The notes: generated by a model not told the origin, from the sequence alone. A stretch of 64,000 nucleotides of DNA from Hyaloraphidium curvatum SAG 235-1 (GCA_025558095.1 JAIVFI010000001.1:186001-250000); one strand, 5' to 3'. Numbered from the stretch's first letter, positions 1 to 64,000 are shown. A program made the numbers and translations.

Positions 1-874
1 CGAGGGAGTATTCCAGCAGTGGGGCCGTCCCGATGTGGAGCTCTTTGTTCCCGGGGCCGAGGAGATCCTGGCTAAGGTGCCGGGGTGGAGGGACGGGTCG
101 GCGACCGTTTCCGTAGCAGACAATCGTTCTGATTCCCAGCAACCGAATCCAAGACATTCATCCTACCCGTCGCGCTGCTGCAAGCTCGATGAAACGGGAT
201 GCGTATACTGCAACCGGCCCACGTGTTGGGCGCCGGTGCCTCGCTCCATTGCGCGGTGACACTCGGCGACTCCGACATCGGCGTGCGACGCTGAAGGCAT
301 CTATGAGAGAGAAGAACGCTACGACAGGTCAACGGAGCTTGATGGACGGCGGGCTGGCGATGGGAGAGCTGTTGTTGGAGCTGGGTTTTCTCTTGCTGGA
401 AATTGACAATATAGGGCAGTTGGCCACATATGGGTTCGAGCCTGGATCTTCGCTAAAGGTTTGAAGCGCTCGGTTCGATTCGCAACTAGCGGTTCTAGAG
501 CTCAGTTAGGCGAAAAGTCTAAACTTCCGTTTCGAATAGGGGCCGGGGATCTGGCTGATCACCTGGACGATGGACCCAATCAGGTGACCAAGGGAGCCAG
601 GGACGCCATAGTCGAACATGCTGGCCGTTTCTTCTGAGGCTGCAGTGCCCTGATTTTCCACCGAGGGGTAGTGATCAGTTTGTGAGGTGCACTTAGGTAG
701 GGGTTTTTAGGCTGCGGCGCTAGAGTTAACTCGGGAGTGGGCGCGCCCGGATCACGCGACCCCCTTCTCCCGGCTTCCTTCAACCGTCGGGCTTAGCCCC
801 ACCGCTTAGACCGCTCCCTGCCCCGCGCCGCCCCGCTCCCCCGCTCGCCCCGAATCTCGCCTTCCCGCGCGCCG

Positions 875-3272
875 ATGGCGAAGGGCACCGCCGCGCCGCC
901 GAGCAAGGCGGCGCCCGGCAAGGCCAGCAAGGCCGCGACGCCGGCCAAGCCGCCCGCGGCGCCGGCCAAGTCGCCGGCAAAGGGCCGCGCGGAGCCGAAG
1001 AAGCGCGCGGCGTCGTCGTCGAGCGGCTCGAGCAGCGACGAGGACCGCGCGCCGCAGCGGCCGTCGCAGCCCGTCGAGGTCGAGGAGTCGAGCAGCAGCA
1101 GCAGCTCGGCGTCCGACATGGAGGAGGTCATCGAGCCGCAGCAGCCGCCGCCAAAGGGCAAGCAAAAGCAGCAGCCGCTCGTCGCCGACGTGCCCGTCGT
1201 CACCGTGCGCATCGACAAGGAGGTCTCGGGCGGCGACAAGAAGGGCAAGCCCGCGGACAAGGCCAAGAAGGGAGGCGTCGTCCCCGCCCCCGCCCCCGCC
1301 CCGGCCCCGGCCGCCAAGCCCGCACCCGCCTCCAAGCCCGCCAAGCCCGCCGCCCCCGCGGCCGCTGAGAAGGAAAAGGCCAAGCCGGCGGAGAAGTCCA
1401 AGCCCGCCGCCAAGGCACCCGTCAAGGCCGCCAGCGAGAGCAGCAGCAGCAGCTCCAGCAGCAGCGAGGACGAAGCCGAGCAGGAGCACGAGGCCCCGGC
1501 CGCCGAGGTCGAGGCGCCCCACGGTGCGTTCCGTCGCGCTCCGACCCCTCCTGCCGCGCTGACAGGTGCATGCGCGCCGCAGCCGCCGAAGCCGACGCCA
1601 AGAAGCGCCGCGGCCGCCCGCCCGGGCGCCGCTCCAAGCCCAAGCGCGACCCCGACGCCCCCAAGCGCCCCGGATCGGCCTACACCATCTTCGTGCAGGA
1701 GAAGCACGCCGAGGTCAAGGCCCGCCTCGAGGCCGAGCTCAGGGAGGAGGAAGCCGCCTCGGGGCAGGAGGAGGAGGGCGGCAAGAGCAAGGTGCAGAAG
1801 GCCGTCATCGGCGAGCTGGGCAAGATCTGGAAGGCCATGACCGACGAGGAGAAGGAGGTGGGCGGCGCGCGGCCGTCTCTCCCCGGCTGGCAAGCTGACC
1901 CCCGTCTTTTCCTATCCCAGCCCTACAAGGAGAAGGCCTCCGTCGAAAAAGCGCTCTACGAAGCCAAGAGCAAGGAGTACACCGACTCGGGCGCCAAGGA
2001 GCGCTGGGCCGCGGAGCACCCCAAGGTCGACGCCAAGCACCCCGCCCCCGCCGCCACCGCCGCCATGTTCGCCACCCCGGCGCCGCACGTCCCCGTCAGC
2101 ACCGTCAACCCCGCGCTGCACGCCAAGCTCGTGCGGTTCGCGGAGGAGGACGGGTTCGAGGGTGCCAACGAGATCCAGGCCATGATCGCCGCGCTGCCCA
2201 CGGAGCAGAGGAACGAGGCACACCGCAGGTTCAACTACCTGCTCGACTACAAGAGGCTAAGGACGGTCGACCAGTGGGTGTCGCAATGCACAGTGCCCGG
2301 CGTAATTCGGTTTCTTGTTGCGGAGCTGATGACTCCCCTCCCCAAGGCTGGCCATGGCCATCGAGAACATCCCCGCTGCCGACACACCGCGCCCCGCCGC
2401 CGTGGCGCCGGCCGCCATGGTCGTCGAGAAGAAGGAATCCTCGTCGGCTCGCAAGGTCAAGCCCGAGGTCGAGATGACCGACAAGGCCAAGCACCGCAAG
2501 GCCAACCAGGCGTGGAAGCGCATGCTCGTCGTGGGTTTCCCCCTCGCCCGTCCCCGTCCCGCGCACGGAACTGATTGCCGCGTCCTTTTCCCGCAGCGCG
2601 ACCTCGGCTTCCCCAAGCAGCCCGAGACGAGCTACCTCGCCTTCCGCACCGCGCACCAGAAGCCCGTGCGCGACCAGCTCGCGCGCAACCACCCCGCCGG
2701 CGCCTCGATCCCCATGAAGGAGGTCGCCGAGGCCGTGGCGACCATGTGGCGCGCGCTCTCGGACGAGGAGAAGCGCATCTGGGACGCCAAGGCCGAGGCC
2801 AACAAGCGCGACTACGAGCGCCGCGTGGAGGAGTGGGCGAGGGAGCACCCCGGGTACTCGCTCGAGGTGCCGGCGCACGAGGTGGACAAGTGGGCGAGGG
2901 TGGAGGAGCCGGCGGGGGGCAAGAGGAAGAGGAAGAGCGCGGCGCACGAGGCGCACGAGGAGGAGGGGGAGCACGAGGAGGAGCACGAGGAGGAGGGATC
3001 GCCGGAGCCGGCTCCGGCGCCCGCCAAGGTGGGCTCGTCGTCTTCATGCCGTGTGCACTAGCTCATTAGCGGACGCTTGGTCGACAGCCCGACCCCGTTC
3101 CCGCCGCTGTCGCCTCGGGCGACGACGAGGAGGAGGACGAGGAGGAGCGCCGCAGGCGCAAGGAGGCCAAGCGCGCTCGCAAGGAGCAGAAGAAGCTCGA
3201 AAAGATGAGGGCTGGTGGGTTCATCGGTCGGTTTGACCCAACGAGTGCTGACAGGTCCATCCAGGCAAGTAA
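875..3272 (+). CDS. AT-hook plus two HMG-box chromatin protein with Lys/Ala/Pro-rich N-terminus (6 exons)
   Basis: KRRGRPP AT-hook. HMG box 1 RDPDAPKRPGSAYTIF...IGELGKIWKAMTDEEKEPY. HMG box 2 PKQPETSYLAF...VATMWRALSDEEKRIW. GT-AG introns 1524-1582, 1858-1920, 2274-2346, 2531-2596, 3029-3087 and 3215-3264 join the ORF pieces in frame (the last yields a 2-codon terminal exon). Confidence 0.85.
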
Positions 3273-3605
3273 TCGGATACTGGTGCTTTCGTCGATGTGT
3301 GTAGTCTCTTTCGGATCATGTTGTAATGCTCTTCGAATGGAATGGAATCAACGGGTTAAAGCAGTTTGGGACGGGCGACCCTGGGGCGACCCGTGACCCG
3401 GAAAAACGACCGCGTTCCACACCTCACGTCGCTGGGGAACGCGACTAGACGCGATCCGCGTCTGAGGAAGGCCCAGGCATCGGACAGACGCGTTCCCCGC
3501 GCGCGGCAGCTCGCTTCGGCGCTGGTCGCATCGCACGACTTGTCTCCAGTCACCCGGACCACCTCTACCCCTTGCGCACCGCTAGGCACCCTTTGACCGG
3601 CGGTG

Positions 3606-4721
3606 ATGGACCTGAAGGTCGTGTTCGTCGGGGACAAGGTCGTCATGGGTCCGCTACGGCTCGAAGTCTTCGAAGAGCGTGCTCTGCGCGTGACCGACGC
3701 CTCGGGCGCCGTTCGGGTCGACGTGGTGCTCCGCGAGATTGACAACATCGCCGTGGGTACTCCCTTCGTCGATGTCTAATCACACCATACCAACAATGCC
3801 CTTCAGGTCACCGCGGCCCCGGACAGTCAGCAGTTTCTCGCCATCTCGACTCGCCGCGGACTCGGCGTTCAGGAGTTTTTTGGGCGCTACAAGGGTTCTG
3901 CGCGTAGGTTTTGTTCTTGCCCGGGAGGATGCTGTGATCGTGGCTCATATTGCGTCGCCAGAGGGGAGGTTCATGGTCAGCACAGATCATCTTCGTTGCA
4001 GGGAACCACCAAGCGCTGCTCACCTTCTCCAACCGCCTTCGCCAAGCAGCACTCGTGCCCGAGTTCGCGCCCATCACGTGAGCCTACGAGCGGCAGGGGA
4101 GAACGAGTAGATCCTGCTAACCCCGACCTGTCCTCCAGTCCATCGCAGGCAAACCTGTGCTTCTACCCCGACCCAGAGCGATCGTACTTCCGCAAGCTCG
4201 CAGGCCAAGACCAGACACCGCCGCCCGCACCGGCCTCCGCAGCGCGCGCGACCAATCCCAGCTCCGCTGCCTCCGGCGTCGCACCCTCTGGCTCCGCACC
4301 CTCGGCCCCCATCACCGCCACCGCCGCCGCCAGGAAGCGCAAGCGGGCCGCATCTCGCAGCCTCGTCACCATCAGCGCCATCCCGATCCACACCGAGACT
4401 TTGGCCGCCATCCCTAGCCCGATGCCGCAGACGCCCATTCCGGACTACCGCGAATTGGTCCACCGTTTCAGCAAAGACGACGCTTTCGATGGGGCGGAGG
4501 AGATTCAGGCTGCGATCGCCGCACTTCCGCATGAGCCGAGGGCCAAGGCACAGCGCAAGTTCCGCGCCCTTCTGGAGTACAAGAGGTTGAAGGTCGCCAA
4601 TGAGTAAGCCTGACAAATCTGCATGGTGGCGGGATGTACACGACTGACTCCGCGGGCGCCTGTGCACCGCAGCCTTGTCGAGATCCTGGGTGATCGCACC
4701 TTTCCGGACATGGATGATTGA
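3606..4721 (+). CDS. Hypothetical multi-exon protein sharing a ~50-aa helical domain with the adjacent HMG protein
   Basis: ATG 3606 MDLKVVFVGDKVVMGPLRLEVF...; donors at 3753, 4078 and 4604. The C-terminal RFSKDDAFDGAEEIQAAIAALPHEPRAKAQRKFRALLEYKRL aligns with RFAEEDGFEGANEIQAMIAALPTEQRNEAHRRFNYLLDYKRL at about 2134-2260. Confidence 0.6.
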
Positions 4722-4883
4722 ACCCTTCGATTCTCTGACGTCTCTTTGTCTCCTGATGTGTTGCTTTGTCAATGAATACAGTCGGTTTCCGCCGCAGGCC
4801 ATTCACGAGCCGGCTCTCCGACGACGCGGTGAGCGTGTTGACAACATAGCAAACCGCCGCCACGCCCTCATCTTTCGCTCGCT

Positions 4884-6011
4884 ATGGAGGACGCGTCGAA
4901 GCACCGTGTCGACTTCTTCTTCGACTACTTATCTGTGCGCTCCTCCATCGCCGCCGTACACGACGCGAAGGGCTAATCGCATGTGTCTCCCATGCCTTCT
5001 CGCCGTGTTCCCCTCTGCTCGTCGAATCCCGTCTCTGTTGCCTTGGACGACATTAGCCCTTTGCCTACCTTGCGTATTTCCAGTTGAAGGATCTCCGGGC
5101 CCAGTTTCAGCGGGAACAGGGCCGGACTTTTGAGTTTAACTTGGTTCCCGTGGGTCCGCCCCTTCGAACACGTTTCACATAGGACACTGAGCATGTGCCG
5201 TGACAGGTCGTCTTTGGCAAGCTCCTTGACTATTGGGGGAACGTTGGGCCGGCAGAAGTACCGAGCAAACGACTCGTTGGGTTCTTTCCCTAGCAGAAAG
5301 ACTTCCCGAGCTCACCCCCTCTCTTTTCTCTTTCTTTCTTCTTTTCTCTCTCCTCTCCTCCCCCTTTTCAGTGGCTCGCCTTCGATACTCGTCGATTTGC
5401 CCGCGTCAGATGGCCTGACGGGAGCGTCAAGGTCGGAGGCCCCAAACGGCATCCGTTCAAGCCGGTACTTGCGCTGCGGCTCAGTTTGAAAGAGATCTCG
5501 GGCTCGGATCAGGAAAAGGTGGTCGACGCGCTGTGGCGTGGTGCTTGGGGTGGGTCTCCGTCTTCTTTTGATGGCGCTTCACGGACAGAACTTTGTCCAA
5601 CCTCCATTGGACCACTATGCAGACTCGAAATACGAATACGACGTCTCCGACCCTGCGGACCTCCAAACCCTCCTCGTCAAGTTTGCCGGCCTCTCTCCCG
5701 CCCGTGCCACTCAGCTTCTCGATCTGGCAAACCAGGAGACGGCAAAGCAGGCCTTGATGCGGACCACGGCCGACGCGATCGAAAAGCACCGGATCTGGGG
5801 CGTCCCCGTTACCGTCGTCGATGGACAGGACGTCTACTGGGGAAATGACCAGATCCCCTACGTCGAGCTGCAGCTCCGTGGCAAGGGCGTGCTGACGCAG
5901 GCCGGGATGTCGAAGGAAGAGCGGGAGGATCTGGAGACCTGGGAGCAGCTGCAGCGCGGGATCGATCGGAAGGGGATGAACCCCAACGAGAGGTTGAAGG
6001 GGAAGCTGTAG
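4884..6011 (+). CDS. DsbA-like thioredoxin-fold protein (HCCA isomerase / GST-kappa family), multi-exon
   Basis: N-terminal MEDASKHRVDFFFDYLS and C-terminal AIEKHRIWGVPVTVVDGQDVYWGNDQI match the family motifs FxFDxxSP and G(V/I)FGVP...(F/Y)WGxDR. Internal exons were not fully resolved. Confidence 0.7.
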
Positions 6012-6260
6012 ATTGAAAAGAGGTGGTTCTAGGCTCTCTTGGTCGTTCAATCTTCTAACTAGGGCGGGCCCAATGAGGTATATTGTCGTCTTTCAGAATG
6101 AGGGCCCTTCGACGATTTGCTCCGCCACTTGGCCCCCCCCTGCTGAGCCGACGCCGCCACGACTCGCCCAACACCCTCTAACTGGGCGTTTGCCTTCGAA
6201 CACTGGCGGCGAAGACCATCTTTCCGTCAGACCCAAGCCGAACGGCGGCCCGCGGCCACG

Positions 6261-8045
6261 ATGCGCCTTTTCTGGCCCCTGGCCGTGCTGCTGCTGTTAG
6301 CCGGCTCTGCCCTTGGCATTCCCCGGAGGTCCTCGGATGGGGCTGACCAAGGCGATTTGCCCCGCCATGCGGATTCTGCGGGTCCTGCCCGGCCACGGAG
6401 GGCCTTCTGGCGACGGCAGGAGAGCTTCTCCAACCCGGAGGGCTATCGCCTCGCCTCCCTCCCGAACCTCGCGCAGGCCGACTTCGACCAGTACCACTCC
6501 TACGCCGGAGTTGTGCCGCTGAACCGGACGCGGAGCCAGCTCTTCTTCTGGCTCGTCACCCCGAAAGCGAACCCGCGGCCCCGGACGCGCCCGCTTATCC
6601 TCTGGCTCAACGGCGGGCCGGGCTGCTCCTCGATGGACGGCCTGTGGCTAGAGAACGGGCCCTATCGGGTCGTAGAGAACTCGGGAGGGGATCGCGTGGT
6701 GCTGAACAAGCCGAACTGGGTCGACGGGGCGGGCAACATGCTCTTTCTGGACCAGCCCGTCGGTACGGGCTACTCCTGGACGGGCGGTGCCTTGCTGCGG
6801 ACGCAAACGGAGATGGCGCGCGACGTCTTGAACTTCCTACTTTCGTGGTTCTCCATCTTCTCGGATTACCAGCAACCCGACTTCTATATCTCCGGCGAAT
6901 CATTTGCGGGCACGTACATCCCCTACATCGCCCGGGCAATCCTCGATTACAACGCGCTTCCGACGACGAAGAAGCCGATCAACCTCAAAGGAATCGCCAT
7001 CGGCAACGGCTGGATCGACCCGGTGGCGGGCTACAAGTCCTATATCTCTTTTGCCGATGAGGAGAAGCTGTGGAAGCCAGACTCTGTGCACCGGCGCAAC
7101 GCGCTCTCGAACCTTGAAACCTGCCTGGCCTTGCAGGAGGAGAAGCCGGCCATCTCGGCGTACGCCCCTTGCGAACAGGTCCTACAAGACTTGGTTGCCG
7201 GCAGCCGGGAAGTCACTCCTGGCGGATCGTGCGTGAACATCTATGACATCCGCCTGGAGGACACGAACCCGCTCTGCAATGGAATGTCGTGGCCGCCGGG
7301 CGTCGATGACATGAGGACCTACCTCGTCCGCGACGACGTTGTGGAAGCCGTAAACGTGAACGGCTCTGCTCGCAACCCCATCTGGGACGAGTGCTCTAAC
7401 AGCGTTTATTTTTCCATGGATCGCGACCTGACTAGCGCGCCCAGTGTCACTCTGTTTCCGGGCCTGCTGGAAGACGGCCTTCGTGTGATGCTCTACTCGG
7501 GCAAATCGGATTTGATTTGCAACTGGCACGGGACCCGCGATCTGATTTCTGAATTGGAGTGGGCAGGTGCGACCGGCTTTTCGGCACAAAGCGCACTAGG
7601 GCCGTTTGTCGTGCGCAACGGGACCGTCGCCGGGGAAGTTCAGCACGAGCGCAATTTGACTTTCCTCCTGCTCAACGAGGCTTCGCACATGGCTCCATTT
7701 GATCAGCCGGGTGCAACTAGTGACATGATGTCCTTCTTCATATCTGACTCGTTTGTTGGGACGACGGCGTCGACTGCTCGGACTTCTTCGACAATGACCA
7801 CCTCTTTGTCTCGCACTGTCACCGTCGGACCAACAACTGCTTCAATGTCGACCAGGACTGCTTCAGCATTGACGACGAGGACCTCGGCCGCAACGTCGGA
7901 GACATCCAGCCGCGCGACGGGGACTGTGTCCGTTACCGCGCCGATCACTCTTTCGACGTCGCGACCCAGCTCGGCGGCGGCCACGGTCTTCTTTGGGCCA
8001 TTGACTCTGATTGCCGGAGTGTTATCGCTTTTCCTCACGGTTTAG
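6261..8045 (+). CDS. Serine carboxypeptidase S10 (Kex1/CPY-like), secreted, with Ser/Thr-rich tail and hydrophobic C-terminus
   Basis: Signal peptide; WLNGGPGCSS; DQPVGTGYS; GESFAG (catalytic Ser); DLICN (Asp); ASHMAP (His). Confidence 0.92.
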   Translation: MRLFWPLAVLLLLAGSALGIPRRSSDGADQGDLPRHADSAGPARPRRAFWRRQESFSNPEGYRLASLPNLAQADFDQYHSYAGVVPLNRTRSQLFFWLVTPKANPRPRTRPLILWLNGGPGCSSMDGLWLENGPYRVVENSGGDRVVLNKPNWVDGAGNMLFLDQPVGTGYSWTGGALLRTQTEMARDVLNFLLSWFSIFSDYQQPDFYISGESFAGTYIPYIARAILDYNALPTTKKPINLKGIAIGNGWIDPVAGYKSYISFADEEKLWKPDSVHRRNALSNLETCLALQEEKPAISAYAPCEQVLQDLVAGSREVTPGGSCVNIYDIRLEDTNPLCNGMSWPPGVDDMRTYLVRDDVVEAVNVNGSARNPIWDECSNSVYFSMDRDLTSAPSVTLFPGLLEDGLRVMLYSGKSDLICNWHGTRDLISELEWAGATGFSAQSALGPFVVRNGTVAGEVQHERNLTFLLLNEASHMAPFDQPGATSDMMSFFISDSFVGTTASTARTSSTMTTSLSRTVTVGPTTASMSTRTASALTTRTSAATSETSSRATGTVSVTAPITLSTSRPSSAAATVFFGPLTLIAGVLSLFLTV

Positions 8046-8122
8046 AAGGGGACGCGGACGCAATAGACAAGATGAGACTCAGAGAGCTGCAACTGAGCCA
8101 CGTCGCGGCCACCGGCCTACAG

Positions 8123-10744
8123 TCATTCCTTGGGCTCGAACCGGGCCATCGCGGTATACATCTCGGCCCCAAGCGACGCCGCGGCCAATTCGACCTTGAA
8201 AACGGCCACCTTGAGCGAGTCCACCGAGAACCTTGCGGAAAAGTTGGTGTGGATCGCACGGCCCATGCCCTCGATCACGACAAAGTCCGCGTCCGCCGTC
8301 GCCCGCGCGAAATCCCCGTCCACCCGGGACAGGTCTATGCAGGGCCCGCCGGCGCCGGTGCCCAGCACCGTCAGCATGCCCGAGCGCCAGGCCTCGGCGA
8401 TTTGCGAGTCCAAACGGCTGGCGCGCTCCAAGATGTTCGGGAGCTCGTACGCCGTCACGTCGTTCAGGGCCGGGAAGCTGTTGGCGGCCAAAATGACCTT
8501 GCAGCCCCGGCTGACAAGGTAGCGGGCAAACGGAAGCATGCCGAGAACAATGTCGGCACCGGAGCTGAAGACGCGTATCAGTCGTCTGCCGGAAAAGCGC
8601 CATTCGCCCGAGGGTCAGCCTACTTGTCGACGATGAAGACGGCCTTCTTGTAGAATGACCCGTTCAGCATCCGGTCCTTGAGCTGGTCGATGTTGTAGAA
8701 CTGCGGGAGCTGGATGAGCCCACGCGACCGACCAATCCCCGAGACCACGTACGTCGGGCGTCTTTTTGATCTTTGCCTTGGCGGCGTTGAAATCAAGCTC
8801 TCCCGCCCGCAGCATCTCCAGGATCTTGACCGCGCCCCAGTCGAACATGTTGCCCGAGTTGGCGTTGTCCACCAGCGTCTCGATCCGCTCCCCCTCGTCC
8901 TCGATCTCGTCGATCTGCCGGAGGACCGTCGGCAAGGCCGACAGCGCGGCCTGGTTCTCGTCCGCCTTGATCGTGTCGTAGAGGTCGTAGAAGCCGAGCT
9001 CGCGCAGGCATTCCTCGCGCAGGAGCAGGAGGCTGCGGACGCTGAGCGTGCCGTAGGTGTTGGGGTTTTCGCGGAGGGTTCGGAGGTGTTTGCGGTACAG
9101 GGTCTGGAGGAGAAACGAGCGTGAATACCAGGAGGGGAAAGGACACATGTTGACCCACATCAAACTCGACGGCGCGCTCCTTGTTGTCCGGGTTGCCCGA
9201 CCACTCGCTCGCCATGTCGGCGAGGTGGTGCAGGCTGTTCTGCAGCAGGTCGATCCACGCCGTCGTCAGCTCCGGCGTCATGTCGAACGTGTCGCAGACG
9301 TAGGGCTGCTGCAGCAGCGGGAAGGGGACGAGCTGGATCGGCAGCTGCTCCAGCGCGCCGATAGACGGCACAACGGTGGCGTCCGAGGCGAGGGTGAAGT
9401 TTTCGGCAAAGGAGCCCGCGCGCATGCGGGTGGGAGGGGTATGTTTGACGAAGGCGCCGATCGCGCCGAGGTAGCCTTCGTGGCGGAGGAACAGGGACTC
9501 CATTCGGCCTGACAACACATCAAATCAGCAACAGCGAATCGACCGCTAAGGCGAACAACTCACCCTGAGACCAATACTGGACGGCAAATGTGATTGCCGA
9601 CATTGTCGGCGGGTGCCCGCGGATGAAGGAGCCGGTGAAAAAGATGCGCTTGCAGCCGTGCAGTTGCGCGTTCAGGAAGGCGAGCTGGCCCAGGTTGTTC
9701 GAGATCATGTAGAGCAGCGACTGGCACAGGTCCTCCGGCTTGAAGTTGCGCTTCCCGGGCCCTTGCTTGAACACCTTGCCCACGCTCGACGCGATCGTCG
9801 TGGATTTGAGCCCGATCTTGGAGTACTCGCTGCCGTAAATGTCGCCGACGAGGAGGTCCACGGCCTGGTGGTTGCCCTGCTTGGACATCTCAAGCATCTC
9901 CTCGTACGTCTCGGCTTCGCTCAACAGGCTGAGCAGGCCCCAGAGCGTGCCCCCGCCGAGCGACGTGCCGCTGACTCGCTCGTACGTGTCCTCGCCCGAC
10001 ACCTTCAGGATGGACACGCCGGAACCGACGTTGACGATGAGCACGGGGGAGGCTTCGGTGATGGGTTCGAGGTACGGGAGGAAGTTGATGGGGTTGGGGA
10101 GGCGCTCGTCGAAGGAAAAGACCTCGTTGAGAATGCGGTTGCTGGCGACGCAAAAGTTGAAGCCCGCGATGAGAGTTTCGAGCTCGTCGTGTCTGCCGGG
10201 AGACATGAATCAGGGCCGTTCCGGCAATAGATCCGGGTCGCCGCGCGCACCTCTCGACCTCCACCCCGAGCCGCTCCTTCATGAGATTCCAGTACTTGAA
10301 ACTGCCGCCGCCTGTTGCGACCACGACGCGCTGGCTCAGCGGCCTGCGGGTCGGGGGTCAGAGGCCGTCTCCCTCCCCGTCGGACGCGTCCCACATGTTC
10401 TCCGGCAGGTTGTCCTCCGACTGCAAGATGTCCCGCATGAACTCCAGACACTTTTCGATGTCCTCGGTCTCGAACATCTGGAACGACATCCGGCCGGGGG
10501 AGCCCGGCTGCTTCGACCGCGAGAACCAGACGATTTTGGCCAGCGAGCCGCCGATGTCCACGGCGATCTGGGCAAAGCGCCGCTGCTGCTTCGGCAGCAA
10601 AATGGCAGATCCGCTCGGCTCGACGCGTGCGCCCTCAAGATCGACGCCTGGATCCGGGTGGTGGGAGGCGCCAGGATGCCTGGGGATCAGCGGCCAGGAA
10701 CGCTGCCGCCGCGCGTCCCCGCCCACCGCCGAAAGTTTCTTCAT
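8123..10744 (-). CDS. Type II pantothenate kinase fused to a C-terminal DUF89 damage-control phosphatase (PANK4 / plant PANK2 architecture), multi-exon
   Basis: PanK motifs AVDIGGSLAK, ATGGGSFK, DELETLIAG, VNVGSGVSILKV, GTSLGGGT and LRHEGYLGAIGA. DUF89 motifs GNMFDWGA, ANSFPALNDVT and IEGMGRAIHTN. Confidence 0.9.
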
Positions 10745-10929
10745 CCTCCGTGCTGCTTCGCCGCGATCCCGTCGGGCGCAAGCGTCCGACGTTCCGCGCC
10801 GCGCTCGCCATCGCCCGCCGTGACGCGCTTAGCTCCGGATCGCACAATCCTTTTTGAGCCGCAAACGGCCGGGACGACCGGCCCACGAAGGTGCCACGCA
10901 ACACCCGTTTGACTCTTTTTCGGATCGCG

Positions 10930-12166
10930 ATGGCCGCCGCCCTGGCCGCGCAGCCCACGGCCGAGAAGGTGCGGGCCGCCTAGACGCGGTTTGCCGGGAC
11001 ATCTGTGTGACAACGACCTGCTGTAGCCGCTTCTCGACCCCTTCCTCTATCTGTGCGAGCACCCCGGCAAGGAGATCCGCCCGAAGCTTATCGCCGCGTT
11101 CGACGCGTGGCTGCACGTTCCACGTCGGTGGCGCCCGTTTCCTGCCCCCTGAACCCCTGGTGACGCGTCGGCCCCTTTCATGCCCAGCGGAGCTCCTCAC
11201 GGTCGTCACCGACACCGTTGAAATGCTCCATGCCGCGAGCCTTTTGATAGACGACGTGGAGGACGGCAGTGAGCTCCGGCGAGGGATGCCTGGTGGGTCC
11301 TTTGCCCTGTTCTCCCGTCGGAAAGTCTGACCCTTTCTGCTGCCGTTCGCCAGTCGCCCACAAGATTTTTGGCGTGCCGCTGACCATCAACTGCGCCAAC
11401 TACGTCTATTTCCTGGCGCTCCAGAAGCTCATTGACCTGAAGCGGCCGCGGCTGGTCGAGATCTTCACCGAGGAGCTCCTGAACCTCCACCGCGGCCAGG
11501 GCATGGAGATCTACTGGCGCGACACGCAGACGTGCCCCACGGAGGAAGAGTACCTCGACATGGTCGGCAACAGTGGGTCCCCATCGTGTCCCCGCGCGGC
11601 AATCCTTGACGTTCGAGATCAGAAACCGGCGGCCTCCTCCGCCTCGCCGTCAAGCTCATGCAGGAGCTCTCCTCGTCCGACGAGGACTTTGTGCCCCTCG
11701 TCAACATCCTGGGCGTCCATTTCCAGGTCCGCGACGACTATTTGAACCTACGCTCCACGGGATACGCGCGGAACAAGGGGTTCGCGGAGGATTTGACCGA
11801 GGGCAAGTTCTCCTTCCCCGTAATCCACCACATCCGGACGACGCCGGACAGCAGGCAGATGCTCAGTGGGTGTCTTCGGCGGAAAGACCTCCCCAGCATT
11901 GATAACGGCTTTCGCCAGACATCTTGAAGCAGCGGACATCGGACGTGGCGATAAAGAGCTACGCGGTCGACGAGCTGCTGGACCGGGGCAGCCGCTCGTT
12001 CGAGTACACGAGGAGTTACCTGCGGCGGATCGAGAAGGAGGCGAGGGACGAGATCGCGAGGCGCGGCGGGAACAGGGAGCTCGAGAGGGTCATCGATTTC
12101 TTGGCCCGTGACTATGCGGAGCCGATTTTGAACGGGCATGGCGGTGATATCGATATCAAATCATGA
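10930..12166 (+). CDS. BTS1: Geranylgeranyl diphosphate synthase (type III, GGPS1/BTS1-like), multi-exon
   Basis: [11 protein letters not shown]; [21 protein letters not shown] (first Asp-rich motif); [13 protein letters not shown]; [10 protein letters not shown] (second Asp-rich motif); [11 protein letters not shown]. Confidence 0.92.
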
Positions 12167-12239
12167 TGATGTGTATTCTGCCACTCAATTGACCATCCAA
12201 ATGTGTTGAAAAAAGAGTGTCGAGCCCTGATCCAGCGAT

Positions 12240-13249
12240 TCACGTGCCTAGAGGGGTGAGGGTCGACATCCATTGGCGGACCAAATTCGCGCAAAACACT
12301 CACGGGCCACGTAGTAGCGGCAGGTCGATCGGTGGTGGTGGTTTCCGTGACGCGTGATCTTCTCGAAGGGCGCGAGGCACCTCCAGCAGAACTCATGGCC
12401 GCAACCGCCCGAAGCCTTGCGGCAGACGAGGTGGTCGCATCCGCCGTTCTTCTCGATCGGGCGGTCGCACGACGGGCAGCGCTTGGTTTTCCTGGCACCA
12501 AGAGGTTGAGATCCGTCTCGTGCACGCACCAAATGCACGGAACCAACCTCTCCAAGTACGCAGCCGTCGCACGCTGGTCGTCCGTCAGGAGCGTGTTCTG
12601 GAACTCGTCGCAGGTCATGTTGTTGTGCCTGCGGCGCACGGGAACGCGGATGATCAGTGCTCGAGTGCGACGCCATCATCGATCTGCAGTCGAACGGACC
12701 AGGCAACCTCGCACGAGAAGCATGTCTTGGTCCTGCACGCCCTGCACGTCATGATGGGGTAGTCGGTCCCGCCCTCGTGGATGTGACCCTCGCCGCAAAC
12801 GGGCTGGCGCGGATCGATAGTCAGCGTCGGGGAAAGCCTCCTAGTCGCAAGAGATCTCCGCTCACGTTGATGCACCAGCGGAAGTCCGGCATCTTGCTCA
12901 GCGCATTCCTCGTGATGAGCCGGTCGTAGCGCTCGAAGACTTCAGTCGTGGCGGCGACGCGGATTTCTTCGTGGCTGAGTTCGCGCTTGCAGCTCGCGCT
13001 GGGGCAACGGATGGTCATCGCCCCCTTCGAGTTGGTGTCGCTTTCGATGGACGCGGAGACGCAGGAGGTGCAGATGTCGACGGGGTGGCTGCAGCGGGCC
13101 GTGGGGGGCGCGGGCGGGAACGAGGTCTTCGGGAGCAGGTCGCTGCACACGGCGCACTCCGACGTGGGCTCCGGCGCGTCTCCCGTCGAAGGCTGGTCCG
13201 CTTTCGTAGAACGGCCGGTCGGCGGGTCGGCAGCGCGCTTGGATGCCAT
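12240..13249 (-). CDS. RBR (RING-IBR-RING) E3 ubiquitin ligase, multi-exon
   Basis: RING1 CAVC...CSH..C..C...IRCPSASC; IBR FRWC...C...CRAC...CFSC...H; RING2 TKRCPSCDRPIEKNGGCDHLVC...CGHEFCWRC. Confidence 0.88.
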
Positions 13250-13352
13250 GCTTTCGCTCTGCGAGTTGATGGGGTGATGGAGACGCACCGGTGACGGAGC
13301 GGTCGGTCGACTCCCCCTCGTCACCATCACTCTACGTACGTTTCTCTCTCTC

Positions 13353-15023
13353 CTACAATCTTGAGATCTTCAGAACAAAAACGTGCTCCTCGCTCCCGAT
13401 CCTGCCCACCCGCAGCACCAGCTCGCCATCCTCCCCCCTCATGCTCAGTACCGCGTCCTTCCCCAATGCCTCCTCCCCTTTTTTCAGCTCCCACTTCTCG
13501 CCCACATTCCCGACCGCGACCGTCGCCTCCACCTCCCCGCTCCACGCCGCCAGCCCGAACACCAGCGCCCCGCGATCGCGGAGGTACGCGCAGCGCACGA
13601 TGTCGATTGCGGAAGCCGGCTCCGCGGAAGCAAGGAACGGCTCCGCCCAGCGGGGATCGTCCCTCTTCCAGGCGCCCTCGTAGAGCTTGCGCATCCCGTC
13701 GGGAACGTTGAGTCTGGCGTAGGCGAGCATCGCGTTGCCGGTGAGCGGGTCCATGAACACGGGGTTGCCGTCCGAGTCGTACGAGGTGCCGTTCAAAGGG
13801 TAATACAGGCCCCCGTCCCGCATCGTGGGCTTCAGGTACCTGTCCGCGTACCGCAGCAACCCCTCGAGCTTGTCCCGCGGCCCCTTTTCCGACAGCCCCG
13901 CCGCGATGTACCCGAGCGTCGGCATCACGAACGGAACCTTGCGCGCGATCTCGGCCTCGTTCTCGATCACCACCTCGTCCTCCCGCTCCCCAGCTTCGAT
14001 CCGCGCCCTCCGCATCGCCGCGACGTTGGGCGGGCACACGCGCACGGTGCCCTCGGGGTCCGATTTGAGCCAGCCGGCGATCTGCCGCGGCCAGAGGGCA
14101 TCCGACGCCGCGGGGTTCCACGCGTTGAGAAACGTGTGAGCCCACGCGGACCAGCCGACCGAACCGCGCGACTCGAGGCGGTCCTGCTGGACGCGCCACC
14201 AATCCACGAAATAGCCCTGCCCGTCGAGCCAGTTCTTCTTCGCCCACGCGGCGGCGTACTTTTCCTGCACGCCCGAGGCGACGTCGGTGCCGGCGCGCAG
14301 GTCCAGGAGCTTCATGGCGACGAGGGGAAACTGATTGCAGACAATGAACACCATGTTCGGCTCGCAGCAGCACCCGAGCCACCCCGAGCGCTCCATCTGG
14401 TCAATGATGACGTCGCGCAGCTGGGTGGCCGAATACTCGAACTTTTCAGGCCCCATTCCCCAGAAGATCGGGTCGAACAGAAAGGTGAGCGCGCCGGGCT
14501 GGTCGTACCGGTCGTCGTTGCACAGGACGGCGTACAGGGCGACCATGGCGAGCAGGTGCCCACTGTACATGATGTTTTCCTCGCGGACGGGGTCGGCCCA
14601 AGGCTCGCGCAGTTCCTTGATGTCCGGGTTGACGCGGACGCCCGAGCGGGAGGTGAGGTACCAGAACTGCCACACCTCGCGCCGCAGCATCTTCCTGATC
14701 AGGTTCTGGAGGAGCGATTTGAAGTACCCGCGCGCGGCGGGGAGCCGGTGAAAGTGGCACAACGACGCGGCATAGAACATTTCCGCGAGCTGGTACCGGT
14801 AGGCGTCGAGCCACTCCTGGCCGGGGTCCTGCGCGCCCATTGTATCCCAGACACCGTCGGCCGCAGTGGCAAGGTTATAGAAATGCCGAAGGTGGGCGCG
14901 CTGCTTCGCGTCCAGGGCGGGAGCGGCGTCGAGCATCGCAGAGTATGAAGCAGGGTCAATAGAGTGGGAGGAAGCGTCCGATGGCGGCCCGTCCCCGGGA
15001 GTCCCCGAGTCGGGCATGCTCAT
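13353..15023 (-). CDS. Linalool dehydratase/isomerase (LinD)-like protein, intronless
   Basis: YRYQLA; DPVREENIMYSGHL; CCEPNMVFIVCNQ. These correspond to the LinD motifs ENIMYKGHL and CEPDNYFVQCN. Confidence 0.75.
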   Translation of the reverse strand: MSMPDSGTPGDGPPSDASSHSIDPASYSAMLDAAPALDAKQRAHLRHFYNLATAADGVWDTMGAQDPGQEWLDAYRYQLAEMFYAASLCHFHRLPAARGYFKSLLQNLIRKMLRREVWQFWYLTSRSGVRVNPDIKELREPWADPVREENIMYSGHLLAMVALYAVLCNDDRYDQPGALTFLFDPIFWGMGPEKFEYSATQLRDVIIDQMERSGWLGCCCEPNMVFIVCNQFPLVAMKLLDLRAGTDVASGVQEKYAAAWAKKNWLDGQGYFVDWWRVQQDRLESRGSVGWSAWAHTFLNAWNPAASDALWPRQIAGWLKSDPEGTVRVCPPNVAAMRRARIEAGEREDEVVIENEAEIARKVPFVMPTLGYIAAGLSEKGPRDKLEGLLRYADRYLKPTMRDGGLYYPLNGTSYDSDGNPVFMDPLTGNAMLAYARLNVPDGMRKLYEGAWKRDDPRWAEPFLASAEPASAIDIVRCAYLRDRGALVFGLAAWSGEVEATVAVGNVGEKWELKKGEEALGKDAVLSMRGEDGELVLRVGRIGSEEHVFVLKISRL

Positions 15024-15252
15024 GTCTCCCGCGCTGATTTCAACGGCAAAGACTCAAGCTCCCGACGCCTAAATCGCTTTAGGCGGACAAAGGCAACTAC
15101 AGGTTCGACGAGCGGATCCGATCTGCCAGTGGTAACCCTTGGTGTGCCTCATAAAGAAGTAGAGGGTGCCAGTGGTGGTGTGCCTGAAAGAAGTAGAGGG
15201 AGCAGCGTGCTGGAAGGGACTGCGCATCCAGGAACCGGTCCGACGACTCGAG

Positions 15253-18200
15253 ATGGCGGCGCCGGGGGACGCGGCGGCGGGCCCGACCGAAAGCCTTTGG
15301 ACGCGAGCTGCGCGGCCGGACGCGGAGGACGAGGACGAGGGTGGGCGGACTGCCGGCCGGCACGCGACACCGAACTCACCCGAGTTCGATCAGCGTTCTG
15401 CCGCGTGTGCCGCCACTCGCAGCCGCCGCTGTTCCACCCGTGCCGCTGCGCGGGCAGCATGCGGTACGTCCACCAGGGCTGCCTCGAGAGCTGGCTGGCG
15501 CACTCCAACTCGCGCGCGTGCGAGATCTGCGGCACGGTGTTCGGCTTCGAGAACGTCTACGCCGGCGGCCGCCCGCCGAGCATCGGCCCCGCCGTGGTCG
15601 CCGCCGCCGTCGGCCGCGCGCTGACGAGCGCTGCGAGGACCGCCGCGCGCCGCACGCTGGCCGCCGCCGTGTGGCTCGCCGCCGTGCCGTACCTGACCGT
15701 GTGGCTGGCGCGCGTGGTGTTTGCCTTTTCGCGGACCGGCGCGATCGTACAGGAGAGGCTGCCGCCGCTGCTGGGCGGCGCCCTCGGGGCCGCCTGGCGG
15801 GCGTCGCACGCGCTGGTCTCTGATTTGCTGATAGCGGTTCTGTGGGGCGGGCCGGGCGGCGACCTCACCGTGCTCTCGGTGCTCCGCGGGCGCGCGGCGA
15901 CGGCGGGCAGGGCGGCCGTCGAGCTGTGGTCTTCCGAGGCGATGAGCGTGTTCCTTTCGGATACCCTGCACGGGCAGCTGCTGTCGACTTCCATCGTGAT
16001 GCTGGTGCTGTGCTTCCTCTGCATCAGGGAGTGGATCGTTCTCGCGACACCCGTGGACGCGCAGGGCCGGGCAATCGTGCCGGAGGAGGGCGGCCTGGCG
16101 ATCCCGGAGCCGCCGCCGGCTCCCGTTCCCGCCCCCGCCGCCGAACCGGTCGAGCAGCAGCAACCCGCCGAGCAACCCGTCGAGCAACCCGCAGAGGCGC
16201 ACGAGGAGCCCGTCGACCCGGACCACCCGCTCGGCGCGCAACCGCCCCCCCTTCCCGACCTCCTCGACCCCGAAGGCGGCATCTTCCATCCCCCCGCCGC
16301 CGCAGCCCCCATCCCACCCGCCCTACCCCCCGCCCTACCACCGCAACCTGCCCCCGCGCCCGCCCTCCCACCCCTCCTCCCCCTCGCCGACGACGACCCC
16401 GACGCCGAAGCCCCCGACCTCCCCATGCTCATGCGCGTCCTCGGCCTCGCCGGCCCCGTCGGCACGCTGTTCCAGTCCGCCGCGGTGCTGCTGGTCGTCG
16501 AGAACGCGGTCATGGTGTTCCTGGGGCTGGTGCCGTACTGGTTCGGGCTACTGGCGGCGCGGGCGGGAAGGGGGGCGTGGAGGCTGGCGCTGATGCTGGA
16601 TGCGGCGGCGGTGGAGCCGCTGGTGGAGACGGCCGTGAGGGGGTTGAGGGGGTTCCTGAAGCAGGGGACAAACGGGACGATGGAGCAGAGGGCGAACGAG
16701 ACGCTGGAGGGCGGGAACGCGACGGTGGGAGAGTTGGCGAACGCAACGGCGGCAGGCGTCGCGCATCTCGCCGCATCGATCGCCGCCAACGCGAACGCCA
16801 ACGCCACCCTGCCCATCGAGGTGCCCGGCCCGCTCGACCTCCCCGGACCCGCGCGCGCGATCCTCGCCGCCCACCCCTTCGACCCGCCCCTCCCCACCGC
16901 GCACATCCTCTCCCACATCCTCCTCGGGCACGCCGTGCTGTTCGGCATCTTGGCCGCCTACGCCACGCTCGACCCCGCGCTGCTCTCCAACCCGTACATG
17001 GCGACCTGCCGTCGGCTGCTCCGCTCGCTGTGGACGAACGCTTACCGCGGCACGAAAGTGTCCTTCTTTCTCGCTTTCGAGCTCGCCGTCTTCCCCCTGC
17101 TCTGCGGCCTCCTCGTCTCCTTCTGCACCCTCCCCCTCTTCGGCTCCACCGTCGCCTCCCGCTTGGCCTTCCACGCGCGGCACCCGTGGACCTCGGCCTT
17201 CCTGCACTGGATCGCCGGCACCACGTACATGTTCCACCTCGCCGCGCACGTGGGCCTGCTCAAGCGCGTCTTCAGGCCCGGCACGCTGTGGTTCGTCCGC
17301 GACCCGAACGATCCCCGCGGCGGGGGGCTGGACGAGCTCTGGGAAAGGGGGTGGCGCGCGCAGGCGAGGAAGCTGCTCGCGTCGCTGGCCATGTACGCGT
17401 GCCTCGTCCTGGGCGGTGTGGGCGGGTGGGTGCTCGCCACGCGCGCGCTGTCGGCGCTCGCGGCCGCGGCGGGGATGCGGAGCGAGTGGCGCGTGTTCCC
17501 GCTGCACTACCATCCCGGCGCGGCGCTCTTTGGCGGGGAGCAGGTGCCCCTGGACCTGCTCGCGGTGAACCTGCTGGTGCCGGCTGGGCTGCGGGCCGTG
17601 GAGCCGGACGCGTGGGCAAAGTGGGCCGTGGAGCTGTGGTGGCGCAGGGTCGGGAGGATGATGGGCATGGAGGGGCTGCTGTTTTCGCGGGAGGAAGCCG
17701 GCGCTGATGCCGCACCCGCGCCCCCGGCGCCCGCGGAACCGGAGACGATGCTACTCCGCGTGCCCAAGCGCGACCACGTACCGCTGCTCCCGCGGGTGCC
17801 GATGATGGTGCCGTGGGAGGAGGGCGCGCCGCTGGCGGGGCGGCCGGGGGAGACGGAGGAGGACGTGAGGGCCAACTGGGAGCTGGTGCGGGTGCCGCGC
17901 GACTGGAAGAGGAGGGTGTGGGGGATGCTGGGGCTGCAGTGGGTCAGCTGGGTCGCGTTCGGCATCGTTGCATTCGACCTGCCGCGTAAGTTGTGGGCGC
18001 GGTTGCGTTTTGCGGCATTGCTGACTCAGCTTGACAACCAGTGATCCTCGGCCGCCTCATCTTTGCCGCGCTGGACGACACCTTCGACCTCGCGGCCTCG
18101 CGGACGGGGCTGAGCACCCTTGTGCTCGCGATTCCGGCCTTGTCGCTCATGCAGTCGCCGGCCGCCGGCAACGCGACCGCGGACGCCGACGCCGCGGAGG

Positions 18201-19006
18201 CCCAGCACGTACCCCTCATCGGGCCCATGATTCGGCCGGACCTGCCCGTTCACGACGCGTACTCCTTCTTCATGGGCTGGGGCGTGATACTCGGCCTGTA
18301 CGGCGCGGTCAAGTACCTGCCGGTCGGCCTGCGGCACGTCGCGTCGCTGGCCGAGGACCCGCGGCTCCTGCGGACCGTGAGGAGGGTGCTTCCGGCCGTC
18401 GGCTACTACTCTCTCGCGCTGTTCCTGGTCTGCGGGATCCTGCCCTTCCTCGTCGGCACCGTCTTCTCCGTCTACATCCTCCTCCCGCTCCGGAGCCCCC
18501 GCGACACGACGCAGCTCACCTTCCCGCTCTCGGACTGGGCCCTGGGCGTCGTCTACCTCAAGATCCTGTACAACCTCGCCTTGCTGCAGCCGGACCAGCC
18601 CGACCTCGGCGGGCCGTGGGTGCTCCGCAACCCGCGCCCGCGCGAGACCGAGTGGGTCAAGCTCGCCCTGCGCAAGGTGCTCCTGCCCATGCTTGCAGGC
18701 TCCGTTGCGCTCCTGGTTGGGCCGTGGATGATGGCGGGTGCTGTTTCGGCGTTCGTGCTGCCGCGGTACCCGGGAATGTTCGGGATCGGCGGCGAGGGCG
18801 GGGTGGATCTGGAGCTGGCGCGCGAGCTGCTGCACCGCCAGGCGTACCCGATCGTGCTGTGCGGGGTGATTGCGGTCGAGGCGCTCGAGAGGGTCGCCAA
18901 GGCGGTCAAGGGATGGCTGGAGAAGGAGAGGGACGAGCGGTACCTGGTCGGCAGGAGGCTGCACAACTTTGAAGGCGGCAGTGCGGGCACGGCGGCGGCA
19001 TTGTGA
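15253..19006 (+). CDS. DOA10: Doa10/MARCH6-like ER membrane E3 ligase (RINGv plus multiple TM segments)
   Basis: CRVCR...PLFHPCRCAGSMRYVHQGCLESWL...CEIC; TD-domain-like FRPGTLWFVRDPND; C-terminal RDERYLVGRRLHN; introns near 15341-15394 and 17986-18040. Confidence 0.88.
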
Positions 19007-19053
19007 AGCCAAGATGTATCGACTACAAGAACATCGGATCAAGATTCGCGCTC

Positions 19054-20403
19054 CTAGCTGCGCTTCCGCTTCTTGAGCTCCTTGTCCTCGGTCTCTTTAC
19101 GGTGGCGTTCCGCCCATTCTCCCAGCCATTTTTCCTCAGGCGATGTGAAAGCCATGTTCAGATTTGCAATGTTCAGTGTAGCTCCGCTGCGTTTCTCTTG
19201 TTGTCCAAGAGGCCGAACTCGCAGCAATTGGACCAAGGGTGAGCCATCGAGTTCCTTGGCAAATTGAATGACAGGAGGGCCATCCGTGCGTTTATCGAGC
19301 TCCTTCCATTTCTTCGAAGGGTCTAGGCGGCCCTCCAAGACCCAGCGAATCATCCGATCCCCGTAGCCGTCCCTCGCATCGCGAAAAGAGTACGATTTGA
19401 CATACACAGGGAACGGCAGCTCGATGGAAAGTGCCTCGTTGGGTTGGAAGGACATGTACATTCCGCTCAAAGACATCGGGTCCTGTCGGAGTGAAGGATC
19501 TGGCGTTGTTATGGAAGCGCCTGCTCGTCGGAATCCGCGCAAGTCGTACGATCCTCCTGCATCATCTAGTAGCTCACGTTGCTCGAAGCGTCGGAGGCGA
19601 TCAAAAGCACTATCATTGAGGATCTGCCGAGGCACGTATGGGAAAGACTTGCAGGCTTCGAGAATTGGAGCTGGCAGCAGCGGAAATTTCACCAAGCTGA
19701 GGAGTTCAGATGACGCCTTCAGCGCCGCCGCATCGCCGTTGACTCGAGCGTCTTCAGTGACGCCCAAGATAGCAAAAAACCGCTGAAACTCCGAGACCAA
19801 GCTTAAGCCGTCACGAACGAGGAACTCGGCCAGATTATCGATTGGAACGTGGGACAAGTCCTCGTTCCAAAGCTCCATGCCGAACGTTTTGGCTGCGAAT
19901 GGCATCACAAGGTCTTTGGCTTCCGGGAAGTCTCGGAGATCTTCGAGAAGTTCAAACGAAGTAGATCCTTCTTTGCCGGGATACGCGGCCATCCATGCTT
20001 CGCAGTGCGCCCGCAGCCGAGCTATGTCGAGCTGCGAAGCCATAGCATAGAGCGCCGCAAGATTGTCCGATTCGATGGTGATCTTGCCGCCGTACATCCA
20101 GCGCAGAACGTCCGGCCAGACCCCACGGGGGTCCGGGAAGCCCAACCTGACTTCGCCAGCCGCCGTCTCTTTGAACCCGTGAGCGAGCGCAGCCCGAAAG
20201 AAGCCCGAGTGAGCGCAGACCACGATGCTGTGGAGCCGGCGTTCGCTTCCGTCCGCATCAACGACAGACAGGTCCGAGCGCTCGCCCGATTCGAGGAAGG
20301 GAAGGAACGCGCCGGACCGGAAGAAACCGCCCTCGGAAGCCGCTTCATCAAAGACCGTTGCGGCAAGGGCGGGATTTGTCGCCGGGGTCGCTTGAGTCGC
20401 CAT
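19054..20403 (-). CDS. BTB/POZ-domain protein with C-terminal beta-sandwich (discoidin-like) region
   Basis: SDLSVV...RLHSIVVCAHSGFFRAALAHGFKE...VLRWMYGGKI is a BTB signature; intact 449-aa ORF. Confidence 0.8.
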   Translation of the reverse strand: MATQATPATNPALAATVFDEAASEGGFFRSGAFLPFLESGERSDLSVVDADGSERRLHSIVVCAHSGFFRAALAHGFKETAAGEVRLGFPDPRGVWPDVLRWMYGGKITIESDNLAALYAMASQLDIARLRAHCEAWMAAYPGKEGSTSFELLEDLRDFPEAKDLVMPFAAKTFGMELWNEDLSHVPIDNLAEFLVRDGLSLVSEFQRFFAILGVTEDARVNGDAAALKASSELLSLVKFPLLPAPILEACKSFPYVPRQILNDSAFDRLRRFEQRELLDDAGGSYDLRGFRRAGASITTPDPSLRQDPMSLSGMYMSFQPNEALSIELPFPVYVKSYSFRDARDGYGDRMIRWVLEGRLDPSKKWKELDKRTDGPPVIQFAKELDGSPLVQLLRVRPLGQQEKRSGATLNIANLNMAFTSPEEKWLGEWAERHRKETEDKELKKRKRS

Positions 20404-20519
20404 TTGGACCGTGCAGCTGCGCTGGGTCGGCCGCGAGGTGGTTGATGAATCACCGGTCGGAACCGCACAAGCCTCATCAGCAACCGCCGAGAAAGACAGG
20501 CTTACTCCGTCCTTCTATC

Positions 20520-23500
20520 TTATATATTGACATCTTTCCTCCTTAGCTGCTCCAATCCCACCGTGCCAAACTCCACGGCGCATCCATTCCCGACATTCGG
20601 GAACTGCTTCCGCTCGTCGGCACTCGGAGACGACGAGCATTCGCTGGCAATCCCCTTGGCCGACCCGCGCGGAACCACGGCAACCAGCACGCGCCCTTTC
20701 GCGTCCAGGAACTGCCTGAAGTAGCGATTGTAGACCTTGAGCAGGTCATCGCGGCCGAGAGCAAACAGCTTGGACTCGTAATCCAACTCCTCGTCAAGCG
20801 TTTTGAAGCCCTTGAAACCAGATTAGCGGCCTTGAAATCCAGCAACCAGCTGCAAACCAACCTTGACGGCCCCGGTGATCGCGCTCCACACCGCGCCGCC
20901 CGTCGTCCCGCGCCCCTCCACCATCCCAAACGCGAGCGACGCCCTCGCGGCCTCGATCTCGGTCTCCGTCAGCGCCGCCTCGATGCTCCCCAGCACGTCC
21001 CACAGCCCGTACAGCGCCTTGCGGACGTCGGTGCACTCCCACGCGTCGAACCTCAGCAGACCCGAGTGGCTAGACAGGGACACCTCGGCGCCATACGCGA
21101 ACCCGCCACCGCGGATGCGACTGTAGAGCACGCCGTCGGTGCGGGAGAGCAGCGAGGACAGCAGGCGGACGGCCAGGTAGTCGTCGTCGCCGGGCCGCAG
21201 GCCGCAGGGCACGGCGGAGATGACGTAAGACGTCGCGATGCCCTGGAGCGGGACGAGCATCGCGGTGGGGAGAGACTTGGCGAGGTCGGAGAGATCAAAG
21301 AGGGCCGACGGGATCGGGAAAAAGTCGGAGGGAGGAGCAGCCACGTCCGGCTTGCCGTTGGCCTTCGAGGTGCTGGGCACGTGCTGCTTCCAGATGTTGA
21401 GGAAACCCTGCAGCGCCCGATCGCCGGCGGCAGCGTCCGGAGCGGTGACGACAAGGAACCCGCCCGTGCCCGCAACGAGCTCCTTCCTCAGCGCGTCGAA
21501 AGCAGCCGCAACGGAGCCGGCGTCCGCCCGCACACGCTTGACGAGCTCCTTGAGGAACGGCTTCTGCAAAAAAGTGGAAACGGCGACCTCGTTCGCGCTC
21601 CCCGGCCCCTTTTCGCCGTCGCCGCACGCCAGAGACCGGAGCACGGCCTGCGCCACGTCCGACGCCTCGCGCTCCGACTCGGAGCACCGCGACTCCAGGT
21701 TGCGCGCCACGGCTTCCACCCGCTCGCCGTCCCACACGGCGCCGAAGAGGCATGCGGCGAGCCAGGATGCGGATTCCGAGACGAGTGCGTGCGGGAAGGT
21801 GCAGCCGATCTGGAACAGGTGCGGGAGCCAGCCCGCCGATAGGCCGGTCGCCGACATGCCCAGGCCGGCAAAATGCGAGGTGAAAAGCTCGAGCGTGCGC
21901 TTGGAGACCTCCTCCCACGTGCGCGGGCCGCCGGGACCGTCGGACATGGGCGTCGTAAAGAGCAGCTCGGAAAGCGAGGGGAGCAGCAGCCTCGAACCCT
22001 TGCCCAGCCGGTCCGTGGGCAGGAACAGGCGGATGCCCGAAAACGCCGTGTCGGCCTCCACCACCACCGCCGCCGAAAACGGCAAGCCCGGCGGCAGCCC
22101 CACCACCCTCCTCGCCGCCGGAATGCTCGGCAGCCCTTTGGTGCTCGGCACCGGCGGCATCCCCGCGACCACCTCGGGCGGCACGTCCGTCTCCTGCGCG
22201 CGCTTGGCCTCGGCCGCTTTGCGGGACATCTCCTCCAGCCCCTGCGGGCCGAGCGAGTCGCACCGAGCCTGCCGTTCGCGCTCCGTCTTGGCCTGCTCTT
22301 CCCGGGCGAGCGTCGGCGAGGGTCTGCACGAAACCTCGGCGCAGGGAAGGTCCCAGACGAGCTTCTGCAGCACCGATTTCCAGTACCCCGAGTCTTTTTC
22401 ACCCTTGGCGAGCAGCGCGTCCGCGGCCGCCAGCGCCGCAACCCTCCCTTCCAGCTTCCCCGCCCCCTCGCCCAGAAGGATGCCCGGGATCGCCAGCTCC
22501 GCCAGCGTCTCCGCAGGATCGTCCTCGAGGTCCTCGGCGAGGCGGCGGCGGTGCCGTTCGAGCGTCGGGAGCACCGCGGCGTGGGTGAGCGGGGAATCGG
22601 GGGCAAAGAGCGGGGCAAGGGAGGCGTGCAGGAGGGAGGAAAAGGCCGAGGGGGCAAAGAGGTCCGGCTCCGACGAGGTGGAGGAGGCCGATCCGGCGTC
22701 GGAAGCGCTGTCGGCGCCGGAACCGTCGGAGGAGGAGCCGTCGTCGGAGGCGCCGGAGCCCGAGTCCACGGACATGTCCGATCCCTCGTCGGCCTCGGAT
22801 CCTGCGCCGTCCTCAGCCTCGGACCCCGACCCGCCTTCCGAACCCTCCTCGACGTCCTCCCAGCTCCCCTCGCTCCCCGATCCCTCGGCATCAGATCCCG
22901 CGTCCGACCCGCTGCCCACTTCCGCCCCGTCGCCGCGGAACGGCACGCCCCAGAAGGCGATACGGAACGCGGCCCTCCCGACCGCGGGGTACTCCATCAC
23001 CTCCCAATCTACCTGCTCGCACCGCGGCCTCCTCAGAGAAGTCCAGCTGCCGAGGATGCTGGACGGGTCCTCGCACAGCCAGCGTCCGAGCACGTCGAGC
23101 GCGTCGAGGTCTTCCGGCGAGGTGCCCTCGGGAAGCAGGAAAGTGTAGGAGAGGCTGCCCGTGTCGGCGTCGGGCGAGGGAAAGTCGACGGTGCGGAGGA
23201 CGGAGGGTGCGCCGGTGGAGAAGGGCGGGGCGGGGAGGTCGGGGATGTGCTGGATCGCGGGCAACGGAGCCGAGCCGTTGGTGTTCATGCCGGTGGCGTC
23301 CGTTCCGACGACTCCTTGGAGCGCGGCGCGGATCTCGGCGTCCTCGGGCACGTCGCCGGCCAGCAGCAGGGTGAGACGGTCCGGATCGTACCACTGGGCG
23401 TGGTAGGCCTTGACTTGGTCATTGGTCAGCTTCTCAATCTCGGGGGTGAGCCCGCCGCACTCGAACGCGTAGGTCGAGCCGCCAAACACGGCCTCGCGCG

Positions 23501-23966
23501 CCGTGCGGTCCAGCAGGTCGGCCTGGGTGTTTTCGCGGCCGGCCATCTCGGCGTGGACCACGCCCCGGAGCGCGCCCTGGCCGTCGACATGGAGGACCTC
23601 GGCCGCAAAGTGCGAGTCGGAGAGCACGGGGTTCAGCACGTGGTCCAGGAATGTCGGCAGCACCTTGAGCAGGTTGCGGCCCCCGGCGGCCGTCAGCGTG
23701 TACGCCGTGTGGTCCTCGGTCGTGTACGCGTTCGTGCCGTTGGAGAGGGCGCGAACTGCAAGGAGATCCAGCAGCCCGCGGTGCGGCGCGTTCCGCGACC
23801 CGCAAAAGACGAGGTGCTCGAGCGTGTGCGGCAGCCCGCGGCCGTCCTTGACCCGCGTGGGCACGATGGCCCAGACGTACGACAGCGGGCCCGGGAGGGG
23901 AAGCGCGAGCGTCCGCAGCCGCGGCACGGCGACCTCGCGCACGCGGGGCACCGCCGCAGCGCCCAT
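20520..23966 (-). CDS. M16 family zinc metallopeptidase (M16C-like)
   Basis: Inverted zincin GLPHTLEHLVFCGS; TNAYTTEDHTAY; C-terminal RIRGGGFAYGA; acidic Ser/Gly-rich insert; intron near 20790-20845. Confidence 0.85.
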
Positions 23967-24189
23967 CGCCGCGCGTTTGAAGACGTGGAACGCGAGGGAG
24001 GGGGCCAGCGGGGCAAGGAGGGCGGATAGCCGTTTTGTTCCTGCGCGTGGTTGGGCGGCGCGGGACCGCGGACCCCGAGCGGTTGCAGACTGGCGCTCGA
24101 GGTCAAGATCTCTCCAAGAAAGAGGCATTAGAGCTTTGCAATGCCAAATCGAAGATCGTGGTTCATCAATCTAGCTAGATTGGGCCTTA

Positions 24190-24600
24190 CTACTCGTCCA
24201 TTTCGGCGTTTTCCGTGATCTCGCCCAACTCATGCTTCTTGACCCAACCATAGTCGGTCTGGACGTAGCCGTACTGATGAAACAGCTCCCCCCTCTCCGA
24301 CTCGATGATCATTCTTTCGGTCTCGCTCTTGGCGGACAGACCGGCTCGGAACCACCAGCTGTACTCGGTGAAGCCGACCACGGCTTTGCCGACGGGCTTG
24401 ATCCCGGCGGCGACGCGGTCCATGTCCGCCTCGTCGTCGCCGAGATTGAAGCTGAAGAGGTTGAAGACCAAGTCGTCGTACGAGACGGGCTGCCCGGTGA
24501 CGGCGTTCCTCATCGTTCTGTCGCGGAGGATGCGTAGGCGCCCATACTTCGCAGCTTCCCGCAGCTGGCGTAGTGCCTCACGGTGGCAAAAGAGAACGAA
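24190..24600 (-). pseudogene. 3' fragment of an unknown protein-coding gene
   Basis: Protein-like ~130-aa frame (HREALRQLREAAKYGRL...TENAEMDE*). Its 5' end runs into the duplicated upstream segment of the neighbouring paralogue. Confidence 0.35.
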
Positions 24601-24730
24601 CCGGTGGCAATGAGAGGGACAGATAGACGCTGTTTGTTTTTGTTTCCCGCAGGCGTCGACCGATGACTCGTCACCCGCCTCCATCGAAATCAATCCATTC
24701 GCAGTCCAAAAGCGCTTCTAGTGCCGCATC

Positions 24731-25609
24731 ATGCTTCCGAGCTCCTCGAAGAAGTCGACCATGCGGCAGGCCCGAAACGTCGTTCCTTCGCGCGCGGACC
24801 CCACGGCGGAAGGACACCGACTCTTCTCGACGGACGCGCGGTGCGCTCTGGTTTGCCGGCCGGACGCGCTCCGGACCTCGAACATGGACTTCCTGGCGCG
24901 CCTCGTCGAGATCCTGACCGAGCGACCTCGGGCCGGCGCTCGCTCGAGTACCTACGTCAGGAGGGTGCTCATCGAAGCCCTGGGCAACAGGTTCTTGCGG
25001 GCCGTGCCAGCGCCGCGCTTCTTTGGAGAGAGCCACGCTCTGCCCGGCATCATGGAGGTGATAGGCCGCCTCGCCGCTTCCGTCGCGCGTGAGAACCTCG
25101 CCGGCACACTTCCCTTCGACGACGTCGAACTCCGGGACACGCTGGTCCACTTGCCCTTTCATTCGGAGGAGCTCGTTCGCTCAATGACGGATCCGGAGGC
25201 CCCCGGTCGACTTCTGCGCCAGGTCCTGTGGGACTACTGGATCGACGCCCGCCATCTGCCCGTGATGGATCTCCAAGACATGCTCATCCTTCGCAACGCT
25301 CAGCTGCGCGCTTACCGGCGTCACTTGGCCCGGAACTTGCCCGTCAAGGACCCTGATCACGCACGCTTTACCTTCGTCCGACCAGGCCGGCTTGCCACTT
25401 GTCCCAGGAGCCAAAAGGAGTTCTGGGCCGACCTCACGGCGTGGGACATCCTCGTTTTCGACGCGTACCAGGCAACGGGCGACGGACGCAGATGGGGTTG
25501 GCTACTTGGGGGCACCGTGAACCCCTTCAATATCCTCAGATCGATCGAAGCCTCTCACGTCGGGGGACGGAAGCTGCATGGCGTGTACCTGTGGGAATAC
25601 ATGAAATGA
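24731..25609 (+). CDS. Unknown protein family, copy A (292 aa)
   Basis: Clearly paralogous to 26077-26937 (LPFDxVELRDTLVHL; EFWADxTAWDxLVFDxYQATGDGRxWGWLLG). Confidence 0.7.
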   Translation: MLPSSSKKSTMRQARNVVPSRADPTAEGHRLFSTDARCALVCRPDALRTSNMDFLARLVEILTERPRAGARSSTYVRRVLIEALGNRFLRAVPAPRFFGESHALPGIMEVIGRLAASVARENLAGTLPFDDVELRDTLVHLPFHSEELVRSMTDPEAPGRLLRQVLWDYWIDARHLPVMDLQDMLILRNAQLRAYRRHLARNLPVKDPDHARFTFVRPGRLATCPRSQKEFWADLTAWDILVFDAYQATGDGRRWGWLLGGTVNPFNILRSIEASHVGGRKLHGVYLWEYMK

Positions 25610-26076
25610 AGTCTCTTTGCTTGTAAGCTCAGCAGGATACGTTTGCGGGCGCGATCGCTCCGATGTCTACGTCACCGGTCACTCGTCTCCCACATCCACT
25701 TCCTCGCATGGAGCCGGGAACTGAAGTCGCTCTACGGGTGGCCGGCAAGGAGCCCGACGGCGCCAAAGATCGTCGTCATCGACGTCGAGATGGAGAGGCG
25801 CCGGCGCGATCGATGCCCAAAGGCGGACGGTGCGTCGCGGGGGGGCCACTCCATGATCGACACTCTGGCCCTGGGGCCGCATGGAATGTACACCATGTTG
25901 CCGCGCCGCGGAGCACCTCTGTTGACGCGATTTGGGTGCGGCCGACGACGGCATGCCGATATCAGAGGGGCACGTTGTTTGCTTTTGTTTCGCGCAAGCG
26001 TCGACCGATGACTGGGCGTCAGCCTCGATCAAACATCTTTCCATTCGCCGTCCATAAGTGCTTCTGCTGCCGCATC

Positions 26077-26937
26077 ATGCCGCGCAGCTCCTCGAAAAAG
26101 TCGACCACGCGGTCCAGAATGCCGCGTCAGCGCCGCGAACTCCCGCCCCCCGACGACCCGACCGTGGACTTCGCCGAAGGCTCGTGGGCCGCGCTCATCT
26201 ACCGGCCGGACGGCCTCCGGGCCCTGGACGTCGACGGCCTGGCCAGCGTCGTCGAGATCCTCACTGGAAAGCAGCGTCGTGGCGCCAGTGCGGCGATTTA
26301 CCTCAGGAGAGCCCTCGACACTCAGTGGCCCGCGGAATTGACCGCCGCGCTCGAGCGTAGCCATGCTTTGTCAGCTTTGATGAGCCTCATGCGCCTCCTT
26401 GCTTCCTCCGTCGCGCTCAAGAACCTGGCCGGCGAGCTTCCTTTCGATCACGTCGAGCTGCGCGACACGCTGGTGCACCTGTCGCTCCCGGATGAAGATC
26501 GCGTTCGAGCCATCACCGACCGCGAAGCCCTCGGACGACTTTTGCGCCAGCAGCTGTGGGATTACTTCCTCGAGCCCCGCGATCTGCCCGTGACGGAGCT
26601 CCAAGACCTGTTGATCCTTCGTACGGCCCAGCTGCGCCGGTACCGCCGCGTCGTTGCCCAAGAAATGCCGCTGGAAGATCCCGATTACTGTCGGTTCAGC
26701 TTCGTCAGGCCGGGAAGGATCGTCGCGGGTCCCAGGAGCGAGAAGGAGTTCTGGGCCGACATCACGGCATGGGACGTGCTCGTCTTCGACGAATACCAGG
26801 CCACTGGCGACGGGCGCAAATGGGGTTGGCTGCTCGGACGGACGGTCAACCCTTTTAGCGTCTTTCGGGCGATCGACGCTGCTCAAGACGGCGGACGGAA
26901 GCTGAATGGATGTCATCTGTGGCAGTACATGCGCTGA
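26077..26937 (+). CDS. Unknown protein family, copy B
   Basis: Paralogue of copy A. About 100 bp upstream of the ATG (25972-26076) is also homologous to 24629-24730. Confidence 0.7.
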   Translation: MPRSSSKKSTTRSRMPRQRRELPPPDDPTVDFAEGSWAALIYRPDGLRALDVDGLASVVEILTGKQRRGASAAIYLRRALDTQWPAELTAALERSHALSALMSLMRLLASSVALKNLAGELPFDHVELRDTLVHLSLPDEDRVRAITDREALGRLLRQQLWDYFLEPRDLPVTELQDLLILRTAQLRRYRRVVAQEMPLEDPDYCRFSFVRPGRIVAGPRSEKEFWADITAWDVLVFDEYQATGDGRKWGWLLGRTVNPFSVFRAIDAAQDGGRKLNGCHLWQYMR

Positions 26938-27128
26938 ATGTGTGATTGGAAGCTGTGTCTTAGTGCAGTTGGACGTCGATGGTGGCGCCGAGAGTTCCTT
27001 GTCCGGAGCGCATTTCGCAACTGGAACACGTCAGCGGACGAATTCACGGATTCACACATCCACCACAAAGCAACTCGCCTTCGTCCGGCCGACAAATCAA
27101 GCGCCAGTCGAAGAAAAAGCCGTCCCAC

Positions 27129-27940
27129 ATGGAGCCGGAGACTGAATTTGCCTACGGGCCTCGTGGGAGCTCCCCGCCGCCGGCCTTCGTCAGAAGCCTC
27201 GCCAGCTACGGGCCCGAAAGCGCACGGGCGCTGCTTTACTACCCTGAAGACATCCGCTCCATGTCGCTCGAAGAGCTTGCGCTGCTCGTGGAGCTCGTCA
27301 CGGGCGTCGAATTCGCGGAAGGACCTGAGCCGGGTGACTACATCCGCGACGTGCTGGATGCCCGCGTCGCGGATTGGGGAGCAACCGGGACCGCGGGGCT
27401 CACCAGGGAGGAGGCGCTGCGCGGGACTCTGGCGCTCATGCGGGATTCGTGACCTGGGTGGCGGCCGAGAACCGCGCGGGCAGGAGGGAGTTCGACGCGC
27501 TCGGGGACACGATGCTGCTCGAGGTGCCGTTCGCGGAAGACATCAGGGCGCTCACGGAACGCCGCCATATCGTGGCCCTGATTCGCTATCTTCTGTGGGA
27601 CTACTACACGGACGCGGACAGGGACGCCATGGCGGAAGATGCCCTGAGGCAGCTCCTGATATCGCGCGTCACCCACATCATCGCCTTCCGGCGCAAGCTC
27701 GCCAAGGACTTTCCGCTCCGCGACCCGGACCACATGTGCAAGTTTGTGTGGCCGATCGGGTCAGCCAAGGTTCCCACGGTGGAAGATGCGATTATCTGGA
27801 TGAACATCGCCTATACCGAGTACTACGAGACGCGCCACCACTCGAAGTGGGGCGGGCTCGGCAACTTCGAGCCCGTCAGCGACTGGTCCTTGGTGGCGGG
27901 TGCCGCACGTGCCCATGTGGACCTCGAGGCCGGCATTTGA
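27129..27940 (+). pseudogene. Divergent copy C of the same family, with a 1-bp frameshift near 27442
   Basis: Shares LLYYPEDIR, ENRAG, LLWDYY, DPDH and KWGGL motifs with A/B. ATGCGGGATTCGTGA needs one more G to read M-R-G-F-V. Could be a sequencing error. Confidence 0.55.
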
Positions 27941-28306
27941 TTCCTTGCCCTTGCAGTTCTGCCCCGTCCCGCGGACGTAGACTCTTTGGATCAGCCCGAC
28001 CTGAACGATGTACAGCATTGCGGGTGGTAGCACGCAGGCATTGTTTCCGGGCGGATGATCCTGCCCAGAGTAGATGCTACGGGGCCGCGAAACCATTCCT
28101 CGTCGCGGTGCTTGATGGCTTGTCTCGTCGCCTCTGTCTTTCCCTGCCATTCGATCCGAAAAGATTGCATCCATCTTTTTCCGTGTCATCTGCCCGCACA
28201 TTAGGGTAGATGACCTGCTGTGGATGCAGAGCTGCATCAGCACGGAGTTGAATGTGGACGGTCCCTTCGAGACGGCCGGGGTCTCACCGCCGCCCCCGTT
28301 CCCGCG

Positions 28307-29870
28307 ATGTCCTCGGCGTACGAGCGCTACCAGGCGCAGCTCGCGGTGCTGAACGATGCGGAGCGCAAGCGGCGCGCGGAGGACGACCGCGCGCGGGCGG
28401 CGGCGGCGGACCGCGACGGCGCGATGGCGAAGGCGCTCGCCGACCTCGCGAAGCGGCGGGACGGCCTGCAGAACGCCGAGCGCGACCGCGCCGAGAAGGA
28501 GAAGGCCGAGAAGGAGCGCGCGCGCGTCGAGAGCGCCAAGCGGCGGCGCGAGGACCCGGAGGAGCCGCCGCGGAAGCGGCAGAACCTCTCGTTCGAGCAG
28601 CTGATGGCGCTGGCCGCGGAGGGCGCAGACGCCGCGCCGACGCTCAGCGCAGAGATCGTCGCTTCCAAAAAGGACGCCAAGCCGGAGGAGAAGGGGAAAT
28701 CGGAGGACAGGGACCGCAGGAATCGGGGCGCGGAGGGCTCGTCGTCGGACTCGGACTCGGGATCGCGCAGGTCGCGGCCCAAGCCGCCGCAGAAGAAGCC
28801 GCCGCCCGTGCACGAGTCGCGGCTCAACGGGAGCGCGGCGCCGGCGGCAAAGAGCCTGTTTGCGCCCAAGTCGGCCAGCGGGCTGCTGCGGCCCGCCTCG
28901 GCGCCCCCGTCGAGGTCGCCTTCCACCTCGTCGAGGCCACCATCGGTCTCGCCGCCGAGCCGCCCGCCCCCTGCGCAGCACAAGTCGGCGCCGACGGGAT
29001 CCACGAGCAAGAAGAGCCTGATGCTGGAACCCGGGGTGGAGCTGATCCTGGCGCAGACCGAGAAGCGCGACACCCGGACCGTGGCCGACATTATGGAGGA
29101 GAAGCTGGAGCTGAAGAGGCTGGAGAGGGACAGGGAGAAGCAGGGCGCGTCGCAGGGCCCCCCGTCGCCGCCCTCCGCGTCGCGCAGCGCCACGAGCCGC
29201 GCATCGTCGCGCGAGCCCGAGCGGCCCCCGCCGCGGCCGACGAAATCGGAGCCCGCGAAGTCGAAGAAGGACGATCCCCGCGCGTCGCCCGACCCGCGCA
29301 CCTCTTCGGGCCTCAAGCCGCCTTCCTCATCACGCTCTGCCCCCGCCCCCGCCCGCGGAACGACACCGATCCCGCCGGGCCTCAAGGAGGGCAACCGGCA
29401 CGAGCGCATCCTCCCCCCCAAACCCGCCCCCGCGCCGCCCCCGCCGGCGCCGGGCAACCGCCACGAGCGCCTCCCCCTCCCCCCCCGCGACCGCCCGCCG
29501 TCTTCCTCGGCCTCGGCGCCCCCCCGATCGGCTTCGGAGCGGGACCGCCGGCCGCCCCCGCAGGACGATTACCGCTCCATGCTGGACGACGTTCTGGGCG
29601 GGTACCGCAGCCGCTTCTACGGCGCAGGGCGGCACGAGTCGGACGACGACGGGTCGGACATGGAGGCGGGGGCCGACGAGATCCTGCGGGAGGAGAGGAG
29701 GGCGTGGGTACAACGTGCTGAGTGCGTCGGGATGCGCTGTTTGTGCTGATCGTTCCCGTGTGCGCAGGAGGAGCATCGCGATCAGGGAGGACATCGAGCA
29801 GGAGAGGTTGGAGAGGGAGATGGAACGCGCGGAGCGGGCCGAGAAGAAGGCGGCCAAGAGGAAGGGGTGA
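28307..29870 (+). CDS. SPT2: SPT2-like chromatin protein
   Basis: C-terminal DDDGSDMEAGADEILREERR-[intron 29704-29767]-SIAIREDIEQERLE is the SPT2 signature; low-complexity middle. Confidence 0.75.
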
Positions 29871-30223
29871 AAAGAGGGGAGGATGGTTACGGGGCGATGG
29901 GGCGAGGGGACTGAGGATCGCCGGCAGGATGTCCTGCCGAGCCTGCGAGGAGAAGGCGTAGCGATCTGCAGGGACGAACGACGGGTGGCAGGGAGGACGG
30001 GCTTCTTCTTGGAATGCATTGCGTGCCTCCTTCTGGGCCCGCAAAGCCACCCATGCAACGCACGCGATCGCCGCTCGGCACCAGCCCTCGAAGGAACCCG
30101 AAGAACACCTGCGGCCGAGGACACGCCATCCCCGTGCGGCGAACTCCAGTCGCACCGAAAACCGTTCCTCGTCGAAAAAGTGAGTCGATTTCGCGGGGTT
30201 TCGCGGCCGAGGACGGAGTTTGA

Positions 30224-32622
<2,399 letters not shown>

Positions 32623-33066
32623 TCGGCGCGGATTATCGACTGTTCCAATCGTATTTGTTGCTTTCAAAAAGGTGTCTTGAAGTTACGGCGACGGCTCGGT
32701 TGCGTTCGAGTGGGAACGGTAGTGAGAGTTGCAAGTCTTGGTTGTTCCTTGTGTATTTCAAGTGTGAAGATCGTTGGAGTTGACGACTCAGGCTCAATCC
32801 GCCGTCCTCATCGCCGCGCACATGAGCTTGAGGCTGTACTACCCGCTGGAGGTGCGGCTGCAGGTAAACGACTCCCGGGACGCGGGACGGTTGAATCCTC
32901 ACCAGCCTCGGCCCCGACGCAAAGAAGCACCGCGCCTGCAGGACCACGAAAGGCACGCGGTCTATTCCGGTCAACCTCGTCTACGCCAGAGTCCTTTTCT
33001 TCTCGAGAATGTGGGGTCTCTTTGCGGGATTCGCGCTTGGGAGGGACATTGACGGTGTCTCCCTGA

Positions 33067-35489
<2,423 letters not shown>

Positions 35490-35752
35490 AACGGGTAAGC
35501 GCAGATTCCCTGGATTAGTGGGCATCCACAAGGCAGATCGCCTCGATCTGCGGGCTGTATTTCCTCGACACTATATCTCTTTATCCCTAATGACGTGAAT
35601 CGTGCGTCGTGGAACTTGAACTTGGTTCGATTGGCGATTTGGGGCCCGCCACCTCCCGCCACGCGTGGCGGATTCGCGGGTCCCCCACCGGTTTCCGGCG
35701 AGAATCCGCGCGCAACGCAGCACCTCCGTGTCCTGCGAGCAGCTCAGCTCAG

Positions 35753-37264
35753 ATGTCCCCCTCGAATCCCGTCGCGTTCTCGCCGGAGGAATGGGCGGCA
35801 TTGTTCCCCGCGCGTGTGCCGGACGACGCGGGACTCGGCACCGCATCCGCGGACGGTCTCCCGTCGCCCTCGTTTCCCCACGCGTCCCTTTCCGCGAACG
35901 CGCTCGTCGAGGAGCTCCAGAGCTCGTCCCCGCTGCTCGCGGGCTTCGTGCGGGTCGAGCTGCTCCTGCTGCCGCTCGCGCCTTCGAGCGTCTTGCGGGC
36001 CGCCGCGGACTTCGTCGCACGGATGGCGCTGCTTCCTCTTCTCTGGGTCTTCAACGGCCGGGATCCGCAGTTCACGCAGAGGGGGCTTGCAGCAGGCACA
36101 GCCGCCGTCGTTGTCGCTGCGCTGGGCCCGCTCTTTGTACCGCTGTGGGCCTCCTATCGAAGCACATTCGCGCGGCCATCGCCGTCGGCGGGACAGGACA
36201 TGAGCTCGCACGCTTACGCGGTTGTTGCTCGTTGGCTCCAGCTGGCTCGCACGGCAGAGTTGCCGGATGGGTTGGGCGCGGCCGAGTCGCCTCTCGTTTC
36301 CCACGATTCGAAGGACCCTCTGTGCCCGTGCTCGAGACCGGAGTGCGCAGGAAACTTGCCACGAGCGGCTGGAATCTACCGCTTCGTGGAATCCACGTGG
36401 CGCATCCTCCTGACAGCGTTCTTGGTGGTTATCTCGTGGAATTGGACACTCCTGGTCACCTTCGCCTCTCAAACCTTTGCCACGCCCTACGGTATTGTGC
36501 TTGTGGTGCTCGCCCTCGCTGCCTACCTTGCATACCATCCGACACAAGTTCTCCTTCGTTCGCCCGCCAATCTTGCGACTTTGCAACTCTCCCTTCGTCT
36601 CCAGCGCCGCGGGATGTCGCTGGCGCTTTCATCTTTCCTCAGCCGATACCGATCCGCCCTCTTTGGACCCTCTCCCCCCGTTGCCGGCTTCCCCGGGGCC
36701 GCTCGGGAAGCCTACGTCGAGCTGGAAGCAGCATTCACCGCCGTCTGGCGGCGACGCCTCCCATTCCTTTCCTTCGGCGCCACGATGATCATGTCGATGA
36801 TTCCGACAACGCTGTTGGCGATCCTGATCGAAATCGCGGCAGGTTCTTGCGTTCCAGCGTATTTACTGGGTATCCTAGTGCTGGTTCTCTCGATGCTGAC
36901 AACGGACGTCGTCAACACGGCGGCCTCGAACGAACAGATCACCGACATCGCCGAGCTCTTTGCCGAGGCGCGCACGGCGGTCAGACGGATGATCGCGCGC
37001 GCAGAAACGGACCCCTCGTCGCTTGCGCCCTCGCCGGGCGGCGCCGAGCTGCTCGTGGGCCTGCGCGCGCACGAGGCGCTGCTGGCATCTTTTGCGGAGG
37101 ACGCGCCGAGGAGGTACAGGGGGAAGCTGCTGGGATTTGCTGTGGATGCGGGAGTTGCAAGGACGATGGCCGTGACTTTGGTCACTGTTGTCGTCACTCT
37201 TTGGTCGATCCTGCGGGCGTCGGGCGTGTATGTGACGCTGCAGACCGTGTGCCCGACGGCATGA
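35753..37264 (+). CDS. Multi-pass membrane protein of unknown function
   Basis: Intronless ~500-aa ORF with 6-7 hydrophobic segments and a CPCSRPEC motif. Confidence 0.6.
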   Translation: MSPSNPVAFSPEEWAALFPARVPDDAGLGTASADGLPSPSFPHASLSANALVEELQSSSPLLAGFVRVELLLLPLAPSSVLRAAADFVARMALLPLLWVFNGRDPQFTQRGLAAGTAAVVVAALGPLFVPLWASYRSTFARPSPSAGQDMSSHAYAVVARWLQLARTAELPDGLGAAESPLVSHDSKDPLCPCSRPECAGNLPRAAGIYRFVESTWRILLTAFLVVISWNWTLLVTFASQTFATPYGIVLVVLALAAYLAYHPTQVLLRSPANLATLQLSLRLQRRGMSLALSSFLSRYRSALFGPSPPVAGFPGAAREAYVELEAAFTAVWRRRLPFLSFGATMIMSMIPTTLLAILIEIAAGSCVPAYLLGILVLVLSMLTTDVVNTAASNEQITDIAELFAEARTAVRRMIARAETDPSSLAPSPGGAELLVGLRAHEALLASFAEDAPRRYRGKLLGFAVDAGVARTMAVTLVTVVVTLWSILRASGVYVTLQTVCPTA

Positions 37265-37294
37265 ATCGGGGAATAGCATTCTTGAAGACATCTA

Positions 37295-38305
37295 TTAGAA
37301 CCTGGTGTTGTGCTGAAGGAAACGGCGCTCCGAGTCCCTGGTGACCCAGCTCCAGACCTGAATCTCAAGCTCGTGCTCCTTAAGCTCCGAAGGCGACATG
37401 TTTAAGTAGGGCACGAGCTCTTCAATCTGCACTTTCAGACCAGGTTTGGACCTGAGGACAGCATCTAGCCCTGCCGCGCCCCATTGCACCAGCGAAGCCC
37501 CGCATCCCATGCCCATGACAGAGAGACGCTCCAAGTTTGGAGGGAGGCCGTCGCAGATCAGATCGAAGGAGTCCACCATGTTCAGTTGCAGGTCGACGAC
37601 CGAGGGTAGGTTGACTATCGCACCCCAGGTTTGCTCCGATACGAGCAGCGTCCAGCTCGAAAGCTATGGGGTCAGGTTCGGGCCGAGGAATGCGATCGCG
37701 TCGAACTGGTCTGCCTCCTCGTCAAGGCACTCGTTGATGGTGTCCACTTCCACGTCGAGCTCCTCCAGCATCGGAGCATTGGAGAGTATGCTTCGGAGTT
37801 CCTCCACCCTGCTTTCCACCCAGTGACCGACGTATCGTACCCTACGCAAGCACGGAAAATCGAAGCCAAGCGGCTTGCTGTTCAATTCTAGCGCGAAGTG
37901 CAAGGTTCCGATGCTGATGTCGAGTTCGACCAAGGTGCGAGGCAATTTCCCCAGAACGTTTTCCAGCTCGTCTTGGCGGATCAGCAGTATCACTTCCAGC
38001 TTGGCGGATTCGAGCCTTGGTGCGCTTGCTAGGACGCGCAAACAGGCGTCGTCGAGCCTCGTCATTATGCGAATGCCACCGAAGTCGACATGCCGGATGT
38101 ACCGCAGCCAGTCGTTGTCCCGCCACAGCTTCTCCCGGCGCTCAGTCTGGGTCCGGCCTTCGAAGCGGGAGAAAACAAGTGGGACGAGGAGCTCCAGAGT
38201 CGCGCGCGATGCCTGAGCGAAAGCTAGCTGGGACCGCCGAGGGAGGAGACAGGCAATCTTGTAGAGGATTTCCATGGGCAGCACGGGGGCCCCGGAGGGC
38301 TTCAT
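37295..38305 (-). pseudogene. F-box/LRR-like gene with an in-frame premature stop
   Basis: N-terminal LPMEILYKIACLL F-box-like motif. TAG at 37664-37666 is followed in the same frame by LSSWTLLVSEQTWGAIVNLPSVVDLQLN-MVDSF..., continuing to 37295. Confidence 0.65.
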
Positions 38306-38383
38306 TGGTGTGTGGTCGCAGGCGTGCGGTGACTAAGCGATTTCGAAGTCTGCATCTGAACAACTGGTAGTCCATGTCACTAT

Positions 38384-40181
38384 CTACATCTTCGAGTTCC
38401 ACGCCTTGCCTCTCCCGCGCATGATCCTCACCGCGACGAAGAATGTCACACCCACGGTCAGCAGCGCCGACGTATAGAAAATCAGCGGCAAAAAGTTCGA
38501 CGTCTTTGTCCCGTCCGGATTCACCGTCGTGTTGCTGTCAATCATAACGCCGCCCAGCGGCCCCGAGACGAGCGCCGGGAACGGGTAGGTCCAGAAGAAC
38601 ATCCCCAGCCGCGTGGCGAGGCCCTCGATGCCGTAGATGGACGCGATCGACGTCGGGATGAGCGACACGAAGCCGCCGCCCGAGAGCCCGAACGCGACGG
38701 CGAACGCCACCATGACCCCGTACGAGCCGGGCGCGGCGACGACGCCCGAAAGCGGCCAGAGGATCCAGCAGCTCAGCACGCCGCCGAACATGCTCGAGAG
38801 CAGCGCGTCTGCCGAACGGGTGAGCTACAGCTGGGGACAGGACGACGGGGAGACCCACTGAGGGCGCCGAAATAGTCGGCGCACAGGCCCAGCGCGATGC
38901 GGCCAAAGGCCGAGGCGCCGTTGAGGATGCCGACGAGGAGGGCGCCCTGCGAGGCGGTGTAGCCCTCGCCAGCGGCGAAGGGGGAGATGAAGAACCACGG
39001 GTTCATCATGACCTGCGAAAGCTGGGTCAGCAAGGGGACCAAGGACGCCAGATTGCGGCCCATCGACCCACCATGACCCACACGAACGCACCGGTAAACA
39101 TGAGCGAGAACGTGGCGTCCTTGAAGTAATCAAAGTGGAAGAACGTCCTGTCCGCGTCCTTCTTCTTCTCCGCGCCCGCCTTGCTTTTGCCGAAGCGGAA
39201 CCCGAACGGCCAGCATCCCCCCGGCTCCTGCGGCTTGAGCCGCGACCGCATCACGGGGGACAGCAGCACGACCACCGTCCCCGGGATGATCCCCAGCACG
39301 CGCAGCGCCCACCTCCACCCGATAGTGTCGATCATCAATTGGGTGAGCGGGCCGATGGCGAACCCTCCCAGTCCGGTGCCTGCCACGGCGATGCCGACGG
39401 CGAGTCCCCTTCGCTTGCGGAACCACGTGCCCGGCGCGCCCACCACCGGCGGGAACGCGCAGCTCATCCCCGTGCCGTACAAGACGCCCTGCAAGAGCGC
39501 CAGGCCCGCCAGCCCCGCGGACTGCCCCAGCGCGCCCGTGACGAACGAGGCGCCGAGCAGCCCGGCGACCATCAATGCCGAGCCGACGAGCATCATCCCC
39601 GCGTAGGACCACCGGTCGGCGAGGCGCCCCGTGACGGGGGAGAAGAAGAAGAGGGAAAAGTTCTGCAGCGAGCCGATCAGGCTGCACAGGGTCTGCGAGG
39701 CGGTGCCGCCGGGGGTCTCGGGCGGCGGCCAGACCGGGGAAAAGACGTCGTGCGTGGTGTAATACCGCTGGAACACGCCGTAGGACCAATTCGTGCCGAA
39801 CATGGCGAAGTGGCAGGCGAACGAGGCGGCGACGATGACCCAGCCGTAGGGGACGTCGGGGTCGGGGATCGGGGGGCCGGCAGGGGCGGCAGGCACGGCG
39901 GCGTCGGCTTTCTGGGCCGGGGGAGGTTCGTGGGGCTGGGTCGGCGCGTCGTCCTCGACGAAGGTGTCGGCGTCGGCGTCGAGCGGCACGGCCTGTTTCT
40001 CAAGGTCCTTTCCGCTGGTGGGCGCCGGCAGGTCCTTTCCCTCCGCGCCGACCGGCTTCTCCGCGTCCTTTCCGTCGGCCAGAATCGGTTCAGCCGAAAT
40101 GCCCCGCATTCCCGTGTCGACGGCCGCGTTGGGCGCCGCTGGGGTTGCCTCGCCGCCGGGGTGGCCTTCCGCGGGAGACAT
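38384..40181 (-). CDS. MFS transporter, monocarboxylate (MCT/Mch) family, multi-exon
   Basis: PDVPYGWVIVAASF; SYGVFQRYY; TGRLADRW; WFRKRRGLAVGIAVAGTGLGG; GRIALGLCADYFG. Confidence 0.9.
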
Positions 40182-40702
40182 GCCTGGCGGGCGGATGCCG
40201 CGCTCTCTCGCCCCGGTTCCGCGTTGGAGTGGGAAAGCGGCACGTCAGGAGCCGGTGGGAAATGTTCCGCGCGTGTCGGAGCGGTGGAGGCCGTGCAGGA
40301 GGGAAGCGCGCGGATTGCGGATTGCCGCGAGTTTGCCCCACGGCGCGGGCGGCGCCTGAGGCGTCTCGAGAACGGAAGGCGGCCGGATGCGCGATTGAAT
40401 GTTCTCGCATCTATCTGCACATCATCCAGCATGATGGATTCGAAGATGACGGCCCGGCCGGATGGGTTGGGGGTGGCCGTAGCGCCTGAACTGGCCAACG
40501 GACGACTTCCGACCGGACCGACAGCGGCCATCACCCGGGGACGGGCCAGCCAGCAAATCCATCAGCGCTGATTTTTTCTTGCAGCGCTTTATTCGAGAAA
40601 GAATCGGCAGGCAGTCCGGGGTGGGGTGGGGAGCTAGCTTGATTGATTGAGTTTGGCCGGCCGGCCCGGATCACATCCCAGAGTCCCCCCGATGTTCCCC
40701 CC

Positions 40703-43700
40703 ATGAGCGGCGCGTGGCCGCCGTGGGCCCGCCGGCGTCTGGACGAGCGCAGCGACACGAATGCGTTCCTCATCGTGGGTGGCTGGCTGGCTGCCCGGCG
40801 GGGTGTGCTGACTGACCCGTGCCCCCCGCTGCCCCCCCGCTGCCGGCCCCTCTCCTCCCGCCCCCGCCACGCCCCGCCACCTGGCTGGCTGCCGACGGCT
40901 GGCTGGTGACAGGCCAACGTGGCTGCGGCGCCGTTCCGGCGGCTGGCGGGCCACGTGGCGCCGGGGGCCGCGCGCGCCGCCGCCGACGCGCTGTCCGCCG
41001 CCGGCCTGCCCGCCGCGTGGCGCCCCGCCGACGGCGCGCGCTTCGGCCGCCCCGCCTTGGTTGCTGAGAGCCCCGCCGCGTCGTCGACGCGCACCGCCGC
41101 CGTGTCGCCCGAGGCGTGGCACGACGCGCTGACGCCCGGCACCGCAAACACGCCGCACACGCTGCCCGCGACCCCCGGGCCGTCACACCAACAACCAAAC
41201 AACGTGCAAACAACCGCGTCAACAACGCAACACGGGGCCGCCGGGGGGCTGCTCGCCGGGGGGCTGGCGGCGGGGCACCCCGGACCGGCAGACCACCCGT
41301 CGCCCGCGCACCCCATACATCCCGCCCTCCCCTCGGGCGACGGGCTGATCGAGCTGTGGCTATTCCCTTTGCCCTCCTCCCCGCCCCCGCCCCCGCACCT
41401 GCTGCTCGGCTTCTCCGACGTCGAGGCCGGCCTCGTCTCGTCCTCGACGCCCCGCGACTCGCCGCCCGCCGCGCTCTTCCGCGCCGCCCTCGCCCGCGCC
41501 CTCGCGCGCCCGCCCATCCGCCGCCTGGGCGCAGCCTTCCTGCTGCCGGCGCCAAACACCGTCGGCGGCGACCCGCTGTGGGCGGAATGGGACGCCTCGG
41601 CGAGCATCGAGGGCGGCGTGTGGCTGCACTCGGCGCCCGCGGGGCGGAGGTGGCGGCCCCTGCGCCCTTCCGATCTTCGGACGACCGTCAGCGGATCGCG
41701 GGCCGGTGTTCCCCCCCCCGAGGTCGCGATCGCGCCCACCGGAACCCGCGCCCTCCTCGACCCCTCCCCTTCTTCGGCCCCCCCGCACGCCGTCTTCCTC
41801 GCGGACTGGACCGCCGCCTTCGGCCCCCCACCTGCCCCACCCCCGGGCCTCCCTCCCACCGTCCGCGTCATCCTGCACCCGTCGGGCGCCCGCGCGCGCG
41901 TGCCCTCCTCGTGCGTGCTCGTGCGCGCCCCCGGGTCCGCGGACGCGGGGGAGGCGGTGCCCGGGGTACGGTTTTCGATGGTGCCCGGCGGACAGGACGG
42001 GGATCCGGGGAGGTGGTTCCGACCGTGCGGGGCGGGGGAGGAGATCGCGTTCGCGGCGAGGGGGCCGCGGTTCGACAAGCCCGCCGAGGCACCGGGCGAA
42101 GGGAAGAAGGGGGAAGTGGGGCGCGGAACGGCCGCGTTGGCAAAGACGGGCGAGTTTTTCGAGCCGGCGGGGGCGACCGCGCCCGAGGACGCCCAGGCCG
42201 ATCTCGCCGCGCCCCCGTCGGTGCCCGCCAAGCGCCCGCGCTCGCCGTCCCCCGAGGACGATTTCGGCGGGTTCGGCGCGCGCCGCGAGGACGCCGACCT
42301 CGAGCTGGAGATGGTGGGGGACGACGAGTTTGACTTTTTCGAGGCGCGGCCGGCGCCCAAGCGGGTGCCGACGCCCGCGAGCAGGCCGCCGAGCGCGCCG
42401 GCGAGGCAGGCGACGCCCGCGGTCGCTGCCGCAGCGAGGGCGGAGCCTGAAGTGGCCCCGCCCGTGCAGCAGGAGCTGCCTGCGCCTGCGGCCGCGTCGC
42501 CTCCACCATTCCCGACGGATGCGGACCCTACCCCGGCTCCGGAACCGGCGCCGCCCCCCGACCTCCCCTCCCAACCCTCCCCCCTCCCCCCGCAACCGCC
42601 GCCGCGCATCCCCCTCCCCATCCCACCGTCCGCCCTCCCCCCGCTCCCGACCACCCCCTCGGACCCGCTCCTCCCGGCGCCCTACGCCCCCGTCGCCATC
42701 CCCCCGGCGCTCGTCGTGGCCCCCTACGCGGAACGGTGGCGGTACTCCCGCGCCGCCGCCGCTCAGGGCGGGAAGGACGAGCGCACGGTGGAGTACCGCG
42801 TGTTCGCGTTCGGCGCCGGTGCTGCCGCGCGGGAGGAGGACGAGGGCGAGCGGGAGGTCGGCGGGGGCGCGCTGCTGCTCCCCGACGGGCATCTGGAAGG
42901 GATACATCCCGAGTTGCAGGCGCAGGTGCAGGTGCAGAGGGTGGCGGGGCAGGCGGCCGCGGTGTTTCTGGAGCAGCTCGCGCACCCGCTTTCGTCCTAC
43001 GCGCCGCCCGTGCCGCGCGTCGGGGAGGGAAACGAGGCGCGGCCCGAGGCGGGCGGCTGGGCGGCGTGGGCGAGGGCGGCGGAGGGGGTGGGCGGGCTGG
43101 CGGTTGGGCTGGGGGTGTTTCTCGGTGGGTGACTGGTGCTCCTGACGTGGGACGGGGAACCGACGTGCTGACTGGCTGTGTACAGAATCGGACGGCGCGC
43201 GCAGGGAAAAGTCGCGGATCGTGCGGCGCTCGGCCAAGAAGCGGGACCAGCCCGTGCAGCCCCTCGACCCGCCCGAACTGCTCGCCTCGCGCCCCGCCGA
43301 CCCCCCCTCGGTCGCGCGGTGGGAGCTCGCGGGGCTCGGCCCTCGTGCCGGCCCGAAGCGCGCACGGTGGCTCGCCGTTTGCCCTTCGGGCCTCGCTGCC
43401 GCTGCCGGCAGGTGGATGGGCGAGGTGGCGGCGCTGTGGAGCTGCGGCGGGATGGGCGAGCACCTGCCCGCCGCCTTACCGTTCGCCCCGGACGGGGTTG
43501 TGGTCGCGCCCGCGATGGACGGTGAGGGGGCGGCGGGGGCGGCCAAGGGGATGGCGGCGGCGATGGAGCGTCTGGGGGCGGCGCTGGCCCGCGCGGCGGG
43601 GGAGTCGCCGCCGGCCGCGGACGGGCCGTTCCCCGGGGGTGCGGCGGGGGCGCAGGTGGTTGTCTACGCGTTCGAGCCGGTGGGCGACGCGGCGGGGCTG

Positions 43701-45298
43701 GCGGCCATGTGCGCGGCGTTCGCGTCGCGCGTGCTGGCGCCGCTGGCGGCTGCGGCGGGGTGGGGGCCCGCCGAGGCGGCGGCGCGGGTGGTGCTGCACG
43801 CCGTGCCGGCGCGCATGTTGGCGCGGGCGGCGCTCGGCTTCTCGCTGCCGCCGCGGGAGGCGGCCTTCGACATGGCGCTGGGGACCTACGAGCGGCTGCG
43901 CCGCCCCGTGCGGCGCGGGCCGGCGGGTGGCGACGACGCCAACTTCTACGCCGCCCGCGCGCCGGCCGTGGTGCTGGGCAACCGCCCGCGGACGCCGCTG
44001 TTTTCCGCCTCGCGCGCGGCGCGGAGGGAGGCCCCTGCGAGCCCGCTCGAGCCGGACCGCGCGGTGCACCTGGGCTACGCCGTGCTGCCCGGGCGCGGGG
44101 CCGCCGTGGGGATGCTCGCGGACGCGTTCGGCGAGATGGCGGAGCCGTTTGCCGTGTGGGCGCCGGCGGAGGAGCTGGCGGGCCATGCGGAGCACGAGGT
44201 GCTGGCGGGCAAGGTGTGGGCCGAGGCGCTGTCGAGGCTCGGTGCCGGGGCGGGGTTCGCGTGGAGGGTCGTGGTGTGCGCGGTAGGGCCTCTGGGAGCC
44301 GAGGAAGTGCTCCGTGGGTGTTTCGTCGATGTGTCGGATTCGGCGCGCGCGGTGCTCACCCCTTTGCGGCAGACTGGAACGATACCATCGCTCCTTGCAT
44401 CCGGACGTGGGAGCAGGACCTGCACAACCCCTGGAGCCCCTCCCACATCCTCGACGAGCAGCCGCGGTTCCCTCCCCTTCAGGACGCCGTGGAGCGCGCC
44501 AACGCCCTGGCCGTCTACCGCAGCATCAACAGCGTCTCGCTGGTTTCCCTCGATCCCCGGCCCGCGCTGCGCGTGTTCCCGCAGCTCGCGCGCGAGCCCG
44601 ATGTCGCGGCGGGGCAGCACCCTTCGACGCCGCCGTCGGCCGTGGACCTGGAGGAGACGCCGCCGGCGACGCCGCACGGGAGGCTTGCTGCGGCGGTCGA
44701 CGCGGTGGCGTCGGACGACGGCGTGGGGTCGGGCATGGAGCAGGTACACGCGCTCATGTGTGTCGGCCGGCGGGTGCCGCCAGACCAACGTGCGGGGGCG
44801 GATCCGGCGCCGGCGCTCGCGACAGGGTGGCTCGTGAGGGTGCCGGGGCCGCAGTTGGAGATGGCGGGGCAGACGACCCAGACCGTGCGGGTGGGTCGGG
44901 TGTTTCGGGCGCCCAAGGCACGTTGGCTGACCCGCATTTCGCGGCAGGTGGACCTCTACTCGCACGCCTCGAACCTCGCCGTCGACGCTGTCGGCACCTG
45001 CTTCCCTGGCTGGCTGCCGCAGCCGGCGGCCGCCAAGCCGGCAGGTCCCGCGGGCGACCACGACGGGGCGGGCTCGGCGCCGGCCCCGAGCCACACGGCT
45101 GTGCTTCGGGACGTCCTGCGGCAGTTCAACGCCCTGCGGTTCCTGGATCCCCGGTCCTTCCGGCCAGCCCCAGTCGTCGGGCGCTCGCTGGGCACGCCGA
45201 GGGCCGGGCGCGAGGACCTGCTGCCGTTCCATCTGAGGGCCGTGGAGCGACTGCGCTGGGGCGTGGAGCAGCTTCCGGCCGACGCGTTCGGGACGTAG
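40703..45298 (+). CDS. MED13: Mediator subunit 13 (Med13/Srb9)-like, multi-exon
   Basis: N-terminal SDTNAFLI; DDEFDFFE; VHLGYAV; C-terminal PALATGWLV...VLRDVLRQFNALRFL...LLPFHLRAVERL, resembling Med13_C. Confidence 0.65.
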
Positions 45299-45460
45299 AG
45301 TTGCTGATGGACTGTGCGGGTGCCGCTCGGGCCGTACCGCGTACGAGCGGGGAGCGGCGAGCGCTTCATTCAAACGTCCTATTCGAGGTGCATTTTTGGT
45401 GAGGTGGCGGCTGCGGTGCTGCTCTTCTTTTGGATGACGGAAATCGCGATCCACTTGGCT

Positions 45461-45746
45461 TGTAGGCTTGGGTTGGTCGATTGGGGTAAGAAGGCGGTTC
45501 CAGTCCCCAGAAGAGTTCTAGAAAAGTCCAGTAAATGCGGCGAGCGAAGGGGAGTGGCGATGGACGGCGGGGAAGCAGTTGCGAAGGTACAGGACGTTTT
45601 AACTTCTATTTCTATCGACTTCAACTAGGGCGAGTCGGCTAAGGGCGACTGCGCAGCAGTGCTGCGCAGTCGGGACGGCGTCGCAACGGCGTCGCAACGG
45701 CGTCGACGGCGTCGACTCCGCCCTGCCTATATAAAAGCGCGGGACA
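45461..45746. repeat. LTR-like segment (TGT...ACA) with TATA box, palindrome and short tandem repeats
   Basis: Begins TGTAGG and ends GGGACA; TATATAAAA at 45728-45736; no flanking TSD. It may be U3 of the downstream gypsy LTR or a separate reverse-oriented LTR fragment. Confidence 0.35.
45646..45716. repeat. Perfect 13-bp inverted repeat followed by ACGGCGTCG(CA) x4
   Basis: CGACTGCGCAGCA-G-TGCTGCGCAGTCG at 45646-45672; then ACGGCGTCGCA ACGGCGTCGCA ACGGCGTCG ACGGCGTCG. Confidence 0.85.
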
Positions 45747-45868
45747 TGTAATCGAAGAATCTTGGTCGCCTCCAACCCCCACGTACTCTCCGTGTCGCTT
45801 CGGCTTCGGCGTGCAGTCCGCCGAGCCCGCACTCTGAGAGCCCTTGGGACGCCCGGAATTTACCCGGA

Positions 45869-48007
45869 ATGGACCCCCCTGACACAGGGCAGGGGCCCAA
45901 TGATGCGGCCGCTCCCGTGGTCCTGCCTGATGGCAAGGTCTCCCCTGCGCTCGCCGCGGCCTCCTCGGAGGCGCTTGCGAATCCCGTCCACTCTTCCCAC
46001 GCTCCCGGCGTCGCTGCCTCTCCTCGCCTCCCTGGCGCGGCAGAGGAGCCCGCGCCGGCCCCCGCTGGTGCTACGGCTCAGCTGACAGGTTCTAAGGAGG
46101 ACGCTGCTGAATCGACCACTGAAATCCGCCCCGCGTCCGCCAACGGCGGCGCCCGGGAGGAGCCGGCTCCGCAGAATCGTCTCCCGAAAGCAACCGCCCC
46201 CGCCACGCGCCTGGGGTCTCGCTCTTTCGCCGCAGCAACGTCGCGCACCTCGCCCGACCGCCCGATTGTTCGTGTCACGGACGGCGCGATGGCGGAGCAT
46301 CTGGCTTCTGCCATGCCTTTCTCGGCGCCCACCAACTACGCCAAGCTCATCGATCGGGTGCAACCGCACGCCAACGGTCGGGGCTACACGCCGGCCTTCA
46401 TTGGGCCTGTCCCCCACTGCCTCATCGACCTCAACGGTGTGCCAAAGGACCGACGGCGCGTCGTCGCCGAAGCCGTGGCGAAGGCGACCTTCCCCACCAC
46501 CGTCTTCACGACCGAGACGCGAGGCTACAACCCGCGTTACTCGCGACTGGACCTCTTCTGTGTTGTTGGTGCTGTCGACGGGGCAGACGCTATCAACGCC
46601 TTGGTGGAGCAGGGGGTGCTGGAGGTCAAGTTCCCAAACGGCCCGACGCGTCGGCTGCGCATCCACCCTGTCTTCAAGGACACGCACGCCGAGCTCAAGA
46701 TCGGGCCCATGATCGTCCCTGGTTCGGTGCACGAGTGCCCGGACTGGTGGGCCCGCCTCTACGCGACTTTCCAGAACCACTATGGGGCCCCTTGCCAAGT
46801 CATTGAAGCGGCTCCCATCTCGGGCACCGACAGCAACGCCTTCTGGCGGGTCACTTTCGACGTCTCGCAGTGCGGGGTTGATGCCTTCTTTGACCGTGCA
46901 GCACGCATTGGCCCACCCTCGTACTGCTTCCTTGACTCGTGGGGGACACTCCTCCAGCACAAGCTCCTTCGCCCAGCTGTCCGCTATGACAGTAGCAACG
47001 GACAGTGCGGCCACTGCAAGCGCACGGGCGGCCACGTCGGTGACGATGCCACGTGCACCAACTGTGCTTACTGCCCAGACGGTCTCAACCGCATGAATCC
47101 CGGCGCCTTTGCCAGCCCGCAAGCACGCCGTGCGCACGAGGCGGACTGCATTCACAACCCGGCCAACGTACGGCTCTCTCCCCCAACGGTGGAGCCCGCC
47201 ACGACCCCGCGGCTGCCCCCCCTGAGGGAAGAGGTCGTTCCTCCGCATCTGGCTTCCCCCACCGCCCCTGCGGCCAACGAGTGGCTTACAGCTGGGCCGT
47301 CCGGCAAGCGCGCAGGCTCTGCGCCCCCAGCTCTTGCCCAGCCAGTGGCCAAGGCGTCCCACAACAGGTTTTCGGCACTCGGTGGTGGTGGTGCCGGTGC
47401 TTCGGTCGATTGGGGGGAGTCTGACGCCGCCGAAAAGATGGATTTCCATGGTCTTCCCATTTTAGAGCCGGCTGACAAGGATGGGGACGAGGACATGGGT
47501 GGTGCCGACCAGCTGGCCGCTGAGAACGCCATCAGCAGTGCTGCACAGCAGGTTGCAGCCAATACCGCGCTGGAGGATCTGGAGCTTGCTGCTCCCGCAA
47601 TGGAGGGCACGGAATCTGCGATGGAGGAGGATGCCACCGGCTCTGAGGCCTCGGGTGGAAACGACGCCGCCTCCGAAGCCTCTGCTGAGGGCGATGGTTC
47701 GAACTCGGAGGCACCAAGCGAAGACATGCACACGGCCGATGAGGCCGCTGGGGCATCCGCGGTTGGTGATCCTACGATGGCCCCAGGCCCCAAGCACGCA
47801 GGCAAGGGCCGTCCCGTGGAGGATGTGGCAGGGACAAACCCGGACAAGGTTGCCAAGCCGTATCAGCAAATCGACGTCAAATCCGCCAAAGCGGAACGGA
47901 AGGCCAAGGCGGCCGTTCGCAAGCTCGGCTCCCCCCAGGCCAAGGCCGCCTCCACGTCAACCGGATCCCTGCTGCCGGCTCCTGGCTCACCGTCCTTGAA
48001 TGCCTAA
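45869..48007 (+). CDS. ORF1, gag-like nucleic-acid-binding protein (copy 1)
   Basis: 712 aa; RSFAAA and NRFSAL motifs typical of LINE ORF1; Cys/His knuckles CGHCKRTGGH...C and CAYC...H...C. Confidence 0.75.
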   Translation: MDPPDTGQGPNDAAAPVVLPDGKVSPALAAASSEALANPVHSSHAPGVAASPRLPGAAEEPAPAPAGATAQLTGSKEDAAESTTEIRPASANGGAREEPAPQNRLPKATAPATRLGSRSFAAATSRTSPDRPIVRVTDGAMAEHLASAMPFSAPTNYAKLIDRVQPHANGRGYTPAFIGPVPHCLIDLNGVPKDRRRVVAEAVAKATFPTTVFTTETRGYNPRYSRLDLFCVVGAVDGADAINALVEQGVLEVKFPNGPTRRLRIHPVFKDTHAELKIGPMIVPGSVHECPDWWARLYATFQNHYGAPCQVIEAAPISGTDSNAFWRVTFDVSQCGVDAFFDRAARIGPPSYCFLDSWGTLLQHKLLRPAVRYDSSNGQCGHCKRTGGHVGDDATCTNCAYCPDGLNRMNPGAFASPQARRAHEADCIHNPANVRLSPPTVEPATTPRLPPLREEVVPPHLASPTAPAANEWLTAGPSGKRAGSAPPALAQPVAKASHNRFSALGGGGAGASVDWGESDAAEKMDFHGLPILEPADKDGDEDMGGADQLAAENAISSAAQQVAANTALEDLELAAPAMEGTESAMEEDATGSEASGGNDAASEASAEGDGSNSEAPSEDMHTADEAAGASAVGDPTMAPGPKHAGKGRPVEDVAGTNPDKVAKPYQQIDVKSAKAERKAKAAVRKLGSPQAKAASTSTGSLLPAPGSPSLNA

Positions 48008-48851
48008 AACACCACCAAGCAAGTGGCAACGCCGAGTAGTGGGCTGCTCTTCTCGGCGCCGAGCTCGTCCGGATACCTCCCGGGCGCGGTCAGCCCCTCC
48101 ATCTTTTGCTGTTTTGCAGTCTTCACCGGTACGCCAACTACCACTATCTACAACGTCTCACCGAGTTCCGAGGCCGTTCGCGGCAGCAGGGGAGACTTCC
48201 GACATTGACCCCGCGTCCCCCGGGGCCCCTCGGCCAAATGCCGTGCCTAGCTTGGCCGAGGGTCACACTCTGCCCACGCCGCCCCGCGGCTCCTCCCGCT
48301 TGCCGGCACCAGCGGGGGGGAAAGGGGCGGCATGCTCGGAAGTATCTCCCTCCTCGTCATCGCAGATCTTGATCGCTGATGCCCCGGCTTCGGCCGCTTC
48401 CATGCTCTCGGCGCACCCAGGCCATCCTCCGTGGGAAACCCCAGCTGCAACCGCCGTGCCGAGCTTGCAGCTGCCGCCTGCGCCGCCCCGCACAACCCCC
48501 GGCACGCCGCCGGCACCAACGGCCGGGGGGGGGCAGAGCTCCTCGGAAGTATCCACTCCGACGCGCACCTTGCCTCCTTGGTATGCTCACACGGAGCCCG
48601 GTTCGCCGGCGCACCTCGAATGGCCAGGTTCCGAGCTCCTCGATGACGGCGGCAGTGATGCTATCGGTGACGCGTGGTCGGCGCTTGCGGCCTGGCACAG
48701 GGCGGGGGGCGACCTGACCGAGTCACAGGAGGTTTGGATGCGGACACATGCGCTCGACGATTGGGAGATCTCGTCGGACAAGGCACCGTCCGCGGTAGCT
48801 GATCCTGGCGGCGGGACACCGGCATCGCCGCCGCCACCGTATTCGCCATGA
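48000..48851 (+). CDS. ORF2, Pro-rich 283-aa putative protein (copy 1)
   Basis: Overlaps the ORF1 stop (ATGCCTAA) and the RT ORF start (ATGA); open in both copies. Confidence 0.4.
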   Translation: MPKTPPSKWQRRVVGCSSRRRARPDTSRARSAPPSFAVLQSSPVRQLPLSTTSHRVPRPFAAAGETSDIDPASPGAPRPNAVPSLAEGHTLPTPPRGSSRLPAPAGGKGAACSEVSPSSSSQILIADAPASAASMLSAHPGHPPWETPAATAVPSLQLPPAPPRTTPGTPPAPTAGGGQSSSEVSTPTRTLPPWYAHTEPGSPAHLEWPGSELLDDGGSDAIGDAWSALAAWHRAGGDLTESQEVWMRTHALDDWEISSDKAPSAVADPGGGTPASPPPPYSP

Positions 48852-51800
48852 GCTGCACGCCGCTCCTGCCTTACAGCTGCCACCGCTGCGCGGCAGCTTT
48901 CGCCAACATCGGAGCTCTATCTCATCATCACCAATCTTGCATCGACGGCGATGTGCCGATGGCGGAGGCGCCTGCTGAACCCGGCCTCCATGCGTGCCCG
49001 GTTGATGGTTGCCGCTTCCAGCCAACTCCAAACAAAAACAAACGGGACGGTCATCTTCGGGTCACACGGAGCCCGGAGCACTGGTTGGCGATGCAGCGCC
49101 TGTCTGCCGATGCGTTGCGCGCCATGGGGCTAGCGCGGTGCGGGGGTTGCCGGCGTCCCTACGCCGCAAACGCCTCTGGTGCCGGTGTTTCTGGACAGCA
49201 CACCTCGTGCAACCCGGACGCAGCTAACCCGCCACTCGGCGTCTCTTTAGCTTCGCTTCCACCCGATCTCGTCGAGTTCCTCGACCGCGTGCGTGCCGAG
49301 CGGGCGGCTGCCACGGGACGCGCGGAGGGACCGGCGTCACCAGCGGCATCGTCGGCATCTCCCCGTGCTTCGCCACCCGCGCCCGCGCTGATGGCGGCCC
49401 TTGCGGCCGCCCGGGTTGCGGCCGACGCCCCGCAGGACGGCCAGGCGCAACGGGCGGCGCTGGCGGCGGCGGCGGCGGCGGCGCGTGCCGCCCCGGACGG
49501 CGGTGATCCCCCAGGCGGCGACGGCGCGCCGGGCGGCAACGCTGCGGCTGGCGGGCACGGCAACGGCGGTGATCCGGGCGACCCGGGCGACGGTGGTCCA
49601 CCCGGGGGTCCCGGGCCTGATCCGCCGCCGGGCGGGGGCGCGGGGGCGCCGCCGCCGGAGCCGCTGAAGCACCGCTACCGGACCACCACCTGGAGCACGC
49701 TCGCCTTCCGGGCCAGCGAGTCTTTCCAACGGGCCTACGAGGACCCGGCGGCACCGGAAACCGACCTGCACCGCACTCTCACCGCCTACCTTGCGTTTGG
49801 CGGCTACGTCATGTCGGGGGACTACATGTACGAGCAGAACTACTTCGCCGCCCGTCAGGTCAACCGGGGCGCGCGGCGGGACGGGCTGCGGCCGCTCAAC
49901 TACCAGCTCTTCAAGTCCATCGTGCTTGCCGCCTTGAAGGGCGCTCCTGGTGCTGCGTCCGCGGCCCTCTCGGGGGAGGCCGTTCCGGCTGGCTTCACGC
50001 CCACGCTTCAGGCGGAACTGGAGGAGCTGTACCCGGGGCCGCGGGAGGGAGAGCCGCTGTGTCGGCTGTCTCTGCCCCCCAACGCGCCCGCGCCCTGCCC
50101 TGCCTACACGGACGCGGCTTTCCTGGAGGACATCTGGGCCCGGTTGCGCCGGAAGAAGGACGGCGTGGGGGCCGGCATGTCGGGTTTCAGCATGGCCAAA
50201 CTTTTCATCGTGCACAACTGCGAGAACGACGCGACGCGGCGGAAGCTCCGCCCGCTGGCGGCCATGGTGCATGGCGTGTGCACTGGCCGACTCGACACCC
50301 CCATGCTCCGGCCGCTCCTCACGGATCAAATCCTCGTCCCTCTGCTCAAGCCGGAGGGGGGGCTCCGGCCGATTGGCATTATGGAGGGCATCACGCGGCT
50401 CGCGGGCTCGTACCTGGCCGTGCGGCACAAGGCTCTTCTGAGGAAGCTCCAACAGCAGGAGGACCTGGGTCACGGGGTGGACGGGGGCGCGGAGGCGACC
50501 GCCCACGCGGTGAACGCGTGGCTGGCGGCCTTCCCCGACCACGTCGTCATGAAGGTCGACTCTAGGAACGCCTTCAATACGCTGCGCCGCCTCTTCGCGC
50601 GCGAGGTGGTCCGCCAGGTGCCTCAGCTTATCCCGTACTACAACCTCGTTTACTCGCGCCCTTCCCACGCCTACTTCCGCGACCGGCGCTCGGCGGAGCT
50701 CCTTTTCCGGATCACCATGTACGAGGGCAACATCCAGGGCGACCCGCTGTCGTCTGCCATCTTCTCCTGCGCCATGAGCCGCATGCTGCGGCCCATCCGC
50801 TCTGGGCACCCCGACTGCCTCATCCTTGGGTACCTCGACGACCTCACCGTGGTCGGGCCGCTGGACTCGGTCATGGCCGTCCTGGGAGAGGTGCGTGACG
50901 GCCTTTCTTCCCTCGGCATGACCCACCGCCCGGACAAGAGCTACCTGCTTTCGCTCTCGACGAACCCGGCCGTGCTGGAGCGGGTGCGCGCGGCCGGTGC
51001 GGCCCACAACATCCGCGTCGCTGGCTTCCCGCCTCACGAGGCCGACCCCGAGGTGCATGCCACGGCGTCGGCCCCGGGCTCGCCTGACTTCGCTCGCTCG
51101 TGCGGCCTCAAGGTGGTAGGTGCCCCGGTCGGCACCCCTGCCTATGTGGAGTCGTTCCTCGCGGCCAAGATCGACTCCATTGCCGCTCTTCTCGATGAAA
51201 TCGAGCGCGCCGCGCTCGGCTACGCCATGCCGGCCGACATCCCCTCCCTCCAGGGCCTGTACTCCCTCCTCCGTCTCTGTGTGACCCAGCTCTTCTCGTT
51301 TTGGCTCCGCATTCTCCCCCCCTCGGTTACCCAACCCTTTGCTCGACGTCTTGACAACGCGCTTTTCACCACCTTCTTGCGCTTGCTGGGAGATCGGGCC
51401 GAGGATCTGGATCCGCTGTCGGTGGAGGGTCGGACTGTGCGGGAGCAGGTATTCTTGGGTCTGCACTACTCGGGGATGGGGCTTCTGTCATCGGAGAAGG
51501 TGGCCTCGGCGGCTTACCTGTCTTCACTCAACCTCACGGCGGGCCCCTTGGACGCCATGCTTGGTCTTCGAACCTCGGCCCGGGGTGTGGGCGTGGAGCA
51601 CGTGCGGGAACTGGTTCCCGTCATCGAGGCCCTCCGCCCCGCCTTTGAGCGTGTCGAGGATGACACGGCCGCAGCGTACGCCGAGGCTGCGCGTGCTGGG
51701 CAACCGGTGGGCGCCGCGCCCGCCCGCCGTACGCTCCCTGCGGACGCCAGTTTCTTCGCTCAGCCGGTCTGGCACGGCCTGCAGAGCGACCTTACGCGTC

Positions 51801-52758
51801 TCGAGGACCAGCGCCGCCTCGCGGCTCTGATTGCCTTGCAACCCGACACTTCCGCTGGTCTGGAGCGCCGCAAGCGGCTCGTCCAGGCGCAGGACGGCCT
51901 GTCGGCTTTCCTGACTGCCTCTCCCGCGCTGCTTGCCAACCACATTCGCAACAACTTTTTCCGCTTACTTGTACGCTTCCGGCTTTGCCTCCCGCTCCTG
52001 CACGAGGCCGACTACCCTGGCTTTCCTTGCCCTGCCGGCGGGGCTGCAAGCGATCGGCCATGTCGCTGACGGGGGAGCACGCGTTCTCGGGCTGCTATGG
52101 CCGGGATCTCTTCAGTCCTGGTCACGACGACATTTGCGCGGCCATCCGCGCGGCGCTTCGCTCCATCCCGCTCCTCCGCGTGCACCCCATGCCGCCAAAC
52201 CTCCTTGCGCATGGCTACGAGACTGTCACCCCGCCCACGCCTGCGGATGCTGGCCGCCTTGGCGACATTCTCATCACGCACCGCGAAACCCGGAAACGGT
52301 GGTTGCTCGAGATCAAGACCCTCACCTCTATGGCCCATTTGCACACGGGCCTGGTCTTCTCGGTCCCGGGCCACGCAGTCGAACGGCGGGTCGAGGCCGC
52401 CAGGAAGGACTACTCCCGTTTCGTCTTCAACGCCAACTTCTACCCTCTGATCGTGCTTGCTTTTGATTCGTACAGCGCTGTCTCTGCCACTTTCTCGCGC
52501 TTCTCCTCGGAGATGGGGCGCATCCAGTATCCCGGGATCGTCGGCCGCGATGGGCAGCCCGTGGACCTCGATGGCCTTTACTCTCGTTTTGTGCGGCGCT
52601 TCCGCGAACGGATCGCGGTGGCCTGGGCTCTTGGCGTCGCGGCCCAACTCCAACACTGGCTTCAGCTGTGCACCGAAGCCGCCGCTGTCAACGCTCCGGC
52701 CCCCGCGCCGGTCGCTTTTGGTTTGAATGTAGATGAGGAGCTGATTCTTGGGGCGTAG
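48848..52758 (+). pseudogene. Zinc finger-RT-RLE polyprotein (copy 1), frameshifted at about 52021
   Basis: CTGGCTTTCC here versus CTGGCCTTTCC in copy 2. The 1-bp deletion disconnects the endonuclease domain. Confidence 0.85.
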
Positions 52759-52834
52759 GGGGATTTCTAAGTGTACGGTGGGATTGCTAGCTCCTCATTA
52801 CACACACGGGACGCCCGTCAGTCGTCAACACAGT

Positions 52835-54973
52835 ATGGACCCCCCTGACACAGGGCAGGGGCCCAATGATGCGGCCGCTCCCGTGGTCCTGCCTGATGGC
52901 AAGGTCTCCCCTGCGCTCGCCGCGGCCTCCTCGGAGGCGCTTGCGAATCCCGTCCACTCTTCCCACGCTCCCGGCGTCGCTGCCTCTCCTCGCCTCCCTG
53001 GCGCGGCAGAGGAGCCCGCGCCGGCCCCCGCTGGTGCTACGGCTCAGCTGACAGGTTCTAAGGAGGACGCTGCTGAATCGACCACTGAAATCCGCCCTGC
53101 GTCCGCCAACGGCGGCGCCCGGGAGGAGCCGGCTCAGCACAATCGTCTCCCGAAAGCAACCGCCCCCGCCACGCGCCTGGGGTCTCGCTCTTTCGCCGCA
53201 GCAACGTCGCGCACCTCGCCCGACCGCCCGATTGTTCGTGTCACGGACGGCGCGATGGCGGAGCATCTGGCTTCTGCCATGCCTTTCTCGGCGCCCACCA
53301 ACTACGCCAAGCTCATCGATCGGGTGCAACCGCACGCCAACGGTCGGGGCTACACGCCGGCCTTCATTGGGCCTGTCCCCCACTGCCTCATCGACCTCAA
53401 CGGTGTGCCAAAGGACCGACGGCGCGTCGTCGCCGAAGCCGTGGCGAAGGCGACCTTCCCCACCACCGTCTTCACGACCGAGACGCGAGGCTACAACCCG
53501 CGTTACTCGCGACTGGACCTCTTCTGTGTTGTTGGTGCTGTCGACGGGGCAGACGCTATCAACGCCTTGGTGGAGCAGGGGGTGCTGGAGGTCAAGTTCC
53601 CAAACGGACCGACGCGTCGGCTGCGCATCCACCCTGTCTTCAAGGACACGCACGCCGAGCTCAAGATCGGGCCCATGATCGTCCCTGGTTCGGTGCACGA
53701 GTGCCCGGACTGGTGGGCCCGCCTCTACGCGACTTTCCAGAACCACTATGGGGCCCCTTGCCAAGTCATTGAAGCGGCTCCCATCTCGGGCACCGACAGC
53801 AACGCCTTCTGGCGGGTCACTTTCGACGTCTCGCAGTGCGGGGTTGATGCCTTCTTTGACCGCGCAGCACGCATTGGCCCACCCTCGTACTGCTTCCTTG
53901 ACTCGTGGGGGACGCTCCTCCAGCACAAGCTCCTTCGCCCAGCTGTCCGCTATGACAGTAGCAACGGACAGTGCGGCCACTGCAAGCGCACGGGCGGCCA
54001 CGTCGGTGACGATGCCACGTGCACCAACTGTGCTTACTGCCCAGACGGTCTCAACCGCATGAATCCCGGCGCCTTTGCCAGCCCGCAAGCACGCCGTGCA
54101 CACGAGGCGGACTGCATTCACAACCCGGCCAACGTACGGCTCTCTCCCCCAACGGTGGAGCCCGCCACGACCCCACGGCTGCCCCCCCTGAGGGAAGAGG
54201 TCGTTCCTCCGCATCTGGCTTCCCCCACCGCCCCTGCGGCCGACGAGTGGCTTACAGCTGGGCCGTCCGGCAAGCGCGCAGGCTCTGCGCCCCCAGCTCT
54301 TGCCCAGCCAGTGGCCAAGGCGTCCCACAACCGGTTTTCGGCACTTGGTGGTGGTAGTGCCGGTGCTTCGGTCGATTGGGGGGAGTCTGACGCCGCCGAA
54401 AAGATGGATTTCCATGGTCTTCCCATTTTGGAGCCGGCTGACAAGGATGGGGACGAGGACATGGGTGGTGCCGACCAGCTGGCCGCTGAGATCGCCATCA
54501 GCAGTGCTGCACAGCAGGTTGCAGCCAATACCGCGCTGGAGGATCTGGAGCTTGCTGCTCCCGCAATGGAGGGCACGGAATCTGCGATGGAGGAGGATGC
54601 CACCGGCTCTGAGGCCTCGGGTGGAAACGACGCTGCCTCCGAAGCCTCTGCTGAGGGCGATGGTTCGAACTCGGAGGCACCAAGCGAAGACATGCACACG
54701 GCCGATGAGGCCGCTGGGGCATCCGCGGTTGGTGATCCTACGATGGCCCCAGGCCCCAAGCACGCAGGCAAGGGCCGTCCCGTGGAGGATGTGGCAGGGA
54801 CAAACCCGGACAAGGTTGCCAAGCCGTATCAGCAAATCGACGTCAAATCCGCCAAAGCGGAACGGAAGGCCAAGGCGGCCGCTCGCAAGCCCGGCTCCCC
54901 CCAGGCCAAGGCCACCTCCATGTCAACCGGATCCCTGCTGCCGGCTCCTGGCTCACCGTCCTTGAATGCCTAA
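52835..54973 (+). CDS. ORF1, gag-like protein (copy 2)
   Basis: Near-identical to 45869-48007. Confidence 0.75.
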   Translation: MDPPDTGQGPNDAAAPVVLPDGKVSPALAAASSEALANPVHSSHAPGVAASPRLPGAAEEPAPAPAGATAQLTGSKEDAAESTTEIRPASANGGAREEPAQHNRLPKATAPATRLGSRSFAAATSRTSPDRPIVRVTDGAMAEHLASAMPFSAPTNYAKLIDRVQPHANGRGYTPAFIGPVPHCLIDLNGVPKDRRRVVAEAVAKATFPTTVFTTETRGYNPRYSRLDLFCVVGAVDGADAINALVEQGVLEVKFPNGPTRRLRIHPVFKDTHAELKIGPMIVPGSVHECPDWWARLYATFQNHYGAPCQVIEAAPISGTDSNAFWRVTFDVSQCGVDAFFDRAARIGPPSYCFLDSWGTLLQHKLLRPAVRYDSSNGQCGHCKRTGGHVGDDATCTNCAYCPDGLNRMNPGAFASPQARRAHEADCIHNPANVRLSPPTVEPATTPRLPPLREEVVPPHLASPTAPAADEWLTAGPSGKRAGSAPPALAQPVAKASHNRFSALGGGSAGASVDWGESDAAEKMDFHGLPILEPADKDGDEDMGGADQLAAEIAISSAAQQVAANTALEDLELAAPAMEGTESAMEEDATGSEASGGNDAASEASAEGDGSNSEAPSEDMHTADEAAGASAVGDPTMAPGPKHAGKGRPVEDVAGTNPDKVAKPYQQIDVKSAKAERKAKAAARKPGSPQAKATSMSTGSLLPAPGSPSLNA

Positions 54974-55817
54974 AACACCACCAAGCAAGTGGCAACGCCG
55001 AGTAGTGGGCTGCTCTTCTCGGCGCCGAGCTCGTCCGGATACCTCCCGGGCGCGGTCAGCCCCTCCATCTTTTGCTGTTTTGCAGTCTTCACCGGTACGC
55101 CAACTACCACTATCTACAACGTCTCACCGAGTTCCGAGGCCGTTCGCGGCAGCAGGGGAGACTTCCGACATTGACCCCGCGTCCCCCGGGGCCCCTCGGC
55201 CAAATGCCGTGCCTAGCTTGGCCGAGGGTCACACTCTGCCCACGCCGCCCCGCGGCTCCTCCCGCTTGCCGGCACCAGCGGGGGGGAAAGGGGCGGCACG
55301 CTCGGAAGTATCTCCCTCCTCGTCACCGCCGATCTTGATCGCTGATGCCCCGGCTTCGGCCGCTTCCATGCTCCCGGCGCACCCAGGCCATCCTCCGTGG
55401 GAAACCCCAGCTGCAACCGCCGTGCCGAGCTTGCAGCTGCCGCCTGCGCCGCCCCGCACAACCCCCGGCACGCCGCCGGCACCAACGGCCGGGGGGGGGC
55501 AGAGCTCCTCGGAAGTATCCACTCCGACGCGCACCTTGCCTCCTTGGTATGCTCACACGGAGCCCGGTTCGCCGGCGCACCTCGAATGGCCAGGTTCCGA
55601 GCTCCTCGATGACGGCGGCCGTGATGCTATCGGTGACGCGTGGTCGGCGCTTGCGGCCTGGCACAGGGCGGGGGGCGACCTGACCGAGTCACAGGAGGTT
55701 TGGATGCGGACACATGCGCTCGACGATTGGGATATCTCGTCGGACAAAGCACCGTCCGCGGTAGCTGATCCTGGCGGCGGGACACCGGCATCGCCGCCGC
55801 CACCGTATTCGCCATGA
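54966..55817 (+). CDS. ORF2, Pro-rich putative protein (copy 2)
   Basis: Same length and overlaps as in copy 1. Confidence 0.4.
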   Translation: MPKTPPSKWQRRVVGCSSRRRARPDTSRARSAPPSFAVLQSSPVRQLPLSTTSHRVPRPFAAAGETSDIDPASPGAPRPNAVPSLAEGHTLPTPPRGSSRLPAPAGGKGAARSEVSPSSSPPILIADAPASAASMLPAHPGHPPWETPAATAVPSLQLPPAPPRTTPGTPPAPTAGGGQSSSEVSTPTRTLPPWYAHTEPGSPAHLEWPGSELLDDGGRDAIGDAWSALAAWHRAGGDLTESQEVWMRTHALDDWDISSDKAPSAVADPGGGTPASPPPPYSP

Positions 55818-58800
55818 GCCGCACGCCGCTCCTGCCTTACAGCTGCCACCGCTGCGCGGCAGCTTTCGCCAACATCGGAGCTCTATCTCTTCATCACCAA
55901 TCTTGCATCGACGGCGATGTGCCGATGGCGGAGGCGCCTGCTGAACCCGGCCTCCATGCGTGCCCGGTTGATGGTTGCCGCTTCCAGCCAACTCCAAACA
56001 AAAACAAACGGGACGGTCATCTTCGGGTTACACGGAGCCCGGAGCACTGGTTGGCGATGCAGCGCCTGTCTGCCGATGCGTTGCGCGCCATGGGGCTCGC
56101 GCGGTGCGGGGGTTGCCGGCGTCCCTACGCCGCAAACGCCTCTGGTGCCGGTGTTTCTGGACAGCACACCTCGTGCAACCCGGACGCAGCTAACCCGCCA
56201 CTCGGCGTCTCTTTAGCTTCGCTTCCACCCGATCTCGTCGAGTTCCTCGACCGCGTGCGTGCCGAGCGGGCGGCTGCCACGGGACGCGCGGAGGGACCGG
56301 CGTCACCGGCGGCATCGTCGGCATCTCCCCGTGCTTCGCCACCCGCGCCCGCGCTGATGGCGGCCCTTGCGGCCGCCCGGGTTGCGGCCGACGCCCCGCA
56401 GGACGTCCAGGCGCAACGGGCGGCGCTGGCGGCGGCGGCGGCGGCGGCGCGTGCCGCCCCGGACGGCGGTGATCCCCCAGGCGGCGACGGCGCGCCGGGC
56501 GGCAACGCCGCGGCTGGCGGGCACGGCAACGGCGGTGATCCGGGCGACCCAGGCGACGGTGGTCCACCCGGGGGTCCCGGGCCTGATCCGCCGCCGGGCG
56601 GGGGCGCGGGGGCGCCGCCGCCGGAGCCGCTGAAGCACCGCTACCGGACCACCACCTGGAGCACGCTCGCCTTCCGGGCCAGCGAGTCTTTCCAACGGGC
56701 CTACGAGGACCCGGCGGCACCGGAAACCGACCTGCACCGCACTCTCACCGCCTACCTTGCGTTTGGCGGCTACGTCATGTCGGGGGACTACATGTACGAG
56801 CAGAACTACTTCGCCGCCCGTCAGGTCAACCGGGGCGCGCGGCGGGACGGGCTGCGGCCGCTCAACTACCAGCTCTTCAAGTCCATCGTGCTTGCCGCCT
56901 TGAAGGGCGCTCCTGGTGCTGCGTCCGCGGCCCTCTCGGGGGAGGCCGTTCCGGCTGGCTTCACGCCCACGCTTCAGGCGGAACTGGAGGAGCTGTACCC
57001 GGGGCCGCGGGAGGGAGAGCCGCTGTGTCGGCTGTCTCTGCCCCCCAACGCGCCCGCGCCCTGCCCCGCCTACACGGACGCGGCTTTCCTGGAGGACATC
57101 TGGGCCCGGTTGCGCCGGAAGAAGGACGGCGTGGGGGCCGGCATGTCGGGTTTCAGCATGGCCAAACTTTTCATCGTGCACAACTGCGAGAACGACGCGA
57201 CGCGACGGAAGCTCCGCCCGCTGGCGGCCATGGTGCACGGCGTGTGCACTGGCCGACTCGACACCCCCATGCTCCGGCCGCTCCTCACGGATCAAATCCT
57301 CGTCCCTCTGCTCAAGCCGGAGGGGGGGCTCCGGCCGATTGGCATTATGGAGGGCATCACGCGGCTCGCGGGCTCGTACCTGGCCGTGCGGCACAAGGCT
57401 CTTCTGAGGAAGCTCCAACAGCAGGAGGACCTGGGTCACGGGGTGGACGGGGGCGCGGAGGCGACCGCCCACGCGGTGAACGCGTGGCTGGCGGCCTTCC
57501 CCGACCACGTCGTCATGAAGGTCGACTCTAGGAACGCCTTCAATACGCTGCGCCGCCTCTTCGCGCGCGAGGTGGTCCGCCAGGTGCCTCAGCTTATCCC
57601 GTACTACAACCTCGTTTACTCGCGCCCTTCCCACGCCTACTTCCGCGACCGGCGCTCGGCGGAGCTCCTTTTCCGGATCACCATGTACGAGGGCAACATC
57701 CAGGGCGACCCGCTGTCGTCTGCCATCTTCTCCTGCGCCATGAGCCGCATGCTGCGGCCCATCCGCTCTGGGCACCCCGACTGCCTCATCCTTGGGTACC
57801 TCGACGACCTCACCGTGGTCGGGCCGCTGGACTCGGTCATGGCCGTCCTGGGAGAGGTGCGTGACGGCCTTGCTTCCCTCGGCATGACCCACCGCCCGGA
57901 CAAGAGCTACCTGCTTTCGCTCTCGACGAACCCGGCCGTGCTGGAGCGGGTGCGCGCGGCCGGTGCGGCCCACAACATCCGCGTCGCTGGCTTCCCGCCT
58001 CACGAGGCCGACCCCGAGGTGCATGCCACGGCGTCGGCCCCGGGCTCGCCTGACTTCGCTCGCTCGTGCGGCCTCAAGGTGGTAGGTGCCCCGGTCGGCA
58101 CCCCTGCCTATGTGGAGTCGTTCCTCGCGGCCAAGATCGACTCCATTGCCGCTCTTCTCGATGAAATCGAGCGCGCTGCGCTCGGCTACGCCATGCCGGC
58201 CGACATCCCCTCCCTCCAGGGCCTGTACTCCCTCCTCCGTCTCTGTGTGACCCAGCTCTTCTCGTTTTGGCTCCGCATTCTCCCCCCCTCGGTTACCCAA
58301 CCCTTTGCTCGACGTCTTGACAACGCGCTTTTCACCACCTTCTTGCGCTTGCTGGGAGATCGGGCCGAGGATCTGGATCCGCTGTCGGTGGAGGGTCGGA
58401 CTGTGCGGGAGCAGGTATTCTTGGGTCTGCACTACTCGGGGATGGGGCTTCTGTCATCGGAGAAGGTGGCCTCGGCGGCTTACCTGTCTTCACTCAACCT
58501 CACGGCGGGCCCCTTGGACGCCATGCTTGGTCTTCGAACCTCGGCCCGGGGTGTGGGCGTGGAGCACGTGCGGGAACTGGTTCCCGTCATCGAGGCCCTC
58601 CGCCCCGCCTTTGAGCGTGTCGAGGATGACACGGCCGCAGCGTACGCCGAGGCTGCGCGTGCTGGGCAACCGGTGGGCGCCGCGCCCGCCCGCCGTACGC
58701 TCCCTGCGGACGCCAGTTTCTTCGCCCAGCCGGTTTGGCACGGCCTGCAGAGCGACCTTACGCGTCTCGAGGACCAGCGCCGCCTCGCGGCTCTGATTGC

Positions 58801-59725
58801 CTTGCAACCCACCACTTCCGCTGGTCTGGAGCGCCGCAAGCGGCTCGTCCAGGCGCAGGACGGCCTGTCGGCTTTCCTGACTGCCTCTCCCGCGCTGCTT
58901 GCCAACCACATTCGCAACAACTTTTTCCGCTTACTTGTACGCTTCCGGCTTTGCCTCCCGCTCCTGTACGAGGCCGACTACCCTGGCCTTTCCTTGCCCT
59001 GCCGGCGGGGCTGCAAGCGATCGGCCATGTCGCTGACGGGGGAGCACGCGTTCTCGGGCTGCTATGGCCGGGATCTCTTCAGTCCTGGTCACGACGACAT
59101 TTGCGCGGCCATCCGCGCGGCGCTTCGCTCCATCCCGCTCCTCCGCGTGCACCCCATGCCGCCAAACCTCCTTGCGCATGGCTACGAGACTGTCACCCCG
59201 CCCACGCCTGCGGATGCTGGCCGCCTTGGCGACGTTCTCATCACGCACCGCGAAACCCGGAAACGGTGGTTGCTCGAGATCAAGACCCTCACCTCTATGG
59301 CCCATTTGCACACGGGCCTGGTCTTCTCGGTCCCGGGCCACGCAGTCGAACGGCGGGTCGAGGCCGCCAGGAAGGACTACTCCCGTTTCGTCTTCAACGC
59401 CAACTTCTACCCTCTGATCGTGCTTGCTTTTGATTCGTACAGCGCTGTCTCTGCCACTTTCTCGCGCTTCTCCTCGGAGATGGGGCGCATCCAGTATCCC
59501 GGGATCGTCGGCCGCGATGGGCAGCCCGTGGACCTCGATGGCCTTTACTCTCGTTTTGTGCGGCGCTTCCGCGAACGGATCGCGGTGGCCTGGGCTCTTG
59601 GCGTCGCGGCCCAACTCCAACACTGGCTTCAGCTGTGCACCGAAGCCGCCGCTGTCAACGCTCCGGCCCCCGCGCCGGTCGCATTTGGTTTGAATGTAGA
59701 TGAGGAGCTGATTCTTGGGGCGTAG
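55814..59725 (+). CDS. Zinc finger-reverse transcriptase-restriction-like endonuclease polyprotein (1303 aa)
   Basis: N-terminal zinc fingers (CHRC..H..C; CPVDGC..H..H; CGGC..H..C). RT motifs LRPIGIME, KVDSRNAFN, QGDPLS and YLDDL. C-terminal C-x3-C...HAFSGC...HDDI...GD(V)LI...LLEIK, a PD-(D/E)xK-type RLE. Confidence 0.92.
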   Translation: MSRTPLLPYSCHRCAAAFANIGALSLHHQSCIDGDVPMAEAPAEPGLHACPVDGCRFQPTPNKNKRDGHLRVTRSPEHWLAMQRLSADALRAMGLARCGGCRRPYAANASGAGVSGQHTSCNPDAANPPLGVSLASLPPDLVEFLDRVRAERAAATGRAEGPASPAASSASPRASPPAPALMAALAAARVAADAPQDVQAQRAALAAAAAAARAAPDGGDPPGGDGAPGGNAAAGGHGNGGDPGDPGDGGPPGGPGPDPPPGGGAGAPPPEPLKHRYRTTTWSTLAFRASESFQRAYEDPAAPETDLHRTLTAYLAFGGYVMSGDYMYEQNYFAARQVNRGARRDGLRPLNYQLFKSIVLAALKGAPGAASAALSGEAVPAGFTPTLQAELEELYPGPREGEPLCRLSLPPNAPAPCPAYTDAAFLEDIWARLRRKKDGVGAGMSGFSMAKLFIVHNCENDATRRKLRPLAAMVHGVCTGRLDTPMLRPLLTDQILVPLLKPEGGLRPIGIMEGITRLAGSYLAVRHKALLRKLQQQEDLGHGVDGGAEATAHAVNAWLAAFPDHVVMKVDSRNAFNTLRRLFAREVVRQVPQLIPYYNLVYSRPSHAYFRDRRSAELLFRITMYEGNIQGDPLSSAIFSCAMSRMLRPIRSGHPDCLILGYLDDLTVVGPLDSVMAVLGEVRDGLASLGMTHRPDKSYLLSLSTNPAVLERVRAAGAAHNIRVAGFPPHEADPEVHATASAPGSPDFARSCGLKVVGAPVGTPAYVESFLAAKIDSIAALLDEIERAALGYAMPADIPSLQGLYSLLRLCVTQLFSFWLRILPPSVTQPFARRLDNALFTTFLRLLGDRAEDLDPLSVEGRTVREQVFLGLHYSGMGLLSSEKVASAAYLSSLNLTAGPLDAMLGLRTSARGVGVEHVRELVPVIEALRPAFERVEDDTAAAYAEAARAGQPVGAAPARRTLPADASFFAQPVWHGLQSDLTRLEDQRRLAALIALQPTTSAGLERRKRLVQAQDGLSAFLTASPALLANHIRNNFFRLLVRFRLCLPLLYEADYPGLSLPCRRGCKRSAMSLTGEHAFSGCYGRDLFSPGHDDICAAIRAALRSIPLLRVHPMPPNLLAHGYETVTPPTPADAGRLGDVLITHRETRKRWLLEIKTLTSMAHLHTGLVFSVPGHAVERRVEAARKDYSRFVFNANFYPLIVLAFDSYSAVSATFSRFSSEMGRIQYPGIVGRDGQPVDLDGLYSRFVRRFRERIAVAWALGVAAQLQHWLQLCTEAAAVNAPAPAPVAFGLNVDEELILGA

Positions 59726-59939
59726 GGGGATTGCTAAGTGTACGGTGGGATTGCTAGCTCCTCATTACAACGACGCCCGTCTCCGGAAACCTTCCGCAAC
59801 GACTTTCCCCGGCCGTTTGCTAAGTATACTCAGCGCCGTTCGCTAATTCACGTACAGGGCCTGCCTGACCCGAAGAGCCGAGCGGGATTCGCGCGCCGGG
59901 TTGGAGCTTCAGGCCCGGTTCTGACCCGGACCGTCGCAC

Positions 59940-59950
59940 TGGTCCGACCT
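59940..59950 (+). promoter_or_regulatory. Candidate tRNA primer-binding site
   Basis: TGGTCCGACCT lies 1 nt after a CA end. It is complementary to a tRNA ending ...AGGTCGGACCA (tRNA-Tyr-like end from memory, unverified). Confidence 0.6.
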
Positions 59951-60106
59951 CCGTGATCCTGCTCTCGGGTCTTCGACACCTCGTTCGACTTCAGTTTCGA
60001 CTTCGATAATCCAAAAACAACTTCGCCTGGCACCGGCGCTTGTCGACTGCCACTTTTTTCTGTCAACCGTATTCCGTCAAGCCAAGTTCATTCCCCTTCG
60101 CTAAAC

Positions 60107-61873
60107 ATGGACCCCGTTCAAGAAGCCGCCCCTCAGCAGGAGGTTCAGCAGCCTCAGGAAGCTAACGATTTGCAGAACAACCCGCAGGCCCAGGCGATCA
60201 TCCAAGCTGCGCAGGCCGCGATCCAGCAAGTCGGCGCCGCCGCCAACGACGTCGCCCAACTCGCCGTACAGCAAGCCGCGCAGCAAGCGGTTGCGGACCA
60301 GCTCGCCGCTCAGCAAGCCGTCATGCAACAGGCAGCGCAGGCGGCCGCCCAGCAAGCCGCCCAGCAAGCCGCCCAGCAAGCCGTCGCCGATCAGCTTGCC
60401 GCTCAGCTCGCGGCGCAACAGACCGCTCAGCAGTTGCCAGCTGCCCAAGTTCAACAGCAAGCCACCGCCGAGCAGCTTGCAGCGCAGCAGCTCCAGCAGC
60501 TCGCCGCACAGCAGCAGGGTCAGCAGGTCGACCAGGCGCAGCAGATCGAGCAAGCCCCGGCTGTCAACGCCGCCGCGGCTGGCCTCCAGCCGCAGCAGTT
60601 CGTTGACGCCGTACGGGCCATCGTCGGCGCCCAGCCGCCGCACGATGGGAACATGGGCCTCCCCCAGGCGGATCGCCAGGGCGGAGCCGCCAAGCTCCCG
60701 GCTCAGCTGCTGCCTGCTTCTGTTCAGCCCTTCGATCCCGCTACGCAGGACCCGGAAGACTTCTTCCGCGACCTCACTACGGTTCTCACGGCGTTCGGCT
60801 CCATCAACAACCTCGTCAAGGTCTTCCCGGTTTTCCTTGGGCCTCTGCCGCGCGCAATGTGGCACAACATCACGCCGCAGAACCGCCCTCCGGACTATCC
60901 CGCGACGGCCACCTATCCTCCGGTGACCCAGAACGATGTGCTTGCCTGGCTACGCTACCACTTCGAGCCCCGCGACGCATCGATGCATTATCGCCGGCAC
61001 TACAACACGATTCAGATGACCAATGATGAGACCCTCGATGCGTTCGTCGCCCGCGTATCCCTGGCCGAGACGCGCTTCCTCTCGCACTGCGGTGATCAGC
61101 TTCCTACCAGGGAAGTGCAAGACAGCGTGGACGGCCAGAACCTGCTCTACGGACTACGCCCGGAGCTACGCGGAAAGGCTCTTGAGCTCCTCGGGGATCA
61201 GCTCATCAACCGCACTTCCGTCACCAAGGTCATCGAGAAGATGCGCACCGTCATACAAGCATCGGGCCCTGCGCAGCCGCGCGACATCCGTTTCCTGGGC
61301 CAGAACTCGATTTCGGAGATTCCGGCCCTGGTCGGCCAGCACTCGTCTTCGGGCTCCTCCAAGGCGACCGACAAGGCGACGACGGAAGTGCTGCTGGCTC
61401 ATACGCAGGCTCTCACAAAACTGCTGGAGCCTAAGGGAGAGCGCAGGCCCACCGGCGGACCGCCGGGGGAGTCTGCGTTCCGGCCTCCGCGCCGTTTCAT
61501 TCCCTTCCAGTCACATCGGAGCCAGCCGTTGCCGCCTTCGGGGCCGAACAGCGACCTCGTCGAGATCAAGGAGCTCATCACCAAGCTGCTGCCGCCGCCT
61601 CGCCATCAGGTTCAGGCCGCGGAGACCAGGTTGAACCCCCCCGCGAGGCCTCCTCCGATCGATCGGCCCCGGCAGCAGCAGGAGCGCCAGGATCGCCGGC
61701 CCTTCACCTCGGAGTACCGCGACCAGAAGCGCTTCCAGCCTCGCCACTGCCATCTCTGTGGCATGGATGGGCATGCGCAGGACGAGTGCTGGGAGCTGGA
61801 GAAGAACGCCAACCGCCGCCCGCTCAACTGGAAGTCTCGCCTCGGCAACACCCCTTCGATGCCAAAAAACTAG
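60107..61873 (+). CDS. gag: Gag of the Ty3/gypsy element
   Basis: Q/A-rich N-terminus; capsid-like QMTNDETLDAFVARV...LLYGLRPELR; CX2CX4HX4C knuckle CHLCGMDGHAQDEC. Confidence 0.9.
   Translation: MDPVQEAAPQQEVQQPQEANDLQNNPQAQAIIQAAQAAIQQVGAAANDVAQLAVQQAAQQAVADQLAAQQAVMQQAAQAAAQQAAQQAAQQAVADQLAAQLAAQQTAQQLPAAQVQQQATAEQLAAQQLQQLAAQQQGQQVDQAQQIEQAPAVNAAAAGLQPQQFVDAVRAIVGAQPPHDGNMGLPQADRQGGAAKLPAQLLPASVQPFDPATQDPEDFFRDLTTVLTAFGSINNLVKVFPVFLGPLPRAMWHNITPQNRPPDYPATATYPPVTQNDVLAWLRYHFEPRDASMHYRRHYNTIQMTNDETLDAFVARVSLAETRFLSHCGDQLPTREVQDSVDGQNLLYGLRPELRGKALELLGDQLINRTSVTKVIEKMRTVIQASGPAQPRDIRFLGQNSISEIPALVGQHSSSGSSKATDKATTEVLLAHTQALTKLLEPKGERRPTGGPPGESAFRPPRRFIPFQSHRSQPLPPSGPNSDLVEIKELITKLLPPPRHQVQAAETRLNPPARPPPIDRPRQQQERQDRRPFTSEYRDQKRFQPRHCHLCGMDGHAQDECWELEKNANRRPLNWKSRLGNTPSMPKN
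61864..61870 (+). promoter_or_regulatory. -1 ribosomal frameshift slippery heptamer A AAA AAC
   Basis: In gag phase immediately before TAG. The -1 frame is open (KKLGLPSVPH...), and a GCCCTC...GGGGGC stem follows. Confidence 0.7.
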
Positions 61874-64000
61874 GTTTGCCCTCAGTGCCGCACGGCCATA
61901 GGGGGGCAGAGATCCAAGCTCTTGAACCACATGTGGAACCTCTTCCTGGAACTTTCCCGCTGCCGGACGGCACGGACCCTTCATCTCCTGGCGGATCGCC
62001 GGAGTTGTCGGATTCCGCGACCGGTGAACCGACGGCGGAGGACCACGTTCATCATTGGCCCTTCGGGGGCACGGAGTACATCCTTCTTCTGCCGGATCCA
62101 CCCGTCGCCACCGATCAAACCATGGACACTCGGCACCCTCAGCACGGCCGCGGTCGGCGGAACCATGTGGGTCCGCGGAGTTGCCAAGATGGACATCCTG
62201 GTCGGGAATCAACACTGCGTCATGGACGTCGCCATCATGGACGGTCTCATGGACGACGTGATCCTCGGCACCCCGTGGCTCTCCGCCCTCCGCGTTCAGA
62301 TGGACTGGGAGACGCCGGTCCTCTACTTCAAGGACGATCCGGAAGGCGTCGTCGTGCCTATGCACATTGTGGCACGGCCGCTCTTCGGATCCCACCTGGT
62401 GGCCCCGCTTCATTCGACCACGGCCATCACCGTCTACCCCAACGAGGACGTCTCGATCACCGCCGAGCTGGCCCCGACGACTCCCCTGGCGACAGTCGTG
62501 GAGATGGACTTGCCCGGAGTCATCGAGACACCGAATACGTCGCCGTTTGATCGCCTCTTCATCATCCCTTCGGCGACGCCAGACATGGACGGCCGGCTCC
62601 CAGTTCTCATCCGTAACTACGGGACGACACCAGTCACGATCGGCCCGGGCACTCACCTCGGACGTTTCCGCGTGCGGATCCCTGGGTTCCTTGCTCCGGA
62701 CCCGCCCACGTATCTGGCTCCCGCGCAGATCTCGATGCTGGAGCCTGAGCTGCCCCACGTGGAGCCGCCCAGCGCAGAACCTACGATCACGGCGGAGGAG
62801 ACCCTCGATCTGTTCGCAGTACCTCCGCCCGGCTCGATCGGACCCCCTCAGCCCGCCGGCGCGGTGCCTCCCCCGGTCGAGGCGCTCGAGCTCAAGCTTG
62901 ACGAGACGATCTTGGGCGAGGAGGACAAGCCTCGGTTTCACAGGCTCTGCGATCGGTATCGGGACGTGTTCGCCCCTTGGATCGGCAAGCTGCGTAGCCA
63001 TCGCTTCCGGATCGACACGGGAGACCTCAAGCCCATTCATCAGATGCCTTACCGAACCCCGTTCCGGCTTCGCGGGGAAATGGACAAGGTCATCGACGAT
63101 CTGCTCGCCCAGGGCGTGGTGGTCCCCTCGCGCAGCCCGTGGGCAACTCCGTGCATCATGGTGCCGAAGGGGCATGGCTCGGGCGAATGGCGCCTGGTGA
63201 TCGACTACCGCAAGCTCAACGCCGCTACCAAACGGGACGTCTATCCTATGAAGAACCCAAGCGACACGCTCGCGCTCCTGAGCACCGCCAAAGTGTGGAG
63301 TGTGTGCGATATTCGCTCCGGATTCTGGCACGTGGAGGTCGCCGACGAGGACAAGGAAAAGACCGCCTTCACGACGCACCGAGGACTCTATCAGTGGGAG
63401 CGTATGGCCATGGGCTTCACCAACGCGCCCGCAACCTTCGCCCGCATCATGGACGAGCTCTTGGCCGGCCTCCAATGGTATTGCCTTGTCGTCTTCATCG
63501 ACGACATCATCATCTTCTCGCAGTCGGTCGACGAGCATCTTGTGCATCTGGAGCTCCTCTTTGATCGCCTGCGCGACGCAGGCATGACTCTGAAACTGGC
63601 CAAATGCAAGTTCTTCCGTAGCGAAGTTAAATACCTCGGGCATTACGTCACCGCCGACGGCCTCAAGGTCGACCCCGAAAAGACCCGCGCGGTGGACCAG
63701 TTCCCCCGCCCAACAACCAAGAAGGAGCTCCAATCATTTCTCGGCCTCGCCAACTACTATCGCCCCTTCATCGCCGGTTACGCCAACATTGCCAGCCCGC
63801 TCACCCGACTGACGCATGATGGCGTCTCGGTCTCTCGGGAGTGGGACGACGCATGCGAGGCCGCCTTCCTTACGCTAAAGGAACGGCTTACGTCGGCGCC
63901 CGTGCTCCGTCGCCCCGACTTTTCCAAGCGCTTCGTCTTGTTCACGGATGCCAGCGATATCGGCCTCGGCGCGGTGCTCAGCCAGCGGGACTCCGATGGC
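61864..64000 (+). CDS. pol: Pol (protease remnant, RT, start of RNase H), truncated by the window end; apparent lesion at about 62080
   Basis: DDVILGTPWL (protease); WRLVIDYRKLN; KTAFTT; MGFTNAPATF; VFIDDIIIFS; FVLFTDASDIGLGAVLSQ. Confidence 0.88.

Follow-up and report, generated by a model that had tools for sequence, protein, structure and literature searches.

Dispersed insertions of an R2-like retrotransposon in Hyaloraphidium curvatum share a short word upstream of the target site and recur in a gypsy LTR

RLE LINEs are usually specialists for one long multicopy site, i.e., rDNA, spliced-leader, snRNA, or tRNA genes, telomeres, or microsatellites, while a minority of them is non-specific (PMC4640811). 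The HERO clade is mostly non-specific with some microsatellite-specific members, and the targets of LINEs that insert into other transposons, including Tx1L in Tx1D, have been tabulated (PMC4640811). EhLINE1 of Entamoeba histolytica is an RLE LINE without targeted insertion, the endonuclease of which prefers GCATT at the nick and needs a favorable DNA structure (PMC1635306). For R2, protein domains are reported to read upstream DNA motifs (PMC10499050, PMC11204384). In a limited literature search, we found no description of an RLE LINE that is directed by a short word and nevertheless dispersed, and we found no literature on Hyaloraphidium retrotransposons.

The locus described here lies in a 64-kb window of the Hyaloraphidium curvatum genome (i.e., the whole stretch of DNA that was analyzed) and consists of two head-to-tail copies of 6,952 bp each at 45856-59771 (Table 1). 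The element is a young RLE-type (R2-like) non-LTR retrotransposon with three ORFs, in line with the class given in the original prediction. ORF3 contains a reverse transcriptase (RVT_1 at residues 501-718; Pfam, E 7e-10) and, C-terminal to it, CCHC and predicted PD-(D/E)xK nuclease motifs (PD..ExK in the translation) with Cys/His, Asp, and Lys columns that do not vary across 10 homologues. ORF3 residues 400-1303, modeled with AlphaFold (pLDDT 77), align with the R2 proteins 9nl3, 9dou, and 8gh6 over ca. 930-960 columns including the C-terminus (E 1e-16 to 1e-15), and R2 ranks best among the fold matches of this model with LINE-1 ORF2p after it. The R2 similarity of the ORF3 sequence is below phmmer detection, and a sequence search of the PDB gave only weak matches to HIV RT, with R2 absent among the best 60 matches. 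The ORF3 N-terminus (residues 10-125) carries a C-x2-C-x12-H motif and two more Cys/His clusters, though no Pfam zinc-finger family matches at E <= 0.1. There is likewise no Pfam match for ORF1, which in copy 2 has a Cys/His knuckle-like motif, or for the Pro/Ser-rich ORF2. A homologue search with ORF3 retrieved a single relative (45% identity) on a 3.9-kb contig without usable flanks, and a search of representative proteins retrieved 5,116 relatives at ca. 30% identity that give no clade assignment. Across copies, the family displays the hallmarks of TPRT with a common 3' terminus, 5' truncations, TSDs of 4-15 bp, microhomology joints, no poly(A), and no terminal repeats.

This nest sits in an LTR that belongs to a Ty3/gypsy element, as evident from identical TG..CA LTRs, a 4-bp TSD (CAGT) around the entire element, a PBS, and RT followed by RNase H. 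The 269 bp and 159 bp around the nest align to the element's own 3' LTR with 0 mismatches (45587-45855 corresponds to C1:255104-255372 at 100% identity), and the two parts are contiguous there (C1:255104-255532). The restored empty site, CTGAGAGCCCTTGGGACGCCCGTCTCCGG, is uninterrupted both in this 3' LTR and in an LTR on contig 15, so that the comparison proposed originally did find the uninterrupted site. A position ca. 160 bp upstream of the LTR end, PBS, and gag had also been predicted; the terminal CA indeed lies 157 bp downstream of the insertion site and is followed by the PBS and the gag and pol frames. Without both inserts, the host element, which ends at C1:255532, measures ca. 10.0 kb. 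The portion of its pol within the window matches RVT_1 and then RT_RNaseH_2 (Pfam), while the gag-like frame has no Pfam match.

Table 1. Coordinates of the nested retroelements and of their target site in the 64-kb window
Feature	Position	Strand	Remarks
5' LTR of host Ty3/gypsy, left part	45580-45855	+	begins TGCGAAGG; TATA box at 45730; preceded by 4-bp TSD CAGT
Target word TCTGAGA	45833-45839	+	sole TCTGAGA in the window; occupied site
8-bp spacer GCCCTTGG	45840-45847	+	directly 3' of TCTGAGA
Copy 1, left TSD GGGACGCCCG	45846-45855	+	right partner at 52808-52817
Copy 1 (lineage B)	45856-52807	+	13-nt leader at 45856-45868
Copy 1, ORFs	ORF1 45869-48007; ORF2 48000-48851; ORF3 48848-52069	+	
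12-bp block GGGACGCCCGTC	52808-52819	+	right TSD of copy 1, at the same time left TSD of copy 2
Copy 2 (lineage A)	52820-59771	+	15 extra/leader bases at 52820-52834
Copy 2, ORFs	ORF1 52835-54973; ORF2 54966-55817; ORF3 55814-59725	+	712, 283, and 1,303 aa
Copy 2, right TSD GACGCCCGTC	59772-59781	+	left partner at 52810-52819
5' LTR of host Ty3/gypsy, right part	59780-59938	+	terminates ...GTCGCA; 100% identical to C1:255374-255532
Host gypsy internal region	59940-64000	+	TGG-type PBS; gag-like frame 60107-61873; pol frame from 61874, runs past the window end

The 31.9-Mb genome contains at least 40 3' ends of this element and possibly ca. 70 copies, of which ca. 45 were examined for their flanks. 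Most of these 3' ends lie in unrelated flanks that share the word (T)CTGAGA or a variant differing by 1-2 bases, usually exactly 8 bp upstream of the start of the TSD. Among 13 sites defined by a TSD, 11 have CT[G/T]AGA exactly at -14..-9 (background 1.7e-4 per position; binomial p = 3e-40). When eight further copies were picked from the list of 3' ends alone and read by eye, CTGAGA was found at +8 in four of them and variants (TTGAGA, CTGATC, CTGAAT, and TTGACA) at +7 or +8 in the remaining four. By manual count, exact CTGAGA is present within 60 nt upstream in 26 of 37 5' flanks with an expectation of ca. 0.2, and the loose ends of run X1 provided two further 5' flanks with CTGAGA-N8. A prediction made from coordinates was also borne out, i.e., TCTGAGA at C1:1038185 is the target of the copy that ends at C1:1039228, with an 8-bp gap and a CCGG TSD. 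Approximately 30% of the sites match the word at only 4-5 of 6 positions, and in a few copies (L020, L023), neither motif nor TSD was seen. The start of a TSD is ambiguous by 1-3 bp if its first bases are C or A like the element's tail, and automatic calling shifts the boundaries there; those of C1c, C3b, C8, and C32 were read by eye because the automatic TSD calls were wrong. Among the flanks compared with one another, none recurred except for the LTR site.

These observations very probably reflect a family that reads (T)CTGAGA and nicks the DNA 8 bp downstream wherever this word is present, with the tandem pair formed by a second hit at the same site and the LTR struck through the word that it carries. 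The integration machinery would recognize the word and nick the bottom strand at the fixed distance, and this nick would prime the reverse transcription that begins at the 3' end of the element (...CTCCTCATTA followed by a short tail rich in CA, as seen in copy 1). The second cut in the top strand would be imprecise and fall 4-15 bp further on, resulting in TSDs of variable length, and 5' ends would often be truncated or joined through microhomology. Recognition probably resides in the predicted zinc-finger-like motifs at the ORF3 N-terminus, a separation of reading and cutting that would resemble type IIS enzymes by analogy, and the sites suggest a weak additional preference for (A/G)ACGC at the nick. 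With both word and spacer upstream of the insertion, and with the bases past the nick restored by the TSD, an occupied site would stay a valid target. It could be hit again, and each newcomer would then come to lie between the word and the copy already present.

What would expose the gypsy LTR to insertion is a 20-nt block, invariant across 44 related gypsy LTRs (three subfamilies), that happens to hold TCTGAGA with GACGC at +8; these LTRs account for 44 of the 892 TCTGAGA sites in the genome. At least seven independent insertions, namely copies 1 and 2, L006, the C22 fragment, C11, C32, and C13, have occurred at the homologous LTR site. In the list of 40 3' ends, seven ends at this site represent five independent events; of 38 independent 3' ends, five are thus at the LTR site and 33 outside any LTR. 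This amounts to ca. 13% of insertions compared to 4.9% of TCTGAGA sites (p = 0.04), and the excess is driven by the LTR subfamily found in the window (LTR-X). Three of its five LTRs are occupied, compared to two among the 70 non-LTR sites of contigs 1 and 2, a difference with a Fisher p of 0.0014, and four events in five LTRs correspond to a Poisson p of 1e-4 at ca. 5% site occupancy. For all LTR families taken together, the raw excess does not reach significance relative to non-LTR sites (Fisher p = 0.10). The LTR is a hot spot that carries the word incidentally and not a dedicated target, though the excess at LTR-X over what the motif alone predicts means that something beyond TCTGAGA contributes.

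This additional factor could lie in the biology of the LTR itself if the word were merely the minimum requirement and the LTR a preferred, useful niche that offers a promoter and is harmless to host genes, a reading that we consider possible if unlikely. Besides the enrichment at LTR-X, it would fit with the landing of the copies in sense orientation ca. 120 bp past the TATA box of the LTR, the promoter of which could transcribe a near-promoterless element, and with elements that have almost no 5' UTR. Similarly, copy L009 bears 64 nt of foreign 5' sequence with CTGAGA-N8-GAACGCCCGTCTC, as if transcription of its source copy had begun upstream of that copy's target site; the L009 flanks, considered as a diverged LTR, showed no homology to the host gypsy. 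However, the numbers are small, and sister LTR families share the word, the spacer, and GACGC, yet only 3 of their ca. 37 loci have been hit; orientation and promoter by themselves thus leave the excess unexplained. Purifying selection against genic insertions in a compact genome would give an equal enrichment. It seems decidedly doubtful that both ideas combine into a "type IIS" retrotransposon that is also a facultative parasite, in which a zinc-finger module would read TCTGAGA, the RLE would nick 8 bp off, and LTRs would be the favored niche providing a promoter and a harmless landing pad. The four hits in the five LTR-X LTRs and the LTR-like 5' sequence of L009 would then be traces of such facultative parasitism.

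As to what reads the word, the element's RNA or an RNA-protein surface might do so instead of a zinc-finger DNA-binding domain. The 3' UTR has TTTCTAAGTG, which resembles the target TTCTGAGAG, and the lack of a Pfam zinc-finger match in ORF3 could be taken in the same direction. Nonetheless, we regard recognition by RNA as improbable because the 3' UTR motif has the same sense as the target and is not complementary to it, because it varies among copies (GCTAAG in copy 2), and because R2 is reported to recognize its upstream DNA motifs through protein domains in the studies cited above.

The original prediction had seen a candidate hyperparasite with the gypsy LTR as its dedicated multicopy target, comparable to R2 in rDNA or CRE/SLACS in spliced-leader genes. 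Repeated insertion at the homologous LTR site, the occupancy of LTR-X, and the invariance of the 20-nt block would agree with this idea, but it has become highly improbable given that 33 of the 38 independent 3' ends lie elsewhere, in unrelated flanks with only the short word in common, and that 36 of 42 independent LTR loci are without demonstrated occupancy. Furthermore, similarity between the non-LTR sites and the LTR is confined to the word; at position -7, for example, G is dominant in the former where the LTR has C. Aligning the flanks of the copies thus contradicted the LTR as the family's target, since the majority sit in unrelated surroundings, while the weaker notion of the LTR as a favored landing pad survives.

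The two copies in the window are independent target-primed insertions rather than a tandem duplication, and their offset 10-bp TSDs and differing junctions, both noted originally, hold to the base. Copies 1 and 2 align at 99.3% identity with 47 mismatches and 1 gap, while copy 1 shows 0 substitutions relative to L003 on contig 27 and copy 2 clusters with L001 and L002 at 14-15 differences, a pattern of separate insertions from two lineages that excludes a tandem duplication. The 5' junctions are also unlike (the 13-nt leader of copy 1 versus 15 different bases in copy 2), as are the 3' tails (ACACAC versus AAC). In copy 1, ORF3 ends at 1,073 aa due to a one-base length difference near 52020, which puts the RLE out of frame. 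Near-identical 7-kb head-to-tail repeats are a classic source of misassembly, but the chance that the pair is a tandem duplication or assembly artefact is negligible in light of 47 differing positions, distinct leaders, tails, and TSD registers, an exact match of copy 1 to a copy on another contig, and a 132-nt short-read contig that spans the junction (52779-52910) with 0 differences (public run X2, record 13; this run may derive from the same sample as the assembly).

Regarding the order of events, copy 2 (lineage A) would have inserted first and copy 1 (lineage B) later, between TCTGAGA and copy 2. The reverse order was rejected, as it would leave the element tail (CATTAC + ACACACGG) as the 14 bp upstream of copy 2, without the target word. 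The apparent gap between word and TSD is 6 for copy 1 compared to the usual 8; if the nick occurred at the usual +8, the duplication proper would be GACGCCCG and GG would be junction microhomology.

The Hyaloraphidium family thus appears as an intermediate that is strongly sequence-directed through a word of 6-7 bp and a fixed 8-bp offset, yet dispersed. By rough estimate, it already occupies a few percent of the 892 TCTGAGA sites of this compact 32-Mb genome. It also illustrates that tandem arrays and apparent "hyperparasitism" need no more than a target word that outlasts each insertion and is part of a conserved LTR block. R2 proteins are under engineering for gene insertion, which makes it topical how such proteins link the position of the nick to the DNA that they recognize, and the family offers a simple natural system in which to study this.

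Among known systems, the CRE clade (CRE1/2, SLACS, and CZAR as well as Cnl1, MoTeR, and FoTeR) also comprises RLE LINEs; these stem from protists and fungi, have a zinc finger at the N-terminus, and in some cases carry multiple ORFs. CRE, SLACS, and CZAR insert into spliced-leader exons and Cnl1, MoTeR, and FoTeR into telomere repeats. No examined Hyaloraphidium copy was found in spliced-leader genes or telomere repeats (flanks of ca. 45 copies). EhLINE1 is also a genome-dispersed RLE LINE in which a short sequence governs site choice, though its preference lies at the nick itself, while the word of the Hyaloraphidium element is well conserved 8 bp from the nick, so that recognition is apart from cutting. 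Like this element, Tx1L inserts repeatedly at one site within another mobile element, Tx1D; however, Tx1L encodes an APE endonuclease, and its copies lie almost exclusively in the host transposon, compared to only ca. 1/8 of insertions (5/38 independent 3' ends) in the LTR here. HERO elements share the lack of confinement to a multicopy gene and differ by description, as a short word at a fixed offset is not described for them in PMC4640811. With R2 (structures 8gh6, 9dou, and 9nl3), the element shares N-terminal Cys/His motifs, an upstream DNA motif with a fixed first-strand nick, variable 5' junctions, no poly(A), and the possibility of tandem insertions, and the model predicts the same RT-linker-CCHC-RLE architecture and fold over the full length. 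Yet the single ORF of R2 and its one long, unique 28S rDNA target contrast with the three ORFs of the Hyaloraphidium element, its flanks that do not recur except at the LTR site, and its 6-7 bp word dispersed 892 times. Finally, and by analogy only, type IIS restriction enzymes such as FokI recognize a word that is short and asymmetric and cleave on one side of it at a fixed distance, while the Hyaloraphidium element would cut one strand precisely and use this cut to prime reverse transcription.

The two RLE-type non-LTR retrotransposons that stand head to tail in the 5' LTR of the Ty3/gypsy element are each 6,952 bp long and 99.3% identical (47 mismatches and one gap), and the original prediction had described the copies, their target site duplications (TSDs) and their junctions exactly as they read in the window sequence (see table). 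An alignment of 11 full-length copies of the RLE element falls into two lineages. Copy 1 shows 0 substitutions relative to a copy on contig 27 (L003), with which it shares a 13-nt leader, and copy 2 is nearest to L001 and L002 (14-15 differences) and stands 47-53 differences away from the group of copy 1. The two copies therefore come from different source lineages, which excludes a tandem duplication and, together with their mismatches and their unlike 5' junction bases and 3' tails, bears out the proposal of two independent insertions. The junction between them is bridged without any difference by a 132-nt contig from a public run (record 13), a test of the assembly and not of independent biology since this run may derive from the assembled strain.

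The predicted restoration of a contiguous empty site can be seen in the host gypsy's own 3' LTR (L029), where the sequences on either side of the nest, used as queries, adjoin at C1:255104-255532 with an overlap of 8 bp, GACGCCCG, and zero mismatches over 269 + 159 flanking bases. CAGT borders both ends of the gypsy, so that the element (~10.0 kb) goes back to a single integration event, and because its LTRs are identical it is very young, with both RLE insertions younger still. Its designation as "gypsy" is supported by the pol frame, in which RVT_1 is followed by RT_RNaseH_2. In the 3' LTR (C1:255080-255110), the 7 nt (TGCGAAG) with which the 5' LTR (45580-45587) and the other LTR copies begin are missing, and other bases precede TACAGGACG there. 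Just 5' of the gypsy LTR lies an open frame (43709-45298, + strand), probably a neighbouring host gene, with a weak match to Med13_C (E 5e-5) that falls below threshold, at 23 bits versus a cut-off of 26.

Nested insertions and the elements involved; positions refer to the window unless a contig (Cn) of the H. curvatum assembly is named
Feature	Position	Strand	Details	Basis
Copy 1 and junctions	45856-52807	+	...CTGAGAGCCCTT-GGGACGCCCG-copy 1-GGGACGCCCGTC	window sequence
Copy 2 and right junction	52820-59771	+	copy 2-GACGCCCGTC-TCCGG..., directly after GGGACGCCCGTC	window sequence
Host gypsy 5' LTR start	45580		bordered by CAGT	
Host gypsy 3' LTR end	C1:255532		bordered by CAGT	
Occupied LTR locus	window, 5' LTR of host gypsy		two events	
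Occupied LTR locus	C1:522016		L006, full length	
Occupied LTR locus	C22:168111		130-bp fragment, TSD GACGCCCGTC	
Occupied LTR locus	C11 (tandem array at G000:C11:510409-535926)		1.17-kb fragment, counted as one event	
Occupied LTR locus	C32		742-bp fragment	
Occupied LTR locus	C13:757794			
Gypsy in RLE copy L012/L032	C43:361235-378701		element position ~6111-6114	
Gypsy in RLE copy L013/L031	C2:162789-176990		element position ~5959-5962	
Gypsy in RLE copy L017	C35:437951		element position ~2077	

Genome-wide, there are at least 25 long copies of the RLE element (98.8-99.8% identity) and at least 40 of its 3' ends, with 67-74 candidates. Their flanks, read for ~45 of roughly 70 copies, are mostly unrelated to the LTR and to one another, an outcome that the original prediction had itself named as refuting it, and the idea that this family uses the LTR as its dedicated target is not supported. 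We aligned 13 reconstructed empty sites at the TSD start, i.e., the point where the bottom strand is nicked to prime reverse transcription; this point is ambiguous by 1-3 bp for TSDs beginning with C/A. CT[G/T]AGA, usually with a T ahead, occupies exactly positions -14 to -9 in 11 of these sites (background 1.7e-4 per position; p = 3e-40). Eight further copies were picked from the 3'-end list regardless of flank and read by eye: four carry CTGAGA at +8, i.e., with the nick 8 bp downstream of the word, and the others, likewise at +7 or +8, carry the variants TTGAGA, CTGATC, CTGAAT and TTGACA, which makes the TGA core the most constant part. Both of two more 5' flanks, found as loose ends in public run X1, contain CTGAGA-N8. 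A prediction made from coordinates only also held: TCTGAGA at C1:1038185 was expected to have served as target for the copy that ends at C1:1039228, and the DNA there runs in the order word, 8-bp spacer, CCGG TSD and RLE element. Since TSDs vary from 4 to 15 bp and 5' joints are uneven, precision is limited to the first nick. Within the 64-kb window, TCTGAGA occurs once, at the occupied site. Its 892 instances in the genome make it ~30% rarer than the reversed control word (1,283; one control word counted), a difference that could be normal scatter among k-mers or could mean that the target word is depleted.

The block TCTGAGAGCCCTTGGGACGC accounts for 44 of the 892 TCTGAGA instances and is invariant in the subfamily of the host LTR (LTR-X; 5 copies) and in two sister LTR families that are only ~72-91% identical around it. 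By comparing the coordinates of upstream and downstream LTR parts, we found at least seven insertion events at 6 of ~42 independent LTR loci (see table). The C11 locus consists of an 11,078-bp unit present three times in tandem, made up of an LTR element with the RLE fragment at the LTR site and a further LTR; this array is a segmental triplication, in which a single insertion event was multiplied. In an unbiased list of 3' ends, the LTR site takes 5 of 38 independent ends compared with its share of 4.9% of TCTGAGA sites (p = 0.04), and 3/5 LTR-X sites are occupied versus 2/70 non-LTR TCTGAGA sites on contigs 1 and 2, for which the site list is complete (Fisher p = 0.0014). The LTR, above all LTR-X, is therefore a hot spot and not the target. 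Part of the explanation may be that there the word coincides with a preferred context of the nick, (A/G)ACGC, which directly follows the nick at 4/15 non-LTR sites (p = 1e-4). However, the sister LTRs have the same nick context yet receive fewer hits than LTR-X, a difference, seen in small numbers, that this context leaves unexplained.

An insertion lands downstream of the word and spacer, which persist, and the TSD restores the bases that follow, leaving the site reusable. A newcomer is then placed between the word and the copy already present. The 14 bp 5' of copy 2 are element tail without the word, and the likely order of insertion is copy 2, then copy 1. By analogy with R2, a DNA-binding module in the N-terminus of ORF3 may read the word, with the RLE cutting at a fixed distance from it.

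The RLE element is organised as three overlapping ORFs (712, 283 and 1,303 aa), and the overlaps of 8 and 4 nt between successive ORFs are suggestive of coupled translation. All three frames are open and full length in 9/11 full-length copies, which are too alike for a selection test on these frames; in copy 1, the nuclease is out of frame because a one-base length difference near 52020 ends ORF3 at 1,073 aa. ORF3 combines Cys/His clusters at its N-terminus with RVT_1 and with C-terminal CCHC and D...E.K nuclease motifs that are kept in distant homologues, and an annotated 232-aa H. curvatum protein is identical to its C-terminus. When residues 400-1303 are modelled with AlphaFold (pLDDT 77), the top fold matches are R2 proteins over the whole length (9nl3, 9dou and 8gh6; E 1e-16 to 1e-15, TM ~0.5), followed by LINE-1 ORF2p. 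ORF1 (52835-54973) has a globular-looking central region and a knuckle-like Cys/His cluster, and ORF2 (54966-55817) is Pro/Ser-rich and of low complexity, with no family detected.

Copies of lineage B, to which copy 1 belongs (45856-45868; L003, L007, L008 and L010), have a common leader of ~13 nt, AATTT(T)ACCCGGA, ahead of the ORF1 ATG; those of lineage A, including copy 2, have only AGT in common, and a longer leader that terminates in ...GTCCCTGAGGC is common to L006 and L019. The 5' ends are thus lineage-specific, not absent. The area around the target word has a same-sense look-alike in the element's 3' UTR, which reads TTTCTAAGTG in copy 1 (52745-52775) and TTGCTAAGTG in copy 2 (59700-59745). 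A 169-nt contig in run X6 (poly(A) RNA-seq of a freshwater metagenome) is identical to the ORF1 start (52891-53057). In the H. curvatum runs X1-X3, word depth across 51800-53800 is 5-10x higher at the element's 3' end than at its 5' end, as expected because many copies are 5'-truncated.

The opposite nesting occurs as well, with gypsy elements of a sister LTR family (termini TGCGAAGG...GTCGCA) inside three RLE copies (see table), two of these three insertions having 4-bp TSDs. The most diverged full-length RLE copy (L009, C19:150821-157745) has 64 nt between a possible TSD (GAAGGGACCGG) and the ATG, including CTGAGA-N8-GAACGCCCGTCTC, similar to the LTR-X site; the flanks of L009 show no homology to the gypsy. 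The 64-nt segment may have been carried along by 5' transduction from a source copy whose transcription began upstream.

A limited literature search returned no description of an RLE LINE steered by a short word that is scattered through the genome and stands at a set distance from the nick, and within that scope the targeting of the H. curvatum family, as read from insertion sites, is apparently a new variation among RLE LINEs. RLE LINEs of the HERO clade are mostly non-specific (PMC4640811), and EhLINE1, likewise an RLE LINE, inserts without targeting and has a nuclease that favours GCATT at the nick (PMC1635306). Whereas the preferred sequence of EhLINE1 lies at the nick itself, the H. curvatum family appears to be guided by a short, dispersed word located a constant distance away from it.
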